Positions 1-46,580 of a stretch of DNA of 46,580 bases are shown in pieces; positions within the stretch are counted from its first letter, which is position 1, and each line of letters begins with the position of its first letter. The stretch is from a virus. The position numbers were made by a program, and so were the translations under genes. The stretch is from the IMG/VR virus record IMGVR_UViG_3300031413_000013, positions 1 through 46,580 of that record; one strand, 5' to 3'. The notes beneath the pieces were generated by a model. The model did no database searches. It saw only the letters and a list, made by a program, of their open reading frames with translations, and was not told where the DNA came from.

Positions 1-115
1 GCATCGTCAGCACGCTGTTGAAGCCCTGCAGCACGATCTCGGTCGAATACTTGTCCTGGCCCTGCGCGTCCTGCCATTTGCGGGTCTGGAGCGCGCCCTC
101 GATATAGACCTTCGA
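1..115. repeat. Terminal overlap copy 1. Identical to 46466-46580 and indicates a circular or circularly permuted molecule of 46,465 bp.
   Basis: Base-by-base comparison of the first 115 nt (gcatcgtcagcacgctg...gaccttcga) with the last 115 nt. Confidence 0.95.
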
Positions 116-340
116 GCCCTTGCGCAGGTACTTCTCAGCGACGTTCGCCAGACCCTCGTTGAAGATGGCGACGCTATGCCACTCGGTCTTCTCCTTGCGC
201 TCGCCGCTTCCCTTGTCCTTCCAGCTCTCCGAGGTCGCGATGCGGAGGTTGACCACCTTACCGCCGTTCTGGAATGCCTTGCTTTCCGGATCCCGCCCCA
301 GATTGCCGACGATAATTACCTTGTTGACGCTGCCAGCCAT
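1..340 (-). CDS. ssb: Single-stranded DNA-binding protein, N-terminal OB-fold part. The ORF continues across the junction into 46335-46580.
   Basis: Reverse translation from the ATG at 338-340 gives [40 protein letters not shown]...WHSVAIF...[13 protein letters not shown]. After removing the 115-nt overlap the two parts join in frame (471 nt, 156 aa). Confidence 0.9.
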
Positions 341-367
341 GTTCAGTTTCCTTGCTTGATGTGCGGG

Positions 368-553
368 TCAGCCCGCTTTCCAGAATTGTGCGATGTCCCA
401 GTCGCTGCCGGTGAGTGACCATCGAAGCGCGTTGACCGGGTAAGCCTGGAGCGCAGCGCGCCCGTTGGCCCAGATGACGCGCACTTTGGCGTCAGCAGCC
501 CAGCGAACCGGAGCGCGGCCGGGGTTATCGAAGCGGCGGTCATGCTGCGCCAT
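368..553 (-). CDS. Hypothetical protein (61 aa).
   Basis: An internal ATG (MAQHDRRFDN...) lies 14 nt inside the end of the upstream gene. It is in the same operon and strand as its neighbours. Confidence 0.5.
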   Translation of the reverse strand: MAQHDRRFDNPGRAPVRWAADAKVRVIWANGRAALQAYPVNALRWSLTGSDWDIAQFWKAG

Positions 554-1205
554 CAAGCATCGCGGGATCGAACGGGACGCGAGCCGGCGCCTCATAAGAC
601 TTGGTTGGCCCCTGATAGAGCGCGCGCGAGACATACGATCCGTCCGACAGGCGGCGCATGGCCCCCTGCTCTACCGCGATGCGAAGCCACTGCTCCGGCA
701 CATCGCCGATCGGCTGGCCGTCGCTGATGTTGGTCATCCACCGGTCAAACTGCTCGGCCGTGTAATGCTCGCAAAGGCGCAGCGCGATTTCCTGCGGCGA
801 CGTTGGCGGGCGGTAGTCCGCGATCAGCTCGAGGCACTGCCGGGGCGTCGGGAACCAGTCGAGCGTCTGGCAGGCAGCGCGTGCCATGAATGCCAACGCC
901 TCGTTGCTGTAGCCGCCCAGCAGGCTCGCGTAGACCGCGACCTTCATCTTGCCGGTCATCTCGTCGAGGCCCTTCGAGGGCAGTGCCGCGGACATGAAAG
1001 CCAGATGCTTGGCAAGCTGCTCGCTGCTGGCGGAGGGCTGCGGCGGAGTATGCGTGTTGCGAGCCCAGTCCAGCAGTTCGCGGCACTCAGTGGGGGAAGT
1101 CGGGCGCACCAAAGCCGGAGGCTTCGCGGAGGGCGAAGTTGAACCCGTCGTTGTTACGAGGAGCTGGTCGACGATTGCTGAAAACTGGTTCATGTCGGTT
1201 CCCAT
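540..1205 (-). CDS. Hypothetical early protein (221 aa).
   Basis: Long ORF with a plausible protein-like composition in the leftward early operon. No motif recognised. Confidence 0.65.
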   Translation of the reverse strand: MGTDMNQFSAIVDQLLVTTTGSTSPSAKPPALVRPTSPTECRELLDWARNTHTPPQPSASSEQLAKHLAFMSAALPSKGLDEMTGKMKVAVYASLLGGYSNEALAFMARAACQTLDWFPTPRQCLELIADYRPPTSPQEIALRLCEHYTAEQFDRWMTNISDGQPIGDVPEQWLRIAVEQGAMRRLSDGSYVSRALYQGPTKSYEAPARVPFDPAMLDGAA

Positions 1206-1710
1206 TTTTTGGGGCGTCGGATGGGTAGTTGATTGATCCCCAGCCCTTGGCTGCGGCGTGCTCGACCAATCGGCCGGGTGGCCAGGCCTCGTCGGAGTGC
1301 TCAGCGAGATCCCGCATCACCCCGTCGAGCGCGGTCTGTGAGTTGACCAACCGCTTCCGTTTCCGGTTTGCGAGGAAGTCCGCCCAGTGGGCTGGATCAA
1401 CCCCAACAGGCACCGGCCAAATCCCAGCCTTACGCGCACGGGGTGTATCTCCGTGGGTGGGGGTGGGGTTGTTGGAGGGGTCTGGGGAGGAAGAAGGGGA
1501 GGGGGCGGGGTTTTCCGTGGATTCCGCGGTTTCCGGTGGAATTCCGGTGGATTTAGCCGCCCTTTTACGCTCACGGTCATATGCGCGACGCTTCTCAGCC
1601 ACGGCATCAACCGGCTGCGAAGCCTCCATATCAGCGATGGCCGCGACCAGTGCTTCACCGGTCACGCCAGCGGCGAGAAGATGACGGACAGCGGTCGCGA
1701 TCATGCTCAT
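1087..1710 (-). CDS. Hypothetical early protein (207 aa) with a Pro/Ser-rich linker. Possibly replication-associated, judged by position only.
   Basis: Long ORF. The N-terminal domain MSMIATAVRHLLAAGVTGEALVAAIADME is followed by a low-complexity linker and a C-terminal domain. Its 3' end overlaps the next ORF by about 118 nt. Confidence 0.6.
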   Translation of the reverse strand: MSMIATAVRHLLAAGVTGEALVAAIADMEASQPVDAVAEKRRAYDRERKRAAKSTGIPPETAESTENPAPSPSSSPDPSNNPTPTHGDTPRARKAGIWPVPVGVDPAHWADFLANRKRKRLVNSQTALDGVMRDLAEHSDEAWPPGRLVEHAAAKGWGSINYPSDAPKNGNRHEPVFSNRRPAPRNNDGFNFALREASGFGAPDFPH

Positions 1711-2069
1711 GCAGACACCGGCACGTTATGCGAGCGCAGGAAGGCCGAAACCTCTTCGATCGAGCGGGCCACGGTCCAGCCCCCCCCTGCCCCAACGATG
1801 GCATCCGATGCGTCCTTCTGGGCATCCGTCAGCTTGCCGGTGGCCGTCTTGAGCTCGACCGCGAACAAGCGCCCGTCCCAGACGATCAGGATGTCAGGCG
1901 TGCCGTTCTTGACCCCTGCCAGCTTCATGCGGCGGGACTGAATAGCGCGGCGCTTCACGTCCCCGCCAAGGAACGCGCCGTTGGCAGTTGCAGTCCACCA
2001 CGACGCGCGCGGGAGCGCTACGTTAAGGTAGGCGGCAACCGATGCCTGCAAGGCGTCCTCGGGTCGCAT
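1707..2069 (-). CDS. VRR-NUC domain nuclease (PD-(D/E)xK fold).
   Basis: The motif ...GTPDILIVWDGRLFAVELKTATGKLTDAQK... matches the D...(D/E)xK core of VRR-NUC proteins. Confidence 0.8.
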   Translation of the reverse strand: MRPEDALQASVAAYLNVALPRASWWTATANGAFLGGDVKRRAIQSRRMKLAGVKNGTPDILIVWDGRLFAVELKTATGKLTDAQKDASDAIVGAGGGWTVARSIEEVSAFLRSHNVPVSA

Positions 2070-2356
2070 CAGAAGCCGAACGACGATTGCATGCCAAGCG
2101 CGACCAGATAGGTTTCCAGGATCGCGTTCTCTTCCTGCAGTTCCTCTTTCTTCTTCTTACGGATGGCGAGGATCTTGCGGATCGCCTTGGGGTCGTAGCC
2201 CCGGCCCTTGGCCTCCGACATGACGTCCTTGATGTCGTCGGAGATACCCTTCTTCTCTTCCTCGAGGCGCTCGGCACGTTCGATGATCAGGCGAAGCTCA
2301 TCGGCCGCGACCTGTCCGCCGCCCATGCCGTGCTGTCGTGTGGTCTGTTCGGTCAT
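2069..2356 (-). CDS. gapR: GapR-like DNA-binding protein (DUF2312/UPF0335).
   Basis: [69 protein letters not shown] closely resembles Caulobacter GapR. The start was chosen at the internal ATG 2354-2356, which has an AAGGA ribosome-binding site. Confidence 0.85.
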
Positions 2357-2369
2357 GCTGGTGTCCTTT

Positions 2370-2801
2370 TCAAAGTGAGTTGCTGCCGACACCGCCAAGG
2401 GTGAAGGCGGGGTCAGGGGTGCGGAAATCGGGTGCGGGGAGAAGCCGGGCGCCAGCGTTCAGGCGGGCCATCTGGCTTTCGAAGGATTCGGGCTCGGGCC
2501 AAGGAAAGCGGCTCGAGCTTGAAACGGCTGTCTCGATTTGAGCAGTCGTTTCGGCGACCGCGGCAACGTCGATCGGTCCGACTTCTTTATGAAGGTGTGA
2601 CAGCGAAACGTTCTTGGGCCGCTTGTCAGAGCCTTTCCGAAGCATAGTCTTCCGAATGGACCGGATCTGCTCCAGCGTGACCGGAGCCCCGGATATTGAC
2701 CGCTGCAACATCGAGTGCACGTCTTTCTGGCTGAATGTCTCGAGCAGGATCCAGATCAGCCGATGCTGAGCGGTGACCGCGGGGTTTGCAGGACCGGTCA
2801 T
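2370..2801 (-). CDS. Hypothetical protein (143 aa).
   Basis: The internal ATG at 2799-2801 forms an ATGA overlap with the upstream stop. Confidence 0.6.
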
Positions 2802-2998
2802 GCTGCTCTCGCCTTCCGACGGTGATAGCTCTCGCGGCAAACCCGGCGACGGCAGAGGCGGCACGCAGGCGCGTTGCCGGCACCCATGCTCTGGGTATTT
2901 TCTGGCGTCCGGGGGTGACCGCACGGATAATGCTTGTTGGTGCCGTTACGGCCGACCGCCGCGCGCAAGCCATCATCGGGAACGAGAGGCTTCGTCAT
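2798..2998 (-). CDS. Small Cys/His-rich protein; HNH-like zinc-ribbon phage protein.
   Basis: ...HYPCGHPRTPENTQSMGAGNAPACRLCRR... follows the C-x-GH...N...C-R-x-C pattern of small phage HNH-like proteins. ATGA overlaps occur at both ends. Confidence 0.55.
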   Translation of the reverse strand: MTKPLVPDDGLRAAVGRNGTNKHYPCGHPRTPENTQSMGAGNAPACRLCRRRVCRESYHRRKARAA

Positions 2999-3207
2999 GC
3001 CCGGCGCTCCAGCGTGACGCCGTTCTCAATGAACCGGATCCCGGCCTTGAACAGCGCGTTTTCGATGAGGTAGCCGTGGACTGGCTTCTCACCAGACTCG
3101 ACATAATGCGTCGTCCGGATGGGGGCGTTGGCGAAGCGATCGAGGCGGGCCTGGTTCCAACCCAGGAGAGCGCGGGCGGCTCTGATCTGGCGTGGCTCGA
3201 CGGTCAT
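2995..3207 (-). CDS. XRE-type helix-turn-helix DNA-binding protein.
   Basis: MTVEPRQIRAARALLGWNQARLDRFANAPIRTTHYVESGEKP is a typical HTH_3-like motif. Confidence 0.7.
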   Translation of the reverse strand: MTVEPRQIRAARALLGWNQARLDRFANAPIRTTHYVESGEKPVHGYLIENALFKAGIRFIENGVTLERRA

Positions 3208-3392
3208 GCCTTCCACCCCAGCTTGGCGATACGGCCGGTTGCGACGCACTCACGAAGAGCCTCAAGGGTCGCAGCGCGCTTGGCCTTGCTGACCCGGGCG
3301 AGGTTGCTGAGAACCTTCGCTGCTTCCGATGGGGTGATGCTGACAGGCTCGCGCTTGGCGAACGGCCAGAAGAGGTTGCTGCGGGGGTTCAT
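3204..3392 (-). CDS. Hypothetical protein (62 aa).
   Basis: ORF coupled to both neighbours by ATGA overlaps. Confidence 0.55.
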   Translation of the reverse strand: MNPRSNLFWPFAKREPVSITPSEAAKVLSNLARVSKAKRAATLEALRECVATGRIAKLGWKA

Positions 3393-3820
3393 GCTGCAAT
3401 TCCCCCGACGATCTGCATGACCATGCAGCCGAGAGCGGCGTCCTCACCCGGCCCAATGTCGCGGCCTGCTTCGCTATCAGGGTGATGCGCGCGGTTCTTT
3501 TCGGCAACGTAGTGTGCCGCCATCTCACAGAGCGCATCGTGATCGACGGACTCAGGAGCGCGGACGATTTGATAACCATCGGGCAGCAGCAGCGAGAGGA
3601 GGTCGAGCGGGAGTGCCTTACCGTCCAGCATCCGGTACAGCGCCGCTACGGACATGACCGCAGGCTGGGCGTTCTGGTCTTCCGGGAAATACGACATGAC
3701 AGTGGAAGGAGAATCCCAACCGCCATCAAACTGGACCTGTTTGATCGCAATGTGGCGATCGTTCATCTGGCGACGGACGAGCTTTTGACGCTCGCGGACG
3801 ATCGTGGTGCTGTCACGCAT
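3389..3820 (-). CDS. Hypothetical protein (143 aa).
   Basis: The internal ATG at 3818-3820 (MRDSTTIVRERQKL...) was chosen. The longer upstream extension is Cys/Ser-rich and looks like nonsense. Confidence 0.6.
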   Translation of the reverse strand: MRDSTTIVRERQKLVRRQMNDRHIAIKQVQFDGGWDSPSTVMSYFPEDQNAQPAVMSVAALYRMLDGKALPLDLLSLLLPDGYQIVRAPESVDHDALCEMAAHYVAEKNRAHHPDSEAGRDIGPGEDAALGCMVMQIVGGIAA

Positions 3821-4052
3821 GATCTTGCTCCGTTTTGGGTGAGATAGAACCGTTATGGAAATCATGGATCGCCCGAACCTGCGCTGCGACGCGCCAATCG
3901 ATTTCAGACTGCACGTCGCCAGACTGATGCTCATCTGGTTCTGGGCTAGCTGGCCCGAGCAGACGCTGGGCGCGGTTGGCACGCAGCACGTCGATGAAGA
4001 CGAGAACCGCGAACACGATGGTCGCAATGGCTATGGTGGTGCCGGGGGTCAT
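3813..4052 (-). CDS. Small membrane protein (one predicted TM helix).
   Basis: MTPGTTIAIATIVFAVLVFIDVL... The start forms an ATGA overlap with the upstream stop. Confidence 0.55.
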   Translation of the reverse strand: MTPGTTIAIATIVFAVLVFIDVLRANRAQRLLGPASPEPDEHQSGDVQSEIDWRVAAQVRAIHDFHNGSISPKTEQDHA

Positions 4053-4324
4053 GCGGTCACCGGTGCGGCAGGGAGCGGCATCCAGTGAGTGGCTTCGACA
4101 AGGGGAAAAGACGCGAAGCCATGCACGCCGACAAAGCCACCGGTGCCTACGCGCCAGCCAGAAGCGGTTGGGTAGGCGACGTGCGCCCACGAGATTTCCA
4201 TCTCGCCAACCGGCTCTCCGTCTTCGTCAGTCGGCTGGTAAAAATTGCCGACCACGATCTCGTTGTGGAGGATGCGATGCGTCGACCCCAGCGTGGCGAT
4301 CGGTTGCCATCCCTGCCCGCTCAT
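4049..4324 (-). CDS. DUF551-like phage protein.
   Basis: The C-terminal ...ATHWMPLPAAP resembles the conserved THWMPLPxPP end of DUF551 proteins. Confidence 0.6.
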   Translation of the reverse strand: MSGQGWQPIATLGSTHRILHNEIVVGNFYQPTDEDGEPVGEMEISWAHVAYPTASGWRVGTGGFVGVHGFASFPLVEATHWMPLPAAPVTA

Positions 4325-4866
4325 GCCGCTGCTACCGATGAGGTAGAGGGCTTGCTAACAGGCATCGCCAATTTAACTCGGTCAACGCATGGGGCAAAAC
4401 CGCGGCACATGGCGTCTGTGACATGACCCTTGGTCGCCTCAAACAGATCGCTTTCGCGCCCAGACAAGCTTGGCAGCGTGTCCGCGAATATGCGGCAGAC
4501 AAGATCGCCAGACGCTGTGTTTGTCGGCTCTCGACCGTTCAGATATTCTTTGATGCGGGGCTTGATGACGGCGTTCAGATAAGCCTGATCGACAGGGATC
4601 TGACGAACCAACCGACCATCGTCAGCCGCCTCATCAAGCCATTGCTGAAGATCGGCGGTTGGATAGAACCACTCACCTTTAACCTGATCTTTGGCGAACC
4701 TATGCTTGAGATCCTTTTCGCAATCCGTACCGATCAGGGCGACGATGCGAATATCCCAAGGCACACCTGTCTGAAGCGTAGACATCCGCGCCTTAAGCGA
4801 ACGCGTGCGACCGAACTTCACCAGCCGATCGGGACTGTCCATTTGAATGATATACGTGATGCTCAT
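4321..4866 (-). CDS. T5orf172 / MUG113 (GIY-YIG-like) domain protein, copy 1.
   Basis: MSITYIIQMDSPDRLVKFGRTRSLKARMSTLQTG...EKDLHRF...GEWF is the T5orf172 signature. Confidence 0.7.
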   Translation of the reverse strand: MSITYIIQMDSPDRLVKFGRTRSLKARMSTLQTGVPWDIRIVALIGTDCEKDLKHRFAKDQVKGEWFYPTADLQQWLDEAADDGRLVRQIPVDQAYLNAVIKPRIKEYLNGREPTNTASGDLVCRIFADTLPSLSGRESDLFEATKGHVTDAMCRGFAPCVDRVKLAMPVSKPSTSSVAAA

Positions 4867-5090
4867 GCTGCCACCTGCGATGCGGAAGGTTTCCATGGCT
4901 CGACCGTTTCCAGCATCGCGATCTGCTCGTCGCTGAGCGCGGCGATCGGCGACGGCTTCCACCCGGTCATGCGGAATATGTGGATTGCCAACGGTCGAGA
5001 CGGCGCGCGACGCGCCTTCACGATCTCGTGTGCGTAGGACTTGCTGATGTCAGCAGCCTCAGCCAGTTTGATGTATGATGGTGCTTCCAT
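4863..5090 (-). CDS. Cro-like small HTH protein; first gene of the leftward operon.
   Basis: 75 aa: MEAPSYIKLAEAADISKSYAHEIVKARRAP... It is divergent from the CI-like gene, with operators in between. Confidence 0.6.
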   Translation of the reverse strand: MEAPSYIKLAEAADISKSYAHEIVKARRAPSRPLAIHIFRMTGWKPSPIAALSDEQIAMLETVEPWKPSASQVAA

Positions 5091-5097
5091 TCCCAGA

Positions 5098-5183
5098 CAT
5101 TCGCAGATTGCGAATGTGTTTGCAAGCGCCGATTTTCGCAGAAGCGGGAACGACCGAAATGGTTCAATACCGCAATATGCGAA
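5098..5183. promoter_or_regulatory. Operator cluster 1 in the divergent cro-like/cI-like intergenic region.
   Basis: There is a perfect palindrome CATTCGCA-GAT-TGCGAATG at 5098-5116, a half-site TTCGCA at 5135-5140 and an imperfect site ACCGCA-ATA-TGCGAA at 5169-5183 that abuts the ATG at 5185. Confidence 0.7.
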
Positions 5184-5184
5184 C

Positions 5185-5517
5185 ATGGAAGACGAAGACA
5201 AAAACGGTGGCCCGAACCACCTTCGTGCGTGGATGATTTACCGCGATATGAAGGGTGTCGAGCTGGCCAAGGCGCTCGGTGGCAACGTGACGCCGGGAAT
5301 GGTCAGCGACCTCGCTAACGGCAATCGGGCGCTATCCGCCAAGTGGCTGCGTCGTCTAGCTCCGCTATTGGGGACCACGCCAGGCATGTTGCTCGATCAC
5401 GATCCACGCGAGCTGTCGGCTGATCTGCTGGATATATGGGGCAACGCCGATCCCGCGCAGCGCCGACAGCTTATTGACGTGGCAAAGGCAATCGTGCGCA
5501 CCGGGACGGACGGCTAA
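5185..5517 (+). CDS. CI-like XRE-family repressor (110 aa, no peptidase domain).
   Basis: ...LRAWMIYRDMKGVELAKALGGNVTPGMVSDLANGNRALSAKWLRRLAPLLG is an HTH motif. The gene is flanked on both sides by the same operator palindrome. Confidence 0.7.
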   Translation: MEDEDKNGGPNHLRAWMIYRDMKGVELAKALGGNVTPGMVSDLANGNRALSAKWLRRLAPLLGTTPGMLLDHDPRELSADLLDIWGNADPAQRRQLIDVAKAIVRTGTDG

Positions 5518-5526
5518 TACCGTCCC
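5503..5526 (+). terminator. Hairpin spanning the cI-like stop codon; possible terminator.
   Basis: GGGACGG (5503-5509) pairs with CCGTCCC (5520-5526) around a 10-nt loop. Only a weak T-rich tract follows. Confidence 0.35.
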
Positions 5527-5537
5527 GATAGAAATGT

Positions 5538-5585
5538 TTCGCAGATTGCGAATTATCATTTGACGTAACATTCGCAATCTGCGAA
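5538..5585. promoter_or_regulatory. Operator cluster 2 plus a candidate rightward early promoter.
   Basis: TTCGCA-GAT-TGCGAA lies at 5538-5552 and TTCGCA-ATC-TGCGAA at 5571-5585. TTGACG at 5560-5565 could serve as a -35 element, which would place the second operator over the spacer and -10 region. Confidence 0.65.
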
Positions 5586-5637
5586 CACGGTCCCAACAGG
5601 AAGCGCATCCGGCGCCGCCTGATTGGGAGACGCCACA

Positions 5638-6069
5638 GTGGCTACCGATCCAAACCTTACTGACGAGCAGCGCGCCAATCTTGCGAAGCTGGCGGCATAT
5701 CTTCGTACCCTTCCAGCCGAATATCCTGACTTCGCAATGGACGACTTCACCGCGACCGGAGAGCGTCTAGCCAATCGGGCAGAATGTGGGACCGCGGCAT
5801 GCGCTGCGGGGCATGGGCTGCATGCTGGGATCGCTGCGCTGCCGGGTGAAACTTGGATGGACTATTCGGAGCGCGCGTTTGCCCCGGATGACCACTCGCC
5901 CTCGGCCTGGGATTGGTGCTTTTCGGGGTCGTGGAGCGATGTCGACAACACGGCCCACGGCGCTGCGGCGCGGATCGAATACATGCTGGCATGCGGAGTT
6001 CCGGCGAATGCCAGCACCATGCGCTATGGCGGCGATCAGGCTGACTACCGCGCTGTGGTGTCGGCATGA
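5638..6069 (+). CDS. Hypothetical protein.
   Basis: ORF 5623-6069. The GTG at 5638 is preferred because GGGAGA lies 8 nt upstream. A TTG start at 5623 is also possible. Confidence 0.6.
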   Translation: MATDPNLTDEQRANLAKLAAYLRTLPAEYPDFAMDDFTATGERLANRAECGTAACAAGHGLHAGIAALPGETWMDYSERAFAPDDHSPSAWDWCFSGSWSDVDNTAHGAAARIEYMLACGVPANASTMRYGGDQADYRAVVSA

Positions 6070-6431
6070 ACTCCCCCGCCCTCATCATCGCCTTCCCGGC
6101 GCCCCGCCCCGCCCTCGTCCGCTGGTACGATCAACCCGAAGCACAGGCGTTGCTCGCCAGCCTGACGAAGCGCCAGCCCGACCAGCAGCATTTCCGCGAC
6201 GAGTGGCAGCAGGGCTTCCAGTACGTCGGCTCGCGGGTCGATCACCTTCGCAAGCTGTACGATCGGTTTGGCGAGGAAGTGCATGCGCTGTGCACCGAGG
6301 CGTATTTCAACATAGGTCCCGATGCACCGCAGGCCGCGATTGACGCAGCTTACGCGCCCCTCGTCGCATGGTCGCAGGAGACTGTGGACGCGGTGATCGA
6401 TCGCGCTCTGGGCCGGGGTAACGCGGCATGA
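6066..6431 (+). CDS. Hypothetical protein (121 aa).
   Basis: ORF translationally coupled to its neighbours by overlapping stop and start codons. Confidence 0.6.
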   Translation: MNSPALIIAFPAPRPALVRWYDQPEAQALLASLTKRQPDQQHFRDEWQQGFQYVGSRVDHLRKLYDRFGEEVHALCTEAYFNIGPDAPQAAIDAAYAPLVAWSQETVDAVIDRALGRGNAA

Positions 6432-6742
6432 ACGCCCTCACGCAAGCCGAGCGCGATACGCTCAACGCTGCCGAGCAGATCCTGCTGCGCAAGCTGGCGG
6501 TCCCCGGCGAGGTAGTGATGACCAGCCTACATGCGGGCTGGCAGAACGTATCGGTATCGTATTTCACCCCGAACCACGTTCACCACACGTCGCTCTGGCG
6601 TCCGGGCTGCGAAACGCTGGCCGACAAGATCGACTACGCGCTGGAGTTGAAGGCCGACGAGGAAGGCCGCGCCGAGCAGATCAAGCGGGAGCGCATTGCC
6701 AAGCTTAAGGCCGAACTCGATGCACTGGAAACGGCAGCATGA
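6428..6742 (+). CDS. Hypothetical protein (104 aa).
   Basis: Coupled ORF in the rightward early operon. Confidence 0.6.
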   Translation: MNALTQAERDTLNAAEQILLRKLAVPGEVVMTSLHAGWQNVSVSYFTPNHVHHTSLWRPGCETLADKIDYALELKADEEGRAEQIKRERIAKLKAELDALETAA

Positions 6743-6924
6743 GCGCCCTCCACACCCTCCCCATCCCCTTCGTCAACCCTGACGACATGGAGGATACGGG
6801 CGCCCAGATCCTCGCTCTGCTCGCGTCCTGCCGATCGTTCGACCGCATGGCCGATGCGCTTGCTGCCGACCTTGCCGCCAACCGTGCGCGGATTGCCGCT
6901 CGCACTCAGGAGCTAGCCCGATGA
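6739..6924 (+). CDS. Hypothetical protein (61 aa).
   Basis: Coupled ORF. Confidence 0.5.
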   Translation: MSALHTLPIPFVNPDDMEDTGAQILALLASCRSFDRMADALAADLAANRARIAARTQELAR

Positions 6925-7142
6925 GCAGCGACAAGCAGCTTCACGCGCAACTCGCCCGCTACATGGATGCCAAGGCATTCGAGGCCGTAAAGGTCGGCAA
7001 GGAGCAGGCCGAAAAGCTCAAGGTTCGGCGCGAGATCGCCACCAAACGCGCCCGCACCGCAGTCCGCTTTTTCCTCAAGCCCGAGAACCTCGCCCGCCTC
7101 AATGCGCAGGCCGCCCTAGCTCAGGAGTCCACCCCATGCTGA
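6921..7142 (+). CDS. Hypothetical protein (73 aa).
   Basis: Coupled ORF. Confidence 0.55.
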   Translation: MSSDKQLHAQLARYMDAKAFEAVKVGKEQAEKLKVRREIATKRARTAVRFFLKPENLARLNAQAALAQESTPC

Positions 7143-7435
7143 TGTTCACGAGAACGCACGCCCGCCTTGCCGCATCCGATGCGAAGAAGATCGGGGAGCA
7201 GGCGAAGCTTATCGAAAAGCTGACGACCCAGAACCGCGAGTTGAAGACCCGCAACGTCGATCTTTGGGCAACCAAGGATGATGCGGTCGAGCGCGCGGAG
7301 AAGGTGTTCGCGGCGAACCTCAAGCTGGCTGCTGAGAACGCCGGGCTTCGTAAGCGCCTGTCTCCGTTCACCACCCTTCCCCCGCGTGGCGCGGGTGGTC
7401 GGTTCGTCTCGGGCAAGCAGGAGCAGGCGGCATGA
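7136..7435 (+). CDS. Hypothetical coiled-coil protein (99 aa).
   Basis: Coupled ORF with a Lys/Glu-rich heptad-like sequence. Confidence 0.55.
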   Translation: MLMFTRTHARLAASDAKKIGEQAKLIEKLTTQNRELKTRNVDLWATKDDAVERAEKVFAANLKLAAENAGLRKRLSPFTTLPPRGAGGRFVSGKQEQAA

Positions 7436-7839
7436 GCACACAATGGACACAGGCGGACGCGATTGCACTCGCCTGCCAGATCGAAGCCATTGCCCCGAAC
7501 TATGGCTGCCACGTCGCGCTAACCGGCGGGCTGCTATATAAGCAGGGCGCTCGCAAAGACGCCGACTTCCTCTTTTACCGCATCCGCCAAGTCGACGAGA
7601 TCGATATGGCCGGTCTGCTGGCGGGCTTGAAGGCGATTGGCGTCGTTAAGACTAGCGGCTTCGGATGGTGCCACAAGGCTAAGTTCAACGGCAAGCCGAT
7701 GGACCTGTTTTTCCCGGAAGAGGAAGACGGCGAGTACGAGCGCGCGGACCCGGATGATTTGCCGGATCCCGATCGACAGCGTGATCAGATGATTGACGAT
7801 GCGGCGTTCTGGGCTTCGGTCGGGGAGTTGGAGGCATGA
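7432..7839 (+). CDS. Minimal pol-beta-type nucleotidyltransferase-like protein.
   Basis: HVALTGGLLYKQGARKDADFLFY fits the hG[GS]-x9-13-DhD nucleotidyltransferase signature. The protein is 135 aa. Confidence 0.45.
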   Translation: MSTQWTQADAIALACQIEAIAPNYGCHVALTGGLLYKQGARKDADFLFYRIRQVDEIDMAGLLAGLKAIGVVKTSGFGWCHKAKFNGKPMDLFFPEEEDGEYERADPDDLPDPDRQRDQMIDDAAFWASVGELEA

Positions 7840-8012
7840 ACCGAGTCGACAACGCGCACTGGTCGGCAGCGAGCCGTATCCAGCGCGAGCGCATCATCGC
7901 GGACATGCCTTTCGAGCGCGCCCCTGAGTTCGCCACCCCGCTTCGCACCGTCCTGTTCACCGTCATGGGCGTGACGGTGTTCGCGGCATTCTTCGGAGCG
8001 ATCCTATCATGA
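7836..8012 (+). CDS. Small membrane protein (58 aa; below the ORF-track cutoff).
   Basis: Manual translation gives MNRVDNAHWSAASRIQRERIIADMPFERAPEFATPLRTVLFTVMGVTVFAAFFGAILS*. ATGA overlaps occur at both ends. Confidence 0.5.
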   Translation: MNRVDNAHWSAASRIQRERIIADMPFERAPEFATPLRTVLFTVMGVTVFAAFFGAILS

Positions 8013-8284
8013 CCCCGACCGAGATCAACGCAATCGGCGCCATGCTCCAGAGCATCCGCCACCCCGACGAAAGCGTCGTCACGCTGGCGTTCACCGCGCA
8101 CGCACCGAACGCCGAGACTTTCGACGGCAGCGTGTCCGTCACCGTCGCCAACCACGTCGACACCGCGACCAGCGAGAGCGTCACGCTCGACTGCGCGCTT
8201 CACATGGCCCGCGCCAAGCTGCGGAACATGGCTGAGGCCCGCGTCAAGGCTGCGGCTGACATGAAGAAGGATAAGGCAGCATGA
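8009..8284 (+). CDS. Hypothetical protein (91 aa).
   Basis: Coupled ORF. Confidence 0.6.
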   Translation: MTPTEINAIGAMLQSIRHPDESVVTLAFTAHAPNAETFDGSVSVTVANHVDTATSESVTLDCALHMARAKLRNMAEARVKAAADMKKDKAA

Positions 8285-8598
8285 ACGCGCAAACCAACGA
8301 TGTCGCTGCGGTGCTAGAGCGCGCGGCTGAAGTAATTGTCGATAATGGGTGGTGCCAAGGCACATTCTCGTTCGACGGATGCTATTGCGCGCTTGGTGCA
8401 ATTGCAAATGCTTGTGGCATTGAAGGCTGGAAAGCCAATTTTGCTGAAGGCATGACAGGCCGCGCCGCTCAGCAGTTACGTGACACTATCGACCGAGACG
8501 CGGTTGACGAATGGAACGACACCGAAGGCCGCACGCAAACCGAGGTTGTTGCCGCCCTGCGCCGAGCTGCCACGCTCGCCCGTGCAGGTGCAGCATGA
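8281..8598 (+). CDS. Hypothetical phage protein (105 aa).
   Basis: Coupled ORF. The ...NGWCQG...CYCALGAI... pattern is common in small phage proteins of unknown function. Confidence 0.6.
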   Translation: MNAQTNDVAAVLERAAEVIVDNGWCQGTFSFDGCYCALGAIANACGIEGWKANFAEGMTGRAAQQLRDTIDRDAVDEWNDTEGRTQTEVVAALRRAATLARAGAA

Positions 8599-8849
8599 TC
8601 GGCATCACCCTCTTCGCCGCCCAGATGTACATCGACCGCGTAAACCCCTCCGCTAGCTTGGCGGAAGCAAACGCAGCGATGCAGCCGTGCGATCTGGTCG
8701 CGGAATACTGCCGAGCCAATGAGCACGCGCAGTACCGCAACACCACCGCCCACGTCGTCACCTTCAAGGGTCGAGCCGTCGAGGTTTGGCCGCGCTGGAT
8801 GGTCGTCTCCCGTGGTCCTGTTTCCTCTCGTTTGGGAGTTCTGTCGTGA
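8595..8849 (+). CDS. Hypothetical protein (84 aa).
   Basis: The internal ATG at 8595 overlaps the upstream stop. Confidence 0.55.
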   Translation: MIGITLFAAQMYIDRVNPSASLAEANAAMQPCDLVAEYCRANEHAQYRNTTAHVVTFKGRAVEVWPRWMVVSRGPVSSRLGVLS

Positions 8850-9577
8850 CGGATACCATCACCGCGCCCGGCCTGACCGGCTTGCGCGCGCCCTTCCCGC
8901 CGCACCAGATCAGCCGCCTGCCGAAGCCGACAAAGGCACAGACCGACAAGGTCAAGGCTGACTTCAAGGCCGGGATCCGCTGCAAGATTTGCGGCACGTG
9001 GCATCACCCTGACGTGGTGCATCTCGACTATGTCGGGCACGCCGCGCTGACCAACCGACTGCTCGACGTCGATCCTAGCTGGTCGTGGGAGCCTGTGCCA
9101 GATCCCGCGGCGCATGGCTTCCCGGTCGTCCCGGGCGGCATGTGGATCAAGCTGACCGTCGAAGGCGTCAGCCGCTACGGCTTCGGCTGCGCGGACGGCA
9201 AGTCAGGAGGCGACGCGATCAAGGAAGTGATCGGCGACGCACTGCGCAATGCCGCGATGCGCTTTGGTGCCGCGCTCGACCTCTGGCACAAGGGTGACCT
9301 ACATGTCGATGACGCTGAGGAAGCCGCGCCTGTCGAGCAGGCTAAGCCCTTCGTGATCGATGACCACCAGCGCGCGCACCTGATGACGCTTGCCGAGCAG
9401 GCCGGCGCGGACATGAAGGGCTTTTGCGAGTTCTTCGGGATCACTGCCCTGCCGCACCTCCCAGGCGACCGGTTCCAGCAGGCAAAGACGATGCTCGAGA
9501 AGAAGCTAGCCGCCAAGAAGCCGCCTGCGAACGACCTCGACACCAACATCCCATTCGAGGATGCGCGCAATGGGTAA
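8846..9577 (+). CDS. Rad52/Sak-type (DUF1071-like) single-strand annealing protein.
   Basis: CKICGTWHHPDVVHLDYVGHAALTNRLLDVDPSWSWE ... GDAIKEVIGDALRNAAMRFGAALDLW is characteristic of Rad52-like phage recombinases. The GTG start forms a GTGA overlap with the upstream stop. Confidence 0.7.
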   Translation: MTDTITAPGLTGLRAPFPPHQISRLPKPTKAQTDKVKADFKAGIRCKICGTWHHPDVVHLDYVGHAALTNRLLDVDPSWSWEPVPDPAAHGFPVVPGGMWIKLTVEGVSRYGFGCADGKSGGDAIKEVIGDALRNAAMRFGAALDLWHKGDLHVDDAEEAAPVEQAKPFVIDDHQRAHLMTLAEQAGADMKGFCEFFGITALPHLPGDRFQQAKTMLEKKLAAKKPPANDLDTNIPFEDARNG

Positions 9578-10262
9578 TGAACGCGCCATCATCGGGCATA
9601 ATCAGGCCCCGGATCCTATAGACACCGCGCTCGCCCCGTTCGGCGATACGCTGGAGGAAGTCGCACTGTGGCTCGACGGCCTGCTGGTCGAGAATGAAGG
9701 CCAGCTCGCGGCTACCGACAAGCTGCTCAAGGATCTGAAAGCCGCGCGCAAGGCGGTCGATACCGCGCGCGACGACGTGACGAAGCCGCTCCACGAAATG
9801 TGGAAGGCGGAGATCGCGCGATGGAAGCCAACGCAGGACGATCTTGACCGTCAGGTTCGGTGCCTCGTTGCCGCGCAGTCGCCCTACAAGGCCAAGCTGG
9901 CAGCGGAGAAGGAGGCGGCACGTGTCGCCGCGCAAGTTGCAGCCGATGCCAAGGCCGAGGAAGCGCGGCAAGCCCACCTCGCGGCGAACGCGGCCAGCCT
10001 GGAGGACCAGCGCAAAGCCGACGACATGCTTCGCGAAGCCGAGCAGGCCCGCAAGGTCGCGGCCCGCGCTGGCAAGGACACGGTCGCCGGGATGCGTACG
10101 GTTCAGGTCTTCGAGATCGAGAGCCACAAGCAGGCCCTGACGTGGATCGCCACGCACGACCGGGAGGCGCTGACGGCGTTCATCGAGGACTATGTACGCC
10201 GCAGTTTCAAAGCCGGCCCGATCGATGGCGTGATCGTCCGTAGCGAAAAGGTCGCGTTCTGA
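9570..10262 (+). CDS. Hypothetical coiled-coil protein, recombination-module associated.
   Basis: ORF 9561-10262. The ATG at 9570 is preferred because GAGGA lies 9 nt upstream. Confidence 0.6.
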   Translation: MGNERAIIGHNQAPDPIDTALAPFGDTLEEVALWLDGLLVENEGQLAATDKLLKDLKAARKAVDTARDDVTKPLHEMWKAEIARWKPTQDDLDRQVRCLVAAQSPYKAKLAAEKEAARVAAQVAADAKAEEARQAHLAANAASLEDQRKADDMLREAEQARKVAARAGKDTVAGMRTVQVFEIESHKQALTWIATHDREALTAFIEDYVRRSFKAGPIDGVIVRSEKVAF

Positions 10263-10603
10263 TGGCCCTTCCCCAGCGCCTAGCCCCCGATCACTTCAAG
10301 CCGAAAGCGCGCATGCGTTCGACAGCTCACCGCGATTGGGTTCGTAGCCATCGCTGCTCGGTCTTCGGCTGCAACGACATGCCGATCGAGGTCGCGCACG
10401 TCAGCCGTTCGTGGAGCGGTGGAATGGGCGAGAAGTCGAGCGACGCCATGACGATCAGCCTTTGCCGCGATCATCACAGCGAGAGCCATCGCGGCGAAAA
10501 GACCTTCGAGCGCAAGTACGGGTTCGACCTGCTTGCGAAGGCGCGGGAGTTTTATTGCGCCAGCCCACACCGCCAGAAGCTCGACGACCCGTATGTCCGC
10601 TGA
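10262..10603 (+). CDS. HNH-type nuclease-like protein (Ref/DUF968-like).
   Basis: CSVFGC...IEVAHV...GMGEKSSDAMTISLCRDHHSESHRGEKTFERKYG shows a Cys pair plus an HH...H pattern. Confidence 0.5.
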   Translation: MALPQRLAPDHFKPKARMRSTAHRDWVRSHRCSVFGCNDMPIEVAHVSRSWSGGMGEKSSDAMTISLCRDHHSESHRGEKTFERKYGFDLLAKAREFYCASPHRQKLDDPYVR

Positions 10604-11042
10604 CACCGCCCCCCTGCTCGCCGTTGGGCGCTTCGGCACGCTGGTCCCGGCCAACGATGCTGCTCGCGAGGCGATGAAAGCCGTCAACGGGATCCAGTGC
10701 CGGATCGAGATCAAGAAGTCGGGCGCGAACCAGCGCCGGCGGGCATATTATTGGGTGATGCTCTCGGCTGCGGCCGACGCGCTCACCGACATGACCGGCC
10801 AGCCCTGGGACAGTGATCTGCTCCACGACGAGCTGAAACGCCGCCTCAATCTTGGCGTGACCTTCACGACACCGAGCGGGGTCGAGGTGTTCAAGGCACG
10901 GTCGACGAACAACCGCGCCATGACCGAGCCCGAGCGCGCCCACTGGACCGACCGCTGCGCACACGTCCTGTCCGTCTGGATCGGGTGCGAGATGAGCGAA
11001 CTGCTCGACGAGGCCACGCGTCGCAACGGTGAAGCGGCATGA
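10593..11042 (+). CDS. Hypothetical protein, possibly NinB/DUF1367-like.
   Basis: The ATG at 10593 overlaps the upstream gene. The ...KKSGANQRRRAYYWVMLSAAAD... pattern is reminiscent of DUF1367. Confidence 0.4.
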   Translation: MSADTAPLLAVGRFGTLVPANDAAREAMKAVNGIQCRIEIKKSGANQRRRAYYWVMLSAAADALTDMTGQPWDSDLLHDELKRRLNLGVTFTTPSGVEVFKARSTNNRAMTEPERAHWTDRCAHVLSVWIGCEMSELLDEATRRNGEAA

Positions 11043-11206
11043 CCGCGCAAGGAACAGAAGCCGGAACGGGCGAGACCGAAGGGCTCGACGCGAAGCGCGA
11101 TGGTCCGGTCGACAACGTCGATGCGCCCAACCCACCAAAGCGCTGTCCAATTACAGGCCAGCCTTACCCTACTCCTAGAGACTCTTATGAATCGGAGAGC
11201 ATCTGA
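11039..11206 (+). CDS. Small hypothetical protein (55 aa; below the ORF-track cutoff).
   Basis: Manual translation gives MTAQGTEAGTGETEGLDAKRDGPVDNVDAPNPPKRCPITGQPYPTPRDSYESESI*. It is coupled at both ends. Confidence 0.4.
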   Translation: MTAQGTEAGTGETEGLDAKRDGPVDNVDAPNPPKRCPITGQPYPTPRDSYESESI

Positions 11207-11883
11207 TGACCATCGATACGACAGACCAGCAAGCGGTGACGGTTGCGCAGGAGGACCGGGAGGCGGCTGCGAACATGCACGCTTACATCATGCGCGAGTT
11301 GGGCGATGCCGCCCCGGCCAAGCTCTTGTGCGATATTATGACGGAGCGGATGAGGACCGGGTGGCACGATAACAGCGAAGGGGTCCAAGCCTTCGCCCGC
11401 CATCGCCCCGCCTCTGTATCATCCGCGAGTGTAGAGACGTTGGCGCTACAGGCGATCAAGGTCGTCACCGCCACGGCAAAGGACGGTGCAGCGGGGCTTT
11501 CGCGGATCATGGCGATCGCGAACGCTGCGGGCGTGCAGGCATCCTACAACGATTTGCTGCAAGATCCCGCGGTGGCGCTGATCGTCGAGCATCCGCGCAC
11601 CGAATGGACGCACTTGTTCAAGCCGGATGCGAAGGGTTGCGCAATCCCGCCCGATGGCTGGCAGTGTTCACGCGCTCGCGGCCATGCCGGTCCGTGCGCC
11701 GCATCCCCCGAACCTGTACCCGCGACCAATCAGGCGGGAGAGGTGGCCGAACGGGCGCGCGAGTTGGCGCACCGGATCATCTTGGAGTTCAGGCCAAACG
11801 GTTGGGAGGCAAAGGAGAAGGAACTGTATCGGCTTTTGCTTGGCAGTTTTGAAGCCGCCCTCGCACAGGTCAAGGCATCATGA
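11206..11883 (+). CDS. Hypothetical protein (225 aa).
   Basis: Long coupled ORF. Confidence 0.65.
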   Translation: MTIDTTDQQAVTVAQEDREAAANMHAYIMRELGDAAPAKLLCDIMTERMRTGWHDNSEGVQAFARHRPASVSSASVETLALQAIKVVTATAKDGAAGLSRIMAIANAAGVQASYNDLLQDPAVALIVEHPRTEWTHLFKPDAKGCAIPPDGWQCSRARGHAGPCAASPEPVPATNQAGEVAERARELAHRIILEFRPNGWEAKEKELYRLLLGSFEAALAQVKAS

Positions 11884-12236
11884 GCGGGGCTGTCGAAGGG
11901 GTGGCGCTATCGCCTTGTCCGTTCTGTGGCTCATGTGATGTGGTGCTGATCCCTCAGACGGGCTCAGTCGAATGCATTGACTGCGGCGCGATCGGCCCTG
12001 GCACGCTTGGCGATGATTGTGCCGCGCTCTGGAACACCCGCACCACACCCCCAGCGCGGTCCTATGCGGATGCGATCGAGGACGCGGCGAAGGCCTGCGA
12101 GGACCAGCAGCAAGTGTTTCTGTCCCCGCAGTACGCCACAGGTCAACCGCTGTCATCATTTCACGAGCGTTTCGCGTGCGGGCAGTGTGCCGCCGCCATC
12201 CGCCTCTTGTCGCATTCCAGTAAAGGTGTAGAGTAA
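11880..12236 (+). CDS. Lar-family (restriction alleviation)-like protein, copy 1. Its 3' end has been replaced by the tnpB insertion.
   Basis: LSPCPFCGSCDVVLIPQTGSVECIDCGAIGP...ALWNTRT matches the Lar zinc-ribbon pattern CPFCG...C..CG...WNTR. Confidence 0.65.
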   Translation: MSGAVEGVALSPCPFCGSCDVVLIPQTGSVECIDCGAIGPGTLGDDCAALWNTRTTPPARSYADAIEDAAKACEDQQQVFLSPQYATGQPLSSFHERFACGQCAAAIRLLSHSSKGVE

Positions 12237-13341
12237 TGGAGATGGCAACTCAGACCATAACCGCCAAGTTTCGGCTACGCGATAAGCACGCGACTGAGCT
12301 TAATCGCCAGTCCCGCGTCGTCAATTTTGTGTGGAACTACTGCAACGAGGTACAGAAGAAGGCGGCTCAAGCCGGTCGAAAGTGGCTTACCGCGTTTGAG
12401 TTGATGCGGATGACCAGCGGCTCTTCGAAAGAACTGGACGTACACTGCCATACGATCCAGCGGGTATGCTCCGCGCATTATGATGCTCGTCGTACGCACA
12501 AGCTTCCTTGGCTTAGGTGGCGTTCGCGTAAATCGCTTGGATGGGTTCCGTTCAACAACAGCTACGTTCATTTCGATGGCGAGTGTTTCGTGTTCCGTGG
12601 CGTCCGCTACGAGGCGATGCATCTACGTCCATTTCTTAAGCCGGGCATGCGGTTTGGCGCTGGCAGCTTTAATGCTGATGCCAAGGGCAACTGGTATATC
12701 AATCTGCCAGTCGCTGTAGAGTGTGCAGATCCATGCTCAGGCCCATCGATCGGCGTTGACCTGGGTCTTAAGACGCTTGCAACGCTATCCGATGGCGCAA
12801 GCATCGTTATGCCGCGCTTCTACCGCGAAAGCGAGATGGCACTGGCTACTGCGCAGCGCGCCAAAAAGACGAAGCGCGCTCGAGCGATTCAGGCGAAGGC
12901 GCGTAACCGTCGCCAAGACTTTCAGCACAAGGCAAGTAAGGCATTGTGCGCGAAATACGGGGTCATCATCGTTGGTGATGTGAGCCCGTCGAAATTGGCC
13001 AAGACCAGCATGGCGAAGTCGGTTTACGACGCCGGCTGGTCGGGCCTCAAGAGCATGATCCGGTACAAGGCAATTATGCATGGCGGGACATATCTTGAGG
13101 TCAATGAGGCCTATAGTACCCAAACCTGCTCTTCGTGTGGCTCGCTGCCCGCGTCGAGGCCGAGAGGTATCGCAGGACTTGGAATGAGGGAATGGGAGTG
13201 CAGCGACTGCGGAACGGTCCACGACCGTGACGTAAACGCTGCGCGTAACATTCTCCGTGTCGGGCTGGACACGCTTGCCGAAGGAGCCGCGGCGAGACGG
13301 GGGAAACCCCTTATCGCTGAGGAGCAGCCAATCTTGTCGCA
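12205..13341 (+). mobile_element. TnpB-only insertion (IS200/IS605-family, IS1341-like) bracketed by the 10-bp direct repeat TCTTGTCGCA.
   Basis: The repeat lies at 12205-12214 and 13332-13341. The interior is visibly lower in GC than the flanks and contains a single tnpB ORF. No tnpA is present. Confidence 0.7.
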
Positions 13342-13357
13342 GGGAGCCTCGGCATGA
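12236..13357 (+). CDS. tnpB: TnpB RNA-guided endonuclease (OrfB_IS605 + Zn ribbon); catalytic residues intact.
   Basis: RuvC-I is SIGVDLGLKT, RuvC-II is LEVNEAYSTQTCSSCG, the zinc finger is CSSCG...CSDCG and RuvC-III is HDRDVNAARNILRVG. The protein is 373 aa. Confidence 0.9.
   Translation: MEMATQTITAKFRLRDKHATELNRQSRVVNFVWNYCNEVQKKAAQAGRKWLTAFELMRMTSGSSKELDVHCHTIQRVCSAHYDARRTHKLPWLRWRSRKSLGWVPFNNSYVHFDGECFVFRGVRYEAMHLRPFLKPGMRFGAGSFNADAKGNWYINLPVAVECADPCSGPSIGVDLGLKTLATLSDGASIVMPRFYRESEMALATAQRAKKTKRARAIQAKARNRRQDFQHKASKALCAKYGVIIVGDVSPSKLAKTSMAKSVYDAGWSGLKSMIRYKAIMHGGTYLEVNEAYSTQTCSSCGSLPASRPRGIAGLGMREWECSDCGTVHDRDVNAARNILRVGLDTLAEGAAARRGKPLIAEEQPILSQGASA
13150..13357 (+). ncRNA. Candidate omega-RNA (scaffold plus guide) for TnpB. 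Predicted only from position.
   Basis: In known TnpB systems the guide RNA overlaps the 3' end of tnpB and ends in flanking DNA. A local hairpin GGGG-AAA-CCCC lies at 13300-13310. No covariance evidence is available. Confidence 0.35.
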
Positions 13358-13533
13358 GCACCACCGACATCCCCAAGCGCTACGACGACAACGGTATCCG
13401 CATGATGCAGACCGGGGCCGAACGTCGCTTACCCTGCGGTCGGACGGTACAGATGCACACGCCTAACCCAGAGTGGATGGCCGAACTGCTGGCAAAGCTT
13501 GGCGATGTGCCGGAGGTGCGAAATGGCCAGTAG
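13354..13533 (+). CDS. Small hypothetical protein (59 aa; below the ORF-track cutoff).
   Basis: Manual translation gives MSTTDIPKRYDDNGIRMMQTGAERRLPCGRTVQMHTPNPEWMAELLAKLGDVPEVRNGQ*. Third-position GC is high, and the start forms an ATGA overlap with the tnpB stop. Confidence 0.5.
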   Translation: MSTTDIPKRYDDNGIRMMQTGAERRLPCGRTVQMHTPNPEWMAELLAKLGDVPEVRNGQ

Positions 13534-13885
13534 CTTCGACATCCCGCCGCCCTTCACTGTTCGCACCCTTGCCGATCGGTGGGGGTGCAGCGAAGGCGCG
13601 ATCCGTAAATTGATCGACACAGATGGCTTGCCGCATTTCAGGATCGGTGTCCTTATCAGGATCGCCGCGAGCGATATCCAGGAATACGAGCAATGCCAGA
13701 AGACCCCTACACCGTTCAAAAGCTGCGAGGCGGATTTGCCATCGTCCACCGTGAAGACGGAAAGCGACGACGGATCCAGCTCGAGGCGACGGATCGCCAA
13801 AGCGCCGAAGCGGAAGCGCGCCGCAAATGGGCAGCTAGTGACCAGTCGCCGTGGACTGTCTCTCGTGTCGTCGCACACTACCTAA
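13523..13885 (+). CDS. xis: Excisionase-family HTH protein. The ORF runs about 190 nt into int in another frame.
   Basis: FTVRTLADRWGCSEGAIRKLIDTDGLPHFRIGVLIRIAASDIQEYE is a typical excisionase/AlpA HTH_17 pattern located directly upstream of int. Confidence 0.65.
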   Translation: MASSFDIPPPFTVRTLADRWGCSEGAIRKLIDTDGLPHFRIGVLIRIAASDIQEYEQCQKTPTPFKSCEADLPSSTVKTESDDGSSSRRRIAKAPKRKRAANGQLVTSRRGLSLVSSHTT

Positions 13886-14709
13886 AGGCCAAGGAGGCGG
13901 AGGGGATCGCCACCCTCGACCGGCGCCGTGATGCGTGGAAGGCGATGCGGCCATTCTGGGAGCGAATCGATCCGCACATGATCGACCCCCCGATGTGTAA
14001 GGCGTATCGCGCTACCCGGCCTGTGTCCGATGCCACCGTGCGGCTTGAGTTGTCCTTGCTCTCGACTGCGCTGGGCATGGTCGCCAAGGACCGCAACATC
14101 CCCGAGATCACCAACAAGCCCGATATGTGGCTTCCCCCGGCAAGCGAGCGGCAGGAGCGGCACCTTACGGCCCGCCAGTTCAAGAAGCTCCAGGCGGGCG
14201 CTATAGCCCCCCACGCTTCGCTCTATATGGCCCTTGGTGTCTTCACCCTCGCACGCCCTAGCGCGCTGTTCGACCTTCGCTGGACGCAGGTCGACTTCAT
14301 CCGCAACCTTATCGACCTCAACCCGCCTGGCCGGCGTCAGACAGCGAAGAAGCGGCCGATCGTGCCAATGGGTCCGCTGTTGCGCGAGGCTATGGAAAAG
14401 GCCTTCCGCGCGCGCACCTGCGAATATGTCATCGAATCTGGCGGCAAGCCCATCGCCAGCATCAAAAAGGCGTTTCAGGCAGCGGGCAAAAGGAGCGGTG
14501 TCCACGCAACGCCCTATACGCTTCGCCATACTGGCGCCGTTTGGTCGGCTGAACAGGGCACACCGATGCCGGTATTAGCCCAGCTTATGGGCCACGATGA
14601 CGACCGGACCACGCAAAAGCATTACGCGAGGTTTTCGCCGGACTACCTTCGCGGGGCCAGCCAGAGTGTCGAGGATGCGTTCAATGAAAAAGTCCGAGGT
14701 TCACCGTGA
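13693..14709 (+). CDS. int: Tyrosine integrase.
   Basis: The catalytic pattern is present: ...LARPSAL (Arg)...YTLRHTGAVW (HxxR)...HDDDRTTQKHY (Tyr). The attP core lies 43 nt downstream. Confidence 0.9.
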   Translation: MPEDPYTVQKLRGGFAIVHREDGKRRRIQLEATDRQSAEAEARRKWAASDQSPWTVSRVVAHYLKAKEAEGIATLDRRRDAWKAMRPFWERIDPHMIDPPMCKAYRATRPVSDATVRLELSLLSTALGMVAKDRNIPEITNKPDMWLPPASERQERHLTARQFKKLQAGAIAPHASLYMALGVFTLARPSALFDLRWTQVDFIRNLIDLNPPGRRQTAKKRPIVPMGPLLREAMEKAFRARTCEYVIESGGKPIASIKKAFQAAGKRSGVHATPYTLRHTGAVWSAEQGTPMPVLAQLMGHDDDRTTQKHYARFSPDYLRGASQSVEDAFNEKVRGSP

Positions 14710-14751
14710 ACCTTCGATCCCTGTCCATATTGGCGCTAAGTCCTTGATAAA

Positions 14752-14797
14752 TGGTCGGGAAGAGAGGATTCGAACCTCCGGCCCCTGCCTCCCGAAG
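14752..14797 (-). other. attP core: the 3' 46 nt of a tRNA-Pro(CGG), from the anticodon loop to CCA. It is not a complete tRNA.
   Basis: The reverse complement is CTTCGGGAGGCAGGGGCCGGAGGTTCGAATCCTCTCTTCCCGACCA. This comprises the anticodon loop TTCGGGA, the 3' anticodon stem, a T arm GGAGG-TTCGAAT-CCTCT and the acceptor 3' strand plus ACCA. The upstream sequence cannot form the 5' half. Confidence 0.8.
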
Positions 14798-14821
14798 ACG
14801 CTTCCCCGGAGCGCATATGGC

Positions 14822-14908
14822 GGTTTTCCGTGGTTTCCGCCCTGTGTGGCGTCCTGTCTGAACGCCTATGTTCCTGTTTGATTCACGGTTCGAGGTTCGT
14901 TGTGAACC
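14822..14908. repeat. Short GGTT(T)C-type repeats beside the attP core; candidate arm-type integrase or Xis binding sites.
   Basis: GGTTTTCCG lies at 14822-14830 and GGTTTCCG at 14832-14839. GGTTCG lies at 14887-14892 and 14894-14899, and an inverted GGTTCA lies within 14900-14908. Confidence 0.35.
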
Positions 14909-14919
14909 TGAACCCCTGT

Positions 14920-15069
14920 CTATGCGCCTCGCCGCTGCAATTCTCGCTCGACCGCTTCCCGGATGAATGCGGGTCGGCCGTAGTTGCCGGCGATCGCGTC
15001 GATACGGGCGAGCACGTCAGGCGCGAGCCGAACGGGCACGGGTTTCAGATTGAGCGGAGGGCGTCCCAT
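14920..15069 (-). CDS. Ribbon-helix-helix (CopG/Arc-like) DNA-binding protein.
   Basis: MGRPPLNLKPVPVRLAPDVLARIDAIAGNYGRPAFIREAVERELQRRGA follows a beta-strand then two-helix RHH pattern. The internal ATG at 15067-15069 was chosen. Confidence 0.7.
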   Translation of the reverse strand: MGRPPLNLKPVPVRLAPDVLARIDAIAGNYGRPAFIREAVERELQRRGA

Positions 15070-15107
15070 GCGCGGCTCGTTAGCGGGAGCGGTTTCTGTT
15101 CGCAAGA

Positions 15108-15168
15108 AAACGATACTCTTTTCTGTTGACCGGGTAAACGATGCTGTTTATATAAACGATATTGTTTT
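15108..15168 (+). promoter_or_regulatory. Three direct repeats AAACGAT-RYT-STTT overlapping a sigma70-like promoter (TTGACC-17-TATATA).
   Basis: The repeats lie at 15108-15122, 15136-15150 and 15154-15168. The -35 TTGACC is at 15126-15131 and the -10 TATATA at 15149-15154. GGAGG precedes the ATG at 15184. Confidence 0.6.
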
Positions 15169-15183
15169 GGAGGCAAGTGCGAT

Positions 15184-15597
15184 ATGAAGGGTCGGGGTTT
15201 TATGGAGATGGCCGTCGAGAGGCGGATCCAGATGGGGCTTCCGATCCTGCCTAAGCATATCGCGCAGGTTGAAGCGGCAAAGGCGTCACGACTGGCGGCA
15301 CTCGCTGATGTTGTTGTGCCCGAGCGGCGCCCGCAGTTCGTCTACTTCGTTGGTGCTGGCGATTCCGGCCCGGTCAAGATCGGCGTCGCAATGTCGATCG
15401 AAGCGCGCCTGATGGCGCTACAGGTCAGCCACTACGAGCCGTTGACGGTTCTCGCGACGTGCCCCGGCAGCATCAAGCTCGAGCGCGAATATCACCGGCG
15501 CTTTGCCGATGCGCGGCTGCTCGGTGAATGGTTCACCCGCACGCCCGAGATCGAAGCGGAGATCGCCCGCCTTAACCAGATGGAGCAAGCAGCATGA
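15184..15597 (+). CDS. T5orf172 / MUG113 (GIY-YIG-like) domain protein, copy 2.
   Basis: FVYFVGAGDSGPVKIGVAMSIEARLMALQ...EREYHRRFADARLLGEWF is the T5orf172 signature. Confidence 0.7.
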   Translation: MKGRGFMEMAVERRIQMGLPILPKHIAQVEAAKASRLAALADVVVPERRPQFVYFVGAGDSGPVKIGVAMSIEARLMALQVSHYEPLTVLATCPGSIKLEREYHRRFADARLLGEWFTRTPEIEAEIARLNQMEQAA

Positions 15598-15812
15598 GCC
15601 GTGGTCTGGACCGCTGGGCGGATATGCAGAAGCAAGGTGTATTCCGCGGCATTGCCAAACGCGCTGAACTAGCAGCCAAAAAGGCCGCAGCACGTGAAGT
15701 CACCGACGCCCAGTTCCGCGAAAATATCCGCCGTCAGGTTGCGCGCGAAACTCGGATTATGTTTGGCGAAGAGGAGGCCTCACCGCTTCCTAATAATAGG
15801 AAACCATCATGA
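15594..15812 (+). CDS. Hypothetical protein (72 aa).
   Basis: Coupled ORF. Confidence 0.55.
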   Translation: MSRGLDRWADMQKQGVFRGIAKRAELAAKKAAAREVTDAQFRENIRRQVARETRIMFGEEEASPLPNNRKPS

Positions 15813-16030
15813 GCCTCCTTCCCTGCCCCTTTTGCGGCTCACCGGTGGTACTCAGCCGCGCTCACGTCACCGGCGAGTCCGACTATATCCAGCATGACCG
15901 AAATGCGGCACTGACAGATTGCGGGCTGGACGCCTTCAGCAACTTTGCGATTGATGCTGACGTGTCGGCGCTTTGGAACACTCGCACCCCCACCCTTCCC
16001 GCCCGCCTCACCGAGGGAGAAGTAGCGTGA
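15809..16030 (+). CDS. Lar-family (restriction alleviation)-like protein, copy 2.
   Basis: MSLLPCPFCGSPVVLS...ALWNTRTP shows the same CPFCG...WNTR pattern as 11880-12236. Confidence 0.6.
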   Translation: MSLLPCPFCGSPVVLSRAHVTGESDYIQHDRNAALTDCGLDAFSNFAIDADVSALWNTRTPTLPARLTEGEVA

Positions 16031-16353
16031 GCGCATGTCGCAAACATACATCCTACGACGGGATCGAGGTCACCCGGCATGCACCATGCGATGCGACCTG
16101 CAGCGAACTCGGCACGCTGCGAGCGTACAGTGCCATCACCAAGGACCTCAACGCCGCGCTGTCGGATGCACTTGACCGCCTCGCCCAAGCTGATCGCATG
16201 GTTGCTCTATGGGATAAGTGGGAAGGCCGTGTGATTCTGGATCCGGCAAGCTGGACAACGGAAGGCGGCTTCACGGTCACAGGCTCGCTCTACGATGACT
16301 ACGTGATGCTCCAGACCAAGCGCGGCAAATTCCGGGACAAGGCGCATGGATAA
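16027..16353 (+). CDS. Hypothetical protein (108 aa, GTG start).
   Basis: The in-frame GTG at 16027 forms a GTGA overlap with the Lar-like stop. The longer extension is His/Pro/Arg-rich and unlikely to be real. Confidence 0.5.
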   Translation: MSACRKHTSYDGIEVTRHAPCDATCSELGTLRAYSAITKDLNAALSDALDRLAQADRMVALWDKWEGRVILDPASWTTEGGFTVTGSLYDDYVMLQTKRGKFRDKAHG

Positions 16354-16398
16354 CACCCTCACCCCATACGCCTGCCTTAATCAGGAAAGAGATGAAGT

Positions 16399-16629
16399 AT
16401 GACGGTAATTCGGGACATGGCCAACGCCATGGCTAACGCGAAGATCGGCAGCGATGAGGGAGATTTCCCGCGGCTGTTCGATATGCTCGATTTCAGCGGC
16501 GAAAATAACGCTTGGCTGGTCACGTATGGCTTGGCGCGGGCTGCGCTTGAGGCGCTCCGCGACAGCTTCGCCGATCCCGTCGTTCGCGCTGCTATTCAAG
16601 CCGCTCTTGATGAGAAGGAAGCTGGCTAG
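16399..16629 (+). CDS. Hypothetical protein (76 aa).
   Basis: ORF with an AGGAAAGAG ribosome-binding-site-like sequence upstream. Confidence 0.55.
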   Translation: MTVIRDMANAMANAKIGSDEGDFPRLFDMLDFSGENNAWLVTYGLARAALEALRDSFADPVVRAAIQAALDEKEAG

Positions 16630-16793
16630 GGTGGGCGACGGCTATCCGGAATTTCACCGGCCCGGAGTCATCGGCGGGAATCGCCTAGTCCGTTCTTCTC
16701 GGGTCACCGCCACCACTTCCGGGCAAGTCGTTAGACCTTCACCGGCGCGAACCCTCTTATTGCAGAATTCGACAGAACATGCTAGCACGGTTT

Positions 16794-16933
16794 TCTAGTC
16801 GTGGCAGCGTGGATGGACACGCAGGTGGGAAAGTCTCCGTTGTGCCGGGGGTCAGTACACACGAAAGCCGGGGAAGCACACAACCCGTCAGGCAGGAAGG
16901 CGCAGTCGGTTTCGAGTCCGGCTCACGACTAGA
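16794..16933 (+). ncRNA. Candidate structured RNA or DNA element of about 140 nt, closed by an 11-bp stem. Strand uncertain.
   Basis: 16794-16804 (TCTAGTCGTGG) pairs with 16923-16933 (TCACGACTAGA). Internal hairpins are GCGT-8nt-ACGC (16807-16822), GTTGTG/CACAAC (16839-44/16879-84) and GTCGG-TTTCGAGT-CCGGC (16905-16922). It lies in the only non-coding gap longer than 300 nt. Confidence 0.4.
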
Positions 16934-17102
16934 TCACCCGCTTCCCTACCTGTCGCATAGCCTCCGACTGTGCCGCCTCTACCAGCGCTTCCTTTGCACC
17001 ATTGAGCGACAGCGGCGCCTTGGGGTTTGCTGCGATCTTGGCGACAGCGGGGATCAGGACGCGCTTTGCGGCGAAGGTCAGGATCTTTCCGAACAGGCTC
17101 AT
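16929..17102 (-). CDS. Small protein (57 aa; below the ORF-track cutoff); last gene of the lysis/late operon.
   Basis: Manual translation gives MSLFGKILTFAAKRVLIPAVAKIAANPKAPLSLNGAKEALVEAAQSEAMRQVGKRVI*. Third-position GC is high, and the start forms an ATGA overlap with the upstream stop. Confidence 0.5.
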   Translation of the reverse strand: MSLFGKILTFAAKRVLIPAVAKIAANPKAPLSLNGAKEALVEAAQSEAMRQVGKRVI

Positions 17103-17389
17103 GGTCGTTGCTCCGTAACTGAGATCGGGTCGGCAGGGGTGCCGGTTGGTACAGCCGTTGATTGCTTGACGATGTCGGCATTGGCCTGGGCTAGATTGCG
17201 GCCGCTCGAGGTGCTGCCGAACTCGGACTGAACGACCGAGCCGCCCCAGCCGAACACGATGCCGAGCGCGAGTAGCAGGGCTTCGTTGTTACCGTCTGGC
17301 ACCTTGACGAAGAACAGCAGCAGTAGGCCGATGGCACTGAGCAGGATCGCGGACCACCCTACGATTGTGCGGAAGGTTCGGTCGGTCAT
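17099..17389 (-). CDS. Membrane protein in the lysis cassette (two predicted TM helices); spanin or holin accessory candidate.
   Basis: ...IVGWSAILLSAIGLLLLFFV...ALLLALGIVFGWGG... It lies directly downstream of the endolysin. Confidence 0.55.
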   Translation of the reverse strand: MTDRTFRTIVGWSAILLSAIGLLLLFFVKVPDGNNEALLLALGIVFGWGGSVVQSEFGSTSSGRNLAQANADIVKQSTAVPTGTPADPISVTEQRP

Positions 17390-17997
17390 GCCCAGCCCCC
17401 GTCGCGAAGCGCCCGCTCGAATGCCTGCGCGTAATCCTCGACCAGATCCGCCTTGTCGGTCCCGTTGATGATCCGGCGCGCGTTCATGTATTGCTGCCGT
17501 GTGGCCGTCCCAGACGCCGGGAGATAGTCGCTCAGCTTCTTCCCGCTGAACCAGCCGTAATCCATACCCTCGCGCATGATACGCGCTGCTAGGGGTGCCT
17601 GCATGGCGAGGTCAGGGCTGCCAACCAGATCAACGCCAAGCTTCGCGCCAGCCTTCACGTAATTGGCCTTCCACGTAAGCTGCACGTAGCCGCGGCCGAA
17701 GTAGCGCGCGCCGTCACCAGCGCAGGTGTTGCCGTTCGCGATGCAGAACTTTGGGCGATCCCCCGCGACATCGTACATGCGCGTGTAATAAGCAGGCCCG
17801 CCAAACTCCTCGACCGGCTGCATCCGCGTCGCCGTCTCGTGCCAGGCAGTAGCTAGCATGTAGGCGGCGTGGGACAGAGGGGCGCCCTTGCAAGCGTCCA
17901 GCAGCGTGTTGATGCCATTGACCTGCCCGACGCTGAGTTTGCCTAGCTGGGCGCGCACCGTGGCGTAGAACGCCGCTGCGTTGGTAAGCTTCGTCAT
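17386..17997 (-). CDS. Endolysin, glycoside hydrolase family 19-like.
   Basis: ...ATAWHETATRMQPVEEFGG...YFGRGYVQLTWKANY... resembles the GH19 catalytic core. The internal ATG at 17995-17997 forms an ATGA overlap. Confidence 0.75.
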   Translation of the reverse strand: MTKLTNAAAFYATVRAQLGKLSVGQVNGINTLLDACKGAPLSHAAYMLATAWHETATRMQPVEEFGGPAYYTRMYDVAGDRPKFCIANGNTCAGDGARYFGRGYVQLTWKANYVKAGAKLGVDLVGSPDLAMQAPLAARIMREGMDYGWFSGKKLSDYLPASGTATRQQYMNARRIINGTDKADLVEDYAQAFERALRDGGWA

Positions 17998-18311
17998 GCC
18001 TTGCCTCTCCCGGCCTTGTGGGCCTCCCAATATGCAACCTGCTGATCATTCGCCCGCTGGTGCCGCAGGTCGCGCCAGGTCCGCCCTCCGATGAACAGGA
18101 TGCAGCCGAAGGTCATCATCGTGGATGCCCAGCCTTCGAATGGCCCGTCGCGCTCCCAAATGACGCCGATGGTTAGGAAGCCGCACCCGCCGACGAGCCC
18201 GAGGCCTACGCGCTCGACCACGTTCAGCGTGGTGCGGAGCTGGGTCACCTTGTAGATAACAATCACCGTCAGCACGAAGCGGCCGAGGGAGTTGAGAATG
18301 TCGAAGATCAC
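17994..18311 (-). CDS. Membrane protein (holin/antiholin candidate).
   Basis: The GTG at 18309-18311 forms a GTGA overlap. Hydrophobic segments include FVLTVIVIYKV, GLGLVGGCGFLTIGVIW and TMMTFGCILFIGG. Confidence 0.55.
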   Translation of the reverse strand: MIFDILNSLGRFVLTVIVIYKVTQLRTTLNVVERVGLGLVGGCGFLTIGVIWERDGPFEGWASTMMTFGCILFIGGRTWRDLRHQRANDQQVAYWEAHKAGRGKA

Positions 18312-18631
18312 GCTGCGTCCTCCTTGCCGAAAATGCGCTCGAGCACGGACTTGCTGCGTCGGATCAGGACGGGTAGAAAAGCATTCGCGCCGGTGGCGCC
18401 AAGATAGGTGAAGAAACAAGCCGCCCGCAGGTTGTTCAGATCAACGCCAGCGATCTCACCGACCAGATACGGCACGGCGAACGCGGCAAAGCTCGATCCG
18501 ACGAACAGCGTCAGCAGGACTTCGCCCCAGCTCATGCTTTTCCACGGGAGAAGGGATAGAGCCGTCACCGATCCTGCGACCGCCGCCATGACGATGTACA
18601 GGATGCGGAAGTGGCTTTCCTGATCAGTCAC
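18308..18631 (-). CDS. Holin-like membrane protein (three predicted TM helices).
   Basis: ILYIVMAAVAGSVTALSLL, VLLTLFVGSSFAAFAVPYLV and ACFFTYLGATGANAFLPVLI. Confidence 0.6.
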   Translation of the reverse strand: MTDQESHFRILYIVMAAVAGSVTALSLLPWKSMSWGEVLLTLFVGSSFAAFAVPYLVGEIAGVDLNNLRAACFFTYLGATGANAFLPVLIRRSKSVLERIFGKEDAA

Positions 18632-19140
18632 GACTGAGCCACCTTCGAAATGAGCCGCGCAAGGAGCCCTTGGGCAAAGCCGCCCAGCCGATGAAGGCGA
18701 GCGCTATTAGACAACCGATTTGCAACTTTACGCCCCCCTATCAGGATGAAGACGGCCACTTGAGCCAGAAGGATTTTGTCGAGCCAGAATGTGTAGATCT
18801 CGTCGCCGATGAGAGGGCGCGCCGGGTGCATGCAGAGATGCGCGATGCAGAGCGCGAACATCGTCCAGCCCCACCAGCGGTTCCAGCCGATCCGCACCGA
18901 CGCCCAGCCGAGCGCTAGGTCGGCGATAGCCCAGAGGTCGACCGTGCCGATTGGCAAGCCGGCCGCGCGAATGACCGCCTGGGGCGACATCGCGGCGTAG
19001 GTCCACTGGATGAACAGCCAATTGAACGTCAGGCACAGAGCCAGCAGCGCAGCATTGGTGCGGTCACCTTTCGGCGCATGCGCGGCGAAGACGATCGCCA
19101 GCACGCACAGGCCGAAGTAGATGACCGCCTCGCCACTCAC
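18628..19140 (-). CDS. Polytopic membrane protein (170 aa, GTG start).
   Basis: Five or more hydrophobic segments, located between the tail fibre gene and the holin. Confidence 0.6.
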   Translation of the reverse strand: MSGEAVIYFGLCVLAIVFAAHAPKGDRTNAALLALCLTFNWLFIQWTYAAMSPQAVIRAAGLPIGTVDLWAIADLALGWASVRIGWNRWWGWTMFALCIAHLCMHPARPLIGDEIYTFWLDKILLAQVAVFILIGGRKVANRLSNSARLHRLGGFAQGLLARLISKVAQS

Positions 19141-19262
19141 CGGGGCGGAACCGTTGGGCCATGACCACCACTGAGCGCCTGCGGTGCCGTGCTCGGCCGC
19201 TGCGCCGCCAACTGCTTGGCGACTTCGGCCTTGATCAGATCGACGATCTCTTCACGCTTCAT
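19137..19262 (-). CDS. Small hypothetical protein (41 aa).
   Basis: Manual translation gives MKREEIVDLIKAEVAKQLAAQRPSTAPQALSGGHGPTVPPR*. The stop overlaps the next GTG start. Confidence 0.35.
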   Translation of the reverse strand: MKREEIVDLIKAEVAKQLAAQRPSTAPQALSGGHGPTVPPR

Positions 19263-19313
19263 GGGTGTTCTCGCTCATGCTGGATAGCGCCAGCTCGCAG
19301 GACGATACGGCCA

Positions 19314-22094
19314 TCACAGTCGGCACATCGACCAAGCGAAAAGCATCTCCGCTTGCTGCGACCTGCCTAGAGCTGACGGATGCGTCGGGTCGGAGATGCT
19401 CACCGTTTCGACGCCGATTGAATCGACAGCGTCGGTAGAGGTGCTGAACACCGCCTTGGCGTCAGTGACCTGGAACAGCAGCCGCACGTAAAGCTTGGAG
19501 CTTTCGCGGCCGGCATATTCTGCCAGCAGCAGGCGCGCCATGGTGACCAAGTCGGTCCACACCGATTCCGTCGCCTGCCCCGGCACTGCTATCGCAACAT
19601 GCGTGTTGGGATACGCAGCGTTCCATGCGTCAGCCTGCTCGATGATCGCCGCGGCTGCCGTCTCTGGCGTGCCACCACCGCCCCAGAGATCGTTCATCCC
19701 CAAGCAGATCACCACCTGGTCCGGTGCCGTGCCGCTGAGAAAATTGGTGACATAGAATGTCGGGCTGTAGACCCCAGAGAAGTTACGGAACGGGTTATAG
19801 TGCCACCGAGGCCCGTACTGCCCGACGTTACCTAGAGCCTTATACTCCGTGACAGAGGCAGCTATCTGGGCAGTGACGGTGCCGGTGTATCCGGCGCCGC
19901 CATCCGTGATGGTGATAGCGCCGGGGACGCCGCCAGACACCACGATGCGACCGCGGGCGCGGCGCGAGCCGGCGAGATTGTCGCCCTGGTTCTGGAACAC
20001 CACGTCCCAGGTGCCGTTAGCGTAACCGGTCCCGCCCGATGCCGTGGCTGCGGTGACAGCCCCGCCGCTGCGCGTGACGTTGATCACCAAACCCGAACCG
20101 CCGTCCGGACGCAGCGAGAACACGTCGTAGATCATGCCGTAGCCTGGGTGGTTCGGTTTGGCGGCATTGGTGGTGTAATTGGTCGCCATCCAGTTCGGTC
20201 GGCCCTCAGCGAGCACACCGCTGCCGCCTTGGCTCGCCAGCGTTCCGACAAACACCGGCGACACACCTGCCGCTACCAGCTTGTCGCGCGTTGCCGTCGC
20301 CATGCCGTAATCCGTCAGGCTGTCGCCAATGAACAGTATGCGGGGGGAGCCCGTCTTAGCTGGCGCGGACGAATAGAAAGTGACGTTGCGACGCCGGAAC
20401 CCGCCTGTCTCGTCCGTGCCACGTCGTTCTGCAAAGATCTGCCCGGCGCCGCTGAAATCGGCCCCGTCAAGCCGCAGCATCGGCGTACACTCACGGCCAG
20501 CACGCGTGCCGTTTTGACCAATCGCGGTGATGCCCCATTCGGAATGCCCGCGCTCCAGCGTCATACCGTCGCCAAGCAGCTTCAACGGCCGGCCTTGGAT
20601 CAAGTCATAGGAGGACGAGGCGAGTAGCGTGATGCTGGCGCCGCTTGCATATGTGCCCCAGTTCGACCAGTCGACATCGAGCGGAGCCGCGTCAGCGAGG
20701 ATAAGCCCGAAACCGGAATAATATACCGTCTTGCCCGCGATCGGCTGCGTCAGCAGGATCAATTTGTCGATGTTGTCAGTGAGCGCCGTATACTGTCTGC
20801 GCAAAGTGATCCGCCGAATGTTCTCGGATACATCGGTCTGCGTAACGACGGTTATGCCATCGGTGCTGCTAATGCCTTGCGGCTGGCCTCCGTCGTCCTG
20901 GATGGTTGAAAGCAGGACATAAGCGCCAGAAAGCATACTCCACGCATCAGCCGGGGCCTTGCGGATTAGATAGCTCGCCGAGACCCAATCCCCGTTGCCA
21001 AATGACTGGTCGGGCGTCAGCGTGATTAGGAAGTACACTCCCTGGTCTGCCGACTCCACCTCGGCTTCATAATTGATGCCGAGGCTGTTCAGGTAGCTGT
21101 TAGCCGTCTCCACGATTTGCGGCGTTGGTATCCCTGGGAACCACGAACCTTGGCCAGAAGGCGCTCCAGCGGGCAGATTGCCACCGATCGGGAACGGCAC
21201 CAGCCCCACGGCTGGCGGGTTCTCCAGCGCGGCGATACGAGCCTCGATCGCGACGCGGGCGGCAGGATCATAATCTCGGTAGTCCAGATCCGGGCTGAAC
21301 TGCGGCGACGCGCCGATGCCAAGCGCGCTCACACTGATAGTTGACGCAGACGTGTTGGTAACCGTGACGAACGCATAGTCGAGACGGTTGCCGATTGCGA
21401 TATTCTCGAGTTGCCCACCGACGACATATCGACGCGTGTTCGCGTCGATGTTCTCGGTCTTGAGAAGCAAAGCCGGGTTGGAATCAATGAAGGCCTGCTG
21501 CCCCGCCCCACCGATCGGCACTGTGCCCATCGCGATAAATTCGGTCGAACCAGACTTTGCCGGGTAGGCCTGTCCCGCCTGCCGAGTAATGATGAGCGAC
21601 GTGATGATATTGTCGCCACGGATTGCGGGTTCGTCGAGCGATCCTGTTCGGAACGTGAATGTCTGGCCGGCTGCAAGCACAACCTTGCTCTTGACGCCGC
21701 GGGCGACCAGCAGAGGGTCGGATTCTTGCAGCGCAGGGATGATTGCGCCCGCAGGGGGGGTGGTTACGAACGAGGCCCCGTTCGTCAGGCCACCGTTAGG
21801 AAGATCGCCACCGATAGCAAAGGGCGTCATGCTCCCCTGGGCTTTTTCGGCCGCAATCACAGCCAAGGCGGCTTCGTCTCTTGCATCTTCCGCGGCAGCG
21901 AGTAGCGGCGCGATCAACGCCTCGGCAGCCGCGGGGTCGACGCCGGCAACAGCCGCAGCAGCGATAGCAGCCTCGATTGGAAGCGCTATTGCCCGGATCT
22001 CACTCTTTACCGGTTCATGCGCACCTGACGCGGGAACACCCATGACCGGGTTGTCGCGAAATGCCTGATTGAACTTTTCGCTGATCTCACCCAC
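19314..22094 (-). CDS. Tail fibre/spike protein with a C-terminal SGNH (GDSL) hydrolase domain (926 aa).
   Basis: Block I is ILFIGDSLTDYG, block III is ICLGMNDLWGG and block V is SDPTHPS. The GTG start has GGAGA upstream. Confidence 0.8.
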   Translation of the reverse strand: MGEISEKFNQAFRDNPVMGVPASGAHEPVKSEIRAIALPIEAAIAAAAVAGVDPAAAEALIAPLLAAAEDARDEAALAVIAAEKAQGSMTPFAIGGDLPNGGLTNGASFVTTPPAGAIIPALQESDPLLVARGVKSKVVLAAGQTFTFRTGSLDEPAIRGDNIITSLIITRQAGQAYPAKSGSTEFIAMGTVPIGGAGQQAFIDSNPALLLKTENIDANTRRYVVGGQLENIAIGNRLDYAFVTVTNTSASTISVSALGIGASPQFSPDLDYRDYDPAARVAIEARIAALENPPAVGLVPFPIGGNLPAGAPSGQGSWFPGIPTPQIVETANSYLNSLGINYEAEVESADQGVYFLITLTPDQSFGNGDWVSASYLIRKAPADAWSMLSGAYVLLSTIQDDGGQPQGISSTDGITVVTQTDVSENIRRITLRRQYTALTDNIDKLILLTQPIAGKTVYYSGFGLILADAAPLDVDWSNWGTYASGASITLLASSSYDLIQGRPLKLLGDGMTLERGHSEWGITAIGQNGTRAGRECTPMLRLDGADFSGAGQIFAERRGTDETGGFRRRNVTFYSSAPAKTGSPRILFIGDSLTDYGMATATRDKLVAAGVSPVFVGTLASQGGSGVLAEGRPNWMATNYTTNAAKPNHPGYGMIYDVFSLRPDGGSGLVINVTRSGGAVTAATASGGTGYANGTWDVVFQNQGDNLAGSRRARGRIVVSGGVPGAITITDGGAGYTGTVTAQIAASVTEYKALGNVGQYGPRWHYNPFRNFSGVYSPTFYVTNFLSGTAPDQVVICLGMNDLWGGGGTPETAAAAIIEQADAWNAAYPNTHVAIAVPGQATESVWTDLVTMARLLLAEYAGRESSKLYVRLLFQVTDAKAVFSTSTDAVDSIGVETVSISDPTHPSALGRSQQAEMLFAWSMCRL

Positions 22095-22154
22095 GACATT
22101 CTCCGCTTGCGTCGCGGTGACGCTAAGGAGAGCGCAAGTTCAGGCTTGCCGCCG

Positions 22155-24029
22155 TCAGCCTGTGGTGGTGTTTACGACGGTAGGTTCAGACCAGTCGGAC
22201 AAGCGCCCATCACCAACCGAATACGCCACCTCGACGTTGATGTTGCTGGCGAGCGGCACGAACTCGGTCGTGAACGACACAGCCGGCCCCGGATCAGCGT
22301 CCGCATACTCGCGCTCGTTCCAGGATCCAGAGACGCCGACACGCCAGCGGGCAAACCATGTGACATCCGCACGGTCGGGACCGGTAGCAGCGATCAGGAC
22401 GCGAGCCCCGGTTGCGGTCTGGCCAGGCGTCGGGTCGACCGGTTCTTCGCCTTCTGGGGTCGTTCCCACCGCGCTGTAGGTGGCGGTTGCGGAGATGATC
22501 GTAGGCGTCTCCAGCGGCTCGGCTGCAATGGTGTTGCCGACAGGCGCTGGCTCGCCTTCCTCAGTTGCCGGGTTCCACGCGTCGGCATTCGGATCCGCGA
22601 GCACCCATGAGAAGCTGACCTGCCCGGTGGTCGGATCGCGCTTCACGGGTGCCTTGACCTGCACGACCTCGTCGAACCCGATCTCTGGCAGAACGAGGCG
22701 GATGTAACGCTGCCCCAGAATCTTGCGGCCAGTCGATCGCAGCGAGCACGTCCCACGCTTGCCGGCCATGGCTTCCGAGAACGCACGCTTGGCGAGACGT
22801 CGGGCCTGTGAGTGCGACGGCACCTGATTAGCCAGGCCGCTCGAGGCCAACTCCTTGCCGCGCCGCTCGATATCGTCCTCGTCAACCCATGGATCGGTGT
22901 CGACCGTGTTGTAATCGTGAAGCGCCGAGACATAGGACAACGGGATCGTGTTGACCGCGTTCTCTTCCTCGATCCCGTCCTGCACCGAATAGGAAATCAC
23001 ATCGCGATCGTCGACGGTCACGCTGGGCGGACTGTAGCGGCCGGCATAGACCACCAGCGCCATGTCAGCGCGCGGGCTCATCCAGCCGTCACAGCAGGCC
23101 AGCAGCGACGCCACGACAGCCTTATGCTCGTCGGTGTGCTTGTGGACGACGCAGCCGCGATAGCGCGCCTCTGTGCCGCCATCCTTGAGGGGGACAGCCT
23201 CGTCGCACACGTCAGCCGCAGCGGTCCAATAGGCCAGCGTCGGAGCGAAGTGGATCGCCCACGACTTGTTGTCCCGCACCAACAGGTAATGCGCGAGGTG
23301 CAGGATCGCGTTCTCCGACCATTTCCACGTCAGCGGGTCGCCCACCGACTGCGTCGGATCGCGCCAGTCAAACACCGGCTGCATCTTCATGACGAGGCTG
23401 AGCGGCATCTGGTTGGGACCGCCGCCCGAATAGACCTTTTGGTAGTTCTTGGTCTTGACCGCCTTCCACATCACGAACCCGGTCACGATGCCGTCGCCAC
23501 GATGGTCGGCGGTCCAGATCGTTGGCACCTTGGCGATCACGGCCTCAAACGCGGTATTGGTTGCAGCCCCTAACGTCGTTCCGATCTGCACCGTGTCGCT
23601 GTTGCCGAATTGCCCATCAGGCTGCTCGGCCACGAACCCGCTGCCGTTGATCGTGACCAGCTTGTCCCCAAGGTAATAGCCGATGATGCTATCGATGCGG
23701 CCGTGGTGGAAGGCGCCGACATCAACCGCTGTACCATCGCTGGCGGTGACGTAGAGCAGATAGACGATGTGGCTGCGCTGGATGCCGTAGCCCGACGACC
23801 TTGGCGGCACGGTCATCTTGATTGCGTTCTCTGCCTGCTCCGACCGCTTCGAGGGCGTCAGGATGCTCGAAACGAGGCTGTTCGCGCCGGATACGATCGT
23901 CGCGCCGCCTGCCAGCACCAAACCCTTTGCCACGAAGACGCCGACCGGCCCGCCGATGATCGAGCCGATAGCCGGCGCTGCGATCTGGAGCGCGAAGCCC
24001 TTGATGATCGTACCGAGGGACTTGCTCAT
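22155..24029 (-). CDS. Tail host-specificity / central fibre protein (about 624 aa).
   Basis: Large ORF after the NlpC/P60-like gene, as in GTA-like and lambda J-like tail modules. The internal ATG at 24027-24029 forms an ATGA overlap. Confidence 0.7.
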   Translation of the reverse strand: MSKSLGTIIKGFALQIAAPAIGSIIGGPVGVFVAKGLVLAGGATIVSGANSLVSSILTPSKRSEQAENAIKMTVPPRSSGYGIQRSHIVYLLYVTASDGTAVDVGAFHHGRIDSIIGYYLGDKLVTINGSGFVAEQPDGQFGNSDTVQIGTTLGAATNTAFEAVIAKVPTIWTADHRGDGIVTGFVMWKAVKTKNYQKVYSGGGPNQMPLSLVMKMQPVFDWRDPTQSVGDPLTWKWSENAILHLAHYLLVRDNKSWAIHFAPTLAYWTAAADVCDEAVPLKDGGTEARYRGCVVHKHTDEHKAVVASLLACCDGWMSPRADMALVVYAGRYSPPSVTVDDRDVISYSVQDGIEEENAVNTIPLSYVSALHDYNTVDTDPWVDEDDIERRGKELASSGLANQVPSHSQARRLAKRAFSEAMAGKRGTCSLRSTGRKILGQRYIRLVLPEIGFDEVVQVKAPVKRDPTTGQVSFSWVLADPNADAWNPATEEGEPAPVGNTIAAEPLETPTIISATATYSAVGTTPEGEEPVDPTPGQTATGARVLIAATGPDRADVTWFARWRVGVSGSWNEREYADADPGPAVSFTTEFVPLASNINVEVAYSVGDGRLSDWSEPTVVNTTTG

Positions 24030-24424
24030 GGTCGCCAAGCCTTGAAGATATGGGCCGGCCCGAACTCGATGCCCGACAACGCGAGCGACGCCCAACGCCG
24101 GCCGGTGAAGATCGCAAGCACCTGGTTTGAGCCGCAGGTCGACGCACGGCTGATAACCGCGACGTCACCGGCTTGCGGATCGTCGGATACGGGGATGCCG
24201 ACGTGCTCCATGCCCACCGTCCACAGCGCGACCAGCCCGCCACCATCTCGAATGCGACGCAGCGCGGAGAACTCGCTATCGTAGGGCTCCACAGTCACCA
24301 TCGGATCGGCATGGCCGCGAGCCATGACCCAGCGCGCCACGAGTTTGCAGCAGTCTAGGCCGGGCTCGGTGCCCCAGCCCCAGGGCTGCTTAAGCGCCCA
24401 TTGCAGGTATTCGGTGAGCTGCAT
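24026..24424 (-). CDS. NlpC/P60-like tail-associated peptidase.
   Basis: GLDCCKLVARWV is a Cys motif and GMEHVGIPV a His motif. The position is equivalent to GTA g14. Confidence 0.55.
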   Translation of the reverse strand: MQLTEYLQWALKQPWGWGTEPGLDCCKLVARWVMARGHADPMVTVEPYDSEFSALRRIRDGGGLVALWTVGMEHVGIPVSDDPQAGDVAVISRASTCGSNQVLAIFTGRRWASLALSGIEFGPAHIFKAWRP

Positions 24425-24960
24425 CAGTCCGAAGGCCCGAAGCGGCGTGACGTTCCGTTCGTGATTCCTGCGACGTGGTCACAGATCCGGTCTGTCGGCG
24501 ATCGGCGCTTTTGCCCGGCCGCGGTGTAAAACGAGGCTGGCGCCTTCGAGCGGTCCGTGTCCGATGACCCGATACTAATCGTGATCGACCGGCTTGTATG
24601 GGATCCGTTGGCGGTCGGGAAGTCGCAGCGCAGCGCGGCAAGCCATTCGACTTCGGTGACCTGCCAGTCGTCGTCCTGATAGGCTATGCCGATATGAACG
24701 GGCGCGCCTTTTAGGCTATCGGATTCCTCGGCAAACAGGCGTACCGTTTCCTGCGAAACCCCCGAGACACCGACAGGGATACGCAGAGCAGTGCCGTTGA
24801 TAACCTGCTCAAGCTCGGGGATCTCGACCAGCTTGCCGCCCCCGAGATACTTGGCCGGTTCGCTCTCGATACTATCGGCCGGAATGATGATTGGAGCCGC
24901 GCCGGAACACACGCGCGCGACGGGATCCGTGCCGATCCGCAGCAGCAGGATCCGCTTCAT
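24424..24960 (-). CDS. Tail hub/baseplate component (178 aa).
   Basis: Position between the distal-tail-like and NlpC/P60-like genes; coupled starts. Confidence 0.5.
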   Translation of the reverse strand: MKRILLLRIGTDPVARVCSGAAPIIIPADSIESEPAKYLGGGKLVEIPELEQVINGTALRIPVGVSGVSQETVRLFAEESDSLKGAPVHIGIAYQDDDWQVTEVEWLAALRCDFPTANGSHTSRSITISIGSSDTDRSKAPASFYTAAGQKRRSPTDRICDHVAGITNGTSRRFGPSD

Positions 24961-25670
24961 AGCTCAGGATCGCGCATGTCTTCGACCATCGTGATCGAAG
25001 CGGACGACCAGATGCCCATGCTGAGCGCGTTCGTAGGCTCGGATGACCGGCGCATGACACAGCGCGGGTTGTCGAAGTCCAGCACGTCACCGACAGCGAT
25101 GCCGCCACGGATCGGCGGGTGGAAGCTGATGCGCTTGCCGCCCGTGATGTCCTCGACGGTGCCGATCTCATAGGCCCGTTCCAGCCATGTCGAGTGAACA
25201 TGCGTGAAGCGCTCACCACCGATCAGGGCGCGCTCGGACGTGATCGCGATATCGAGGATCGTGCAGTTCAGCCCGCCAGTCTGCCCGTTGACCACCGCCA
25301 GCACGGTCGATGATGCACCGTCGCTGATATACTCGCTGCCGTCGCTAAAGGGCGTGCCGTCGCTATGCGGAACGGTAACGCGGTCGAGCACAGGCTGATG
25401 CCAACGGTCACAGAACGGAACGATGACGCGGCGCCCGCCAGCTAGGCCCGCATTCGCAGCGCGCCATGCCAACGTCTCGGCGCGCTCGTCTTCCGACCGC
25501 CCGCCAAAGTCAGCCTCGCTCCAATCGCCCTGCCAGTATCCCCCACCGCTCGTTTCAACGACGTCCTGAATGCCGGACAGCGAAGTGCCGCCATCAACCT
25601 CGGACCCGACGACGCGGATATCCTGTTCGGAAAAGTGAAATTGGCATAGGTGGAGAACGCGCAACGCCAT
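24957..25670 (-). CDS. Distal tail protein-like (237 aa).
   Basis: It is the first ORF downstream of the tape measure gene. Confidence 0.5.
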   Translation of the reverse strand: MALRVLHLCQFHFSEQDIRVVGSEVDGGTSLSGIQDVVETSGGGYWQGDWSEADFGGRSEDERAETLAWRAANAGLAGGRRVIVPFCDRWHQPVLDRVTVPHSDGTPFSDGSEYISDGASSTVLAVVNGQTGGLNCTILDIAITSERALIGGERFTHVHSTWLERAYEIGTVEDITGGKRISFHPPIRGGIAVGDVLDFDNPRCVMRRSSEPTNALSMGIWSSASITMVEDMRDPEL

Positions 25671-25711
25671 GCGCGGACGCTATGGCTGGGGACGGCTGGC
25701 GATTACCGCCG

Positions 25712-27928
25712 TCACGTCCCCAGCGTTTCGGATTTGCTCAGCCGGGCTGGCGTGTCGCTGAGTGCCTGACGGTATGCCACGCCCCCCGCCTGTGCCGCGC
25801 TCTGTTGCGAGATACGCTGCATGTCTCGGTAGAGCTCGCGCGTGACGACGGCCCCTTTCAGGTTGAATTGAGGGGCATGGATGACCGTCGTTCCACCACC
25901 GCGCTGCACCGCCTGCGTCTGCCCCAGAGGGATGACTGTTCCGCCCTGCGCACCCATACGAAGCAACTCAGCACCGGACCCGCGTCCTTCGTTCACCCGC
26001 ACCGTTTGCCCTGGGCCGACATAGCCGCCGGACGCGCGGCCGAACATCGACAATGGACTGCCGCCCTGGGAGCCGCCACCAAATGCCGCACCGAGGCCCT
26101 TTGCGATGTTGCCGAACAGTGACCCGGCGCCACCACCGCCAGAGGTAAAGCTGGCGATCGTGGCTTGCGCTGCGACCAGCGCCAAGGTGCGCAGGGCTTG
26201 GTCCTTGAAGTTCCGCCACAGCCCAGTCGTGCCTTCCTGGAACAAGGACTCGTACAGCCCGGCAAGCTGATAGACATTGCGCTCGCGGAGATCCTGCGCG
26301 CGTTCCTCGGCATCGGTTTTGGCCTCAAGCTCCGCGTCGCGGGCCTTGTCATAGTCCTTGCTGATGTCGTCGAGCGAGGATTGCCCTTCGTCGCCAAACA
26401 CCGAACGGAAGTTGCGCGACGACCGTTCAAGATCCTCCGCTTCGGTGCGGATCAGCGTACCGCCGCGCTGGTCGATCGCCAGCAGGTCCTTGCGGATTGC
26501 TGCGATCAGGCTGCCGGCGCTGTCAGCGTCATTCCCGGCGCGCGCGGTGGATCGCCCGCCGCCCGTCGCGCGCTGTCGACTGCCGCCAACTCCGCCACCA
26601 GTGGACGGTGCCGCAGCGGTGCGACGCCTGGCAGTAGGGCGCCGGACGATCCCGGCTTCGTTCACCGAACCGTCAGCGTTGCGCGGCACGACGTAACCAA
26701 GCCCCTCCAGACGGCGAGCAGCGCGGTCGCGACGGCTAGCGGCATCCGAACGACGCGTGCCCCGGTCGAAGTTACCCCCAGCGTTCGCAAGTGGCGCGTC
26801 GGCTCCGAACTGTCGCCCGAACAGCCGGCGGTCGATCGCGTTCGCCTGGTTCTGCAGGTTGGGCAGGATGTTGCGAGCGCTGTCGATGCTATGCAGGAGT
26901 GACGAGATCTGCTCGCGCACGCTGTAAATGCGGATTCCCAGCGCGTCGAACACCTTGGCGGCATTCGCGTCGAGCGGGTCAAAGACGTTGCCGAGACCAT
27001 CGAACACAGCCCGCGCATCGGCGCCGAACTGCTCAGCCTGGTCGGTCATGCCCTTGAACGTCGCCGTGCCGGTGCCAAGGAAGGCCACAAGTGCGTTAGA
27101 GAACTGCCCGCCTTGGTCGAACTTGCCGAAGGTGGTAACCGCGGCATTCTCGATGACCTGCATCGCGTCGCCGAAGGTGACAGGCACCTGCTTGAACTCC
27201 GCATCGATGCCCGCGGTGAACTTGCGGTCGGTCAGGGCCCGGAACAGCACGTCGGACGTGATCTTGCCTTGCTCAGCCATCGTGCGGAGCTGCCCGATCG
27301 GCACGCCCAGCGACTGCGCGAGCAAGCGCGCGATCCGGGGGCTAGCCTCCATGATGCTGTTGAACTCGTCGCCGCGCAGCACGCCGGACTGCAGGGCCTG
27401 GTTGAACTGGAGCGTCGCTGATGCTGCCTCTTCTGCACCCGCCCCGCCGATCTTTAGAGCCTCGGCGAAGGTCTGGGTTGCTCGAGCGGCATCGCTCTGG
27501 GTGCGCCCGGTTTCCTGCGAAGCCCTGATGAAGCCGCCATAGAGCTTCGTAGTGGCCTCGAGTGAGGTGCGGGTCAGGTCGGAGATGCGCTGCACATCGG
27601 TTTGCGCCTGTCCGAACGTCCCGAACGTCGCGGTTGCAAGCTTCAACTGGCTTTCGAGCTGCTTCGACTGATCAGCAAGCGAGGCCATCTCACGAATGAC
27701 CGCGCCCAAGGCGAAGCCACCGACGAACCCGGCGATACGCTGCCCCATCGACGAGAAGCGCTCACCGATACGCGCCGTGGAACGCTCAGTCTGGGCTTCC
27801 AGCGACAGGATAGACCGCTCCTGCCGATCAAGCTGATTACTGACCAGCGTCGTCGTGGCGCGGATCTCGTTCTGGTACTGTTTCACGTCCGCGCGAAGCT
27901 GGAGGATAACAGGATCGATTTGAGGCAT
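25712..27928 (-). CDS. Tail tape measure protein (738 aa).
   Basis: Long, Ala/Gly/Gln-rich helical protein following the chaperone pair. It has an N-terminal TMP-type segment and Gly-rich C-terminal repeats. Confidence 0.85.
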   Translation of the reverse strand: MPQIDPVILQLRADVKQYQNEIRATTTLVSNQLDRQERSILSLEAQTERSTARIGERFSSMGQRIAGFVGGFALGAVIREMASLADQSKQLESQLKLATATFGTFGQAQTDVQRISDLTRTSLEATTKLYGGFIRASQETGRTQSDAARATQTFAEALKIGGAGAEEAASATLQFNQALQSGVLRGDEFNSIMEASPRIARLLAQSLGVPIGQLRTMAEQGKITSDVLFRALTDRKFTAGIDAEFKQVPVTFGDAMQVIENAAVTTFGKFDQGGQFSNALVAFLGTGTATFKGMTDQAEQFGADARAVFDGLGNVFDPLDANAAKVFDALGIRIYSVREQISSLLHSIDSARNILPNLQNQANAIDRRLFGRQFGADAPLANAGGNFDRGTRRSDAASRRDRAARRLEGLGYVVPRNADGSVNEAGIVRRPTARRRTAAAPSTGGGVGGSRQRATGGGRSTARAGNDADSAGSLIAAIRKDLLAIDQRGGTLIRTEAEDLERSSRNFRSVFGDEGQSSLDDISKDYDKARDAELEAKTDAEERAQDLRERNVYQLAGLYESLFQEGTTGLWRNFKDQALRTLALVAAQATIASFTSGGGGAGSLFGNIAKGLGAAFGGGSQGGSPLSMFGRASGGYVGPGQTVRVNEGRGSGAELLRMGAQGGTVIPLGQTQAVQRGGGTTVIHAPQFNLKGAVVTRELYRDMQRISQQSAAQAGGVAYRQALSDTPARLSKSETLGT

Positions 27929-27999
27929 GCGCGCAGGCTCCTTGCCGCTTAGGGCTAGTGTGTGGCAGGCTCCCCGCTTACCGCCGCCAAGGAGGCCTC

Positions 28000-28401
28000 A
28001 TGGCAAGCGACACAGGTCAACGAAACACGATCCTACTCGTTGGCGCCGCGGTCCTTGGCTTGGTGGTTGTCGACCGCGCGTTTAACGGAGAAACACCCGA
28101 CGCCCCGGAGATACCGGCCCCCGTCAAGGCACAGCCGGCACCTGCAGGACCGAGCCCGGCTCTGATGAAGATCCGCGCGGAGCGTGAGGTCAGGGCGGTT
28201 TTGAAGGATCCCGACTCGGCGTCTTTCTCTGGCTTGGTAGCGCACACCTCACCAGCGCTAGCTGTTTGCGGGTATGTGAACTCCAAGAACGGATTTGGCG
28301 GCATGACTGGCAACCAGCGGTTCATCTCTGGTACGATCACCGCGCTAGAGGAGCAGATGCCCCGCGGCGAAATGGACAAGCTCTGGGACAAGGTCTGCTA
28401 G
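28000..28401 (+). CDS. Membrane-anchored protein encoded on the opposite strand inside the tail operon (moron).
   Basis: A strong AAGGAGG ribosome-binding site lies 5 nt before the ATG at 28000. The N-terminal TM helix is ILLVGAAVLGLVVV. The C-terminal part is ...VLKDPDSASFSGL...VCGYVNSKNGFGGMTGNQRF. Confidence 0.65.
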   Translation: MASDTGQRNTILLVGAAVLGLVVVDRAFNGETPDAPEIPAPVKAQPAPAGPSPALMKIRAEREVRAVLKDPDSASFSGLVAHTSPALAVCGYVNSKNGFGGMTGNQRFISGTITALEEQMPRGEMDKLWDKVC

Positions 28402-29008
28402 CCCTGCTTGAACTTGGCCTTCATGAACTCACGGAAGTCGGCTGAGGCTGGCTCCGGCTTATCAGCCTGCCCGGTATCGTTGTGGGCCTCGACGCTTTCG
28501 AGGAACTCGCCCAGCGTCGTGTCACCCCAGTCCAGTCCGAGCTGCCCGCAGGACGCTAGGACTTGTCCGCGGCTAAGGGGCTCTGCTTTGCCTGCTCGGC
28601 TTTTTTTTTGAGCGTCGCGCCGGAAAGCGTGTGCCGCGCGATTGCCCAGGCGACCGGCATGAACTCGTCGTAGTCCTTGCCGTCGACATACTCGTCAACG
28701 AGGTTCGCAGCATCGATCGACGATATCTTGACCGTCTCGCCTGATATCTCAGCCTGCCCGCCATACTCAGCGGCTTTGCGGATCAGGTGGTAGGCGTCGG
28801 TGATGCTGGCCGTTCCGCCAATCAGATAGACCGGCGCCTCGGTTGCCTTGTCGAGCCCGATCGAGCCGCTCAACTCATCATACAGAACGCCAAGCGGTTT
28901 GTTGCAAAGCCGCTCGACCTCGACGATGCCCTTCATGGGCAGGAAGAACCGATAGCGGCCGTTACCGAACTGGATCAGGACGCTACGCTCAGCGCCAGGC
29001 GCGGTCAT
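28398..29008 (-). CDS. Tail assembly chaperone, -1 frameshift-extended (GT-like) product.
   Basis: The -1 frame is open for 68 codons from the A9 run to the TAG at 28398-28400 (...SRAGKAEPLSRGQVLASCGQLGLDWGDTTLGEFLESVEAHNDTGQADKPEPASADFREFMKAKFKQG*). This frame has no start codon of its own that would give a long ORF. Confidence 0.6.
28556..29008 (-). CDS. Tail assembly chaperone (short, G-like product).
   Basis: Position between the tail tube and tape measure genes. It contains the A9 slippery run near its 3' end. Confidence 0.7.
   Translation of the reverse strand: MTAPGAERSVLIQFGNGRYRFFLPMKGIVEVERLCNKPLGVLYDELSGSIGLDKATEAPVYLIGGTASITDAYHLIRKAAEYGGQAEISGETVKISSIDAANLVDEYVDGKDYDEFMPVAWAIARHTLSGATLKKKAEQAKQSPLAADKS
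28601..28609 (-). promoter_or_regulatory. Slippery sequence (A9 on the coding strand) for programmed -1 frameshifting.
   Basis: TTTTTTTTT on the plus strand corresponds to CTC AAA AAA AAA GCC in the chaperone frame. Confidence 0.6.
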
Positions 29009-29457
29009 GCAGGTGCGCCAGCAGTCCAGCTCAGGCCGTCTTCGCCAGCGATGGTGATCTCAGCGGTGCCTTCTTCGCCGAGCGTTTCGTTTGCCGCGGT
29101 CATGACGCCGCGTCCGTCGCGATAGCCGATCGTCGTGCCGGTGCGAACGCCAGCCGTGAGAGCGTCGTCATACTGGCCGTAGAGCAGGCGGAAGTCGGAG
29201 TGCGCGCCCAGCGTGTCCTCGTACAGATCCATCTGGTCGACATTGACCAGGCCGGAGCCGGTGACGTCCCACTGCTGATTGTTGACGCGGACCTTGCGGC
29301 CCGGGATAGCTGCAGGTGCAGCGCAGTCGCGACGGAAACGATCGGTCGTGTTGACGGTCTTGTTCACGGTCGCCGACTCGATGCCGCAAAGGGTGGTGTA
29401 GACCGATCCGACCTTCACTTGGACGACGATGTAGTCCGGTTCGTTCGGCACCGACAT
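29005..29457 (-). CDS. Major tail (tube) protein.
   Basis: 150 aa, located immediately upstream of the chaperone pair. It has its own GAGGAAAA ribosome-binding site. No sheath gene is present. Confidence 0.7.
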   Translation of the reverse strand: MSVPNEPDYIVVQVKVGSVYTTLCGIESATVNKTVNTTDRFRRDCAAPAAIPGRKVRVNNQQWDVTGSGLVNVDQMDLYEDTLGAHSDFRLLYGQYDDALTAGVRTGTTIGYRDGRGVMTAANETLGEEGTAEITIAGEDGLSWTAGAPA

Positions 29458-29528
29458 GTGGTTTTCCTCGACTGTTTAGCAGTCGGTAGGAACAAATGGC
29501 TTAGGCTATTACCGCCATCAGTGGGCGC

Positions 29529-29759
29529 CTACGCGCTCTTGCCACCGTCGATCGGCGTGAGCCTCGCGCGGGCGGCAGCCCGGTTGCGTTCGGTTGCAGG
29601 TTCGGCGCTGGCCTCGATGATCAAGCAACGGATCTGGTGCGCCGCCATGGGCTGGCCGTTGGCTTCGCACTCCTCGGCCGCATCTAGAATCGTGCCGTCG
29701 TCGATCAGGCCATTGCGGATCATAGCCGTCAGCAATGCAACGATGGCGGGTTCTTCCAT
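29529..29759 (-). CDS. Hypothetical protein (76 aa).
   Basis: ORF between the tail-terminator-like and tube genes. Confidence 0.5.
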   Translation of the reverse strand: MEEPAIVALLTAMIRNGLIDDGTILDAAEECEANGQPMAAHQIRCLIIEASAEPATERNRAAARARLTPIDGGKSA

Positions 29760-29783
29760 GCCGGGATCCTACCCTATGCCGCG

Positions 29784-30227
29784 TTAAGCCGCTAGTACCC
29801 GGGCCTCGACTGATAGGACGGCATGATAGGCGGATTCCTCGTCCCCGTCGCGCAGCAGCCGCACCGAGCGCACTTTCAGCCGGGCGGACCAGCCGCCATC
29901 GATCGGTACGCGCTTATTGTGGATCGCGATCTTGAACGCGGTGCCCATCCGTGACGCCTGGTCTTCCGCGGTGTCCAGCACTACGGCACCCTGCATCTTT
30001 GGCTTGGCGAAAGCGTGCAACTGGAAGGTGACGATCGCGCCATCCCCGCATGACACGTCCAGCGCGGTCGACTGAAACGAGTCCATGCGCGAGAAGGGCC
30101 AGGACGGAGTTGGAGGCGTGGTGCTCGGGTGCATGTTGGGCGCGGGGACCAAGGCCACAGATGCAGGATCCGCCTTGAGATGGGTCAGCGTTCCGCGGCG
30201 CACTTCTCTTATCAGGTCGCCGGCCAT
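29784..30227 (-). CDS. Tail terminator / completion protein (DUF3168-like).
   Basis: Size and position downstream of the gp10-like gene. Motif recognition is weak. Confidence 0.5.
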   Translation of the reverse strand: MAGDLIREVRRGTLTHLKADPASVALVPAPNMHPSTTPPTPSWPFSRMDSFQSTALDVSCGDGAIVTFQLHAFAKPKMQGAVVLDTAEDQASRMGTAFKIAIHNKRVPIDGGWSARLKVRSVRLLRDGDEESAYHAVLSVEARVLAA

Positions 30228-30637
30228 TATCCGCCCCTCTTTGCTACGCGCTTTACTGCCTCGACGACCAGACGCTCAACGGCGTCGCGCTCTTGATCAC
30301 GGGCTGGCGCCATGAACGGGCGCGCTTCCATGCGACTGCTTCCCAGCTCGAGCGCAGCGGAGTAAGGCGCATTGCTGCTGACCTCGACCAGCAGCGGCGC
30401 GACCTGGACGTTCTCGATGTTGTTGCCGAGCACGCCGGTGTCTTGGTTCGGAGCCGATCCGGGGCTGCTCGCGACATGGAATTTGCCGCTGACTGCGCCC
30501 GCGGTGATGCTGATTTGTGCGGTGACACGGATGCGGTCACCTCCCGCGAACAGCGCCTTGCCGACTTCGCGCTCCATGGAGCCACCGGACAGACGCTTGA
30601 GGCGCGCAATATGTGCCTTGCGGCCGGTCATAGCCAT
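30227..30637 (-). CDS. HK97 gp10-like head-tail joining protein.
   Basis: ...NAPYSAALELGSSRMEARPFMAPA... is typical of the HK97 gp10 family. Confidence 0.6.
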   Translation of the reverse strand: MAMTGRKAHIARLKRLSGGSMEREVGKALFAGGDRIRVTAQISITAGAVSGKFHVASSPGSAPNQDTGVLGNNIENVQVAPLLVEVSSNAPYSAALELGSSRMEARPFMAPARDQERDAVERLVVEAVKRVAKRGG

Positions 30638-30677
30638 GGCCCGACATCACCTTAGACGCCGGGCCATGTTGCCGCCA

Positions 30678-31241
30678 TCACTTGGCCGCGGGAGTGATCA
30701 CCATAGGCGCAGCAGCAGGAACGACAGCGACCGACACGTCCTCGTCGATGAAGGCGTTGACGGGCGTGCCGAGCGGGATCTCAGCGCTGGTGCCCGTCAT
30801 GAAGAACCCGGCGACCGGGAGCAGTGCAACAGCACCGACGACGCCAGCCGTGCCCGTCTTGCCCTTGTCGTCGATCGATCCGGTCATGCGGATCTGGCGC
30901 CCGTTGGCGCGCACGTACAGCACACGACCGTTGATGCGACCAGACTTGCCCCACATGCCCTTGTTGCGGACCTCGGTGATCTCGCCCGTCGCGGGGCTGC
31001 CAGCCGGGATGACGACATTGCCGTCCACCATGATCGCCTCAGCCGTTTCCATTTGGAAGCGCTGCCCGACCTTGAGCTTCTTTTCCTTCGTGGTCAGGCC
31101 CTCAGCCATCTTGAGAGGAACCGACGTGCCGGCGCGCAGCGTGCCCGACGTGGTCGCGGCAGTTGCGAGCGGCGCGGCCTGCCCGAAGGCTGGTGCGGCG
31201 ATGGTGAGTGCGCAGGCGATGATGCCAATGGTTAATTTCAT
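30678..31241 (-). CDS. Secreted protein or lipoprotein of unknown function, embedded in the head-tail module.
   Basis: The N-terminal signal peptide is MKLTIGIIACALTIAAPAFGQAAP. It is preceded by a 96-nt AT-richer gap containing the hairpin CAGCCC-CGA-GGGCTG (31261-31275). Confidence 0.65.
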   Translation of the reverse strand: MKLTIGIIACALTIAAPAFGQAAPLATAATTSGTLRAGTSVPLKMAEGLTTKEKKLKVGQRFQMETAEAIMVDGNVVIPAGSPATGEITEVRNKGMWGKSGRINGRVLYVRANGRQIRMTGSIDDKGKTGTAGVVGAVALLPVAGFFMTGTSAEIPLGTPVNAFIDEDVSVAVVPAAAPMVITPAAK

Positions 31242-31337
31242 GTTCTTCCCCCCTAGACAACAGCCCCGAGGGCTGAAAGGATAGGAGTGTGGCGAGACTT
31301 GTGGATTCGGTCAATATTACTATTGAACCGTTTTAGC

Positions 31338-31715
31338 TTAGGCTGCGCGCCCGCGGCATAACCAGTGACTTCCCATCGGATCCTTGCTTACCGATTGCAC
31401 GCTGTAGGTTCCCGCGTTCGGGCCTGCCGTGACTTCTACGGTAGCGTCGGTGTCCAATTGCCCGTCTAGAGTCGAGCACAGCACCAGCAGCGCGACGTCA
31501 GTCCCAACATAGCCTACCTCCGCACGCATCGCCTGCGTTGCCGCGTCCACCTGCGCCATGCACTCGAGCTCGATCGGCAAGCCCGGCTCGCTGATGCTCC
31601 CGCCATCGTCATAGACCGGCGTGCCAGGCCAGTGCGCGATCGCGGCTTGGTAAGGCCCCAGCCCCACCTGCGAGAACGCCACAGCGATGTTGGCGAAGGC
31701 GTCAGCGATGCTCAC
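31338..31715 (-). CDS. Head-tail adaptor-like protein (125 aa).
   Basis: Position and size only. Confidence 0.45.
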   Translation of the reverse strand: MSIADAFANIAVAFSQVGLGPYQAAIAHWPGTPVYDDGGSISEPGLPIELECMAQVDAATQAMRAEVGYVGTDVALLVLCSTLDGQLDTDATVEVTAGPNAGTYSVQSVSKDPMGSHWLCRGRAA

Positions 31716-32110
31716 GACCAGCAGATCCCGCTTGGCTCGACATAACCGACCAACCTCGGCCCTCCCAAGTTGCGACGGAGCAGCACGGCAAATTCTTGGC
31801 CGTAGGAGGTCGACGAGTATCCGCCTGACGCCGACCGGTTAGCCGCGGCCTCTGACACGGCGACGTCCATGCTGGCACTGCGGAAGCGGGTCACGCCGGA
31901 CGGCAGTTGCTCCCCGGCATCGAGCGCAAGCCCGGCCACCTTCCCCGCCGCCATGTTGTGCGCAGCGAGCGAGAGCAGGCCGATGTCGTAGTCGTCACCC
32001 CAATCCGGCTTCACGATCCGCGTGGCGTCGACCAGCCAGTAGGCGATCACGTCGTCACCGACGTTGGCGAAGGCTGAATAGCGGAGCCGCAGCGATGAAG
32101 GGTCGGACAT
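31712..32110 (-). CDS. Head-tail connector protein (DUF4054-like).
   Basis: The internal ATG at 32108-32110 (MSDPSSLRLRYSAF...) was chosen. Assignment rests on position in the head-completion block. Confidence 0.5.
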   Translation of the reverse strand: MSDPSSLRLRYSAFANVGDDVIAYWLVDATRIVKPDWGDDYDIGLLSLAAHNMAAGKVAGLALDAGEQLPSGVTRFRSASMDVAVSEAAANRSASGGYSSTSYGQEFAVLLRRNLGGPRLVGYVEPSGICWS

Positions 32111-32207
32111 GGCTATGTCATTGACCTTCTCGTGGCAGATTATTGCCGCCGGTAGACACCGCACCAACGCGGGTTCATTTGGCAGCGAGTCCTGCTATGA
32201 TGGCGCT

Positions 32208-32540
32208 ATGCCTGATCCCGCCCCCATGGACCTCGAAAACATGCGGTCCCTTGGTATCCGGACCATAGATCTGATCTGTGGCTGTGGACGGCATAAGGAG
32301 GTCAACGTCGACCAGTTCGCCGGATCCGAGGCTGTGCCGTCGATGACCCGGTTCTTCCGGTGCGGGGAGTGCGGCGAGCGCCCGAAGACGGCGCGGCCTG
32401 GGCGGCTGCATCGGAGCCCGGCAGGATCAACGACGACGATCCGATCAATGAACCTGACCGAAGATCGCTACCTTCCGGGGACGAGGCGCTGCTCGACTAC
32501 TAGCGCCCCGCCATCATCTTCACGTAATCGGAAACCGTGA
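32208..32540 (+). CDS. Small Cys-rich (zinc-ribbon-like) protein on the opposite strand. The 3' extent is uncertain.
   Basis: MPDPAPMDLENMRSLGIRTIDLICGCGRHKEVNVDQFAGSEAVPSMTRFFRCGECGERPKTARP contains two Cys pairs. The low-complexity tail overlaps the GH5 3' end. Confidence 0.5.
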   Translation: MPDPAPMDLENMRSLGIRTIDLICGCGRHKEVNVDQFAGSEAVPSMTRFFRCGECGERPKTARPGRLHRSPAGSTTTIRSMNLTEDRYLPGTRRCSTTSAPPSSSRNRKP

Positions 32541-33771
32541 CCGAAGCGCGCGTGCCCTTCTTCGGCTCTAACTTGAAGATGTAAGACTCGGCCCACGCGC
32601 GACCGCCGCCCCAGACCGTGGTCCCGCGAATAACGTCACTATTCGCCTTGATGCTGGCCATAAAGTTCGGCCCGACGACGTTGCACGAGGTGAACAGGCC
32701 CCGGTTGTTGCCGAGGCCAAATTCGGTCACATACGCCTGCAGGCCGCGCTTGCGCAGACCGTCCGCGAAGACTCCTAAGCCGCCATCACCCGAGTTCGTG
32801 TTGCAGCCGGGTTTGAAGCCGCTGCCGCCCTTATCGAGGTAACGGTGACCGCTGAAATACGTTTTGTTCAGCGGGTCATTGATACCGCCCACCCGGTCCA
32901 ACGCGTCCCCCATGCCCTCGGCTGGGAACCGCGCACCCTTGAACTTCGTAAAACGAGAGGTGGAACTGTAACCGGGGCTGCCAAACAAGATCGGGTTCGT
33001 AACGCCATTGGCTCGGAACAGGACCACTGTATCGCGAGTGTCCTGCGCCGACACCATCCATGGATTGCTGCCGGCCGGATAGCCCTTCACCGGCTCGTTC
33101 GCCAATTCGATCAGCGTGTCGGCGCTGAAGGACGGCAGGATCGGGCGCCAGAACGCCCAGGCATCGGCTGCGGAGTGGCGGGTGTAGTCGTGTCGATCGA
33201 GGATGACCTTCGCACCCTTGCTTTGCGCGTAGGTTACGATCTCCGCCACTACAGCGAGCTTGGCCGGGTCCGTAAGGTGCGTGTCCAGCACCGGGATACG
33301 CAGCAGCCGATAGCCCGTAGCGATATACCAGTCGACGTCCTCACGGTTGGGGCAGAGTGCCACAGTGGTGGCGAACTCGCAGCCCGATAGGTTGGCGCCA
33401 AATAGCTGGTGCGTTGCGGCTGGCGCAGGTGATGGTGTGGCAGTCGAAGCGCAAGCTGGTGCGTCGACGGGGGCGTAGACGTAGCCCTTCCCTGCCACCT
33501 GCCCGACAAAACGGAGCTTTGTCGCGCCAACCGTCTCAAAGTCGTTTCCGGCCGAGGCGGAGCGGCTGCGATCGTTCCACGCAAGCCAGCCCTTCGCGCG
33601 CGAGCCGTCCTTCATCAGTTCACGGCCCATCGACTTCTTGAGCACCAGCGTGTCGCCCGCGCAGACGGTGTATTGGGCGGGCGGGTTAGCGCCCGTCACG
33701 ATATGTTCGGCCTGCGCGATCACCGGGGAGGCCATCATCATGCAGACTGCAGCGAAGATACTCCGGATCAT
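32500..33771 (-). CDS. Glycoside hydrolase family 5-like enzyme with an N-terminal Sec signal peptide.
   Basis: The signal peptide is MIRSIFAAVCMMMASPVIAQA. LIELANEPV is an acid/base NEP motif and AYVTEFG a nucleophile TEFG motif. Confidence 0.75.
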   Translation of the reverse strand: MIRSIFAAVCMMMASPVIAQAEHIVTGANPPAQYTVCAGDTLVLKKSMGRELMKDGSRAKGWLAWNDRSRSASAGNDFETVGATKLRFVGQVAGKGYVYAPVDAPACASTATPSPAPAATHQLFGANLSGCEFATTVALCPNREDVDWYIATGYRLLRIPVLDTHLTDPAKLAVVAEIVTYAQSKGAKVILDRHDYTRHSAADAWAFWRPILPSFSADTLIELANEPVKGYPAGSNPWMVSAQDTRDTVVLFRANGVTNPILFGSPGYSSTSRFTKFKGARFPAEGMGDALDRVGGINDPLNKTYFSGHRYLDKGGSGFKPGCNTNSGDGGLGVFADGLRKRGLQAYVTEFGLGNNRGLFTSCNVVGPNFMASIKANSDVIRGTTVWGGGRAWAESYIFKLEPKKGTRASVTVSDYVKMMAGR

Positions 33772-33794
33772 TCGTCTTTCCTTCGCTTGGAGTA

Positions 33795-36311
33795 TTACGC
33801 CGCTGCCATAAGTGGTGCAGCTTCAGCCGCCATCGCGACATGTCCGCCAGTCGACGGATGCGTTTCATCACTGGCAAATCCGTTTGCGGTCCCGTTGACC
33901 TTCCATTTGAAAGGGTCGGTGCCGCGAATACTATTGAACGGGATCACAAAATCGCGCGTGATCGTGATCCCGTTTACCGAGTCCACACCAGCGATGATGT
34001 TCTTGTTAACGATGTCTGGCTTGCCGCCAGAGACCCATCCCGTGTTGTAGGTCTGATTTTCCTCCGTAACCCATTGATCAGTTGATGCAGCTCGCGGCAG
34101 ATACAACGGCATACCAATTTTGCAGCCCGGCGATCGAGTGCGCATCTGCGCCATGATCCCGTTTAGTCTATTTTCTAGAGCAGCATAATCAAAGCTTGCC
34201 GACACCGCTTGACCAAAATCATTCGTCCCATAGAAAAGGATGAAGCGGCTTGCGAATTGATACCAATAGTCAACGTTAGGCGCATTGACCCCTGACGTGC
34301 TTTCGGTCGCTGTGACGGCCATGTTCATTGACGCAACACCATTCAGACGGCATGCGCGAATGAACCATCCAAGTTTGTTGCCGCCGTCGTTGACGTTCAT
34401 CGTAATGCTGTCGCCACGGCTAAGCCATGCGATCGCGGTTGCAGGATTGACCGGCTCAATTAGACAGATCGGCACCATTCCGCCTACGCGGACATCGCCT
34501 GCTGTCCCGGTCAAGGTATAAGCGCCGGTGCCAGTCGTGTTGCCGAGTGTCGTAACCGAAGGATCATAGAAAGTGGTCTGCTGACCAGCGTATTCAGTCC
34601 GCTGTCGCTCCGTCACCGGGATCGACTGCGCCGTCGTATCGAGTATCACATCAGTGCCTGTCTCGAATACGGTTCCGGCTGGGAACTCGGTCAGCCCGAA
34701 GTCAGACGGGACGAGCACTTGGCATCGGATATCGTTATCGCCCGGCTGTAGTGTCAAGCTGCCCGCATTCCCGGCAGACGGCCACGCGACCATTTTGACG
34801 ATACCGTTACAAACGATCTTTGCGGTACGGATTGGAACAGCGTTCGGAAGGGCCAGATAGCTACCGCCATTCGAAATGCGCCAGCCGTTCCACGAGAAAA
34901 CTACGCGCTTAGCTGCGTAAACAAGTGTATGCCGCCAATAGTCGACGCGACCGACCCGCCCACGGCTCTCGACGTTATTGATAACTCGGTTGTTATCGGT
35001 TCCGTAGGTGAACGCCGATGCCGTCGCCGCGGCAACGGTCAGAACACCGTTCGCCCCGGTCGCTCCGGTAGCTGCGACCGAGAAGTTGATCGTGCCTGCC
35101 GATAGCGCCGACATGCCGACGACGACCTTCCAGCCTGCCGACGCGCTGCCTGCGATCACCAGGCGGCCGTCGTTCGGTGTCACCGACGGCGACACGCCCG
35201 CTGGGACGTTCGAGATGTTCGATACCAAGGTGCCACCCGCCGCATTCGATGCGATCGAGGGCGATGTTGGTGAGAGGGCAAGCGTCGGCGTCACAGTTGC
35301 CGCCGATACGGTTACTGCAGGCGACGTCGACGTGATGACCGCGCCGTTCGTTCCGGTCGCGGTGTTCTCGAGCGTCAGCGAACCTGCGGCGTTCGGGGTG
35401 ACCGTGGTGCCGGTGCCGATCGCCGTGGTGCCCAACAGCCAGCGACGGCCGGTGATCGTCCCATTCGTCACCGTGCCGTCAGTCGCGGTGAAGGTGGTGC
35501 CGACCGGGGCGCTGGTCGGAGAGATCGAGGGCTGCGAAAGCGTAGGCGCAGGCACGGTAGCAGCGGCTACGGTGATGTTAGACCCGCTGGTCGTCTCGCC
35601 GCCTGGGCCCGTTGCGACCGTCTCGTAGCGATAACTGCCAGCCGCGGTAGGCGTATACGTTGCCGAGCTGGTCAGCAGCGTCGAACCGAGCAGCCAGCGG
35701 CGCGTGTAGCTCGCAGCATTGGTCGCAACGCCGTCGATCCCGGTCAGCAGTTCACCAACTTGGGGGGTGCCGTCGCTGGCAATCGACGAGGGGGTGGTAA
35801 AGACCGGCGCCGGGATGGGGACTGATGGGCCGTCATACAGAATAACCGTCTGCGTGATCTGGGGAGCCCCGCCGAGGGTCGCGTTCGCCTTGATCGAGAC
35901 GCGCACAGCCGTCAGCGCGATCGAGCCACCGGCAAGCGAGGGAACCACCGCGGACGAATTGATGACGCTCAGCGTGCCCGTGCTGATGATGCTACGGCCA
36001 TAGAACAGTCGCTGTGCCAGCTCGACGCGAAGGCCCGGCTTGCTCAGCATAGCCTCCGACCAGCGCCCGTCGAACGCCCAGCGAAAATACTCGCCGGTCG
36101 TGTCAGAAAGCCGCTCGCCCTCGTACTGCGAAGGGGCGCCAGCGTAATCGGTGACGAGTGCCCGCGTGCCTGCCGTGTAGAACGTCAGAACCATGGCCTG
36201 ATCATCGAGGTCAGTGGCACGGCCCGCGCTGTCGAGCAGCTGGACCTCGAGAACAAAGGGCTCACCAGCGGCCAAAGTGTAGCTAGCGAGGTCTTTTCCG
36301 ACCAACAACAT
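33795..36311 (-). CDS. Tail fibre protein with tandem Ig-like repeats and a C-terminal SGNH hydrolase domain (838 aa).
   Basis: Block I is WLSRGDSITMN, block III is ILFYGTNDFG and block V is SDETHPSTGGH. There are two repeats of about 80 aa (...TRRWLLGSTLL.../...GRRWLLGTTAI...). Confidence 0.8.
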   Translation of the reverse strand: MLLVGKDLASYTLAAGEPFVLEVQLLDSAGRATDLDDQAMVLTFYTAGTRALVTDYAGAPSQYEGERLSDTTGEYFRWAFDGRWSEAMLSKPGLRVELAQRLFYGRSIISTGTLSVINSSAVVPSLAGGSIALTAVRVSIKANATLGGAPQITQTVILYDGPSVPIPAPVFTTPSSIASDGTPQVGELLTGIDGVATNAASYTRRWLLGSTLLTSSATYTPTAAGSYRYETVATGPGGETTSGSNITVAAATVPAPTLSQPSISPTSAPVGTTFTATDGTVTNGTITGRRWLLGTTAIGTGTTVTPNAAGSLTLENTATGTNGAVITSTSPAVTVSAATVTPTLALSPTSPSIASNAAGGTLVSNISNVPAGVSPSVTPNDGRLVIAGSASAGWKVVVGMSALSAGTINFSVAATGATGANGVLTVAAATASAFTYGTDNNRVINNVESRGRVGRVDYWRHTLVYAAKRVVFSWNGWRISNGGSYLALPNAVPIRTAKIVCNGIVKMVAWPSAGNAGSLTLQPGDNDIRCQVLVPSDFGLTEFPAGTVFETGTDVILDTTAQSIPVTERQRTEYAGQQTTFYDPSVTTLGNTTGTGAYTLTGTAGDVRVGGMVPICLIEPVNPATAIAWLSRGDSITMNVNDGGNKLGWFIRACRLNGVASMNMAVTATESTSGVNAPNVDYWYQFASRFILFYGTNDFGQAVSASFDYAALENRLNGIMAQMRTRSPGCKIGMPLYLPRAASTDQWVTEENQTYNTGWVSGGKPDIVNKNIIAGVDSVNGITITRDFVIPFNSIRGTDPFKWKVNGTANGFASDETHPSTGGHVAMAAEAAPLMAAA

Positions 36312-36379
36312 ATTGACCTGGCCCTATTTAATTCGGTTCACGTCGTATTGGCGCGGTGGGCTGGTAAAGCTTGCCGCCG

Positions 36380-36988
36380 TCAGGTGGCGGGAACGTCTGA
36401 TCGGGCCACGGCGATGACCGAGACTGTCGCGCCCGCTGCCGATCCGCCGAAGATGTTGTAATTGGTCAGGGCCGTCAGCGCCGTGTTTACGCCTGACACG
36501 ACGCCAGAGAGCAGCGTTAGCAACGTAGAGAGTGGCGCAAGGGCTGGCAGGAGCTGCGCGCGCGATCCTTGGACCACGACGCCGGTATAGAGACCGTTCG
36601 CGTCCTGGACCCATCCCAGGCCCCGCAGGACCAGCGGCTGGCTACCGATCACCGCGTCGGTCTCGCTCAAGTTGAGACCGGGCTTGTTCACGAAGGTCCG
36701 CGAGAACGACACCGTGGCCTGGCCATTGCTGGCGAGCGTGGCGTAAGTCGTGCTGGTCTGCCTGGGATGCTGGTGATCTTCGCGCGCGTACCGAGCCGCG
36801 ACAGCACCGGTGTAGCCGCCCGTCATCTCCGACCGCGGCGTTGTGGTTGCCGGCTGGGGAATGGCCGCTAAATCCGCCTTGCTCGCGATCTGTAAGCTCA
36901 GCGAGGCGATCTGAGCGTCGCTCGGGTTCTCAAACAAGTGCCCTGCGCTGTCATGATAGACAGCAACACCACCAGCAGTCAGGCCCAT
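36380..36988 (-). CDS. Tail fibre-like / virion protein (202 aa).
   Basis: ...ARYAREDHQHP... resembles the conserved (A)R.DH.H motif seen in many phage fibre proteins. Confidence 0.5.
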   Translation of the reverse strand: MGLTAGGVAVYHDSAGHLFENPSDAQIASLSLQIASKADLAAIPQPATTTPRSEMTGGYTGAVAARYAREDHQHPRQTSTTYATLASNGQATVSFSRTFVNKPGLNLSETDAVIGSQPLVLRGLGWVQDANGLYTGVVVQGSRAQLLPALAPLSTLLTLLSGVVSGVNTALTALTNYNIFGGSAAGATVSVIAVARSDVPAT

Positions 36989-37008
36989 TGCTCGCCTCCT
37001 AACGCAAA

Positions 37009-37039
37009 GGGCCGCCGCACCGAATTGGTGAAGCGGCCC
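37009..37039 (-). terminator. Rho-independent terminator-like hairpin downstream of the capsid block.
   Basis: GGGCCGC (37009-37015) pairs with GCGGCCC (37033-37039). On the minus strand the hairpin is followed by TTTGCGTT. Confidence 0.5.
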
Positions 37040-37061
37040 TCATTTTAAACTACAGCTCGTG

Positions 37062-37382
37062 TCAGGCTTCGCGGTGAAGCTCGATCGCCGAGCGGATATC
37101 GTCGTTGGTCGCGTTATCCTCGACCTCGACGCCCTCATCCTTGGCGATCTTGAGCAGGTCAGCCTTGCTCTTGCCCGAGAGGGCCGGCAGGTCGGACTTG
37201 CCGCCCTCACTGCCGCCCTTGATCTCGAACTCGCCAAAGCGTTTCATGCTCTCGAGTTCGTCCGCGCTGATCAGAAGATCCTGGAAGGACTGGCCAGCCG
37301 GGATCGAGACGGGCGGGATGCTGTTAAACATCCGTGGCCCGTCAGCGAGGTTGGTCGCATCGACCGTGTGCATGGCAGCCAT
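37062..37382 (-). CDS. Hypothetical head-associated protein with a HeH/SAP-like C-terminal motif.
   Basis: ...LSGKSKADLLKIAKDEGVEVEDNATNDDIRSAIE... It lies directly downstream of the major capsid gene. Confidence 0.55.
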   Translation of the reverse strand: MAAMHTVDATNLADGPRMFNSIPPVSIPAGQSFQDLLISADELESMKRFGEFEIKGGSEGGKSDLPALSGKSKADLLKIAKDEGVEVEDNATNDDIRSAIELHREA

Positions 37383-37384
37383 GA

Positions 37385-38353
37385 TCAGAAGCCGTACAGA
37401 TAACGGAAGGCGCCGGGGCGAAGCGTCTCGACACCACCGGTACGGAATGCGCCGGGGATTTCGAAGTTGAACGGGCCGTCCTGATAGACCGGGAAGAAGC
37501 GATGCGGCATCGGCAGATGCAGCTTCACGACGTCCTGACGGTTGGCATAGACCACCATCAGCTTCGTGCCGCCTGCGCCGAGAGCGTCGAGCCCCAGAAC
37601 GCCACGGATCGTCAGCTGCTGGCCGGTCATCATCGTGTAGATGTTGGTCCGCAGGATGAACGACAGGATGGTCTCGCTGTTCGTCGCCGTCATCGGCGTC
37701 GAGGCGAGCTGAGCGATCGTGGTGTACGGCAGCAGGATCGTGTCAGCCATCTCGACCGTGTTCGAGCCCGTGAACGCGCCCGTCAGGCCACCGTTGATGT
37801 CGGCGATGATCTGCGCCGCGGTCTTGGTCTGCGTGCCATCGGCTGCAAACCAGAGCGTGTTCGGGGTGCCGGTGCCGTTGGCTGCGACCGGGCCAGCGGT
37901 GACGCCGGTCTGGTTGCCGAGACCCTGGAGGCCCTTCGACGTGTCACCAGCGATCGTGATGTTCCACATGAACTCGGTGTACGCACGGCGAGCCGCGAGA
38001 GCCTTGCCCCCCGTCAGGTCCATGCCCATCAGCTGCGCCTGGCCGACTTCCTCGGTGTCATAACCATAGCCGACTGCGGCCATGTGCACCTTGATCTCGG
38101 ACTTGTCGCGGGTCAGGTCAGCCTTAGCCACGTCCTTCGCGCCGGCGGTGTACCATGCTGCCTTGCCGACCGACGAGGACATGAAGGTCACGATGCCCGG
38201 CGTGTATTCTGGCGCCGAGCTGTCGACATAGACGAGCCGGCCAAAGTCGAGATCCGGGAACTTGTTCTCGTAGACCTGCGCGTTGATGTTGTAGGACTGG
38301 TTGACGACGAAGCCGAAAGCGGCCTGCTGTGCGTCGTTCATCTGCATATACAT
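37385..38353 (-). CDS. Major capsid protein (DUF2184-like, HK97 fold).
   Basis: 322 aa, following the scaffold/protease-like and decoration-like genes. Sequence features are typical of this capsid family. Confidence 0.75.
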   Translation of the reverse strand: MYMQMNDAQQAAFGFVVNQSYNINAQVYENKFPDLDFGRLVYVDSSAPEYTPGIVTFMSSSVGKAAWYTAGAKDVAKADLTRDKSEIKVHMAAVGYGYDTEEVGQAQLMGMDLTGGKALAARRAYTEFMWNITIAGDTSKGLQGLGNQTGVTAGPVAANGTGTPNTLWFAADGTQTKTAAQIIADINGGLTGAFTGSNTVEMADTILLPYTTIAQLASTPMTATNSETILSFILRTNIYTMMTGQQLTIRGVLGLDALGAGGTKLMVVYANRQDVVKLHLPMPHRFFPVYQDGPFNFEIPGAFRTGGVETLRPGAFRYLYGF

Positions 38354-38367
38354 AGTAATCGGCCCCC

Positions 38368-38817
38368 TTACGACGGAATGCGGCGCAGGCGCACCGAGAA
38401 GAACGAACCAGCACCGGTTGCGGCCGTGTCAGCCTCTGCACCGGGAACGGCGTAGATCGCGCCCGCAACCGCAGCCGTGGTCCAGCGACCAGTCGTGCTG
38501 TTCCAGTTGACGGCAGCGCCCTCAGCGATGGCAGCGTCAGCGAGAGCGCCCCACTTACCTTCGTTGGCGACCGGCACGTTGTCATACTGCGCGAAGCCGT
38601 CGCCGGTCGCGCCAGTGATGCGCCGCGTGGTCGCAATGCCGATATATTCGCCCGAGGTCAGGGGCGCGCAGCCCCCGCCCGCAACGCGCTGAACCGGAGC
38701 GCCGAACGCGATAGCCGCGGTCGCCGTCTTGGTCGTTGCGTCCCATTCGGACATGTCCATATGCATGCCGGGGAATCCGGCCGGCTGGAACTGCGGATAC
38801 GTGGTCTGGAGTGGCAT
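38368..38817 (-). CDS. Head decoration / structural protein (DUF2190-like).
   Basis: Position between the scaffold-like and capsid genes; Gly/Ala-rich beta-type sequence. Confidence 0.5.
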   Translation of the reverse strand: MPLQTTYPQFQPAGFPGMHMDMSEWDATTKTATAAIAFGAPVQRVAGGGCAPLTSGEYIGIATTRRITGATGDGFAQYDNVPVANEGKWGALADAAIAEGAAVNWNSTTGRWTTAAVAGAIYAVPGAEADTAATGAGSFFSVRLRRIPS

Positions 38818-38831
38818 CAGTCAGTCCTCCT

Positions 38832-39959
38832 TCAAGCGGCCTTGCCGGCAGTGCGCCAGGCGTTGTGATCGTTCGCGTCCTTGAGGGCGGTCGCCTCGCG
38901 CGTGACGGCATCGCCCAGGACGACCGGTGCGCCGATCGGAACGACGGTGTTGCGCGCGTCGCCGACCTTGACGTCGTTCGTGAACGCGACGAATGCGCCC
39001 TCGATTGCCGCGTCAGCCATGTCCTTGGCTGCGTCGCCGAGCTTAGCCATCACAGCCTCCTTGCGGATCTCGACGTCGGTCTTGCCGTCCACGACGATCG
39101 CCGGGTGCAGAGCCTTGGCCTTGCCGATGACGAGCGCACGGGCGTCGGCAAGCTGCTGGAGCTTGGCCGGGGTCACTTCGGCATCCTTGACCTGCTGGGT
39201 CAGGGCAACGATCGCGCCGTCGCGTGCTTCGATGGTCGTCTTGGCGGTCGCGAGATCGGCGGTGAGCGTGCCCACCTTCGTCTGTGCGTCCGTCAGGGTC
39301 GTGTTCAGGGCGCCGACCGCGAGAGCAACAGCAGCGCCGTCGCTCAGGTCAACGTCCTTGGCGTCGCCGATGGTGATCTTCATGCTTTTAGGCTCCTGGT
39401 GGTCACGAAGGTGTGCGGGGCGCTCGTCAACGATGCGCAGCTCGGCGCCTCCACGGGCAGTGCCGCAAAGCGCGAGATGGTTGATCCGGATGTTCGCCAT
39501 GCTGCCGTCGTATTCGGCGTCGCCGAACTTGCCGGGGGTCATGTCGATATCCGCGGAATAGCCGAGGCTGAACTCTTGATGCGTGCGCTGGGCGGCTTCG
39601 ACACCGCGAGCGTCCATGACCATCACGGGGATACGGAGGAAATCGCCGTCCCGCATGATCTCGCCGCCCGTGTCGCCTACCGCAAGCTGCTTCCAGTTTG
39701 CGGCGGTGACATCCTGTGCGGGATGGTTGATCGTGATCGGGCGATGCGCGGCGCTGGCGATTGCGTCCTTGGCGAACACTGCGGCCTCGGGCCGGAAGAT
39801 CCGGTAAGGCTGGCCATCGGCCTTCGGTGCCATGCCAATCTCGGCCGGCATGTAGTCCTGGACGTTGTTCGCACGTGCGACACGCGCCGTAGCGACAAGG
39901 TGCCCTTCCCGCGTGATGCGGGCGGGTCCGTCGATGAGGGCGCGGTCTTGGAACAGCAT
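38832..39959 (-). CDS. Prohead scaffold/protease-like protein (DUF2213-like).
   Basis: The N-terminal domain MLFQDRALIDGPARITREGHLVATARVARANNVQDY is followed by an Ala-rich coiled-coil C-terminal half typical of scaffolds. Confidence 0.6.
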   Translation of the reverse strand: MLFQDRALIDGPARITREGHLVATARVARANNVQDYMPAEIGMAPKADGQPYRIFRPEAAVFAKDAIASAAHRPITINHPAQDVTAANWKQLAVGDTGGEIMRDGDFLRIPVMVMDARGVEAAQRTHQEFSLGYSADIDMTPGKFGDAEYDGSMANIRINHLALCGTARGGAELRIVDERPAHLRDHQEPKSMKITIGDAKDVDLSDGAAVALAVGALNTTLTDAQTKVGTLTADLATAKTTIEARDGAIVALTQQVKDAEVTPAKLQQLADARALVIGKAKALHPAIVVDGKTDVEIRKEAVMAKLGDAAKDMADAAIEGAFVAFTNDVKVGDARNTVVPIGAPVVLGDAVTREATALKDANDHNAWRTAGKAA

Positions 39960-40030
39960 GACATGCGGATTACGGGGGCTGGACTAGGACAGTTACCGCC
40001 GTCAAGGTGGCGGTATAAAAGAGACACAAC

Positions 40031-40201
40031 ATGTCCATAAAAGCCGGTGACGTAGTAGTTCTTAAATCGGGCAGCCGCCCCATGACCGTTATGTGGGTAA
40101 ATCGTGACGGCACTACCGGCGTGGTATGGGAAGACAAAGACGGCGCGCATCACACCGCCAACTATAATGAGGCCTCACTGATGACCGAGGCTACCGGCTA
40201 A
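40031..40201 (+). CDS. DUF2158 (YodC-like) small protein on the opposite strand (56 aa; below the ORF-track cutoff).
   Basis: Manual translation gives MSIKAGDVVVLKSGSRPMTVMWVNRDGTTGVVWEDKDGAHHTANYNEASLMTEATG*. It carries the GDVV.LKSG.P.MTV signature and sits in a locally lower-GC segment. Confidence 0.6.
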   Translation: MSIKAGDVVVLKSGSRPMTVMWVNRDGTTGVVWEDKDGAHHTANYNEASLMTEATG

Positions 40202-41043
40202 TCGAAGCTGATGACCGATCGGGCGCGACAACCGCAATACGGTTCCTGACCGGGCCGCGTCGGAGGCACTGTCTCAACGGTCTTGCCGTCGATCACGCCG
40301 CCAATGTCCGCCTTGTCGTCGCTGTAGATATGCCCGTTGCGTGCGACATGGGCAGCGCGCGGGTGTGCCTTCTGGCTATGGATCCACATCCACGTTGCAA
40401 TCCCAGCAGCGCGGCGCCGTTCGTCAGCCAGCGACGACGTGATCTTGCTGAGCTGATCCGAGGCCACGCGCAAAGACCGATCGCGCGCCATGCCCGTGCT
40501 CTCGCGGATCTGCTTCGCAACATCGCGGGCCGGCGTGCGGTTCGTGAGGCCTGAGAACACCGCGGAGCTGATGCGCTGGCGTGCCTGGTCACCGATATCG
40601 CGGACCAAGGCCACGTTCCAGTTGAGCGTCGTCTCGAGCGTCTGGGCCACGTCCTCCGGCCCGAGCATCGTTTGCAGGTCGACGTTGGTCGCGGCCAGCA
40701 CGGCGCCACGCCAAGCATCACGGGAACGCCGCTCAACTCGAATTGTCCAGTCGCGCATCGCCGGCCGCAGCAGCAGCACCAGCGAGGCAAGTTCCTGCCC
40801 CATGCGCTCGAATATGTTGGTGAGATCGTCGCCGCTGTCGGTGATCAGGGCGGATAGTGAGCGGGCGTACTCGGCGTTGGCCAACGCGGCGTAGCGGTCA
40901 ATCAGCGCTAGGACGGGACGGTACGAGCTCTGAAAAAGATCTGTCGCGAGCATTGCCGGTAGCGGAGTATCGCGGATCACCACTACACGCTTTCGGCGTC
41001 CGGGGTTGGCGCGCATTGCCATCGCGCGGAGGTCGAACCGCAC
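40198..41043 (-). CDS. Head morphogenesis protein (SPP1 gp7 / Mu F-like).
   Basis: The C-terminal ...WMWIHSQKAHPRAAHVARNGHIYS...EPYCGCRA... is typical of the Mu F family. It lies directly downstream of the portal gene. Confidence 0.7.
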   Translation of the reverse strand: MRFDLRAMAMRANPGRRKRVVVIRDTPLPAMLATDLFQSSYRPVLALIDRYAALANAEYARSLSALITDSGDDLTNIFERMGQELASLVLLLRPAMRDWTIRVERRSRDAWRGAVLAATNVDLQTMLGPEDVAQTLETTLNWNVALVRDIGDQARQRISSAVFSGLTNRTPARDVAKQIRESTGMARDRSLRVASDQLSKITSSLADERRRAAGIATWMWIHSQKAHPRAAHVARNGHIYSDDKADIGGVIDGKTVETVPPTRPGQEPYCGCRARSVISFD

Positions 41044-41046
41044 CGA

Positions 41047-43017
41047 TCACGCCTCGCGCGTCGTGTCGATGACTTCGAAGATCTCCGGCCCCAGCACAAT
41101 CTTGCCGCGGTACGGCTCGACGTTGGTCAGGTCGACCGGCTCGCCAGTGAGCGAGATATGCGGCGTGAAGTCAGGGAAGTCCCACGATGCGCCAGCCTCC
41201 CGCATTTCACGGTTGCGCCAGGCTAGATCGGACGACGCGAACATCAGCACAGCGGTACGATTGCCCAGCGGCTCGACCACTCGGGGACCGCCTGCGGTGA
41301 TCACCATCTCGCCAGTGCCCTTGCCGTTGAAGTCGCGGAAGTCCGAGCCCATCGCGATCCAGTCGACAGGCGTCGTGCTGTAGGTGATCGTGGTGTGCAG
41401 ATCATCCTGCAGATCGGGCAGCCCCTGAGACTTTGCCCACGCCTTGAGATCCGCGACGTTGACGACCTTGCGGCTCACATAGAGCGGCCGTGGCGTCGCA
41501 TCGTTGAGAAGCGCGTCATTGGCAGCACGACGCCGGAGAACGCTTCCATCGCTCCCGGCCCCGGCTAGAACAGGATCACCTCCTTCCGATTGGATGACTG
41601 ACGGATCTGGTGCAGCGGGATCGGCGGGCGCGGACTGGCCAATGCCATACCGTTCCTCCTCGCTCATATCCCCGAGCTTCTGAATGGCGCCGGGCATCCA
41701 CCCGTTCGTCTCGACGACACCCTGTACGCCAGCATTGAACGCGAGCTCTGGCATCACGCCCATGTCGCGGATCTTGCCGAGCGCGGTCACGGTCTTGTCG
41801 AACCGTTCGGCCTCGTCCTTCGGGTTGGCCTTCGAGAGCGGCGAGAAAACCCATGTGTTGTCCGTGTCGTTCGCGACGCCTGCGGATGGCAGCAGCACCT
41901 CGTCCAGCTTCTCGAGGCATGGACGTACCTCAAGCTCCTGCGAGGCATGCGTAGCGTCGTGATAGTTCGCGAGATCGCTGTCACCCGTGGCATTCATGCC
42001 GCCCGGCGATCGACCCATAAGGCGCGTGAACGGGATATCCGCAACGGCCGACACCCGCTGGTCAAGCGAGTCCTGCATGGCCGGAATGCCGGTGAAGTTG
42101 ACCTGATAGTCGTCGATCTTCTCGCCGCCCTCGGTGCCACCAGTCCCATTGCTGGTCGGCAAGCTGTAGAGCGTGGCGTTCAGCGTGTTCTCGCCCTGTG
42201 CAATCAGCGCGACGCGAGCGTTCAGCGTGGCCTGGTCGAACTCGGTGATGTTCGAGATGCCGAACCGGAGCAGCTTGGCCTTCTTGATCAGCTCGGCGAA
42301 CCACTTGGCGCCGTTGTCGCTGCGGGCGACCTCGGTCATCACGCGCAGGATGCGGGCGCGGCCCCAATAGCGGTCTTCCGTCGATACCGTGCCCGACATG
42401 ACCGGGTAAGGCTCGCCACGGAATGCGATGACGCGGCTGGGGTGGATGCGGACCGATCCACCCTTGCTCTCGACTTTGAAGAACTCAGGCTCGCCATAGG
42501 TCGGGCTAGTCAGCACCTCGTTGATGTTCTCAAGCTGCAACTGGCGACGGCTGACGACGTTGACCGCCTCCAAACCGCCCTCGCTGGGAATGGGTGCGGG
42601 TGATGCGGGATCACCGGGCAGCGCGAGGATGAGGGCGCCACCACCAAGGCCGCGCAGCACTTCCGCCGCCTTCACCTTGGATCTGATCGCCAGCCGCTTT
42701 TCCTCGGCCTCGATCTTCTGCTGGTCTTCATCGGTTGCCTGCCAGTCGCGCCAAGCCCGCGTGCGATCAGCAGCGGGGATGTCGATGGTCTTTTGAAGGA
42801 GGCCCGACCCGAGGTATGCGGCGAACGCGAAATCGAGGCTGAACATGCCCCCTAGCGCCGACTGCTGATAACCCTGTGCGAAGCCCTGGACCGAAGCGAG
42901 CGCGCTCCCGATACCTGCATCATTGGCCGCGATACGAACCGGTGAGGACTGAGGGCGCATCGGAACGCCTGCGCTATCGAGGATGCCGGCCATGCTCACC
43001 GGGTTATGGCTGGTCAT
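41047..43017 (-). CDS. Portal protein fused to a C-terminal 2H-phosphoesterase (LigT/Acb1-like) domain (656 aa).
   Basis: Position between the TerL and head-morphogenesis genes. The last roughly 175 aa contain DLHTTITYS (DNA about 41381-41410) and TPHISLTG (about 41146-41165), which are the paired H-x-T/S-x motifs. Confidence 0.7.
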   Translation of the reverse strand: MTSHNPVSMAGILDSAGVPMRPQSSPVRIAANDAGIGSALASVQGFAQGYQQSALGGMFSLDFAFAAYLGSGLLQKTIDIPAADRTRAWRDWQATDEDQQKIEAEEKRLAIRSKVKAAEVLRGLGGGALILALPGDPASPAPIPSEGGLEAVNVVSRRQLQLENINEVLTSPTYGEPEFFKVESKGGSVRIHPSRVIAFRGEPYPVMSGTVSTEDRYWGRARILRVMTEVARSDNGAKWFAELIKKAKLLRFGISNITEFDQATLNARVALIAQGENTLNATLYSLPTSNGTGGTEGGEKIDDYQVNFTGIPAMQDSLDQRVSAVADIPFTRLMGRSPGGMNATGDSDLANYHDATHASQELEVRPCLEKLDEVLLPSAGVANDTDNTWVFSPLSKANPKDEAERFDKTVTALGKIRDMGVMPELAFNAGVQGVVETNGWMPGAIQKLGDMSEEERYGIGQSAPADPAAPDPSVIQSEGGDPVLAGAGSDGSVLRRRAANDALLNDATPRPLYVSRKVVNVADLKAWAKSQGLPDLQDDLHTTITYSTTPVDWIAMGSDFRDFNGKGTGEMVITAGGPRVVEPLGNRTAVLMFASSDLAWRNREMREAGASWDFPDFTPHISLTGEPVDLTNVEPYRGKIVLGPEIFEVIDTTREA

Positions 43018-43208
43018 GGCTGGGGTTTGCCGCCGTCAGCTATCCGAGCTCGTCGCCTGCGTTGCCGAATGCGCGCCATTACAGCAGTCTTGAGCCGCTT
43101 TGCCTCCGCGGCCATCGCCGCAGCCCGTGCCAGATCGTCGCGATCGGCCTGTGTCACGCTGCTCATGGAAAGCGTGACTTGTGTCCGATAACTGTCGTTA
43201 CCGGACAT
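43014..43208 (-). CDS. Hypothetical protein (64 aa).
   Basis: The internal ATG at 43206-43208 was chosen; the stop overlaps the portal start. Confidence 0.5.
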   Translation of the reverse strand: MSGNDSYRTQVTLSMSSVTQADRDDLARAAAMAAEAKRLKTAVMARIRQRRRRARIADGGKPQP

Positions 43209-43218
43209 AGAAACGGGC

Positions 43219-44478
43219 TCACCCGAGCAGCTTCCGCATGTCGAACTTGGCGCGACGCGTGGACTCCAGCGCGTACCGGATCGCGTCAATCATGTGGTTG
43301 TCCTTATCCGCTAACACCGGGATTACCTGACCTGTCAGCGTGTCCACCTTCCACGAATACAAGCTCAGCTCGTCAACGACGTGCGTGCAGCGCGGATGCA
43401 CAACGATGTCGTAGGACTTCATGAACTCGATACCGTCCTCAACTGAGCCCGAACCCTTCTTGGCGCTGCCGATCGTGAACCCCTGCCGGTTCATGTAGCT
43501 GATCGTCTCAGGGCGCGCGCTGTCCGCGGTGATCGGCCATTTGCGGGACAGTGGCACGCGATCGAACAGGGCTGGCGTGTTGTCGATCTCACAACCAACT
43601 GCATACGCCTCGTAGTCGATGAACAGCGTTCGGCCATCTGGGTCGGCGACTGCCTTGCCCTCGACCATGCGGCCCAGGAACATGCGGACGAGCACGGACG
43701 GATCGACCGAGAAGCCCCAATCCGCGCCGAAATAGAACCGTGCATCGTCAGGCGTCTCGAAGCGGTCAGTGGTCCAGTTCTTGAACACCCTCGCCTCGCT
43801 GTTACGCTGGTACTCGCCAAGCCAGATGTGCGCGTATTTGTCGGGGTCGCGCTTCTGGTCCCACTCCATTTCCTGCCGCAGCTCGGACGGGAACCATGGG
43901 TTCTCGGTGTAATTGACGCGTCGCACGATCGAGCCAGGCGGAGGGGTGCCGCCACGAAACATGACGTCGATCGGATCTTTCGCCTCGCCCGGGTTCCAAT
44001 CCCACCAGATCTCAGAGCCGGGTGATCGCACAGTCGGGGTCAGCACCTGAATACTGTTCTGGCTGACCGCGCGCGCCTCGCTGACATAGGCGATGTCGAT
44101 GCCCTCCATCGACTTGATGCTGTCGACGTTGGTGCGGAGGCCGGCAAACTTGAACGTCGTGCCGTTACGGCCACGAATCTCAGCCTTCAAGCTTTCGAAG
44201 AACCCGTCGCCGTTCGTCGGACCGAAGCCCATCGCCGGGATTTTGTCTTCAAGCAACTGCTTCACCGATGCGTCGATCGACCGCTGTATCTCACGGGCGC
44301 ACAGGATGCGCGTAGGACGCTCAACGCCGCGCAGGACCAACCCTGAGCCGAAGCTATGCGACTTTGCGCTCCCACGGCCTCCCCAGGCGGCTCTGTGGCG
44401 CACTGGCAGGCCATCGTCGGCTACCCGTGCGGTCAGGAGCTCGCAAAAGACGTCGGGGAGCTCAACCCTCGCTAGCAT
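43219..44478 (-). CDS. Terminase large subunit (PBSX-type).
   Basis: There is a Walker A-like motif AAWGGRGSAKSHS. The 419-aa ORF follows the small terminase gene and has a C-terminal nuclease region. Confidence 0.85.
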   Translation of the reverse strand: MLARVELPDVFCELLTARVADDGLPVRHRAAWGGRGSAKSHSFGSGLVLRGVERPTRILCAREIQRSIDASVKQLLEDKIPAMGFGPTNGDGFFESLKAEIRGRNGTTFKFAGLRTNVDSIKSMEGIDIAYVSEARAVSQNSIQVLTPTVRSPGSEIWWDWNPGEAKDPIDVMFRGGTPPPGSIVRRVNYTENPWFPSELRQEMEWDQKRDPDKYAHIWLGEYQRNSEARVFKNWTTDRFETPDDARFYFGADWGFSVDPSVLVRMFLGRMVEGKAVADPDGRTLFIDYEAYAVGCEIDNTPALFDRVPLSRKWPITADSARPETISYMNRQGFTIGSAKKGSGSVEDGIEFMKSYDIVVHPRCTHVVDELSLYSWKVDTLTGQVIPVLADKDNHMIDAIRYALESTRRAKFDMRKLLG

Positions 44479-44764
44479 CAGCTGGCTTTACCCATCGGAT
44501 CTCGACGCTGTGCGGGATTGCATCGCCATCCGGACCGGAAAGCTCGACGGACTGGGAAGGCCTGCCCCAGCCACGGTCGAGCAGATCGCTTGCTGCGGCC
44601 TTGCGGGCGGCATGTGGCGCAGCTTCATCGATCATGATCTTGGCGAGTGTCTCGACCGCGGTCAGGGTGTACTCCCGCGCCAGATCACGCAAGGAGCGCC
44701 CGTCAGCCATGACAGCTTTAGGGCGCCCTGAGGGATTGCCGGACTGGCCTTTCTCAAAAGCCAT
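44462..44764 (-). CDS. Terminase small subunit (DUF5681-like).
   Basis: The N-terminal MAFEKGQSGNPSGRPKA motif is typical of this small terminase family. Confidence 0.7.
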   Translation of the reverse strand: MAFEKGQSGNPSGRPKAVMADGRSLRDLAREYTLTAVETLAKIMIDEAAPHAARKAAASDLLDRGWGRPSQSVELSGPDGDAIPHSVEIRWVKPADASEG

Positions 44765-44823
44765 TACGCGACCGCGACGATTGTTGATGCGTCGTTGGTA
44801 ACAATGAGCCTAGCCATAACCTG

Positions 44824-45042
44824 CTACCCCTGCCCTTTGCCGCTACCGGGCGTTACCGCCTTCGCAGCAGCCCGGTATTCATCCCGCATCTGACGAAGCC
44901 GAGCAGGTCCGCTCGCCGTGAAATACCGCTGTGCCGCGCGCTTGCCGAACATCTGCTGGCATACGCTGTGGCCGTACTTGACGAAGGTGTCGGCGTACTC
45001 GACCGGGACCGGGCGGGGCTGCTTGGTGCTGTAGGCTTTCAT
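44824..45042 (-). CDS. Hypothetical protein (72 aa).
   Basis: The internal ATG at 45040-45042 forms an ATGA overlap with the upstream stop. Confidence 0.5.
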   Translation of the reverse strand: MKAYSTKQPRPVPVEYADTFVKYGHSVCQQMFGKRAAQRYFTASGPARLRQMRDEYRAAAKAVTPGSGKGQG

Positions 45043-45635
45043 GCCGCTTCTCCCTCGTTGATAACGCCAAAGCCGCTCTCGGCGGAGGCTTGGATCAGAT
45101 CGTATGCGTATGACCGCCAGCGAGGCGTCGGCAGGCGGTTCCACATGCGCCAGAGTTCAGTCGCGAGCCGCTCGGCCTGCTCTTCTGAGTCCTCGTCCCA
45201 GAGTGCCCCCTGGGCCTTCTTGTGCTCAATGATGTGGTGCGACGCGACCTTGGTGGTCCACCGTTCCAATGAAGCCTGCTTGAGCATGGGAAGCCGAGCC
45301 TCGGGTTCGATACTCCCGAGTTTCTGGTGCACCTCGAAGGAGACGTTGTCTGCCCGGATGCCTTCCGGGTAGTTGGCAGCGGTCTTTGCCATCTCGCCCA
45401 GCTTGCGGACGTCGATCGAGAGCTGCTCAGCCATGAACGGGAATTTGTGCTGGAAATGGTCGCGGCCGAACTTCGCCCAGTCAGCAATTAACCAATGCGA
45501 GCGGCGCTGGTTTGATGCCAAGCTATGCCCCAGATGACACCACGCTTCGAACGTCGTGTCATCAGGCAGGTTCAGACCGATAGCGCTCTCGCTAACCGCG
45601 ACAACTTCCGGTTCAATTACCACTAGCGCGTTCAC
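45039..45635 (-). CDS. Hypothetical protein (198 aa, GTG start).
   Basis: Long ORF. Its N terminus MNALVVIEPE is shared with the upstream gene. Confidence 0.6.
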   Translation of the reverse strand: MNALVVIEPEVVAVSESAIGLNLPDDTTFEAWCHLGHSLASNQRRSHWLIADWAKFGRDHFQHKFPFMAEQLSIDVRKLGEMAKTAANYPEGIRADNVSFEVHQKLGSIEPEARLPMLKQASLERWTTKVASHHIIEHKKAQGALWDEDSEEQAERLATELWRMWNRLPTPRWRSYAYDLIQASAESGFGVINEGEAA

Positions 45636-46147
45636 TTTGCGTCCCCCCGTGTCGTCGTAGCTTCTTTCGTCGTCATCGGCGTCGGGTGTGCGCCGGCCGT
45701 TGTGCGGAGGTGGCCTGCGTCGTCCGCAGGCTCAAAGCGGCCATCCATAAATTCCGCCTCGCTACGAACCCAGAGTTTGCCGTCATCGCCTCGGTACACG
45801 ACCATCGTCGCTCCATCGGCTAGTGCGATGCTATTAACCTGCAACTCCGCTCGCCCGACGACCTCGTACACCGTGCCGCGCTTGACGTGGCGGTACCGCT
45901 CTGGAGGCTCGACAGTCGATGTCTGCGCTTTCGAGCGAGCCAGAGCATTTGATAATTGCGGGCCAATCCAATCGAGAACGCCAATAGCAACCTGCGCCTC
46001 GTCAGGTTCAATGAACGCGCCGTTGACCATCGCGCCACCCGCTGCGATGATCCTTGTCCATCGGACACGGCTCTCTGCCGCACTATCGCTGATGCGCTTG
46101 ATGGCGTCCTGAAGCTGCTCCGGTTCGATCGTCACTAGCGCGTTCAT
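45632..46147 (-). CDS. Hypothetical protein (171 aa).
   Basis: The internal ATG at 46145-47 (MNALVTIEPEQLQ...) was chosen. It forms an ATGA overlap with the 45-aa ORF upstream. Confidence 0.6.
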   Translation of the reverse strand: MNALVTIEPEQLQDAIKRISDSAAESRVRWTRIIAAGGAMVNGAFIEPDEAQVAIGVLDWIGPQLSNALARSKAQTSTVEPPERYRHVKRGTVYEVVGRAELQVNSIALADGATMVVYRGDDGKLWVRSEAEFMDGRFEPADDAGHLRTTAGAHPTPMTTKEATTTRGDAK

Positions 46148-46281
46148 ACTTCCCCCTGCATTGTCGTGGCCTGTTGCGTGGTCATCGGTGTTGGATATGC
46201 CCCGGGCTTGCGCCATCCGCGGTCGCACTGGACCCAGCCGTGAGAGCGGAGCCATGCGGTGCCTTCGTCCTTGGTCTTCAT
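46144..46281 (-). CDS. Small hypothetical protein (45 aa; below the ORF-track cutoff).
   Basis: Manual translation gives MKTKDEGTAWLRSHGWVQCDRGWRKPGAYPTPMTTQQATTMQGEV*. An AGGGAGAG ribosome-binding site lies upstream. Confidence 0.5.
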   Translation of the reverse strand: MKTKDEGTAWLRSHGWVQCDRGWRKPGAYPTPMTTQQATTMQGEV

Positions 46282-46334
46282 GCGGGCTCTCCCTTTGCTG
46301 GTCTCTCGAGAGTGGCGGGGATCATCGCGCAGCC

Positions 46335-46580
46335 TCAGAACGGCACATCGTCGTCGAGGTCGTCACCGAACCCCCCGGTTTGAGCACCACCCGAAGCGCG
46401 CTGATTTCCGCCGTTTTTGGCATCATTACCGGTGTTGCCGGCAGCGCCCCCGCTCGGGCCGTCGAGCATCGTCAGCACGCTGTTGAAGCCCTGCAGCACG
46501 ATCTCGGTCGAATACTTGTCCTGGCCCTGCGCGTCCTGCCATTTGCGGGTCTGGAGCGCGCCCTCGATATAGACCTTCGA
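46335..46580 (-). CDS. ssb: SSB C-terminal part: Gly-rich linker and acidic tip ...[12 protein letters not shown].
   Basis: Reverse translation ends [21 protein letters not shown], with the stop at 46335-46337. This is the canonical SSB C-terminal tip motif. Confidence 0.9.
46466..46580. repeat. Terminal overlap copy 2, identical to 1-115.
   Basis: Same 115-nt string as the window start. Confidence 0.95.

What the first reader, a model, noticed from the sequence alone, without database searches (positions are those of the whole stretch)
12205..13341. Intact TnpB nuclease gene inserted into the 3' end of a Lar-like gene, bracketed by a 10-bp direct repeat, with a clean empty-site reconstruction
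TCTTGTCGCA occurs at 12205-12214 and again at 13332-13341, and the two copies bracket a visibly lower-GC segment whose only ORF is tnpB.

Deleting one repeat plus the interior (1,127 bp) joins ...GCCATCCGCCTCTTGTCGCA to GGGAGCCTCGGCATGA. The Lar-like ORF would then end ...AAAIRLLSQGASA*. Its TGA would overlap the ATG of the next ORF (13354) in the ATGA coupling used throughout this genome.

In the present state the Lar-like ORF instead ends ...LLSHSSKGVE*, with its TAA overlapping the tnpB ATG. TnpB borrows the displaced LSQGASA* tail as its own C terminus.

Several features do not fit the textbook picture:
- No tnpA is present.
- Only about 21 nt separate the left repeat from the tnpB ATG, which leaves almost no room for a left-end hairpin.
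- IS200/IS605-type transposition does not normally create target duplications, so the 10-bp repeat is unexplained by that mechanism.

The RuvC D/E/D residues and the zinc finger look intact. The nuclease is therefore plausibly active, and it sits directly upstream of xis-int in a temperate phage.
Basis: partly seen in the sequence, partly recalled or inferred. Interest (0 to 1): 0.78.

Follow-up and report, generated by a model that had tools for sequence, protein, structure and literature searches.

The report
Left-truncated TnpB element with target duplication
A guide-RNA nuclease gene (tnpB) with no transposase has landed in a short sequence shared by many related phages, and it left a 10-base duplication that its transposon family is not supposed to make, which hints at a second way for these elements to move.

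Summary
TCTTGTCGCA occurs only at 12205-12214 and 13332-13341. Between the copies lies a 1,117-bp lower-GC segment whose only gene is tnpB.

- **Empty site:** 19 IMG/VR phage contigs and three further contigs carry the uninterrupted site (GCCGCCATCCGCC|TCTTGTCGCAGGGAG...ATGA). An independent sequencing run contains the identical filled site.
- **Right boundary:** alignment with about 35 related elements puts the right end at 13331 (GGAGCAGCCAA). The right repeat copy is therefore target DNA and the first 10 nt of the predicted omega-RNA guide. Covariation supports the RNA scaffold (13159-13331).
- **What is missing:** there is no tnpA beside it and no TnpA-type hairpin at either end. About 150 nt of left end kept by its closest full-length relatives (74% identical TnpB) are absent.
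- **Nuclease:** TnpB belongs to the RuvC-II-rearranged clade. G247 replaces the usual Glu and E291 is invariant, so "D/E/D intact" is only partly right.
- **The duplication:** IS200/IS605 and IS607 transposition makes no target duplication. Yet three other relatives lacking the TnpA-type left-end hairpin carry a 10-11-nt repeat in the same register (4 of 36 elements; about 0.02 expected).

I read the repeat as the scar of a TnpA-independent, break-repair acquisition anchored on guide-target identity. That step is inferred, and the window's site lacks the expected adjacent motif. This is a new variant of a known kind.

The parts
11880..12236 (+). Lar-like gene in its present form (118 aa, ends ...AAAIRLLSHSSKGVE*). 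Only the last five native codons are replaced.
   Evidence: PF14354 match with E 1.6e-7. Nine homologues read end ...AAIRLL(S/P)QG(G/E)KA.
12192..12204 (+). Left half of a conserved 28-nt phage 'linker' (GCCGCCATCCGCC) that precedes the duplicated bases.
   Evidence: Sixteen IMG/VR contigs have exactly this 12-13-mer in front of TCTTGTCGCAGGGAG, with unrelated sequence further upstream.
12205..12214 (+). Left copy of the 10-bp duplication (TCTTGTCGCA). It is target DNA and still encodes L-L-S of the Lar-like protein.
12215..12235 (+). The 21-nt left segment of the insert (TTCCAGTAAAGGTGTAGAGTA). It holds a ribosome-binding-like AAAGGTG and the new stop of the Lar-like gene, has no hairpin, and has no homology to any relative's left end.
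   Evidence: Full-length relatives L397 and L401 have about 175 nt here, including a hairpin.
12236..13357 (+). tnpB ORF (373 aa). TnpB homology runs to about residue 353 (about 13294). The rest is read-through of the RNA scaffold and 26 nt of flank.
   Evidence: Pfam OrfB_IS605 plus TNB. Matches ISDra2 TnpB structures with E 3e-22; D175 and D332 are conserved, G247 sits at the canonical Glu, E291 is invariant, and the zinc finger is C298/C301/C322/C325.
13159..13331 (+). Predicted omega-RNA scaffold, overlapping the 3' end of tnpB.
   Evidence: On 33 relatives, 95.9% of pair cells are paired against 38-50% when partners are slid, and 100 cells show changes on both sides against 4-32. All six pairs of the helix at 13256-13273 (CGTGTC/GACACG) show compensatory changes. 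The window sequence folds with z = -4.56.
13319..13331 (+). Right-end terminal motif GAGGAGCAGCCAA. The element ends at 13331.
   Evidence: GGAGnnn(C/T)CA(A/C/T) ends the homology in about 35 related elements that sit in different flanks.
13332..13341 (+). Right copy of the 10-bp duplication. It is target DNA immediately after the right end.
13332..13351 (+). Predicted guide of the omega-RNA (TCTTGTCGCAGGGAGCCTCG). Its length is inferred by analogy.
   Evidence: Position follows from the TnpB family rule that the guide is the DNA just 3' of the right end (PMC8612924). The first 15 nt are identical to the empty linker of at least 22 other phage contigs. There is no second full match in the window.
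13354..13533 (+). Next phage gene (59 aa). Its ATG overlaps the tnpB stop (ATGA). An HTH_17 excisionase-like gene and a tyrosine integrase (13693-14709) follow.
   Evidence: L393 has the identical gene behind a different upstream gene, with homology starting exactly at the ATG.

Best explanation
**What it is (shown).** A non-autonomous IS200/IS605-type (IS1341-like) element of 1,117 bp (12215-13331) sits in a temperate tailed phage of the kind found in Sphingomonas-type hosts. It consists only of tnpB and its 3' omega-RNA.
- It lies inside a 28-nt sequence that many related phages share at a module boundary.
- 10 bp of that target are present on both sides of it.
- It has lost everything a TnpA transposase needs: tnpA, the left-end hairpin with about 150 nt of left end, and the right-end hairpin.
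- No promoter or terminator was detected by a simple consensus scan. It is joined to its neighbours by overlapping stop and start codons (TAATG on the left, ATGA on the right), so it probably rides on the phage early transcript.
- It changes only the last five residues of the Lar-like protein, a tail that varies among homologues.

**What it does (inferred from family knowledge).** TnpB would bind the RNA made from 13159-13331 and use the next 16-20 nt as a guide. That guide matches the uninterrupted linker of related phages over 15 nt. If the bases before the target (CCGCC) are accepted as the adjacent motif, the nuclease would cut competitor or sister genomes that lack the element. Repair from the filled copy would then spread or keep it, in the manner of a free-standing homing endonuclease gene.

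**How the duplication arose (inferred, roughly 35% on its own).** It did not arise by peel-and-paste. I propose that a TnpB-made break next to the motif was repaired by copying the element from its right side. The right-end|guide junction is identical to the target by definition and can anchor that copying. The left side was closed without homology. The target's left end kept its first 10-11 bases, and the copied strand ended at a variable point upstream of tnpB. This would produce a duplication of the motif-proximal bases plus a left-truncated element.
For: **Insertion and empty site:**. **Second dataset:**

**Identity:**

**Right end and RNA:**

**No transposase**
- None of the ORFs next to the element matches a transposase family.
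- No serine-recombinase motif lies within 1.5 kb of any of 137 relatives.

**No promoter or terminator detected inside** (simple consensus scan).

**Left-end loss:** full-length relatives L397 and L401 (74% and 73% identical TnpB) have motif|hairpin plus about 175 nt. L091 keeps only the last roughly 80 nt. The window keeps none.

**Recurrence of the duplication**
- The bases right after the right end recur upstream of tnpB as exact runs of 10 (window), 10 (L091), 11 (L156) and 10 (L178) nt.
- Control anchors give a run of 10 or more in 0.06% of 1,671 trials, so about 0.02 is expected among 36 elements.
- In about 22 relatives with intact TnpA hairpins, the best run is 6 nt or less.
- In L156, L091 and L178 the left copy directly follows CGAC, TGAC and TGAC. 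These match or are one base off the motif predicted by the clade rule (C/T)GAN <-> right end (C/T)CAN.
- The distance from the left copy to the tnpB start varies (0, 21, about 42 and about 115 nt) and the sequence is not conserved.

**Literature:** IS605 and IS607 make no duplication, and homing between co-infecting replicons is proposed.
Against: **Against the targeting step**
- In the window the bases left of the left copy are CCGCC. The clade rule predicts CGAA for a right end ending CCAA, and there is no GAA within 60 nt.

**Against the cut-position logic**
- ISDra2 TnpB cuts the non-target strand at +15 and the target strand at +20/21 (PMC8612924). A retained break end should then give about 15 nt, not 10-11. 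The cut positions of this rearranged clade are unknown.

**Against spread by homing**
- No other phage with this element in this linker was found: about 22 empty sites against one filled.

**Limits of the recurrence evidence**
- Several hairpin-less relatives (L151, L161, L163, L248, L395, L399, L400) have no duplication.
- Empty sites for L091, L156 and L178 could not be found. Their duplications rest on statistics only.

**Activity is untested**
- The nuclease, the RNA and the adjacent motif have not been tested experimentally.
Confidence: 0.5

Rival explanations
1. Illegitimate recombination unrelated to TnpB. The tnpB segment entered by microhomology-mediated template switching or single-strand annealing of the kind that builds phage mosaics. 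The 10 bp is simply the microhomology used. TnpB is a passenger.
For: The site is a recombination-prone conserved linker, with unrelated modules on both sides in at least 22 phages. The window site lacks the expected adjacent motif. The left junction shows no homology.
Against: The repeat starts at the very first base after the conserved right end in four independent elements. In three of them it also starts at the first base after a motif-like NGAC. Random microhomology would not respect both boundaries. Among the 36 close relatives, no anchored repeat of 10 nt or more occurs at the right end of an element that kept its hairpins.
Confidence: 0.2
2. Ordinary TnpA peel-and-paste followed by decay. 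The element inserted canonically with help from a host TnpA. Its left end began at 12205 or 12215, and the repeat is chance or later drift.
For: The element descends from TnpA-mobilised relatives with the same right-end motif. Hairpins have been lost repeatedly in phage-borne copies.
Against: A 10/10 match at a fixed register has a chance of about 1e-6, and it recurs in three other elements. Drift cannot create a copy of the target. The family makes no duplication. No cognate motif lies at either candidate left boundary (CGCC has 2 of 4 bases, CGCA has 3 of 4).
Confidence: 0.05
3. Mobilisation in trans by a different transposase that makes staggered cuts and a 10-bp duplication (for example an IS4-like DDE enzyme).
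For: Duplications of 9-12 bp are typical of some DDE families (my own knowledge).
Against: The ends are not inverted repeats: TTCCAGTAAAGG on the left against TTGGCTGCTCCTC as the reverse complement of the right end. The right boundary coincides exactly with the IS605-type right end in four elements. No such transposase gene lies nearby.
Confidence: 0.04
4. RNA-templated insertion. The unprocessed tnpB mRNA with its 3' guide pairs with the target, the nicked target strand primes reverse transcription, and the insert ends wherever the transcript or the copying stops. This would give a duplication and 5' truncation as in LINE-type elements.
For: It would explain the exact right-end|guide junction, the variable and promoter-less left boundary (0-115 nt), and the duplication of guide-proximal bases.
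Against: No reverse transcriptase was seen among the ORFs scanned in the window or next to the relatives. No precedent is known. A DNA-templated break-repair model explains the same features.
Confidence: 0.04
5. The element is now immobile and kept for a phage function. TnpB with its fixed guide would serve as a weapon against related phages that carry the intact linker, or as a regulator. The left copy (a 10-nt seed match just upstream of tnpB) would then be a non-cleaving binding site that throttles the operon.
For: tnpB sits just upstream of the excisionase/integrase genes here and in two relatives with 74% identical TnpB (L395, L399). The guide matches the linker of many related phages. 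Natural partial-match autoregulation is known for Cas9 (my own knowledge).
Against: These three tnpB genes are at different junctions, so the position is not inherited as a unit. Most relatives lack a left copy. The catalytic residues are conserved, which argues for a nuclease rather than a binding protein.
Confidence: 0.12

Closest known systems
IS1341-group (tnpB-only) members of the IS200/IS605 family, e.g. the TnpB/omega-RNA module of ISDra2
   Same: TnpB has OrfB_IS605 and TNB domains and a zinc finger. The structured RNA overlaps the 3' end of tnpB. The right end is followed directly by guide DNA. The right-end terminal tetranucleotide pairs with a target motif in relatives.
   Different: There are no subterminal hairpins and almost no left end. 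A 10-bp target duplication is present. The site lacks the cognate motif. The RuvC-II Glu is replaced by Gly.
RuvC-II-rearranged TnpB clades (RIIr) of Altae-Tran et al. 2023 (PMC10691335)
   Same: Gly sits at the canonical Glu position, with an invariant Glu further downstream (E291). Some such branches are enriched in viruses.
   Different: I could not assign the exact RIIr branch. The paper reports no target duplications for them.
Free-standing homing endonuclease genes of phages (e.g. T4 SegF) and the proposed 'non-restorative homing' of TnpB elements (review PMC13565253)
   Same: A nuclease gene sits between conserved phage genes. Its predicted target is the uninterrupted allele, which is common in related phages.
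   Different: Recognition would be by RNA guide. No spread to other phages was observed. Homing copies an allele faithfully and does not by itself create a duplication.
IStrons (IS605/IS607 elements with a group I intron)
   Same: The insertion is made nearly harmless to the interrupted gene (PMC10690162).
   Different: Here harm is avoided at the translation level, by overlapping stops and starts. In relatives a start codon inside the right end re-initiates the interrupted gene. No RNA splicing is involved.
5'-truncated, duplication-flanked insertions of LINE-type retroelements (analogy only)
   Same: One end is exact, the other is variably truncated, and there is a short target duplication.
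   Different: No reverse transcriptase and no poly(A) tail are present. A DNA-templated origin is more likely.

Membership tests
IS200/IS605 family, tnpB-only (IS1341-like) element | TnpB protein with OrfB_IS605 / RuvC-like domain and zinc ribbon | tested here: met
   Pfam PF01385 (38 bits) and PF07282 (83 bits). ISDra2 TnpB structures match with E 3e-22.
IS200/IS605 family, tnpB-only (IS1341-like) element | Structured omega-RNA overlapping the 3' end of tnpB and ending at the right end | tested here: met
   Covariation on 33 relatives. The window folds alike with z = -4.56. No Rfam family matches.
IS200/IS605 family, tnpB-only (IS1341-like) element | Subterminal imperfect hairpins at the left and right ends (TnpA binding sites) | tested here: not met
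   Relatives carry gccccgNccttcaggNcgggg at both ends. The window has neither, and only 21 nt of left end.
IS200/IS605 family, tnpB-only (IS1341-like) element | Insertion 3' of a specific tetra- or pentanucleotide (TAM) that matches the clade's rule | tested here: not met
   Clade rule: (C/T)GAN <-> right end (C/T)CAN. The window's right end is CCAA, but CGCC precedes the left copy and CGCA ends it.
IS200/IS605 family, tnpB-only (IS1341-like) element | No target-site duplication | tested here: not met
   The 10-bp duplication is verified against about 22 empty sites.
IS607 family | Serine-recombinase TnpA next to tnpB (at least in some relatives), and no duplication | tested here: not met
   No serine-recombinase motif within 1.5 kb of 137 relatives. 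Relatives with a transposase have Y1_Tnp instead.
RuvC-II-rearranged TnpB | Canonical RuvC-II Glu replaced (Gly), with an alternative conserved Glu | tested here: met
   G247 is invariant in 192 sequences and E291 is invariant. The role of E291 is inferred from PMC10691335.
Active RNA-guided nuclease | Guide- and TAM-dependent DNA cleavage | not testable with these tools
   Only residue conservation and RNA structure could be checked.
Phage homing element | Target allele common in relatives, and the element found at the same site in several related genomes | tested here: inconclusive
   The target is common (at least 22 empty sites). The only filled copies are this phage itself, seen in two datasets.
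DDE insertion sequence with 9-12-bp duplication | Terminal inverted repeats and a DDE transposase | tested here: not met
   The ends are not inverted repeats. No such gene lies nearby.

The most novel reading that the evidence does not exclude
TnpB/omega-RNA modules can reach or re-establish themselves at a site without any transposase. The nuclease cuts a site matching its guide. The element is copied in from its right end, using the guide-target identity as the only homology. The left side is closed by end joining. The result is a left-truncated, transposase-proof element flanked by a 10-11-bp duplication of the motif-proximal target bases. If so, the window shows one such event in a phage 'linker' shared by dozens of related phages.
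Probability: 0.2. Interest if true: 0.85.

Novelty: new variant of a known kind. Interest (0 to 1): 0.62.

Why it matters
[quoted passage not shown] Most copies lack a transposase, and how such copies persist and reach new sites is an open question.

A recurrent and exactly positioned 10-11-bp duplication at left-truncated copies is a concrete, testable footprint of a transposase-independent route. The site also matters. It is a short sequence shared by many otherwise mosaic phages, so a fixed-guide nuclease there could act in competition between phages.

The side observation on relatives shows a second way, besides intron splicing, for these elements to stay harmless. Relatives insert right after a host start codon (ATGAC) and carry their own start codon inside the right end.

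Tried and rejected
**Searches that found nothing useful**
- **Rfam:** nothing in 11500-15500.
- **Cultured-phage collection:** no close relative of the flanks. tnpB relatives there are only 44-46% identical.
- **Second copy of this element:** none in genomes, IMG/VR, metagenomes or the 5.8-billion-protein set. The best matches are 72-74% identical.
- **Empty sites for L156 and L178:** two degenerate DNA patterns and one protein search found nothing.
- **Source of L091's left segment:** only L091 itself was found.
- **More right ends via a DNA pattern:** the pattern was too unspecific. Only 2 of 120 hits had tnpB, and both were the same element without a repeat.

**Tests that gave a negative or uninformative result**
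- **Unanchored longest-common-substring test:** too noisy in high-GC DNA, so I replaced it with the anchored test.
- **Decayed duplications in other elements:** no excess when mismatches were allowed.
- **Repeats in more distant loci** (L058, L116, L136, L143, and the 12-nt repeat in close relative L101): explained by a tRNA attachment site, by an offset from the right end, or by chance.

**Ideas I rejected**
- **The tail ...HSSKGVE is native** (compare ...SPESKGD in P0005/P0006). The DNA differs, and the likeness is an in-frame ribosome-binding sequence.
- **CCAN right ends are mutated TnpA cleavage sites.** L401 has CCAT with a hairpin and a matching CGAT motif.
- **The 4-nt difference (CCTC against GGAA) after the linker core is a repair scar.** That stretch varies among all relatives.
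- **Ralstonia phages as a model.** They carry a full IS605, or in Heva a left-replaced copy, without any duplication.
Full report
**1. The observation**

TCTTGTCGCA is at 12205-12214 and 13332-13341 and nowhere else in the window. Shuffles give 0.10 copies on average.

- Between the copies lies one long ORF, 12236-13357 (373 aa), with Pfam OrfB_IS605 and Cas12f1-like TNB domains.
- G+C drops to 0.53-0.59, against 0.62-0.66 outside.
- The upstream ORF (11880-12236) has a Lar restriction-alleviation domain. Its TAA overlaps the tnpB ATG.
- The tnpB TGA overlaps the ATG of the next gene at 13354.
- An HTH_17 excisionase-like gene and a tyrosine integrase follow.
- The window is a tailed temperate phage. 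It encodes terminase, portal, protease, major head, tape-measure and tail-fibre proteins.

**2. The empty site is real**

Homologues of the Lar-like protein form a mosaic family. They start MSGAVEGV, have unrelated middles, and nine of those read end ...AAIRLL(S/P)QG(G/E)KA. That tail has the same length as the reconstructed ...LLSQGASA.

- Three tnpB-less contigs read GCCGCCGCCATCCGCCTCTTGTCGCAGGGAGGGAAGGCATGA at that gene end. The window with 12215-13341 removed reads the same except for four bases in a stretch that varies among relatives.
- Nineteen IMG/VR contigs carry the core GCCGCCATCCGCC|TCTTGTCGCAGGGAG, with unrelated DNA on both sides. None of them is filled.
- A contig from an independent run (Logan SRR8869678) is 100% identical to window 12043-14777, so the insertion is not an assembly artefact.
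- A third contig has the identical 59-aa downstream gene behind a different gene. Homology there starts exactly at the ATG.

**3. Where the element ends**

About 35 relatives with at least 52% identical TnpB lose homology to one another at a conserved motif, GGAGnnn(C/T)CA(A/C/T). Unrelated flanks follow it.

- In the window this motif is GAGGAGCAGCCAA, ending at 13331.
- The right repeat copy is therefore target DNA and, by the family rule, the start of the guide.
- The 173 nt before it fold into a structure shared by 33 relatives:
  - 95.9% of pair cells are paired, against 38-50% when partners are slid.
  - 100 cells show changes on both sides, against 4-32.
  - Every pair of the helix at 13256-13273 shows compensatory changes.
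- The window sequence folds alike, with z = -4.56.

**4. What is missing**

- Multi-copy relatives in Massilia show the classic layout: motif TTCAT, then a left end of about 150 nt with hairpins, then a right-end hairpin ending GTCAA, and no duplication.
- The closest full-length relatives (L397 and L401, 74% and 73% identical TnpB) have motif|hairpin plus about 175 nt of left end, and a right-end hairpin.
- The window has 21 nt in place of the left end and no TnpA-type hairpin in the right end.
- No tnpA is adjacent. No serine-recombinase motif lies near any of 137 relatives.
- I did not scan every ORF of the window for a Y1 transposase.

**5. The nuclease**

- Against ISDra2 TnpB, D175 aligns with D191 and D332 with D361. 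E278 aligns with G247.
- G247 is invariant in 192 relatives, including multi-copy elements that look recently mobile. E291 and the four zinc-finger cysteines are also invariant.
- This is the RuvC-II-rearranged type, in which an alternative Glu is proposed from structure models to complete the site (PMC10691335).

**6. The duplication recurs**

I asked how long an exact run the bases right after each right end share with the 600 nt upstream of tnpB.

| Element | Exact run (nt) |
|---|---|
| Window | 10 |
| L091 | 10 |
| L156 (= L095 = L001) | 11 |
| L178 | 10 |

- All other elements give a run of 8 nt or less.
- Control anchors 15-400 nt further downstream give a run of 10 or more in 0.06% of 1,671 trials. 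That is four hits among 36 elements against about 0.02 expected.
- All four lack the TnpA-type left-end hairpin, and their right-end hairpin is absent or degenerate. About 22 elements with intact hairpins give 6 nt or less.
- Motifs and right ends co-vary in the clade:

| Adjacent motif | Right end |
|---|---|
| TGAC | TCAC |
| TGAT | TCAT |
| TGAA | TCAA |
| CGAC | CCAC |
| CGAT | CCAT |

- In L156, L091 and L178 the left copy directly follows CGAC, TGAC and TGAC.
- The stretch between the left copy and tnpB is 0, 21, about 42 and about 115 nt long and is unrelated between elements. The exception is L091, which keeps the last roughly 80 nt of the conserved left end.
- The picture is an exact right junction, a variably truncated left side, and a duplication of the first 10-11 target bases.

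**7. How it most likely works**

*Shown:*
- It is a tnpB plus omega-RNA module in a shared phage linker.
- It is embedded in the operon by overlapping stops and starts.
- It has lost all transposase signals.
- No promoter or terminator was detected inside it by a simple consensus scan.

*Inferred from family knowledge:*
- The guide TCTTGTCGCAGGGAGCCTCG matches the empty linker of related phages over 15 nt.
- The nuclease could therefore cut genomes that lack the element and be copied in. This is the homing logic proposed for TnpB.

*Inferred from the anatomy:*
- The duplication is the scar of a repair event anchored at the right-end|guide junction and closed without homology on the left.

*Against this reading:*
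- The window's left copy follows CCGCC rather than the predicted CGAA.
- ISDra2 cuts at +15 and +20/21, not at +10/11.
- No other phage has this element at this site.
- Several truncated relatives have no duplication.
- A seed-length match between an older guide and this target, or a different cut position in the rearranged clade, could reconcile the length. Neither is tested.

**8. Rivals**

- **Random microhomology.** It fits the recombination-prone site. It does not explain why the repeat starts exactly at the right end in four elements and at a motif in three.
- **Canonical transposition plus drift.** Drift cannot create a copy of the target.
- **A DDE transposase.** The ends are not inverted repeats.
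- **An RNA-templated route.** It fits the anatomy, but no reverse transcriptase is in sight.
- **A retained function** (anti-competitor weapon, or self-regulation through the 10-nt seed match upstream of tnpB). This is possible and is compatible with any origin.

**9. Comparison and novelty**

This is a degenerate IS1341-like member of IS200/IS605 by descent. It fails three defining features of that family's transposition: hairpins, cognate motif and absence of duplication.

TnpB in phages, tnpB-only copies and the rearranged catalytic site are all known. In the papers I read I found no description of the recurrent, register-exact 10-11-bp duplication at left-truncated copies. I rate the finding a new variant of a known kind, of moderate to high interest, with a mechanism that remains to be shown.

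Noticed in passing
window 12192-12214 + 13342-13357; L148-L150, L357-L359, L363, L368-L371, L374, L376, L378-L383, L386, L387: A conserved linker of 28-45 nt (GCCGCCATCCGCCTCTTGTCGCAGGGAG...GGCATGAGCGG) marks a module boundary in at least 22 phage contigs, with unrelated genes on both sides. The proteins start MSGAVEGV and end ...AAIRLLSQG(G/E)KA with unrelated middles. It looks like a boundary sequence for cassette exchange.
   Followed up: partly
L380 (IMGVR_UViG_3300023104_000002), same contig as L092/L151: The phage that carries the 71%-identical tnpB at another site has this linker empty.
   Followed up: partly
L101/L181, L156, L178, L395, L399 (right ends): In relatives the tnpB stop overlaps an ATG (ATGA) inside the right end. 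In L101/L181, L156 and L178 that frame runs through the right end into the interrupted host gene: the insertion motif ATGAC is the host start codon plus AC, and the right end (T/C)CAC restores the AC. The host gene is thus re-initiated with a short new leader.
   Followed up: partly
L155, L158, L097, L159, L180, L184, L156, L401, L397: Co-variation between the insertion motif and the last four bases of the right end: (C/T)GAN on the left pairs with (C/T)CAN at the right end, with the same first and last base.
   Followed up: partly
L395 2314-3387; L399 2501-4084: Two 74%-identical tnpB genes also sit just upstream of the excisionase/integrase genes of Sphingomonas-type (pro)phages, at different junctions. 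In L399 tnpB is fused in frame to a Lar-like gene (527-aa ORF). Right ends there finish ACAC or ACAA.
   Followed up: partly
window 15809-16030: A second, shorter Lar-like ORF (73 aa, PF14354 just below its cut-off) lies downstream of the integrase region.
   Followed up: no
L388, L389, L390 (Ralstonia phages Hyacinthe, Dimitile, Heva): Hyacinthe and Dimitile carry a complete IS605 (tnpA plus tnpB). Heva has the same tnpB and right end, but everything left of the ATG is replaced. There is no flanking repeat.
   Followed up: partly
L170, L172, L173, L176 (after the right end): The right end is followed by a second partial copy of the right-end terminus (TAGGCGGGGGAGCAGT...). This suggests remnants of tandem insertion.
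   Followed up: no
window 12236-13294 and tnpB of L091, L151, L156, L395, L399: Phage-borne hairpin-less tnpB genes have 4-8 points lower G+C than their flanks. The full-length L397 matches its flanks.
   Followed up: partly
window 14700-15300: A low-G+C stretch (0.52-0.55) with two terminator-like hairpins lies after the integrase. It is possibly the attachment-site region. No tRNA gene is present in the window.
   Followed up: no

What the first reader, a model, noticed from the sequence alone, without database searches (positions are those of the whole stretch)
13150..13357. Predicted omega-RNA whose guide would match only TnpB-free (empty-site) versions of this phage
In characterised TnpB systems the omega-RNA scaffold overlaps the 3' end of tnpB. 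The guide is transcribed from the DNA immediately past the element's right end.

Here that places the scaffold at roughly 13150-13341, which includes the hairpin GGGG-AAA-CCCC at 13300-13310. The guide would start at GGGAGCCTCGGCATGA (13342 onward).

That sequence lies next to the left-flank motif only in a genome without the insertion. The nuclease would therefore be programmed against the uninterrupted Lar/xis-proximal allele. This suggests homing, or exclusion of related co-infecting or resident phages.

This is inference from the known mechanism. The RNA is not directly visible in the sequence.
Basis: inference. Interest (0 to 1): 0.6.

Follow-up and report, generated by a model that had tools for sequence, protein, structure and literature searches.

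The report
Phage TnpB guide RNA, guide corrected
This temperate phage carries an intact RNA-guided nuclease gene (tnpB) with a real guide-RNA scaffold, but the guide starts 10 bases earlier than proposed; the corrected guide matches a short junction shared by at least 19 related phages that lack the gene, and the element shows a 10-base target duplication that this transposon family is not supposed to make.

Summary
The omega-RNA scaffold is real. A covariance model built from 37 relatives, without this window, hits the window once, at 13188-13331 (116 bits, E=2e-38). Its helices covary strongly.

In about 150 independent relatives, conservation stops after the homologue of GCAGCCAA (13331). 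The guide therefore begins at 13332 (TCTTGTCGCAGGGAGC), not at 13342.

Nineteen TnpB-free viral contigs carry the uninterrupted site. One is a collinear relative with a 16/16 match, and 17 of the 19 match at least 15/16. The site is a conserved ~40-nt gene junction.

The element is not a canonical IS200/IS605:
- It has no TnpA gene and no TnpA-type end hairpins.
- It is flanked by a 10-bp duplication of guide positions 1-10.
- The same anchored 10-11-bp duplication occurs in 4 of 39 distinct relatives (P about 2e-6). It was confirmed against empty sites for two of them.

Two things are untested. The flank at the TAM position (CCGCC) matches none of the relatives' TAMs, and the nuclease belongs to the RuvC-II-rearranged clade.

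Other agents of this scan noted similar guide-duplicating repeats at phage tnpB genes elsewhere. I did not check those notes.

The parts
12236..13357 (+). tnpB ORF, 373 aa. RuvC-I D175, rearranged RuvC-II (G247, alternative E291), RuvC-III D332, zinc finger C298/C301/C322/C325. The ORF reads through the right end and stops in an ATGA overlap with the next gene.
13188..13331 (+). omega-RNA scaffold. Helices: 13188-13194 with 13249-13255; 13209-13212 with 13239-13242; 13256-13261 with 13268-13273; 13274-13276 with 13281-13283. The terminal variable hairpin is closed by 13287-13288 with 13321-13322. It ends in the 3' tail GAGCAGCCAA.
   Evidence: Model R1, built without the window: 116 bits, E=2e-38, positions 1-141 of 141. 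Covariation.
13290..13318 (+). Variable terminal hairpin (CGGCGA...GGGGG-AAA-CCCC...TCGCTG). It replaces the CCCCGNCC-TTCA-GGNCGGGG hairpin that TnpA-mobilised relatives carry here.
13332..13347 (+). Predicted 16-nt guide, TCTTGTCGCAGGGAGC. The length is assumed from ISDra2.
   Evidence: The scaffold-to-flank boundary is seen in about 150 relatives. The ~16-nt length is from PMC8612924.
12205..12214 (+). Left copy of the 10-bp direct repeat TCTTGTCGCA. It equals guide positions 1-10, so it is a partial target.
13332..13341 (+). Right copy of the 10-bp direct repeat. It starts exactly at the scaffold end.
12192..12204 (+). Left arm of the conserved junction (GCCGCCATCCGCC). Its last 4-5 bases (CCGCC, 12200-12204) sit at the TAM position.
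   Evidence: Identical in 19 viral contigs.
12215..12235 (+). 21-nt linker between the left repeat and the tnpB start. It contains no LE hairpin. The Lar-like ORF stops in a TAATG overlap with the tnpB ATG.
13342..13359 (+). Right arm of the junction, GGGAGCCTCGGCATGAGC. It holds the Shine-Dalgarno sequence and the ATGA start/stop overlap of the downstream ORF.
11880..12236 (+). Lar-like ORF. Its tail was changed by the insertion from ...LLSQGASA* to ...LLSHSSKGVE*.
13354..13533 (+). Downstream 59-aa ORF. It is followed by an HTH_17 ORF (excisionase-like by position) and an integrase.

Best explanation
Window 13188-13331 encodes the scaffold of a TnpB omega-RNA. It overlaps the 3' end of an intact tnpB of the RuvC-II-rearranged clade.

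The RNA is probably cut out of the read-through operon transcript (inferred). Its guide starts at 13332, reading TCTTGTCGCAGGGAGC for an assumed ~16 nt.

That guide is complementary to a ~40-nt gene junction. The junction comprises an upstream ORF tail (...AAIRLLSQG..), the Shine-Dalgarno sequence and an ATGA overlap. It is conserved at the nucleotide level in at least 19 phages that lack tnpB.

TnpB-omega-RNA would therefore bind, and probably cut, the uninterrupted junction of related co-infecting or resident phages. The result would be exclusion of the rival or copying of tnpB into it (inferred).

The element is not a TnpA-mobilised IS. It lacks both end hairpins and the phage has no TnpA. 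It is flanked by a 10-bp duplication of guide positions 1-10.

My best reading of that scar is that the element entered at its own RNA-guided target. The right joint (right end to target position 1) was made precisely, by homology. The left joint was an illegitimate join between the broken target, trimmed until TnpB could no longer re-cut it (at most 11 matching bases), and a 5'-truncated left end. This last step is inferred.
For: Scaffold:
- Model R1, built from 37 relatives without the window, gives one hit, at 13188-13331, 116 bits, E=2e-38, full length.
- 96% of cells are paired, and 119 compensatory cells compare with 31 in shuffles.

Boundary:
- In about 150 distinct relatives, conservation ends after (T/C)CA(A/C) and the flanks are unrelated.
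- L033 and L034 carry the same right end in different flanks.

Nuclease:
- D175, E291, D332 and the CxxC pairs are invariant or nearly invariant in 171 relatives.
- A Gly replacing the RuvC-II Glu, with an alternative Glu, is described as a predicted-active rearrangement (PMC10691335).

Targets:
- 19 viral contigs hold the uninterrupted junction with a single repeat copy.
- L312 matches 16/16 and is collinear with the window.

Duplication:
- A repeat anchored exactly at the right end, 10-11 nt long, is found in the window, L002, L153 and L175. That is 4 of 39 distinct loci, against an empirical null of 0.0023 per position, giving binomial P=2e-6.
- In the other three, the left copies are preceded by ATGAC, CCGAC and ATGAC. 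That is the TAM seen at canonical relatives.
- L002's predicted empty site ATGAC-CACCGAGACA-TTCGG exists in 12 contigs.
- All four lack both the LE hairpin and the canonical RE hairpin.
- L002's left linker is a 5'-truncated LE that keeps its promoter.

Other:
- No Y1 or serine TnpA is present in the phage.
- Dra2 TnpB binds but does not cut targets mismatched beyond about position 8, and needs 12-16 bp to cut (PMC12803034).
Against: - The TAM position at the window's target is CCGCC. TAMs inferred for relatives are (A/T)TGAC, TGAA(C) and TTCAT, so cleavage of the empty junction is not assured.
- Activity of the Gly-substituted RuvC-II clade was only modelled in the paper I read.
- There is no expression data, and no promoter-like site lies near the element.
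- Only one occupied junction is seen against 19 empty ones, so there is no sign of an ongoing sweep.
- The trim-until-uncuttable account of the 10-11-bp length is my inference. End joining in the unknown host is assumed.
- A one-ended TnpA event followed by repair could give the same scar.
Confidence: 0.6

Rival explanations
1. The element ends at 13341, the guide is GGGAGCCTCGGCATGA from 13342, and the TAM lies in ...CTCTTGTCGCA.
For: The 10-bp repeat makes the insertion point ambiguous from this sequence alone. The empty-site reconstruction itself is right.
Against: A model built without the window ends at 13331. None of about 150 relatives has extra bases after (T/C)CA(A/C). This guide matches the 19 natural empty junctions over only 5-6 contiguous bases.
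Confidence: 0.03
2. An RNA-guided binder rather than a cutter. TnpB-omega-RNA binds the 10-nt seed copy at its own left junction (12205-14), throttling read-through into tnpB, xis and int. It may also bind the junction (a Shine-Dalgarno-masking hairpin region) of other prophages. This would be TldR-like regulation without cleavage.
For: - The left copy keeps the same 5' flank plus 10 matching bases, a length that is bound but not cut by Dra2 TnpB.
- Some TldRs use 9-11-nt guides (PMC10705468).
- The TAM position does not match relatives' TAMs.
- tnpB is translationally coupled inside an operon.
Against: - All catalytic residues of the rearranged site and the zinc finger are conserved, unlike TldRs.
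- The same clade includes multi-copy, evidently mobile elements.
- The repeat also occurs at relatives where no regulatory logic is apparent.
Confidence: 0.15
3. A stranded passenger. The element was imported once by illegitimate or short-homology recombination between mosaic phages. Its guide has no working target because there is no TAM, and the intact ORF only reflects recent arrival.
For: - The TAM mismatch.
- One occupied junction against 19 empty ones.
- GC of 54-57% against 60-66% in the flanks suggests recent foreign origin.
- Other scan notes read similar repeats as recombination scars (unchecked).
Against: - The repeat starts exactly at the scaffold end in four independent lineages, with a tight 10-11-nt length and a TAM at three left copies.
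- Generic illegitimate recombination does not predict this.
- The scaffold and catalytic residues are fully conserved.
Confidence: 0.17

Closest known systems
ISDra2-type TnpB/omega-RNA (OMEGA) of IS200/IS605 (Karvelis 2021, PMC8612924; PDB 8BF8/8EXA/8H1J)
   Same: - The protein is homologous (E=3e-22 to 8bf8).
- The scaffold of ~144 nt overlaps the 3' end of tnpB and the right end.
- The guide is read from the flank immediately after the right end.
- The empty site is the predicted target.
   Different: - The RuvC-II Glu is replaced by Gly, with an alternative Glu.
- There is no TnpA, no LE hairpin and no canonical RE hairpin.
- A 10-bp target duplication is present, whereas IS200/IS605 are described as making none (PMC13565253).
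- The TAM position does not resemble TTGAT or the relatives' TAMs.
RuvC-II-rearranged TnpB branches (RIIr; Altae-Tran et al. 2023, PMC10691335)
   Same: The catalytic Glu of RuvC-II is replaced by Gly, with a conserved alternative Glu. Some such branches are reported to be enriched in viruses.
   Different: I did not place this protein on their tree, so the specific branch (for example RIIr-4 or RIIr-5) is not assigned. The passages I read do not mention target duplications or junction targeting.
Transposon homing by TnpB (Meers 2023, as summarised in PMC10705468 and PMC13565253) and free-standing phage homing endonucleases (SegF and others)
   Same: A nuclease encoded next to its own recognition site cuts the allele lacking it in a co-infecting genome. 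The review explicitly lists 'transposon non-restorative homing' into co-infecting phages as possible.
   Different: Here the homology around the site is only ~40 nt in most potential recipients, and the resident copy carries a duplication scar. Homing has not been demonstrated.
TldR, nuclease-dead TnpB derivatives in prophages (Wiegand 2024; PMC10705468)
   Same: A prophage-borne TnpB relative with a fixed guide. Short (9-11-nt) guide-target matches suffice for binding.
   Different: TldRs have lost catalytic residues and the zinc-finger/RuvC C-terminus. This protein keeps them.

Membership tests
TnpB (OMEGA effector) | OrfB_IS605 / Cas12f1-like TNB domain architecture | tested here: met
   PF01385 at 1.7e-9 and PF07282 at 1.7e-23. 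PDB TnpB chains at 3e-22.
TnpB (OMEGA effector) | Canonical RuvC D-E-D triad | tested here: not met
   The RuvC-II Glu (ISDra2 E278) aligns with G247, which is invariant Gly in 171 relatives.
RuvC-II-rearranged TnpB (RIIr) | Gly at the RuvC-II position plus a conserved alternative Glu, with RuvC-I and RuvC-III Asp kept | tested here: met
   G247 is in 171/171, E291 in 171/171, D175 in 169/171 and D332 in 170/171. The description is in PMC10691335.
TnpB (OMEGA effector) | C4 zinc finger between RuvC-II and RuvC-III | tested here: met
   C298, C301, C322 and C325 are invariant.
omega-RNA | Conserved structured scaffold overlapping the 3' end of tnpB, supported by covariation | tested here: met
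omega-RNA | Sharp scaffold-to-guide boundary at the element's right end | tested here: met
   The boundary is at 13331/13332.
omega-RNA | RNA is made, bound by TnpB, and carries ~16 nt of flank | not testable with these tools
   This needs small-RNA or RIP-seq.
TnpB targeting | A cognate TAM immediately 5' of the target in the empty site | tested here: inconclusive
   The empty sites have CCGCC. Relatives use (A/T)TGAC, TGAA(C) or TTCAT. The TAM of this protein is unknown.
IS200/IS605 insertion sequence | Subterminal LE and RE hairpins recognised by Y1 TnpA | tested here: not met
   There is no LE hairpin or LE motif within 300 nt upstream. The RE slot holds a different hairpin.
IS200/IS605 insertion sequence | Insertion 3' of the target motif without target-site duplication | tested here: not met
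   The 10-bp repeat flanks the element and the empty sites hold one copy. The 'no TSD' statement is in PMC13565253.
IS200/IS605 or IS607 | A TnpA (Y1 or serine recombinase) in the element or genome | tested here: not met
   PF01797 and PF00239 are absent from the 46.6-kb phage. A host copy cannot be excluded.
TldR (nuclease-dead TnpB regulators) | Loss of RuvC catalytic residues and/or the C-terminal ZnF/RuvC | tested here: not met
   The residues are conserved.

The most novel reading that the evidence does not exclude
Some phage-borne TnpB elements have given up TnpA-type ends and spread by an RNA-guided route of their own. They insert at the target of their own guide, which is a short junction conserved across otherwise mosaic phage genomes. 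They leave a diagnostic 10-11-bp duplication of guide positions 1-10 or 1-11. The retained TAM-plus-seed copy may also act as a bind-but-do-not-cut site upstream of tnpB.
Probability: 0.3. Interest if true: 0.8.

Novelty: new variant of a known kind. Interest (0 to 1): 0.6.

Why it matters
The omega-RNA prediction itself is routine. Three points make this locus more useful than that.

1. With the guide corrected, there are natural candidate targets. A conserved junction occurs in at least 19 TnpB-free phages, including a collinear relative. This makes TnpB-mediated phage-versus-phage exclusion or homing directly testable with defined sequences.

2. The element breaks two textbook rules of IS200/IS605, which are end hairpins and no target duplication. 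It does so in the same way in four independent lineages, which points to a TnpA-independent way for TnpB genes to enter genomes.

3. The scar leaves a TAM-position flank plus a 10-nt seed next to the gene. That is the kind of partial target known to be bound but not cut, and it suggests a possible step from selfish nuclease towards regulator.

Tried and rejected
- **Rfam 15**, permissive E-value, over 11800-13800: no family.
The right flank beyond GGGAGC differs between phages. The 16-mer and 19-mer searches then found the empty sites.
- **Lar-protein search for sister phages:** only relatives of at most 48% identity (one 21-residue segment at 81%).
- **Right flank of the 71% relative L003,** searched to learn the TAM of the GCCAA-ending group: only the same contig was found.
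- **Alternative registers of the insertion point inside the repeat,** for example TAM=TTGTC with the guide from 13339: rejected. They need 7 extra bases after the conserved scaffold end, which no relative shows.
- **Chance origin of the repeat:** rejected, P=2e-6.
- **Ordinary DDE-type target duplication:** unlikely. There are no inverted repeats and no transposase, the repeat starts exactly at the scaffold end, and three left copies follow the family's TAM.
- **cDNA (RNA-mediated) origin of the insert:** disfavoured. L002's left linker includes the element's own promoter, upstream of any transcript start.
- **Shorter anchored repeats** (6-8 nt in L230, L232, L240, L251): cannot be told from chance.
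- **Homology search with the left linkers of L002 and L153** against all fetched loci: only self hits. The similarity of L002's linker to L230 and L231 was seen by eye.

Full report
**What is at the locus**

The window is a complete 46.6-kb viral record with terminal repeats.

- ORF 12236-13357 (+) encodes a 373-aa TnpB. It matches Pfam OrfB_IS605 and Cas12f1-like TNB and solved ISDra2 TnpB chains at E=3e-22.
- It lies between a Lar-like ORF (11880-12236) and a small ORF, an HTH_17 ORF and an integrase.
- Its GC content is 54-57%, against 60-66% in the flanks.
- TCTTGTCGCA occurs at 12205-12214 and again at 13332-13341.
- The phage encodes no Y1 or serine TnpA.

**The scaffold is real**

I fetched about 230 related tnpB loci from viral, genome and metagenome collections. 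Their 3' regions share one architecture:

- a long-range helix;
- a short GCGG/CYGC helix;
- a 6-bp stem with a GGAC-type loop;
- a 3-bp CTT/AAG helix;
- the motif GGAGCC;
- a variable hairpin;
- a terminal G(G/A)AG..(T/C)CA(A/C).

RNAalifold on 38 sequences gave 23 pairs, 13 of them with compensatory changes.

| Measure | Observed | Control |
|---|---|---|
| Cells paired | 96.2% | 39-55% when partners are slid |
| Compensatory cells | 119 | 31 in shuffles |
| Shuffles reaching the observed value | 0 of 500 | - |

A covariance model built from 37 relatives without the window finds exactly one hit in the window. The hit is at 13188-13331 (+), scores 116 bits with E=2e-38, and covers model positions 1-141 of 141. 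Rfam has no such family.

**Where the guide starts**

In about 150 distinct relatives, conservation stops immediately after (T/C)CA(A/C), and what follows is unrelated from locus to locus. L033 and L034 carry identical right ends in different flanks.

The homologous position in the window is after GCAGCCAA, at 13331. The guide therefore begins at 13332. It reads TCTTGTCGCAGGGAGC if it is ~16 nt long, as in ISDra2 (PMC8612924).

**The nuclease**

- The canonical RuvC-II Glu aligns with G247.
- In 171 distinct relatives this position is invariably Gly, and E291 is invariant.
- D175, D332 and the four zinc-finger cysteines are also kept.
- This is the RuvC-II rearrangement described by Altae-Tran et al. 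They model the alternative Glu as restoring the active site and say the consequences remain to be tested (PMC10691335).
- Activity is therefore likely but not shown.

**Natural empty sites exist and are a conserved junction**

The corrected 16-mer occurs in 7 viral contigs, roughly the number I would expect by chance for a collection of this size (my estimate). One of them, L312, also shares the 13 bases to the left.

L312 is collinear with the window, with blastn segments in the same order and up to 83% identity. It has no tnpB at the site.

The 19-mer CCATCCGCCTCTTGTCGCA occurs in 19 viral contigs. All of them read GCCGCCATCCGCC-TCTTGTCGCA-GG(G/A)A.. with one repeat copy. In most, an ATGA or GTGA start/stop overlap follows. 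Sequence further left and right is unrelated among them.

The junction consists of:

- the tail of varied upstream ORFs (...AAIRLLSQG..*);
- the Shine-Dalgarno sequence;
- the start of varied downstream ORFs.

It folds as a hairpin in which CCUCUU pairs with the Shine-Dalgarno sequence.

| Guide | Match to the 19 empty junctions |
|---|---|
| Corrected (from 13332) | at least 12 contiguous in all 19; 15 in 17 of them; 16 in L312 |

The functional idea of targeting TnpB-free relatives is therefore supported, in corrected form.

**The element is not a canonical IS200/IS605**

More distant relatives have the expected left flank (A/T)TGAC, followed by GCGAGCGCAAG plus a CCCCGNCC-TTCA-GGNCGGGG hairpin, and a similar hairpin in the right end. 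A multi-copy family in Oxalobacteraceae uses TTCAT.

The window has neither hairpin.

Its 10-bp repeat starts exactly at the scaffold end. The same holds in three other lineages:

| Locus | Sequence at left copy | Sequence at right end |
|---|---|---|
| L002 | ATGAC-CACCGAGACA | GCCAC-CACCGAGACA |
| L153 (= L006, L060, L244) | CCGAC-AACACGCCGTC | GCCAC-AACACGCCGTC |
| L175 | ATGAC-GGGTGAAGTG | GCCAC-GGGTGAAGTG |

Among 39 distinct loci of at least 54% identity, 4 have an exactly anchored repeat of 10 nt or more. The empirical rate at control positions is 0.0023, which gives P=2e-6.

All four lack both hairpins.

L002's predicted empty site occurs in 12 viral contigs. It is again a ~40-nt conserved junction, here a Shine-Dalgarno sequence plus the first codons of a gene whose N-terminus looks GH108-like to me. 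It again has one repeat copy and a 16/16 guide match.

The repeat is thus a true target duplication. IS200/IS605 are stated not to make such duplications (PMC13565253).

**How the scar may arise (inference)**

The structure is TAM-position / target 1-10 / truncated left end / tnpB / scaffold / target 1-16.

- The right joint is the canonical one.
- The left joint is displaced by 10-11 bp and has lost the LE hairpin.
- By eye, L002's left linker resembles the part of the canonical LE downstream of the hairpin in L231 and L230. It keeps a sigma-70-like promoter: TTGAAT-N16-TATACT in L002, against TTGCAA-N17-TATATA in L231.
- The presence of the promoter argues for a DNA-level join and against a cDNA origin.

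I propose the following sequence of events:

1. TnpB cuts an empty junction.
2. The distal end is repaired from a tnpB-bearing genome through the short right-hand homology.
3. The TAM-proximal end is joined illegitimately.
4. That end is re-cut and trimmed until it retains too little target to be cut.

Dra2 TnpB needs 12-16 bp to cut and still binds with about 8 (PMC12803034). This would explain an upper limit of 11.

A one-ended TnpA event followed by repair, or integration of a circle through the 10-bp core, cannot be excluded.

**Caveats**

- The TAM position at the window's target (CCGCC) resembles none of the relatives' TAMs. Cutting of the empty junction may therefore fail, or the TAM specificity may have changed.
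- No promoter-like or terminator-like sites lie nearby. Expression presumably depends on operon read-through and on processing by TnpB, which is known for other TnpBs (PMC10278001, abstract only).
- Only one occupied junction is seen against 19 empty ones.

**Comparison and novelty**

As an omega-RNA, this is a new member of a known kind. The concept of homing into co-infecting phages is already in the literature.

The variant features are:

- loss of hairpins;
- an anchored 10-11-bp duplication in four lineages;
- targeting of conserved junctions in mosaic phages;
- a retained seed copy.

I did not find these features described in the searches I ran.

Other agents of this scan noted a 12-bp repeat at a decayed tnpB in a jumbo phage, and a 47-base duplicated gene end at another phage tnpB. 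I did not check these notes, and they are not independent evidence.

Noticed in passing
window 12192-12214 plus 13342-13359; L312, L314-L331: A ~40-nt junction, GCCGCCATCCGCCTCTTGTCGCAGGGAG(G/A)..GGCATGA, is nucleotide-identical in at least 19 viral contigs whose genes on either side are unrelated. It gives different upstream proteins the same tail (AAIRLLSQG..*). It folds so that CCUCUU masks the Shine-Dalgarno sequence of the next gene. It looks like a portable translational-coupling or module-boundary element.
   Followed up: partly
L230, L232, L236, L153, L175, L012, L181 and others (right ends of related tnpB loci): In 18 of 39 relatives, the conserved GGAGCC inside the right end acts as a Shine-Dalgarno sequence for an ATG, often overlapping the tnpB stop as ATGA. 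That ATG opens an ORF reading out through the right end for at least 30 codons into the flank. The family's TAM ATGAC is a start codon plus AC. In L175 and L153 the out-reading ORF is in frame with the host gene whose start was hit. The element seems to carry a replacement start for the gene it interrupts.
   Followed up: partly
window 13332-13357; L245, L240, L251, L172: In 10 of 39 loci, including the window, the tnpB ORF itself reads through the right end. In several of these it stops in an ATGA overlap with the next gene, which preserves translational coupling across the insertion.
   Followed up: partly
L175:60-110; L240 around 2492: tnpB has lost its own start and is fused in frame to the start codon and first codons of the interrupted host gene. 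In L175 the reading is ATG ACG GGT GAA GTG, then tnpB.
   Followed up: no
window 13342-13357 compared with L010, L012, L175 and L062 right ends: The junction's right arm GGGAGCCTCGGCATGA closely resembles the GAAGGAGCCTTGGCATGA (tnpB stop/portable start) segment inside relatives' right ends. The conserved junction might itself descend from an old TnpB right end. This has not been tested statistically.
   Followed up: no
L328 (same contig as L003/L148/L229): The 71%-identical tnpB of another phage lies about 1.6 kb upstream of an intact copy of the same conserved junction, in the same orientation. Related phages thus carry related tnpB genes at different sites of the same operon.
   Followed up: no
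L169, L170, L173 just after the right end; L054 left flank: Partial second copies of the right-end terminus occur: GGCGGGGGAGCAGT follows the true end in L169, L170 and L173, and GGATGTCAAT also sits in the left flank of L054. These suggest tandem or repeated insertions at the same site.
   Followed up: no
L117:970-1010 and 2180-2250: A related tnpB element is flanked by two copies of what looks like a tRNA 3' end (GGGTTCGATTCC...TCACCCGCTCCAA).
   Followed up: no

Follow-up and report, generated by a model that had tools for sequence, protein, structure and literature searches.

The virus record IMGVR_UViG_3300031413_000013 (IMG/VR), whose positions 1 to 46,580 form the window analysed here, encodes a portal protein that is continued at its C-terminus by a domain of the Acb1 family of 2H phosphodiesterases. 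The gene product is a true portal protein, a dodecamer of the Pam3/E217 type (PF06381; DUF1073 or HI1409 type), and the fusion is real and very widespread. That the portal ends in a 2H-phosphoesterase domain of the LigT/Acb1 kind was the original prediction, and profile searches, structure prediction and family conservation all uphold it. The architecture is already known, being annotated by Pfam and NCBI, and Iyer et al. (2022; PMC9503650, section 3.4.5) list 2H-portal fusions in one sentence, with the rationale that they are packaged and injected; the prediction is correct but rediscovers a layout already on record. The explanation that we consider reasonably probable as a whole is that the Acb1 domain is exchangeable cargo on the portal, is packaged, counters CBASS, and has a dual action, late in the producing cell and at entry into the next one. 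The features discussed below are collected in Table 1.

Table 1. Positions in the window of the fusion gene, its parts and the neighbouring head genes.
Feature	Position	Strand	Remarks
Complete portal-Acb1 fusion gene	41047..43017	-	656 aa; stop codon 41047-41049; uninterrupted ORF; PF06381 and PF23474 on a single polypeptide
Portal core, aa 1-460	41638..43017	-	PF06381 match aa 66-412 = 41782-42822
Disordered linker, aa 461-503	41509..41637	-	about 45 aa; rich in Ala/Pro/Gly/Asp; ends in RRRAAND
Shine-Dalgarno-like element AAGGAGGTGATCC	41573..41585	-	13-nt perfect complement of the 16S rRNA 3' end; linker codons 478-482
RRRAAND, aa 495-501	41515..41535	-	last conserved portal-core motif; cassette junction
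Acb1-family 2H phosphodiesterase domain	41059..41487	-	Pfam match aa 511-653; conserved start DAxPRxLYVxR aa 506-516
First catalytic motif, H541-T-T543-I (HTTI)	41386..41397	-	T4 Acb1 H44/T46, by alignment to T4 57B
Second catalytic motif, H620-I-S622-L (HISL)	41149..41160	-	T4 Acb1 H113/T115, by alignment to T4 57B
MuF-like minor head protein gene	40198..41043	-	directly downstream of the fusion gene; PF04233; phrog_324 head morphogenesis
DUF2213 head maturation protease/scaffold gene	38832..39959	-	PF09979, E = 1.7e-44; phrog_530 head maturation protease, E = 1.3e-74

The N-terminal part is a portal by every comparison made. A Pfam profile search places Phage_portal_3 (PF06381) on residues 66-412 with E = 1.5e-79, the portal core matches phrog_146 with E = 3.4e-83, and a Foldseek search with the full-length AF2 model returns the Pam3 portal (8hds_A) as the top PDB match (E = 3.8e-19), followed by the portals of E217, T1, FCWL1 and Pa193. 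The gene lies between those for TerL and MuF, and the head-gene order (TerL, portal, MuF, DUF2213, cement, major capsid protein) is shared with Pam3-type phages. The dN/dS of the core is 0.055, as compared with a 94%-identical relative. Because several homologues begin at the residue that matches M9 (MAGILDS...), the true start of the gene may lie 8 codons downstream of position 43017.

A separate portal gene and a stand-alone Acb1 gene might have been joined artificially, by a sequencing frameshift or a chimeric contig, and short Acb1-only ORFs (145-260 aa) do occur among the database entries, although most of them are fragment-like and come from 1-2 kb contigs. The same 656-aa protein, 100% identical, is however predicted on 4 contigs that come from two or more independent datasets, and the layout recurs across the family. 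A profile search at E <= 0.001 finds the Acb1 domain in 2,989 cluster representatives (clusters at 50% identity), and among the best 150 of these, portal core plus Acb1 is the layout of 122 of the 146 that could be classified. It is present in the cultured phages Pam3 and phiPSA1, RHEph04-like rhizobiophages and Synechococcus phages, as well as in HMSP1-Susan, and in Sphingomonas genomes. GC3 hardly differs between core (0.80) and Acb1 part (0.82); in the linker it is 0.49. Independent assemblies, family-wide recurrence and GC3 led us to reject an artefact, which is scarcely credible; the reading as one ORF rather than two frameshifted genes, already part of the original prediction, has thereby withstood the test.

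The decisive evidence for the C-terminal domain is the profile match to Acb1 (PF23474) over residues 511-653, at E = 5.5e-30; the whole protein scores 104.4 bits and the isolated domain 107.8 bits, where the gathering score is 27. The sub-family, which had been left undecided by eye, can be regarded as settled in favour of Acb1 rather than LigT, as judged from sequence profiles and the predicted fold. A tblastn search gives direct matches to T4-type gene 57B, and sequence matches in the PDB are residues 463-610 of the Pam3 portal and the Acb1 of FBB1. The AF2 model of the domain (pLDDT 83) has a predicted bilobed alpha/beta 2H fold. Its top PDB matches in Foldseek are FBB1 Acb1 (7t26/7t27; for 7t26, E = 1.9e-8, target-normalised TM 0.70 and 30% identity), and its top BFVD matches are phage Acb1 proteins. 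The next structural family is the BCSR5 phosphodiesterase, at 14% identity, on which our literature search found no paper, and LigT also stands at about 14%. All 46 PDB matches at E < 0.3 are 2H proteins (Acb1, BCSR5 PDE, LigT, Usb1, CPDase, the AKAP18 central domain, viral PDEs, CNPase, ASCC1 and YjcG). LigT_PEase (PF02834) has no Pfam match in the 656-aa protein at E <= 1, a weak overlapping match being seen in only a few relatives, and on this ground together with the low structural identity membership in LigT was rejected.

The two motifs from which the domain had been recognised, DLHTTITYS and TPHISLTG, are both present; their spacing was put at about 75 residues, whereas the histidines H541 and H620 are 79 apart. 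The motif pair alone would be weak evidence, because the pattern H-x-[ST]-x turns up four times in the protein. In 60 fused homologues, the first motif has His in 58 and Thr in 60, the second has His in 59 and Ser or Thr in 60, and the tetrad H541/T543/H620/S622 is intact in 142 of 146 representatives. Judged from this conservation, the portal-fused domain is probably an active 2H phosphodiesterase. A dead appendage that merely retains the 2H fold, such as a plug contacting DNA or a headful sensor on the portal crown, would suit the position of the domain at the portal end facing the packaged DNA, and close relatives do work without it. Such a role is very improbable, given that the four catalytic and further pocket residues persist in nearly all sequences compared (58-60 of the 60 homologues, 142 of the 146 representatives), that the domain is under purifying selection (dN/dS 0.17), and that the domain is found on unrelated carriers and beside toxin domains, which fits cargo and not a part of the portal.

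The nucleotide pocket can be compared with that of T4 Acb1, in which the roles of Y12, W74, F107, W147 and E141 have been described (PMC9117128). By alignment to T4 57B, the stacking aromatics Y12 and F107 are conserved as Y513 and F614, E138 corresponds to an invariant E645, and the Glu that contacts adenine N6 (E141) corresponds to E648, a Glu in 56 of 60 fused homologues. T4 W74 aligns with an invariant E582 inside a clade-specific GGPRxxE, in a stretch where the alignment holds an indel. The lid Trp near the C-terminus (T4 W147) is absent from the 656-aa protein, which ends in ...FEVIDTTREA, and present in 78 of 137 representatives. The substrate range may differ from that of T4 Acb1, because two of the four base-stacking residues are not conserved.

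Cyclic-oligonucleotide defence signals are fairly probable substrates, as far as pocket conservation can indicate. The domain would hydrolyse adenine-containing cyclic di- and trinucleotide signals of the CBASS type (e.g., 3'3'-cGAMP and cAAA), using the 2H mechanism demonstrated for T4 and FBB1 Acb1, which needs no metal and passes through a 2',3'-cyclic phosphate intermediate. An active enzyme with another substrate appears quite unlikely, whether RNA 2',3'-cyclic phosphate ends (LigT-like healing after an anticodon nuclease), the cyclic oligoadenylates of type III CRISPR, 2'-5'-linked nucleotides or another signal. PHROG 755, which matches residues 521-626, is labelled 'RNA ligase'; the structural neighbours include LigT, Usb1, the AKAP18 central domain and viral 2',5'-phosphodiesterases; and the 656-aa protein lacks the equivalents of W74 and the lid W147, while its clade has its own invariant GGPRxxE and DAxPR. 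Iyer et al. (PMC9503650) also name CRISPR and cyclic-mononucleotide systems as possible targets beside SMODS/CBASS. Against this stand the greater nearness to characterised Acb1 than to LigT (30% vs 14% identity), with no Pfam match to LigT, and the conservation of the adenine-specifying Glu and two stacking aromatics; moreover, T4 Acb1 itself is broad on adenine-containing cyclic di- and trinucleotides (PMC9117128).

Between core and Acb1 domain, the AF2 model has pLDDT below 50 at residues 462-466 and 468-503. Over 200 fused homologues the linker has a compositional bias only, with no positional conservation up to DAxPRxLYVxR, and no conserved protease cleavage motif was found in it. The junction is sharply defined. 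In both long and short forms, A498, A499, N500 and D501 never vary; the short forms end 3-15 residues further on, and DNA similarity between the two stops directly after the AAND codons. Siblings whose cores are 81-90% identical have 500-516 aa, lack Acb1 and stop just past RRAAND, with MuF next; the excess length of the fused portal over these cargo-less siblings is about 140-156 aa, shorter than the extension of 170-200 aa first proposed, for which the span 41047-41580 had been given, that is, residues 480-656 and the stop codon of the 656-aa ORF. The portal-MuF gene order is the same in Pam3 and in cargo-less relatives, the cassette lying between the portal core and MuF. Close relatives with an 88% identical core are just 49-54% identical in the Acb1 part, and dS of the Acb1 part between close relatives is 2x that of the core. 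In other relatives, this same position after RRAAND has received ADP-ribosyltransferase, zeta-toxin or nuclease domains. As these comparisons indicate, the C-terminus of the portal after RRAAND is an exchangeable cargo cassette, which here holds one Acb1 domain.

The linker also encodes a Shine-Dalgarno-like element, AAGGAGGTGATCC, which is conserved as nucleotide sequence and is the sole anti-16S match of at least 10 nt in the whole window on either strand. GGAGGTGAT stands at the equivalent position in 32 portal genes of the clade, some with Acb1 and some without it, whose proteins are as little as 38% identical, and in a different reading frame in 2 of the 32; over loci totalling about 400 kb, the gene strand has 32 copies and the other strand one. 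Given the codon usage of the phage itself, the probability that EGGD is spelt in this way is about 0.001. The element is not specific to cargo, because cargo-less portals keep it and the more distant Acb1-carrying portals (~35% identity) lack it. Internal initiation is unlikely, since no canonical start codon lies at a distance that would work, and a conserved ATG about 28-33 nt past the element is out of frame or missing in many loci. No X XXY YYZ slippery heptamer was seen near the element by eye, and no conserved RNA structure was found around it. A pac site also seems improbable, as the element is retained in relatives whose terminases belong to different families. It may serve translational control at the boundary of core and cargo, either as a ribosome pause or as a standby or stabiliser site for ribosome binding.

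The other proteins that carry Acb1 give an indication of where the enzyme is meant to be. Its fusion partners are portals of three families (PF06381, PF04860, PF06074), the DUF2213 head protease/scaffold (P0280 and P0232) and S78 proteases, and no fusion to capsid, tail or terminase proteins was seen in a non-systematic sample. Relatives with portal-Acb1 bear further effector domains, namely ADP-ribosyltransferase (7 of 41), zeta toxin and PBECR3 nuclease. Taken from domain layouts, this set of procapsid-internal partners points to cargo that is packaged in the capsid. Since the portal crown faces the capsid interior, each virion would carry up to 12 copies of the enzyme, and physical encapsidation of the Acb1 domain is likely.

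Ejection of the domain into the host is a different matter, and is rather doubtful. At ejection the portal remains behind with the capsid and is not itself an ejected protein; delivery would therefore need a release step. If the domain were freed by the head protease or by another event, pre-made enzyme would enter the next host with the DNA. The DUF2213 protease is a candidate enzyme for any such release; the literature search found no paper on Mu gpH cleavage. In the mature virion the domain may still be attached to the 12 portal subunits, and it may act during ejection or shortly afterwards. For a homologous portal-Acb1 fusion one virion structure has been solved, that of Pam3 (8hds); its model covers 442 of the 621 portal residues and leaves out the Acb1 domain, and a Foldseek search with our domain model likewise gives no match to 8hds. 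It follows that the domain is either flexibly tethered or removed in Pam3. No virion mass spectrometry coverage of the Acb1 region was found in the Pam3 papers. The small dose, twelve molecules per cell, counts against an explanation by packaging.

These points bear on the possibility that the enzyme acts solely in the producing cell, where fusion to the portal would couple Acb1 to late expression of the head genes and the copies in the virion would be inert and undelivered. Capsid, protease or portal proteins would trigger CBASS at that stage, and portal-Acb1, free or still assembling, would break down the signal in the cytoplasm. That the portal remains with the capsid, that the linker has no conserved cleavage motif in 200 homologues and that the domain is not in the Pam3 virion model all accord with it, and two papers (10.1101/2023.05.21.541620; PMC12991175) report phage head-assembly proteins and proteases as activators of CBASS. 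Co-expression nevertheless fails to explain why the partners found are portals, head proteases and, according to the literature, MuF, all of them procapsid-internal, or why relatives carry an ADP-ribosyltransferase, a zeta toxin or a nuclease at the same site. Effectors of this sort, such as T4 Alt, are classic injected proteins. Action confined to the producing cell thus appears unlikely. In the explanation we favour, newly made portal-Acb1 would also act late in the infected cell, when head proteins trigger CBASS, and the packaged copies would come in addition.

Among the closest known systems is the portal of Pam3 (gp3; 8hds; Yang et al., 2023, PMC9942802), which has the same two-domain layout, as have the other phage portals named above, and an Acb1 part about 45% identical in the HMMER alignment; unlike the 656-aa protein, the Pam3 portal lacks the RRAAND motif. 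The characterised Acb1 proteins (T4 57B and Erwinia phage FBB1 7t26/7t27; Hobbs et al., 2022, PMC9117128) share PF23474, the predicted fold, the HxT/HxT(S) tetrad and the equivalents of Y12, F107, E138 and E141. They are free-standing proteins of ~150 aa, whereas here the enzyme forms the C-terminal end of a structural protein, with Glu for W74 in GGPRxxE, no lid Trp, and a conserved DAxPR before the first strand. LigT (PF02834; E. coli LigT 5ldi) has the superfamily fold and two H-x-T/S motifs in common with the domain (Foldseek E ~1e-4), but at only 12-16% identity, with lower TM-scores and without a LigT_PEase match. The substrate of LigT is RNA 2',3'-cyclic phosphate ends. The 2H PDEs of eukaryotic viruses (penguinpox cGAMP PDE 9ciw/9bkq, rotavirus VP3 and coronavirus ns2) are alike in being viral destroyers of nucleotide immune messengers; they are distant (E 4e-3 to 0.16) and differ in substrate (2'3'-cGAMP and 2'-5' oligoadenylate). 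Rotavirus VP3 is a virion-associated multidomain protein.

Among phage proteins, MuF toxins and T4 Alt are head-packaged effectors. The polyvalent or polymorphic effector fusions packaged in heads (PMC9503650) resemble the present protein in having a procapsid-internal N-terminal carrier, a linker and a C-terminal effector. The portal differs from MuF and the internal proteins of T4 in being a fixed ring of the capsid structure that remains in place; for portal carriers, packaging, processing and injection are putative steps. No experiments on portal-fused Acb1 were found in the literature searched, including Hobbs 2022, EVADES and a structure-guided survey of phage 'sponge' proteins that bind immune signals; the sentence in PMC9503650 is the sole mention of the fusion that turned up.

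For annotation, portals of ~600-670 aa in the PF06381 family should be described as portal plus Acb1, since the NCBI name 'anti-CBASS protein Acb1 family protein' conceals the portal identity. This concerns a large family, most of whose top-scoring cluster representatives are portal fusions. Because it includes cultured phages (Pam3, phiPSA1, RHEph04-like and Synechococcus phages), the hypothesis is directly testable. A broader and distinctly speculative suggestion, unlikely on present evidence, is that the end of the portal family after RRAAND is a general, exchangeable cargo dock, filled in relatives with ART, zeta-toxin or nuclease effectors in place of the anti-signalling enzyme or beside it, from which up to 12 copies per capsid would be freed at head maturation, enter with the DNA and destroy signals before phage genes are expressed. 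The portal would then be a delivery vehicle, of which we have seen no demonstration for any portal, and the biology of injected effectors would extend from MuF and internal proteins to the portal. If the cargo is delivered, these phages bring an anti-CBASS enzyme along instead of expressing it, which would shift the argument about timing for signal-based defences.

The portal gene is one continuous reading frame, and the part to which the original prediction assigned a C-terminal 2H-phosphoesterase domain (41047-41580) translates to residues 480-656. The two H-x-T/S-x motifs quoted there are present, with a spacing of 79 residues rather than the approximately 75 claimed. Since the 656-residue protein contains four copies of H-x-[ST]-x, the motif pair by itself is weak proof, and we regard the Pfam profile evidence as decisive for domain identity. 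PF06381 (Phage_portal_3) matches residues 66-412 (E = 1.5e-79) and PF23474 ("Anti-CBASS protein Acb1") matches residues 511-653 (E = 5.5e-30, 104 bits; gathering score 27), placing both domains on one chain as had been proposed. PHROG 146 ("portal protein") covers the portal and Acb1 parts, and PHROG 755 matches the tail; its label, "RNA ligase", is an old one for relatives of T4 57B. The annotated ATG at 43017 is perhaps not the true start (42993-43017, minus strand), and several close portal homologues start at the equivalent of M9 (MAGILDS...). Four contigs from independent datasets encode the identical protein, GC3 is even (0.80 in the portal core, 0.82 in the Acb1 part), and the same layout is found in 122 of 146 classified best hits. 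These observations exclude an assembly accident, and the single reading frame, as opposed to two ORFs joined by a frameshift, is upheld.

The sub-family, which had been left undecided, was addressed by profile and structure-prediction comparison. The last 197 residues match PDB sequences of the portal of phage Pam3 (8hds_A, residues 463-610, E = 2.6e-28) and of phage FBB1 Acb1 (7t26, E = 1.7e-8), and both histidine motifs align. When phage genomes are searched with the domain by tblastn, there are direct hits to T4-type 57B genes, among them those of Acj61, VR7, and numerous T4-like phages of Klebsiella and Escherichia. An AlphaFold2 model of the domain (24 input sequences, mean pLDDT 83) has FBB1 Acb1 (7t26/7t27) as its best PDB structure matches (E = 1.9e-8, target-normalised TM 0.70, 30% identity). 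In contrast, E. coli LigT is among the next matches at only 10-18% identity, together with the Burkholderia phage BCSR5 phosphodiesterase, Usb1, and other 2H proteins, and no LigT family matches the full 656-residue protein at E ≤ 1 in Pfam. The best BFVD matches are phage proteins named Acb1 by UniProt, one of them 1,134 aa long. Sequence, tblastn and modelled structure thus assign the domain to the Acb1 family and not to LigT.

Residue roles were taken from T4 Acb1 (Hobbs et al., 2022, PMC9117128; reference sequence from NC_000866), to which the domain was aligned, and conservation was read from a 60-sequence alignment. The catalytic pairs H44/T46 and H113/T115 correspond to H541/T543 (kept in 58/60 and 60/60) and H620/S622 (59/60 and 60/60). 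The stacking residue Y12 corresponds to the invariant Y513, the second stacking aromatic, F107, is retained in this protein as F614, the pocket residue E138 is the invariant E645, and E141, which contacts adenine N6, is E648 (Glu in 56/60). However, two T4 residues are lacking: the stacking W74 is replaced by an invariant Glu (E582) within a clade-specific GGPRxxE motif, and the C-terminal lid W147 is absent from the protein, which ends ...FEVIDTTREA (Trp in 78 of 137 representatives). Both HxS/T motifs are retained at the right spacing in 142 of 146 cluster representatives drawn from the best hits. Comparison with a 94%-identical relative gives a dN/dS of 0.055 in the core and 0.17 in the Acb1 part, values indicating that the domain is under purifying selection yet changes more quickly than the core. 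Overall, the domain is very probably enzymatically active, with a substrate range that may differ from that of T4 Acb1.

With the Acb1-domain profile, 2,989 cluster representatives (50% identity) are found at E ≤ 0.001, of which 1,103 reach E ≤ 1e-30. Among the 122 portal-Acb1 proteins, 25 carry more than 80 further residues. Pfam scans of atypical members place Acb1 on two other portal families (PF06074, Mu type, and PF04860), next to S78-type proteases, and together with an ADP-ribosyltransferase on portal-Acb1 chains in 7 of 41. Other domains on such chains are ART, zeta toxin, PBECR3 nuclease and FAD oxidoreductase, and in two proteins (P0280, P0232) Acb1 is joined to the N-terminus of a DUF2213 head protease/scaffold. 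P0224 (1,469 aa) has the order portal, FAD/NAD oxidoreductase, Acb1; P0176 (1,172 aa) has portal, a region of about 340 aa of no assigned identity, Acb1, zeta toxin. In thirty-two phage records the match spans 80% or more of the full protein. Among the cultured phages with the fusion are Pam3, Pseudomonas phiPSA1, MR15 and psage phages, RHEph04-like rhizobiophages, Sinorhizobium HMSP1-Susan, Aminobacter Erebus, and Synechococcus phages.

In a full-length model the core and the Acb1 domain are both confident, and the joining segment (residues 462-466 and 468-503) has pLDDT below 50. Across 200 fused homologues this linker is rich in Asp, Glu, Ala, Gly and Pro, and no position is conserved before DAxPRxLYVxR, where the Acb1 domain starts. 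Cargo-less portals (P0004, P0006, P0008; 504-516 aa, cores 84-90% identical) terminate 3-15 residues past the invariant AAND that ends the core, and DNA similarity between long and short forms stops precisely at the end of the AAND codons. MuF follows as the next gene in the window and in the related locus L001; in L007 a single 66-aa ORF separates portal and MuF. Long forms with cores 88% identical share only 49-54% identity in their Acb1 parts. By these comparisons the domain behaves as a cassette. Against the closest relative (L006), dS is twofold higher in the Acb1 part (41059-41487, minus strand; 0.61) than in the core (0.31), which suggests exchange by recombination and a history separate from that of the core.

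The linker coding sequence also contains AAGGAGGTGATCC, a Shine-Dalgarno-like element of 13 nt that is perfectly complementary to the 16S rRNA 3' end; no other match in the window reaches 10 nt. Its codons, GAA GGA GGT GAT, are four A/T-ending codons in a row in a gene with GC3 0.80, a spelling with a chance of about 0.001 under phage codon usage. In 32 portal genes (IMG/VR and related contigs), with and without Acb1 and down to 38% protein identity, GGAGGTGAT lies at the equivalent spot, some 18-25 codons ahead of AAND (equivalent sites in loci L001, L006-L010, L013-L044 and L064-L077). In L008 and L017 it is read in another frame, giving E-V-I in place of G-G-D, which indicates that the nucleotides themselves are conserved. 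Of its occurrences in about 400 kb of these loci, 32 are on the gene strand and one is on the opposite strand. A more distant Acb1-carrying clade has no element, implying a feature of the portal clade and not of the cargo. No start codon at usable spacing, slippery site or conserved RNA structure was found at the element in the clade loci. Shine-Dalgarno sequences within genes are known from elongation pausing and from 30S-binding "standby/stabiliser" (STAB-SD) sites. The element could possibly act as a pause once the crown has emerged from the ribosome, or as a 30S-binding site protecting downstream head-gene mRNA.

The window corresponds to contig k141_1039737 (46,606 bp) of metagenome ENA ERZ27247402. 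Its ends (1-115 and 46466-46580) are identical, so that the contig closes into a circle and represents a complete metagenomic phage genome of about 46.47 kb. Among genomes, its nearest relatives are prophages of Sphingomonas, Novosphingobium and Sphingobium, so the host is probably a sphingomonad. The Lar-like gene is a predicted second anti-defence gene, the TnpB-type gene a predicted IS605-family element, and the integrase the putative lysogeny module of a temperate phage. For two large proteins (926 and 838 aa), the matches to GDSL/SGNH esterases are weak and sub-threshold, and the same set includes GH5 cellulase-like and GH19 chitinase-like proteins. These similarities suggest polysaccharide-deacetylating or -degrading host-recognition proteins, and the GH19 protein is likely an endolysin. 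The DUF2158 gene is also called in the relatives L002 and L006. In L001 the gap between the MuF and head-protease genes is occupied by a 411-aa gene lacking Pfam matches, and in L007 by four small ORFs; it appears to be a hotspot at which accessory genes (morons) enter the head module. The portals of L001 and L007 are 83-90% identical to that of the window and their large-terminase types differ (Terminase_3 in the window, Terminase_6C in L001, a 482-aa Terminase_6N/Terminase_3 in L007), which indicates mosaicism immediately upstream of the portal. In L007 a Lar gene lies between terminase and portal.

Positions of the features discussed
Feature	Position	Strand	Remarks
Lar-like restriction-alleviation gene	11880-12236	plus	phrog_599
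TnpB-type gene	12236-13357	plus	OrfB_IS605 and Cas12f1-like TNB domain; directly after Lar-like gene
Tyrosine integrase	13693-14709	plus	phrog_1; after TnpB-type gene
Four putative polysaccharide-related genes	19314-22094, 32500-33771, 33795-36311, 17386-18030	minus	
DUF2158 gene	40031-40201	plus	56 aa; opposite strand, between MuF and head-protease genes
Portal-Acb1 gene	41047-43017	minus	656 aa
HISL motif	41149-41160	minus	second histidine, H620
HTTI motif	41386-41397	minus	first histidine, H541
AAGGAGGTGATCC	41573-41585	minus	inside linker coding sequence
Large terminase	43219-44478		

T4 Alt is the textbook injected effector, and the domains co-fused with Acb1 are classic injected effectors. 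The portal ring itself remains in the capsid. All Acb1 carriers found are procapsid-internal (portals, head protease/scaffold), and the literature adds MuF. Such carriers and partners make encapsidation the most economical rationale: up to 12 copies of the cargo would be packaged per virion and used in the next host. In a second, non-exclusive mode, newly synthesised portal-Acb1 would degrade CBASS signals late in infection, when head proteins act as triggers. Release and ejection are the weak links of the delivery idea. No conserved cleavage motif was found in the linker of the 200 fused homologues. In the virion structure of Pam3, the only one solved for a homologous fusion, 442 of 621 portal residues are modelled and the Acb1 domain is not visible; our domain model has no structural match to 8hds_A, though the sequences align. 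A domain that is retained and flexible and one that is cleaved are both possible on this model.

Experimental work on portal-fused Acb1 was not found in the literature searched, and Hobbs et al. (2022) make no mention of fusions to portals. The architecture is already catalogued: precomputed Pfam annotation lists PF06381 and PF23474 for most homologues, and NCBI names several such portals "anti-CBASS protein Acb1 family protein". As the packaging rationale is also published, novelty is low and the present analysis is an independent re-discovery. The delivery hypothesis is of interest given the very large size of the family and the availability of cultured carriers.
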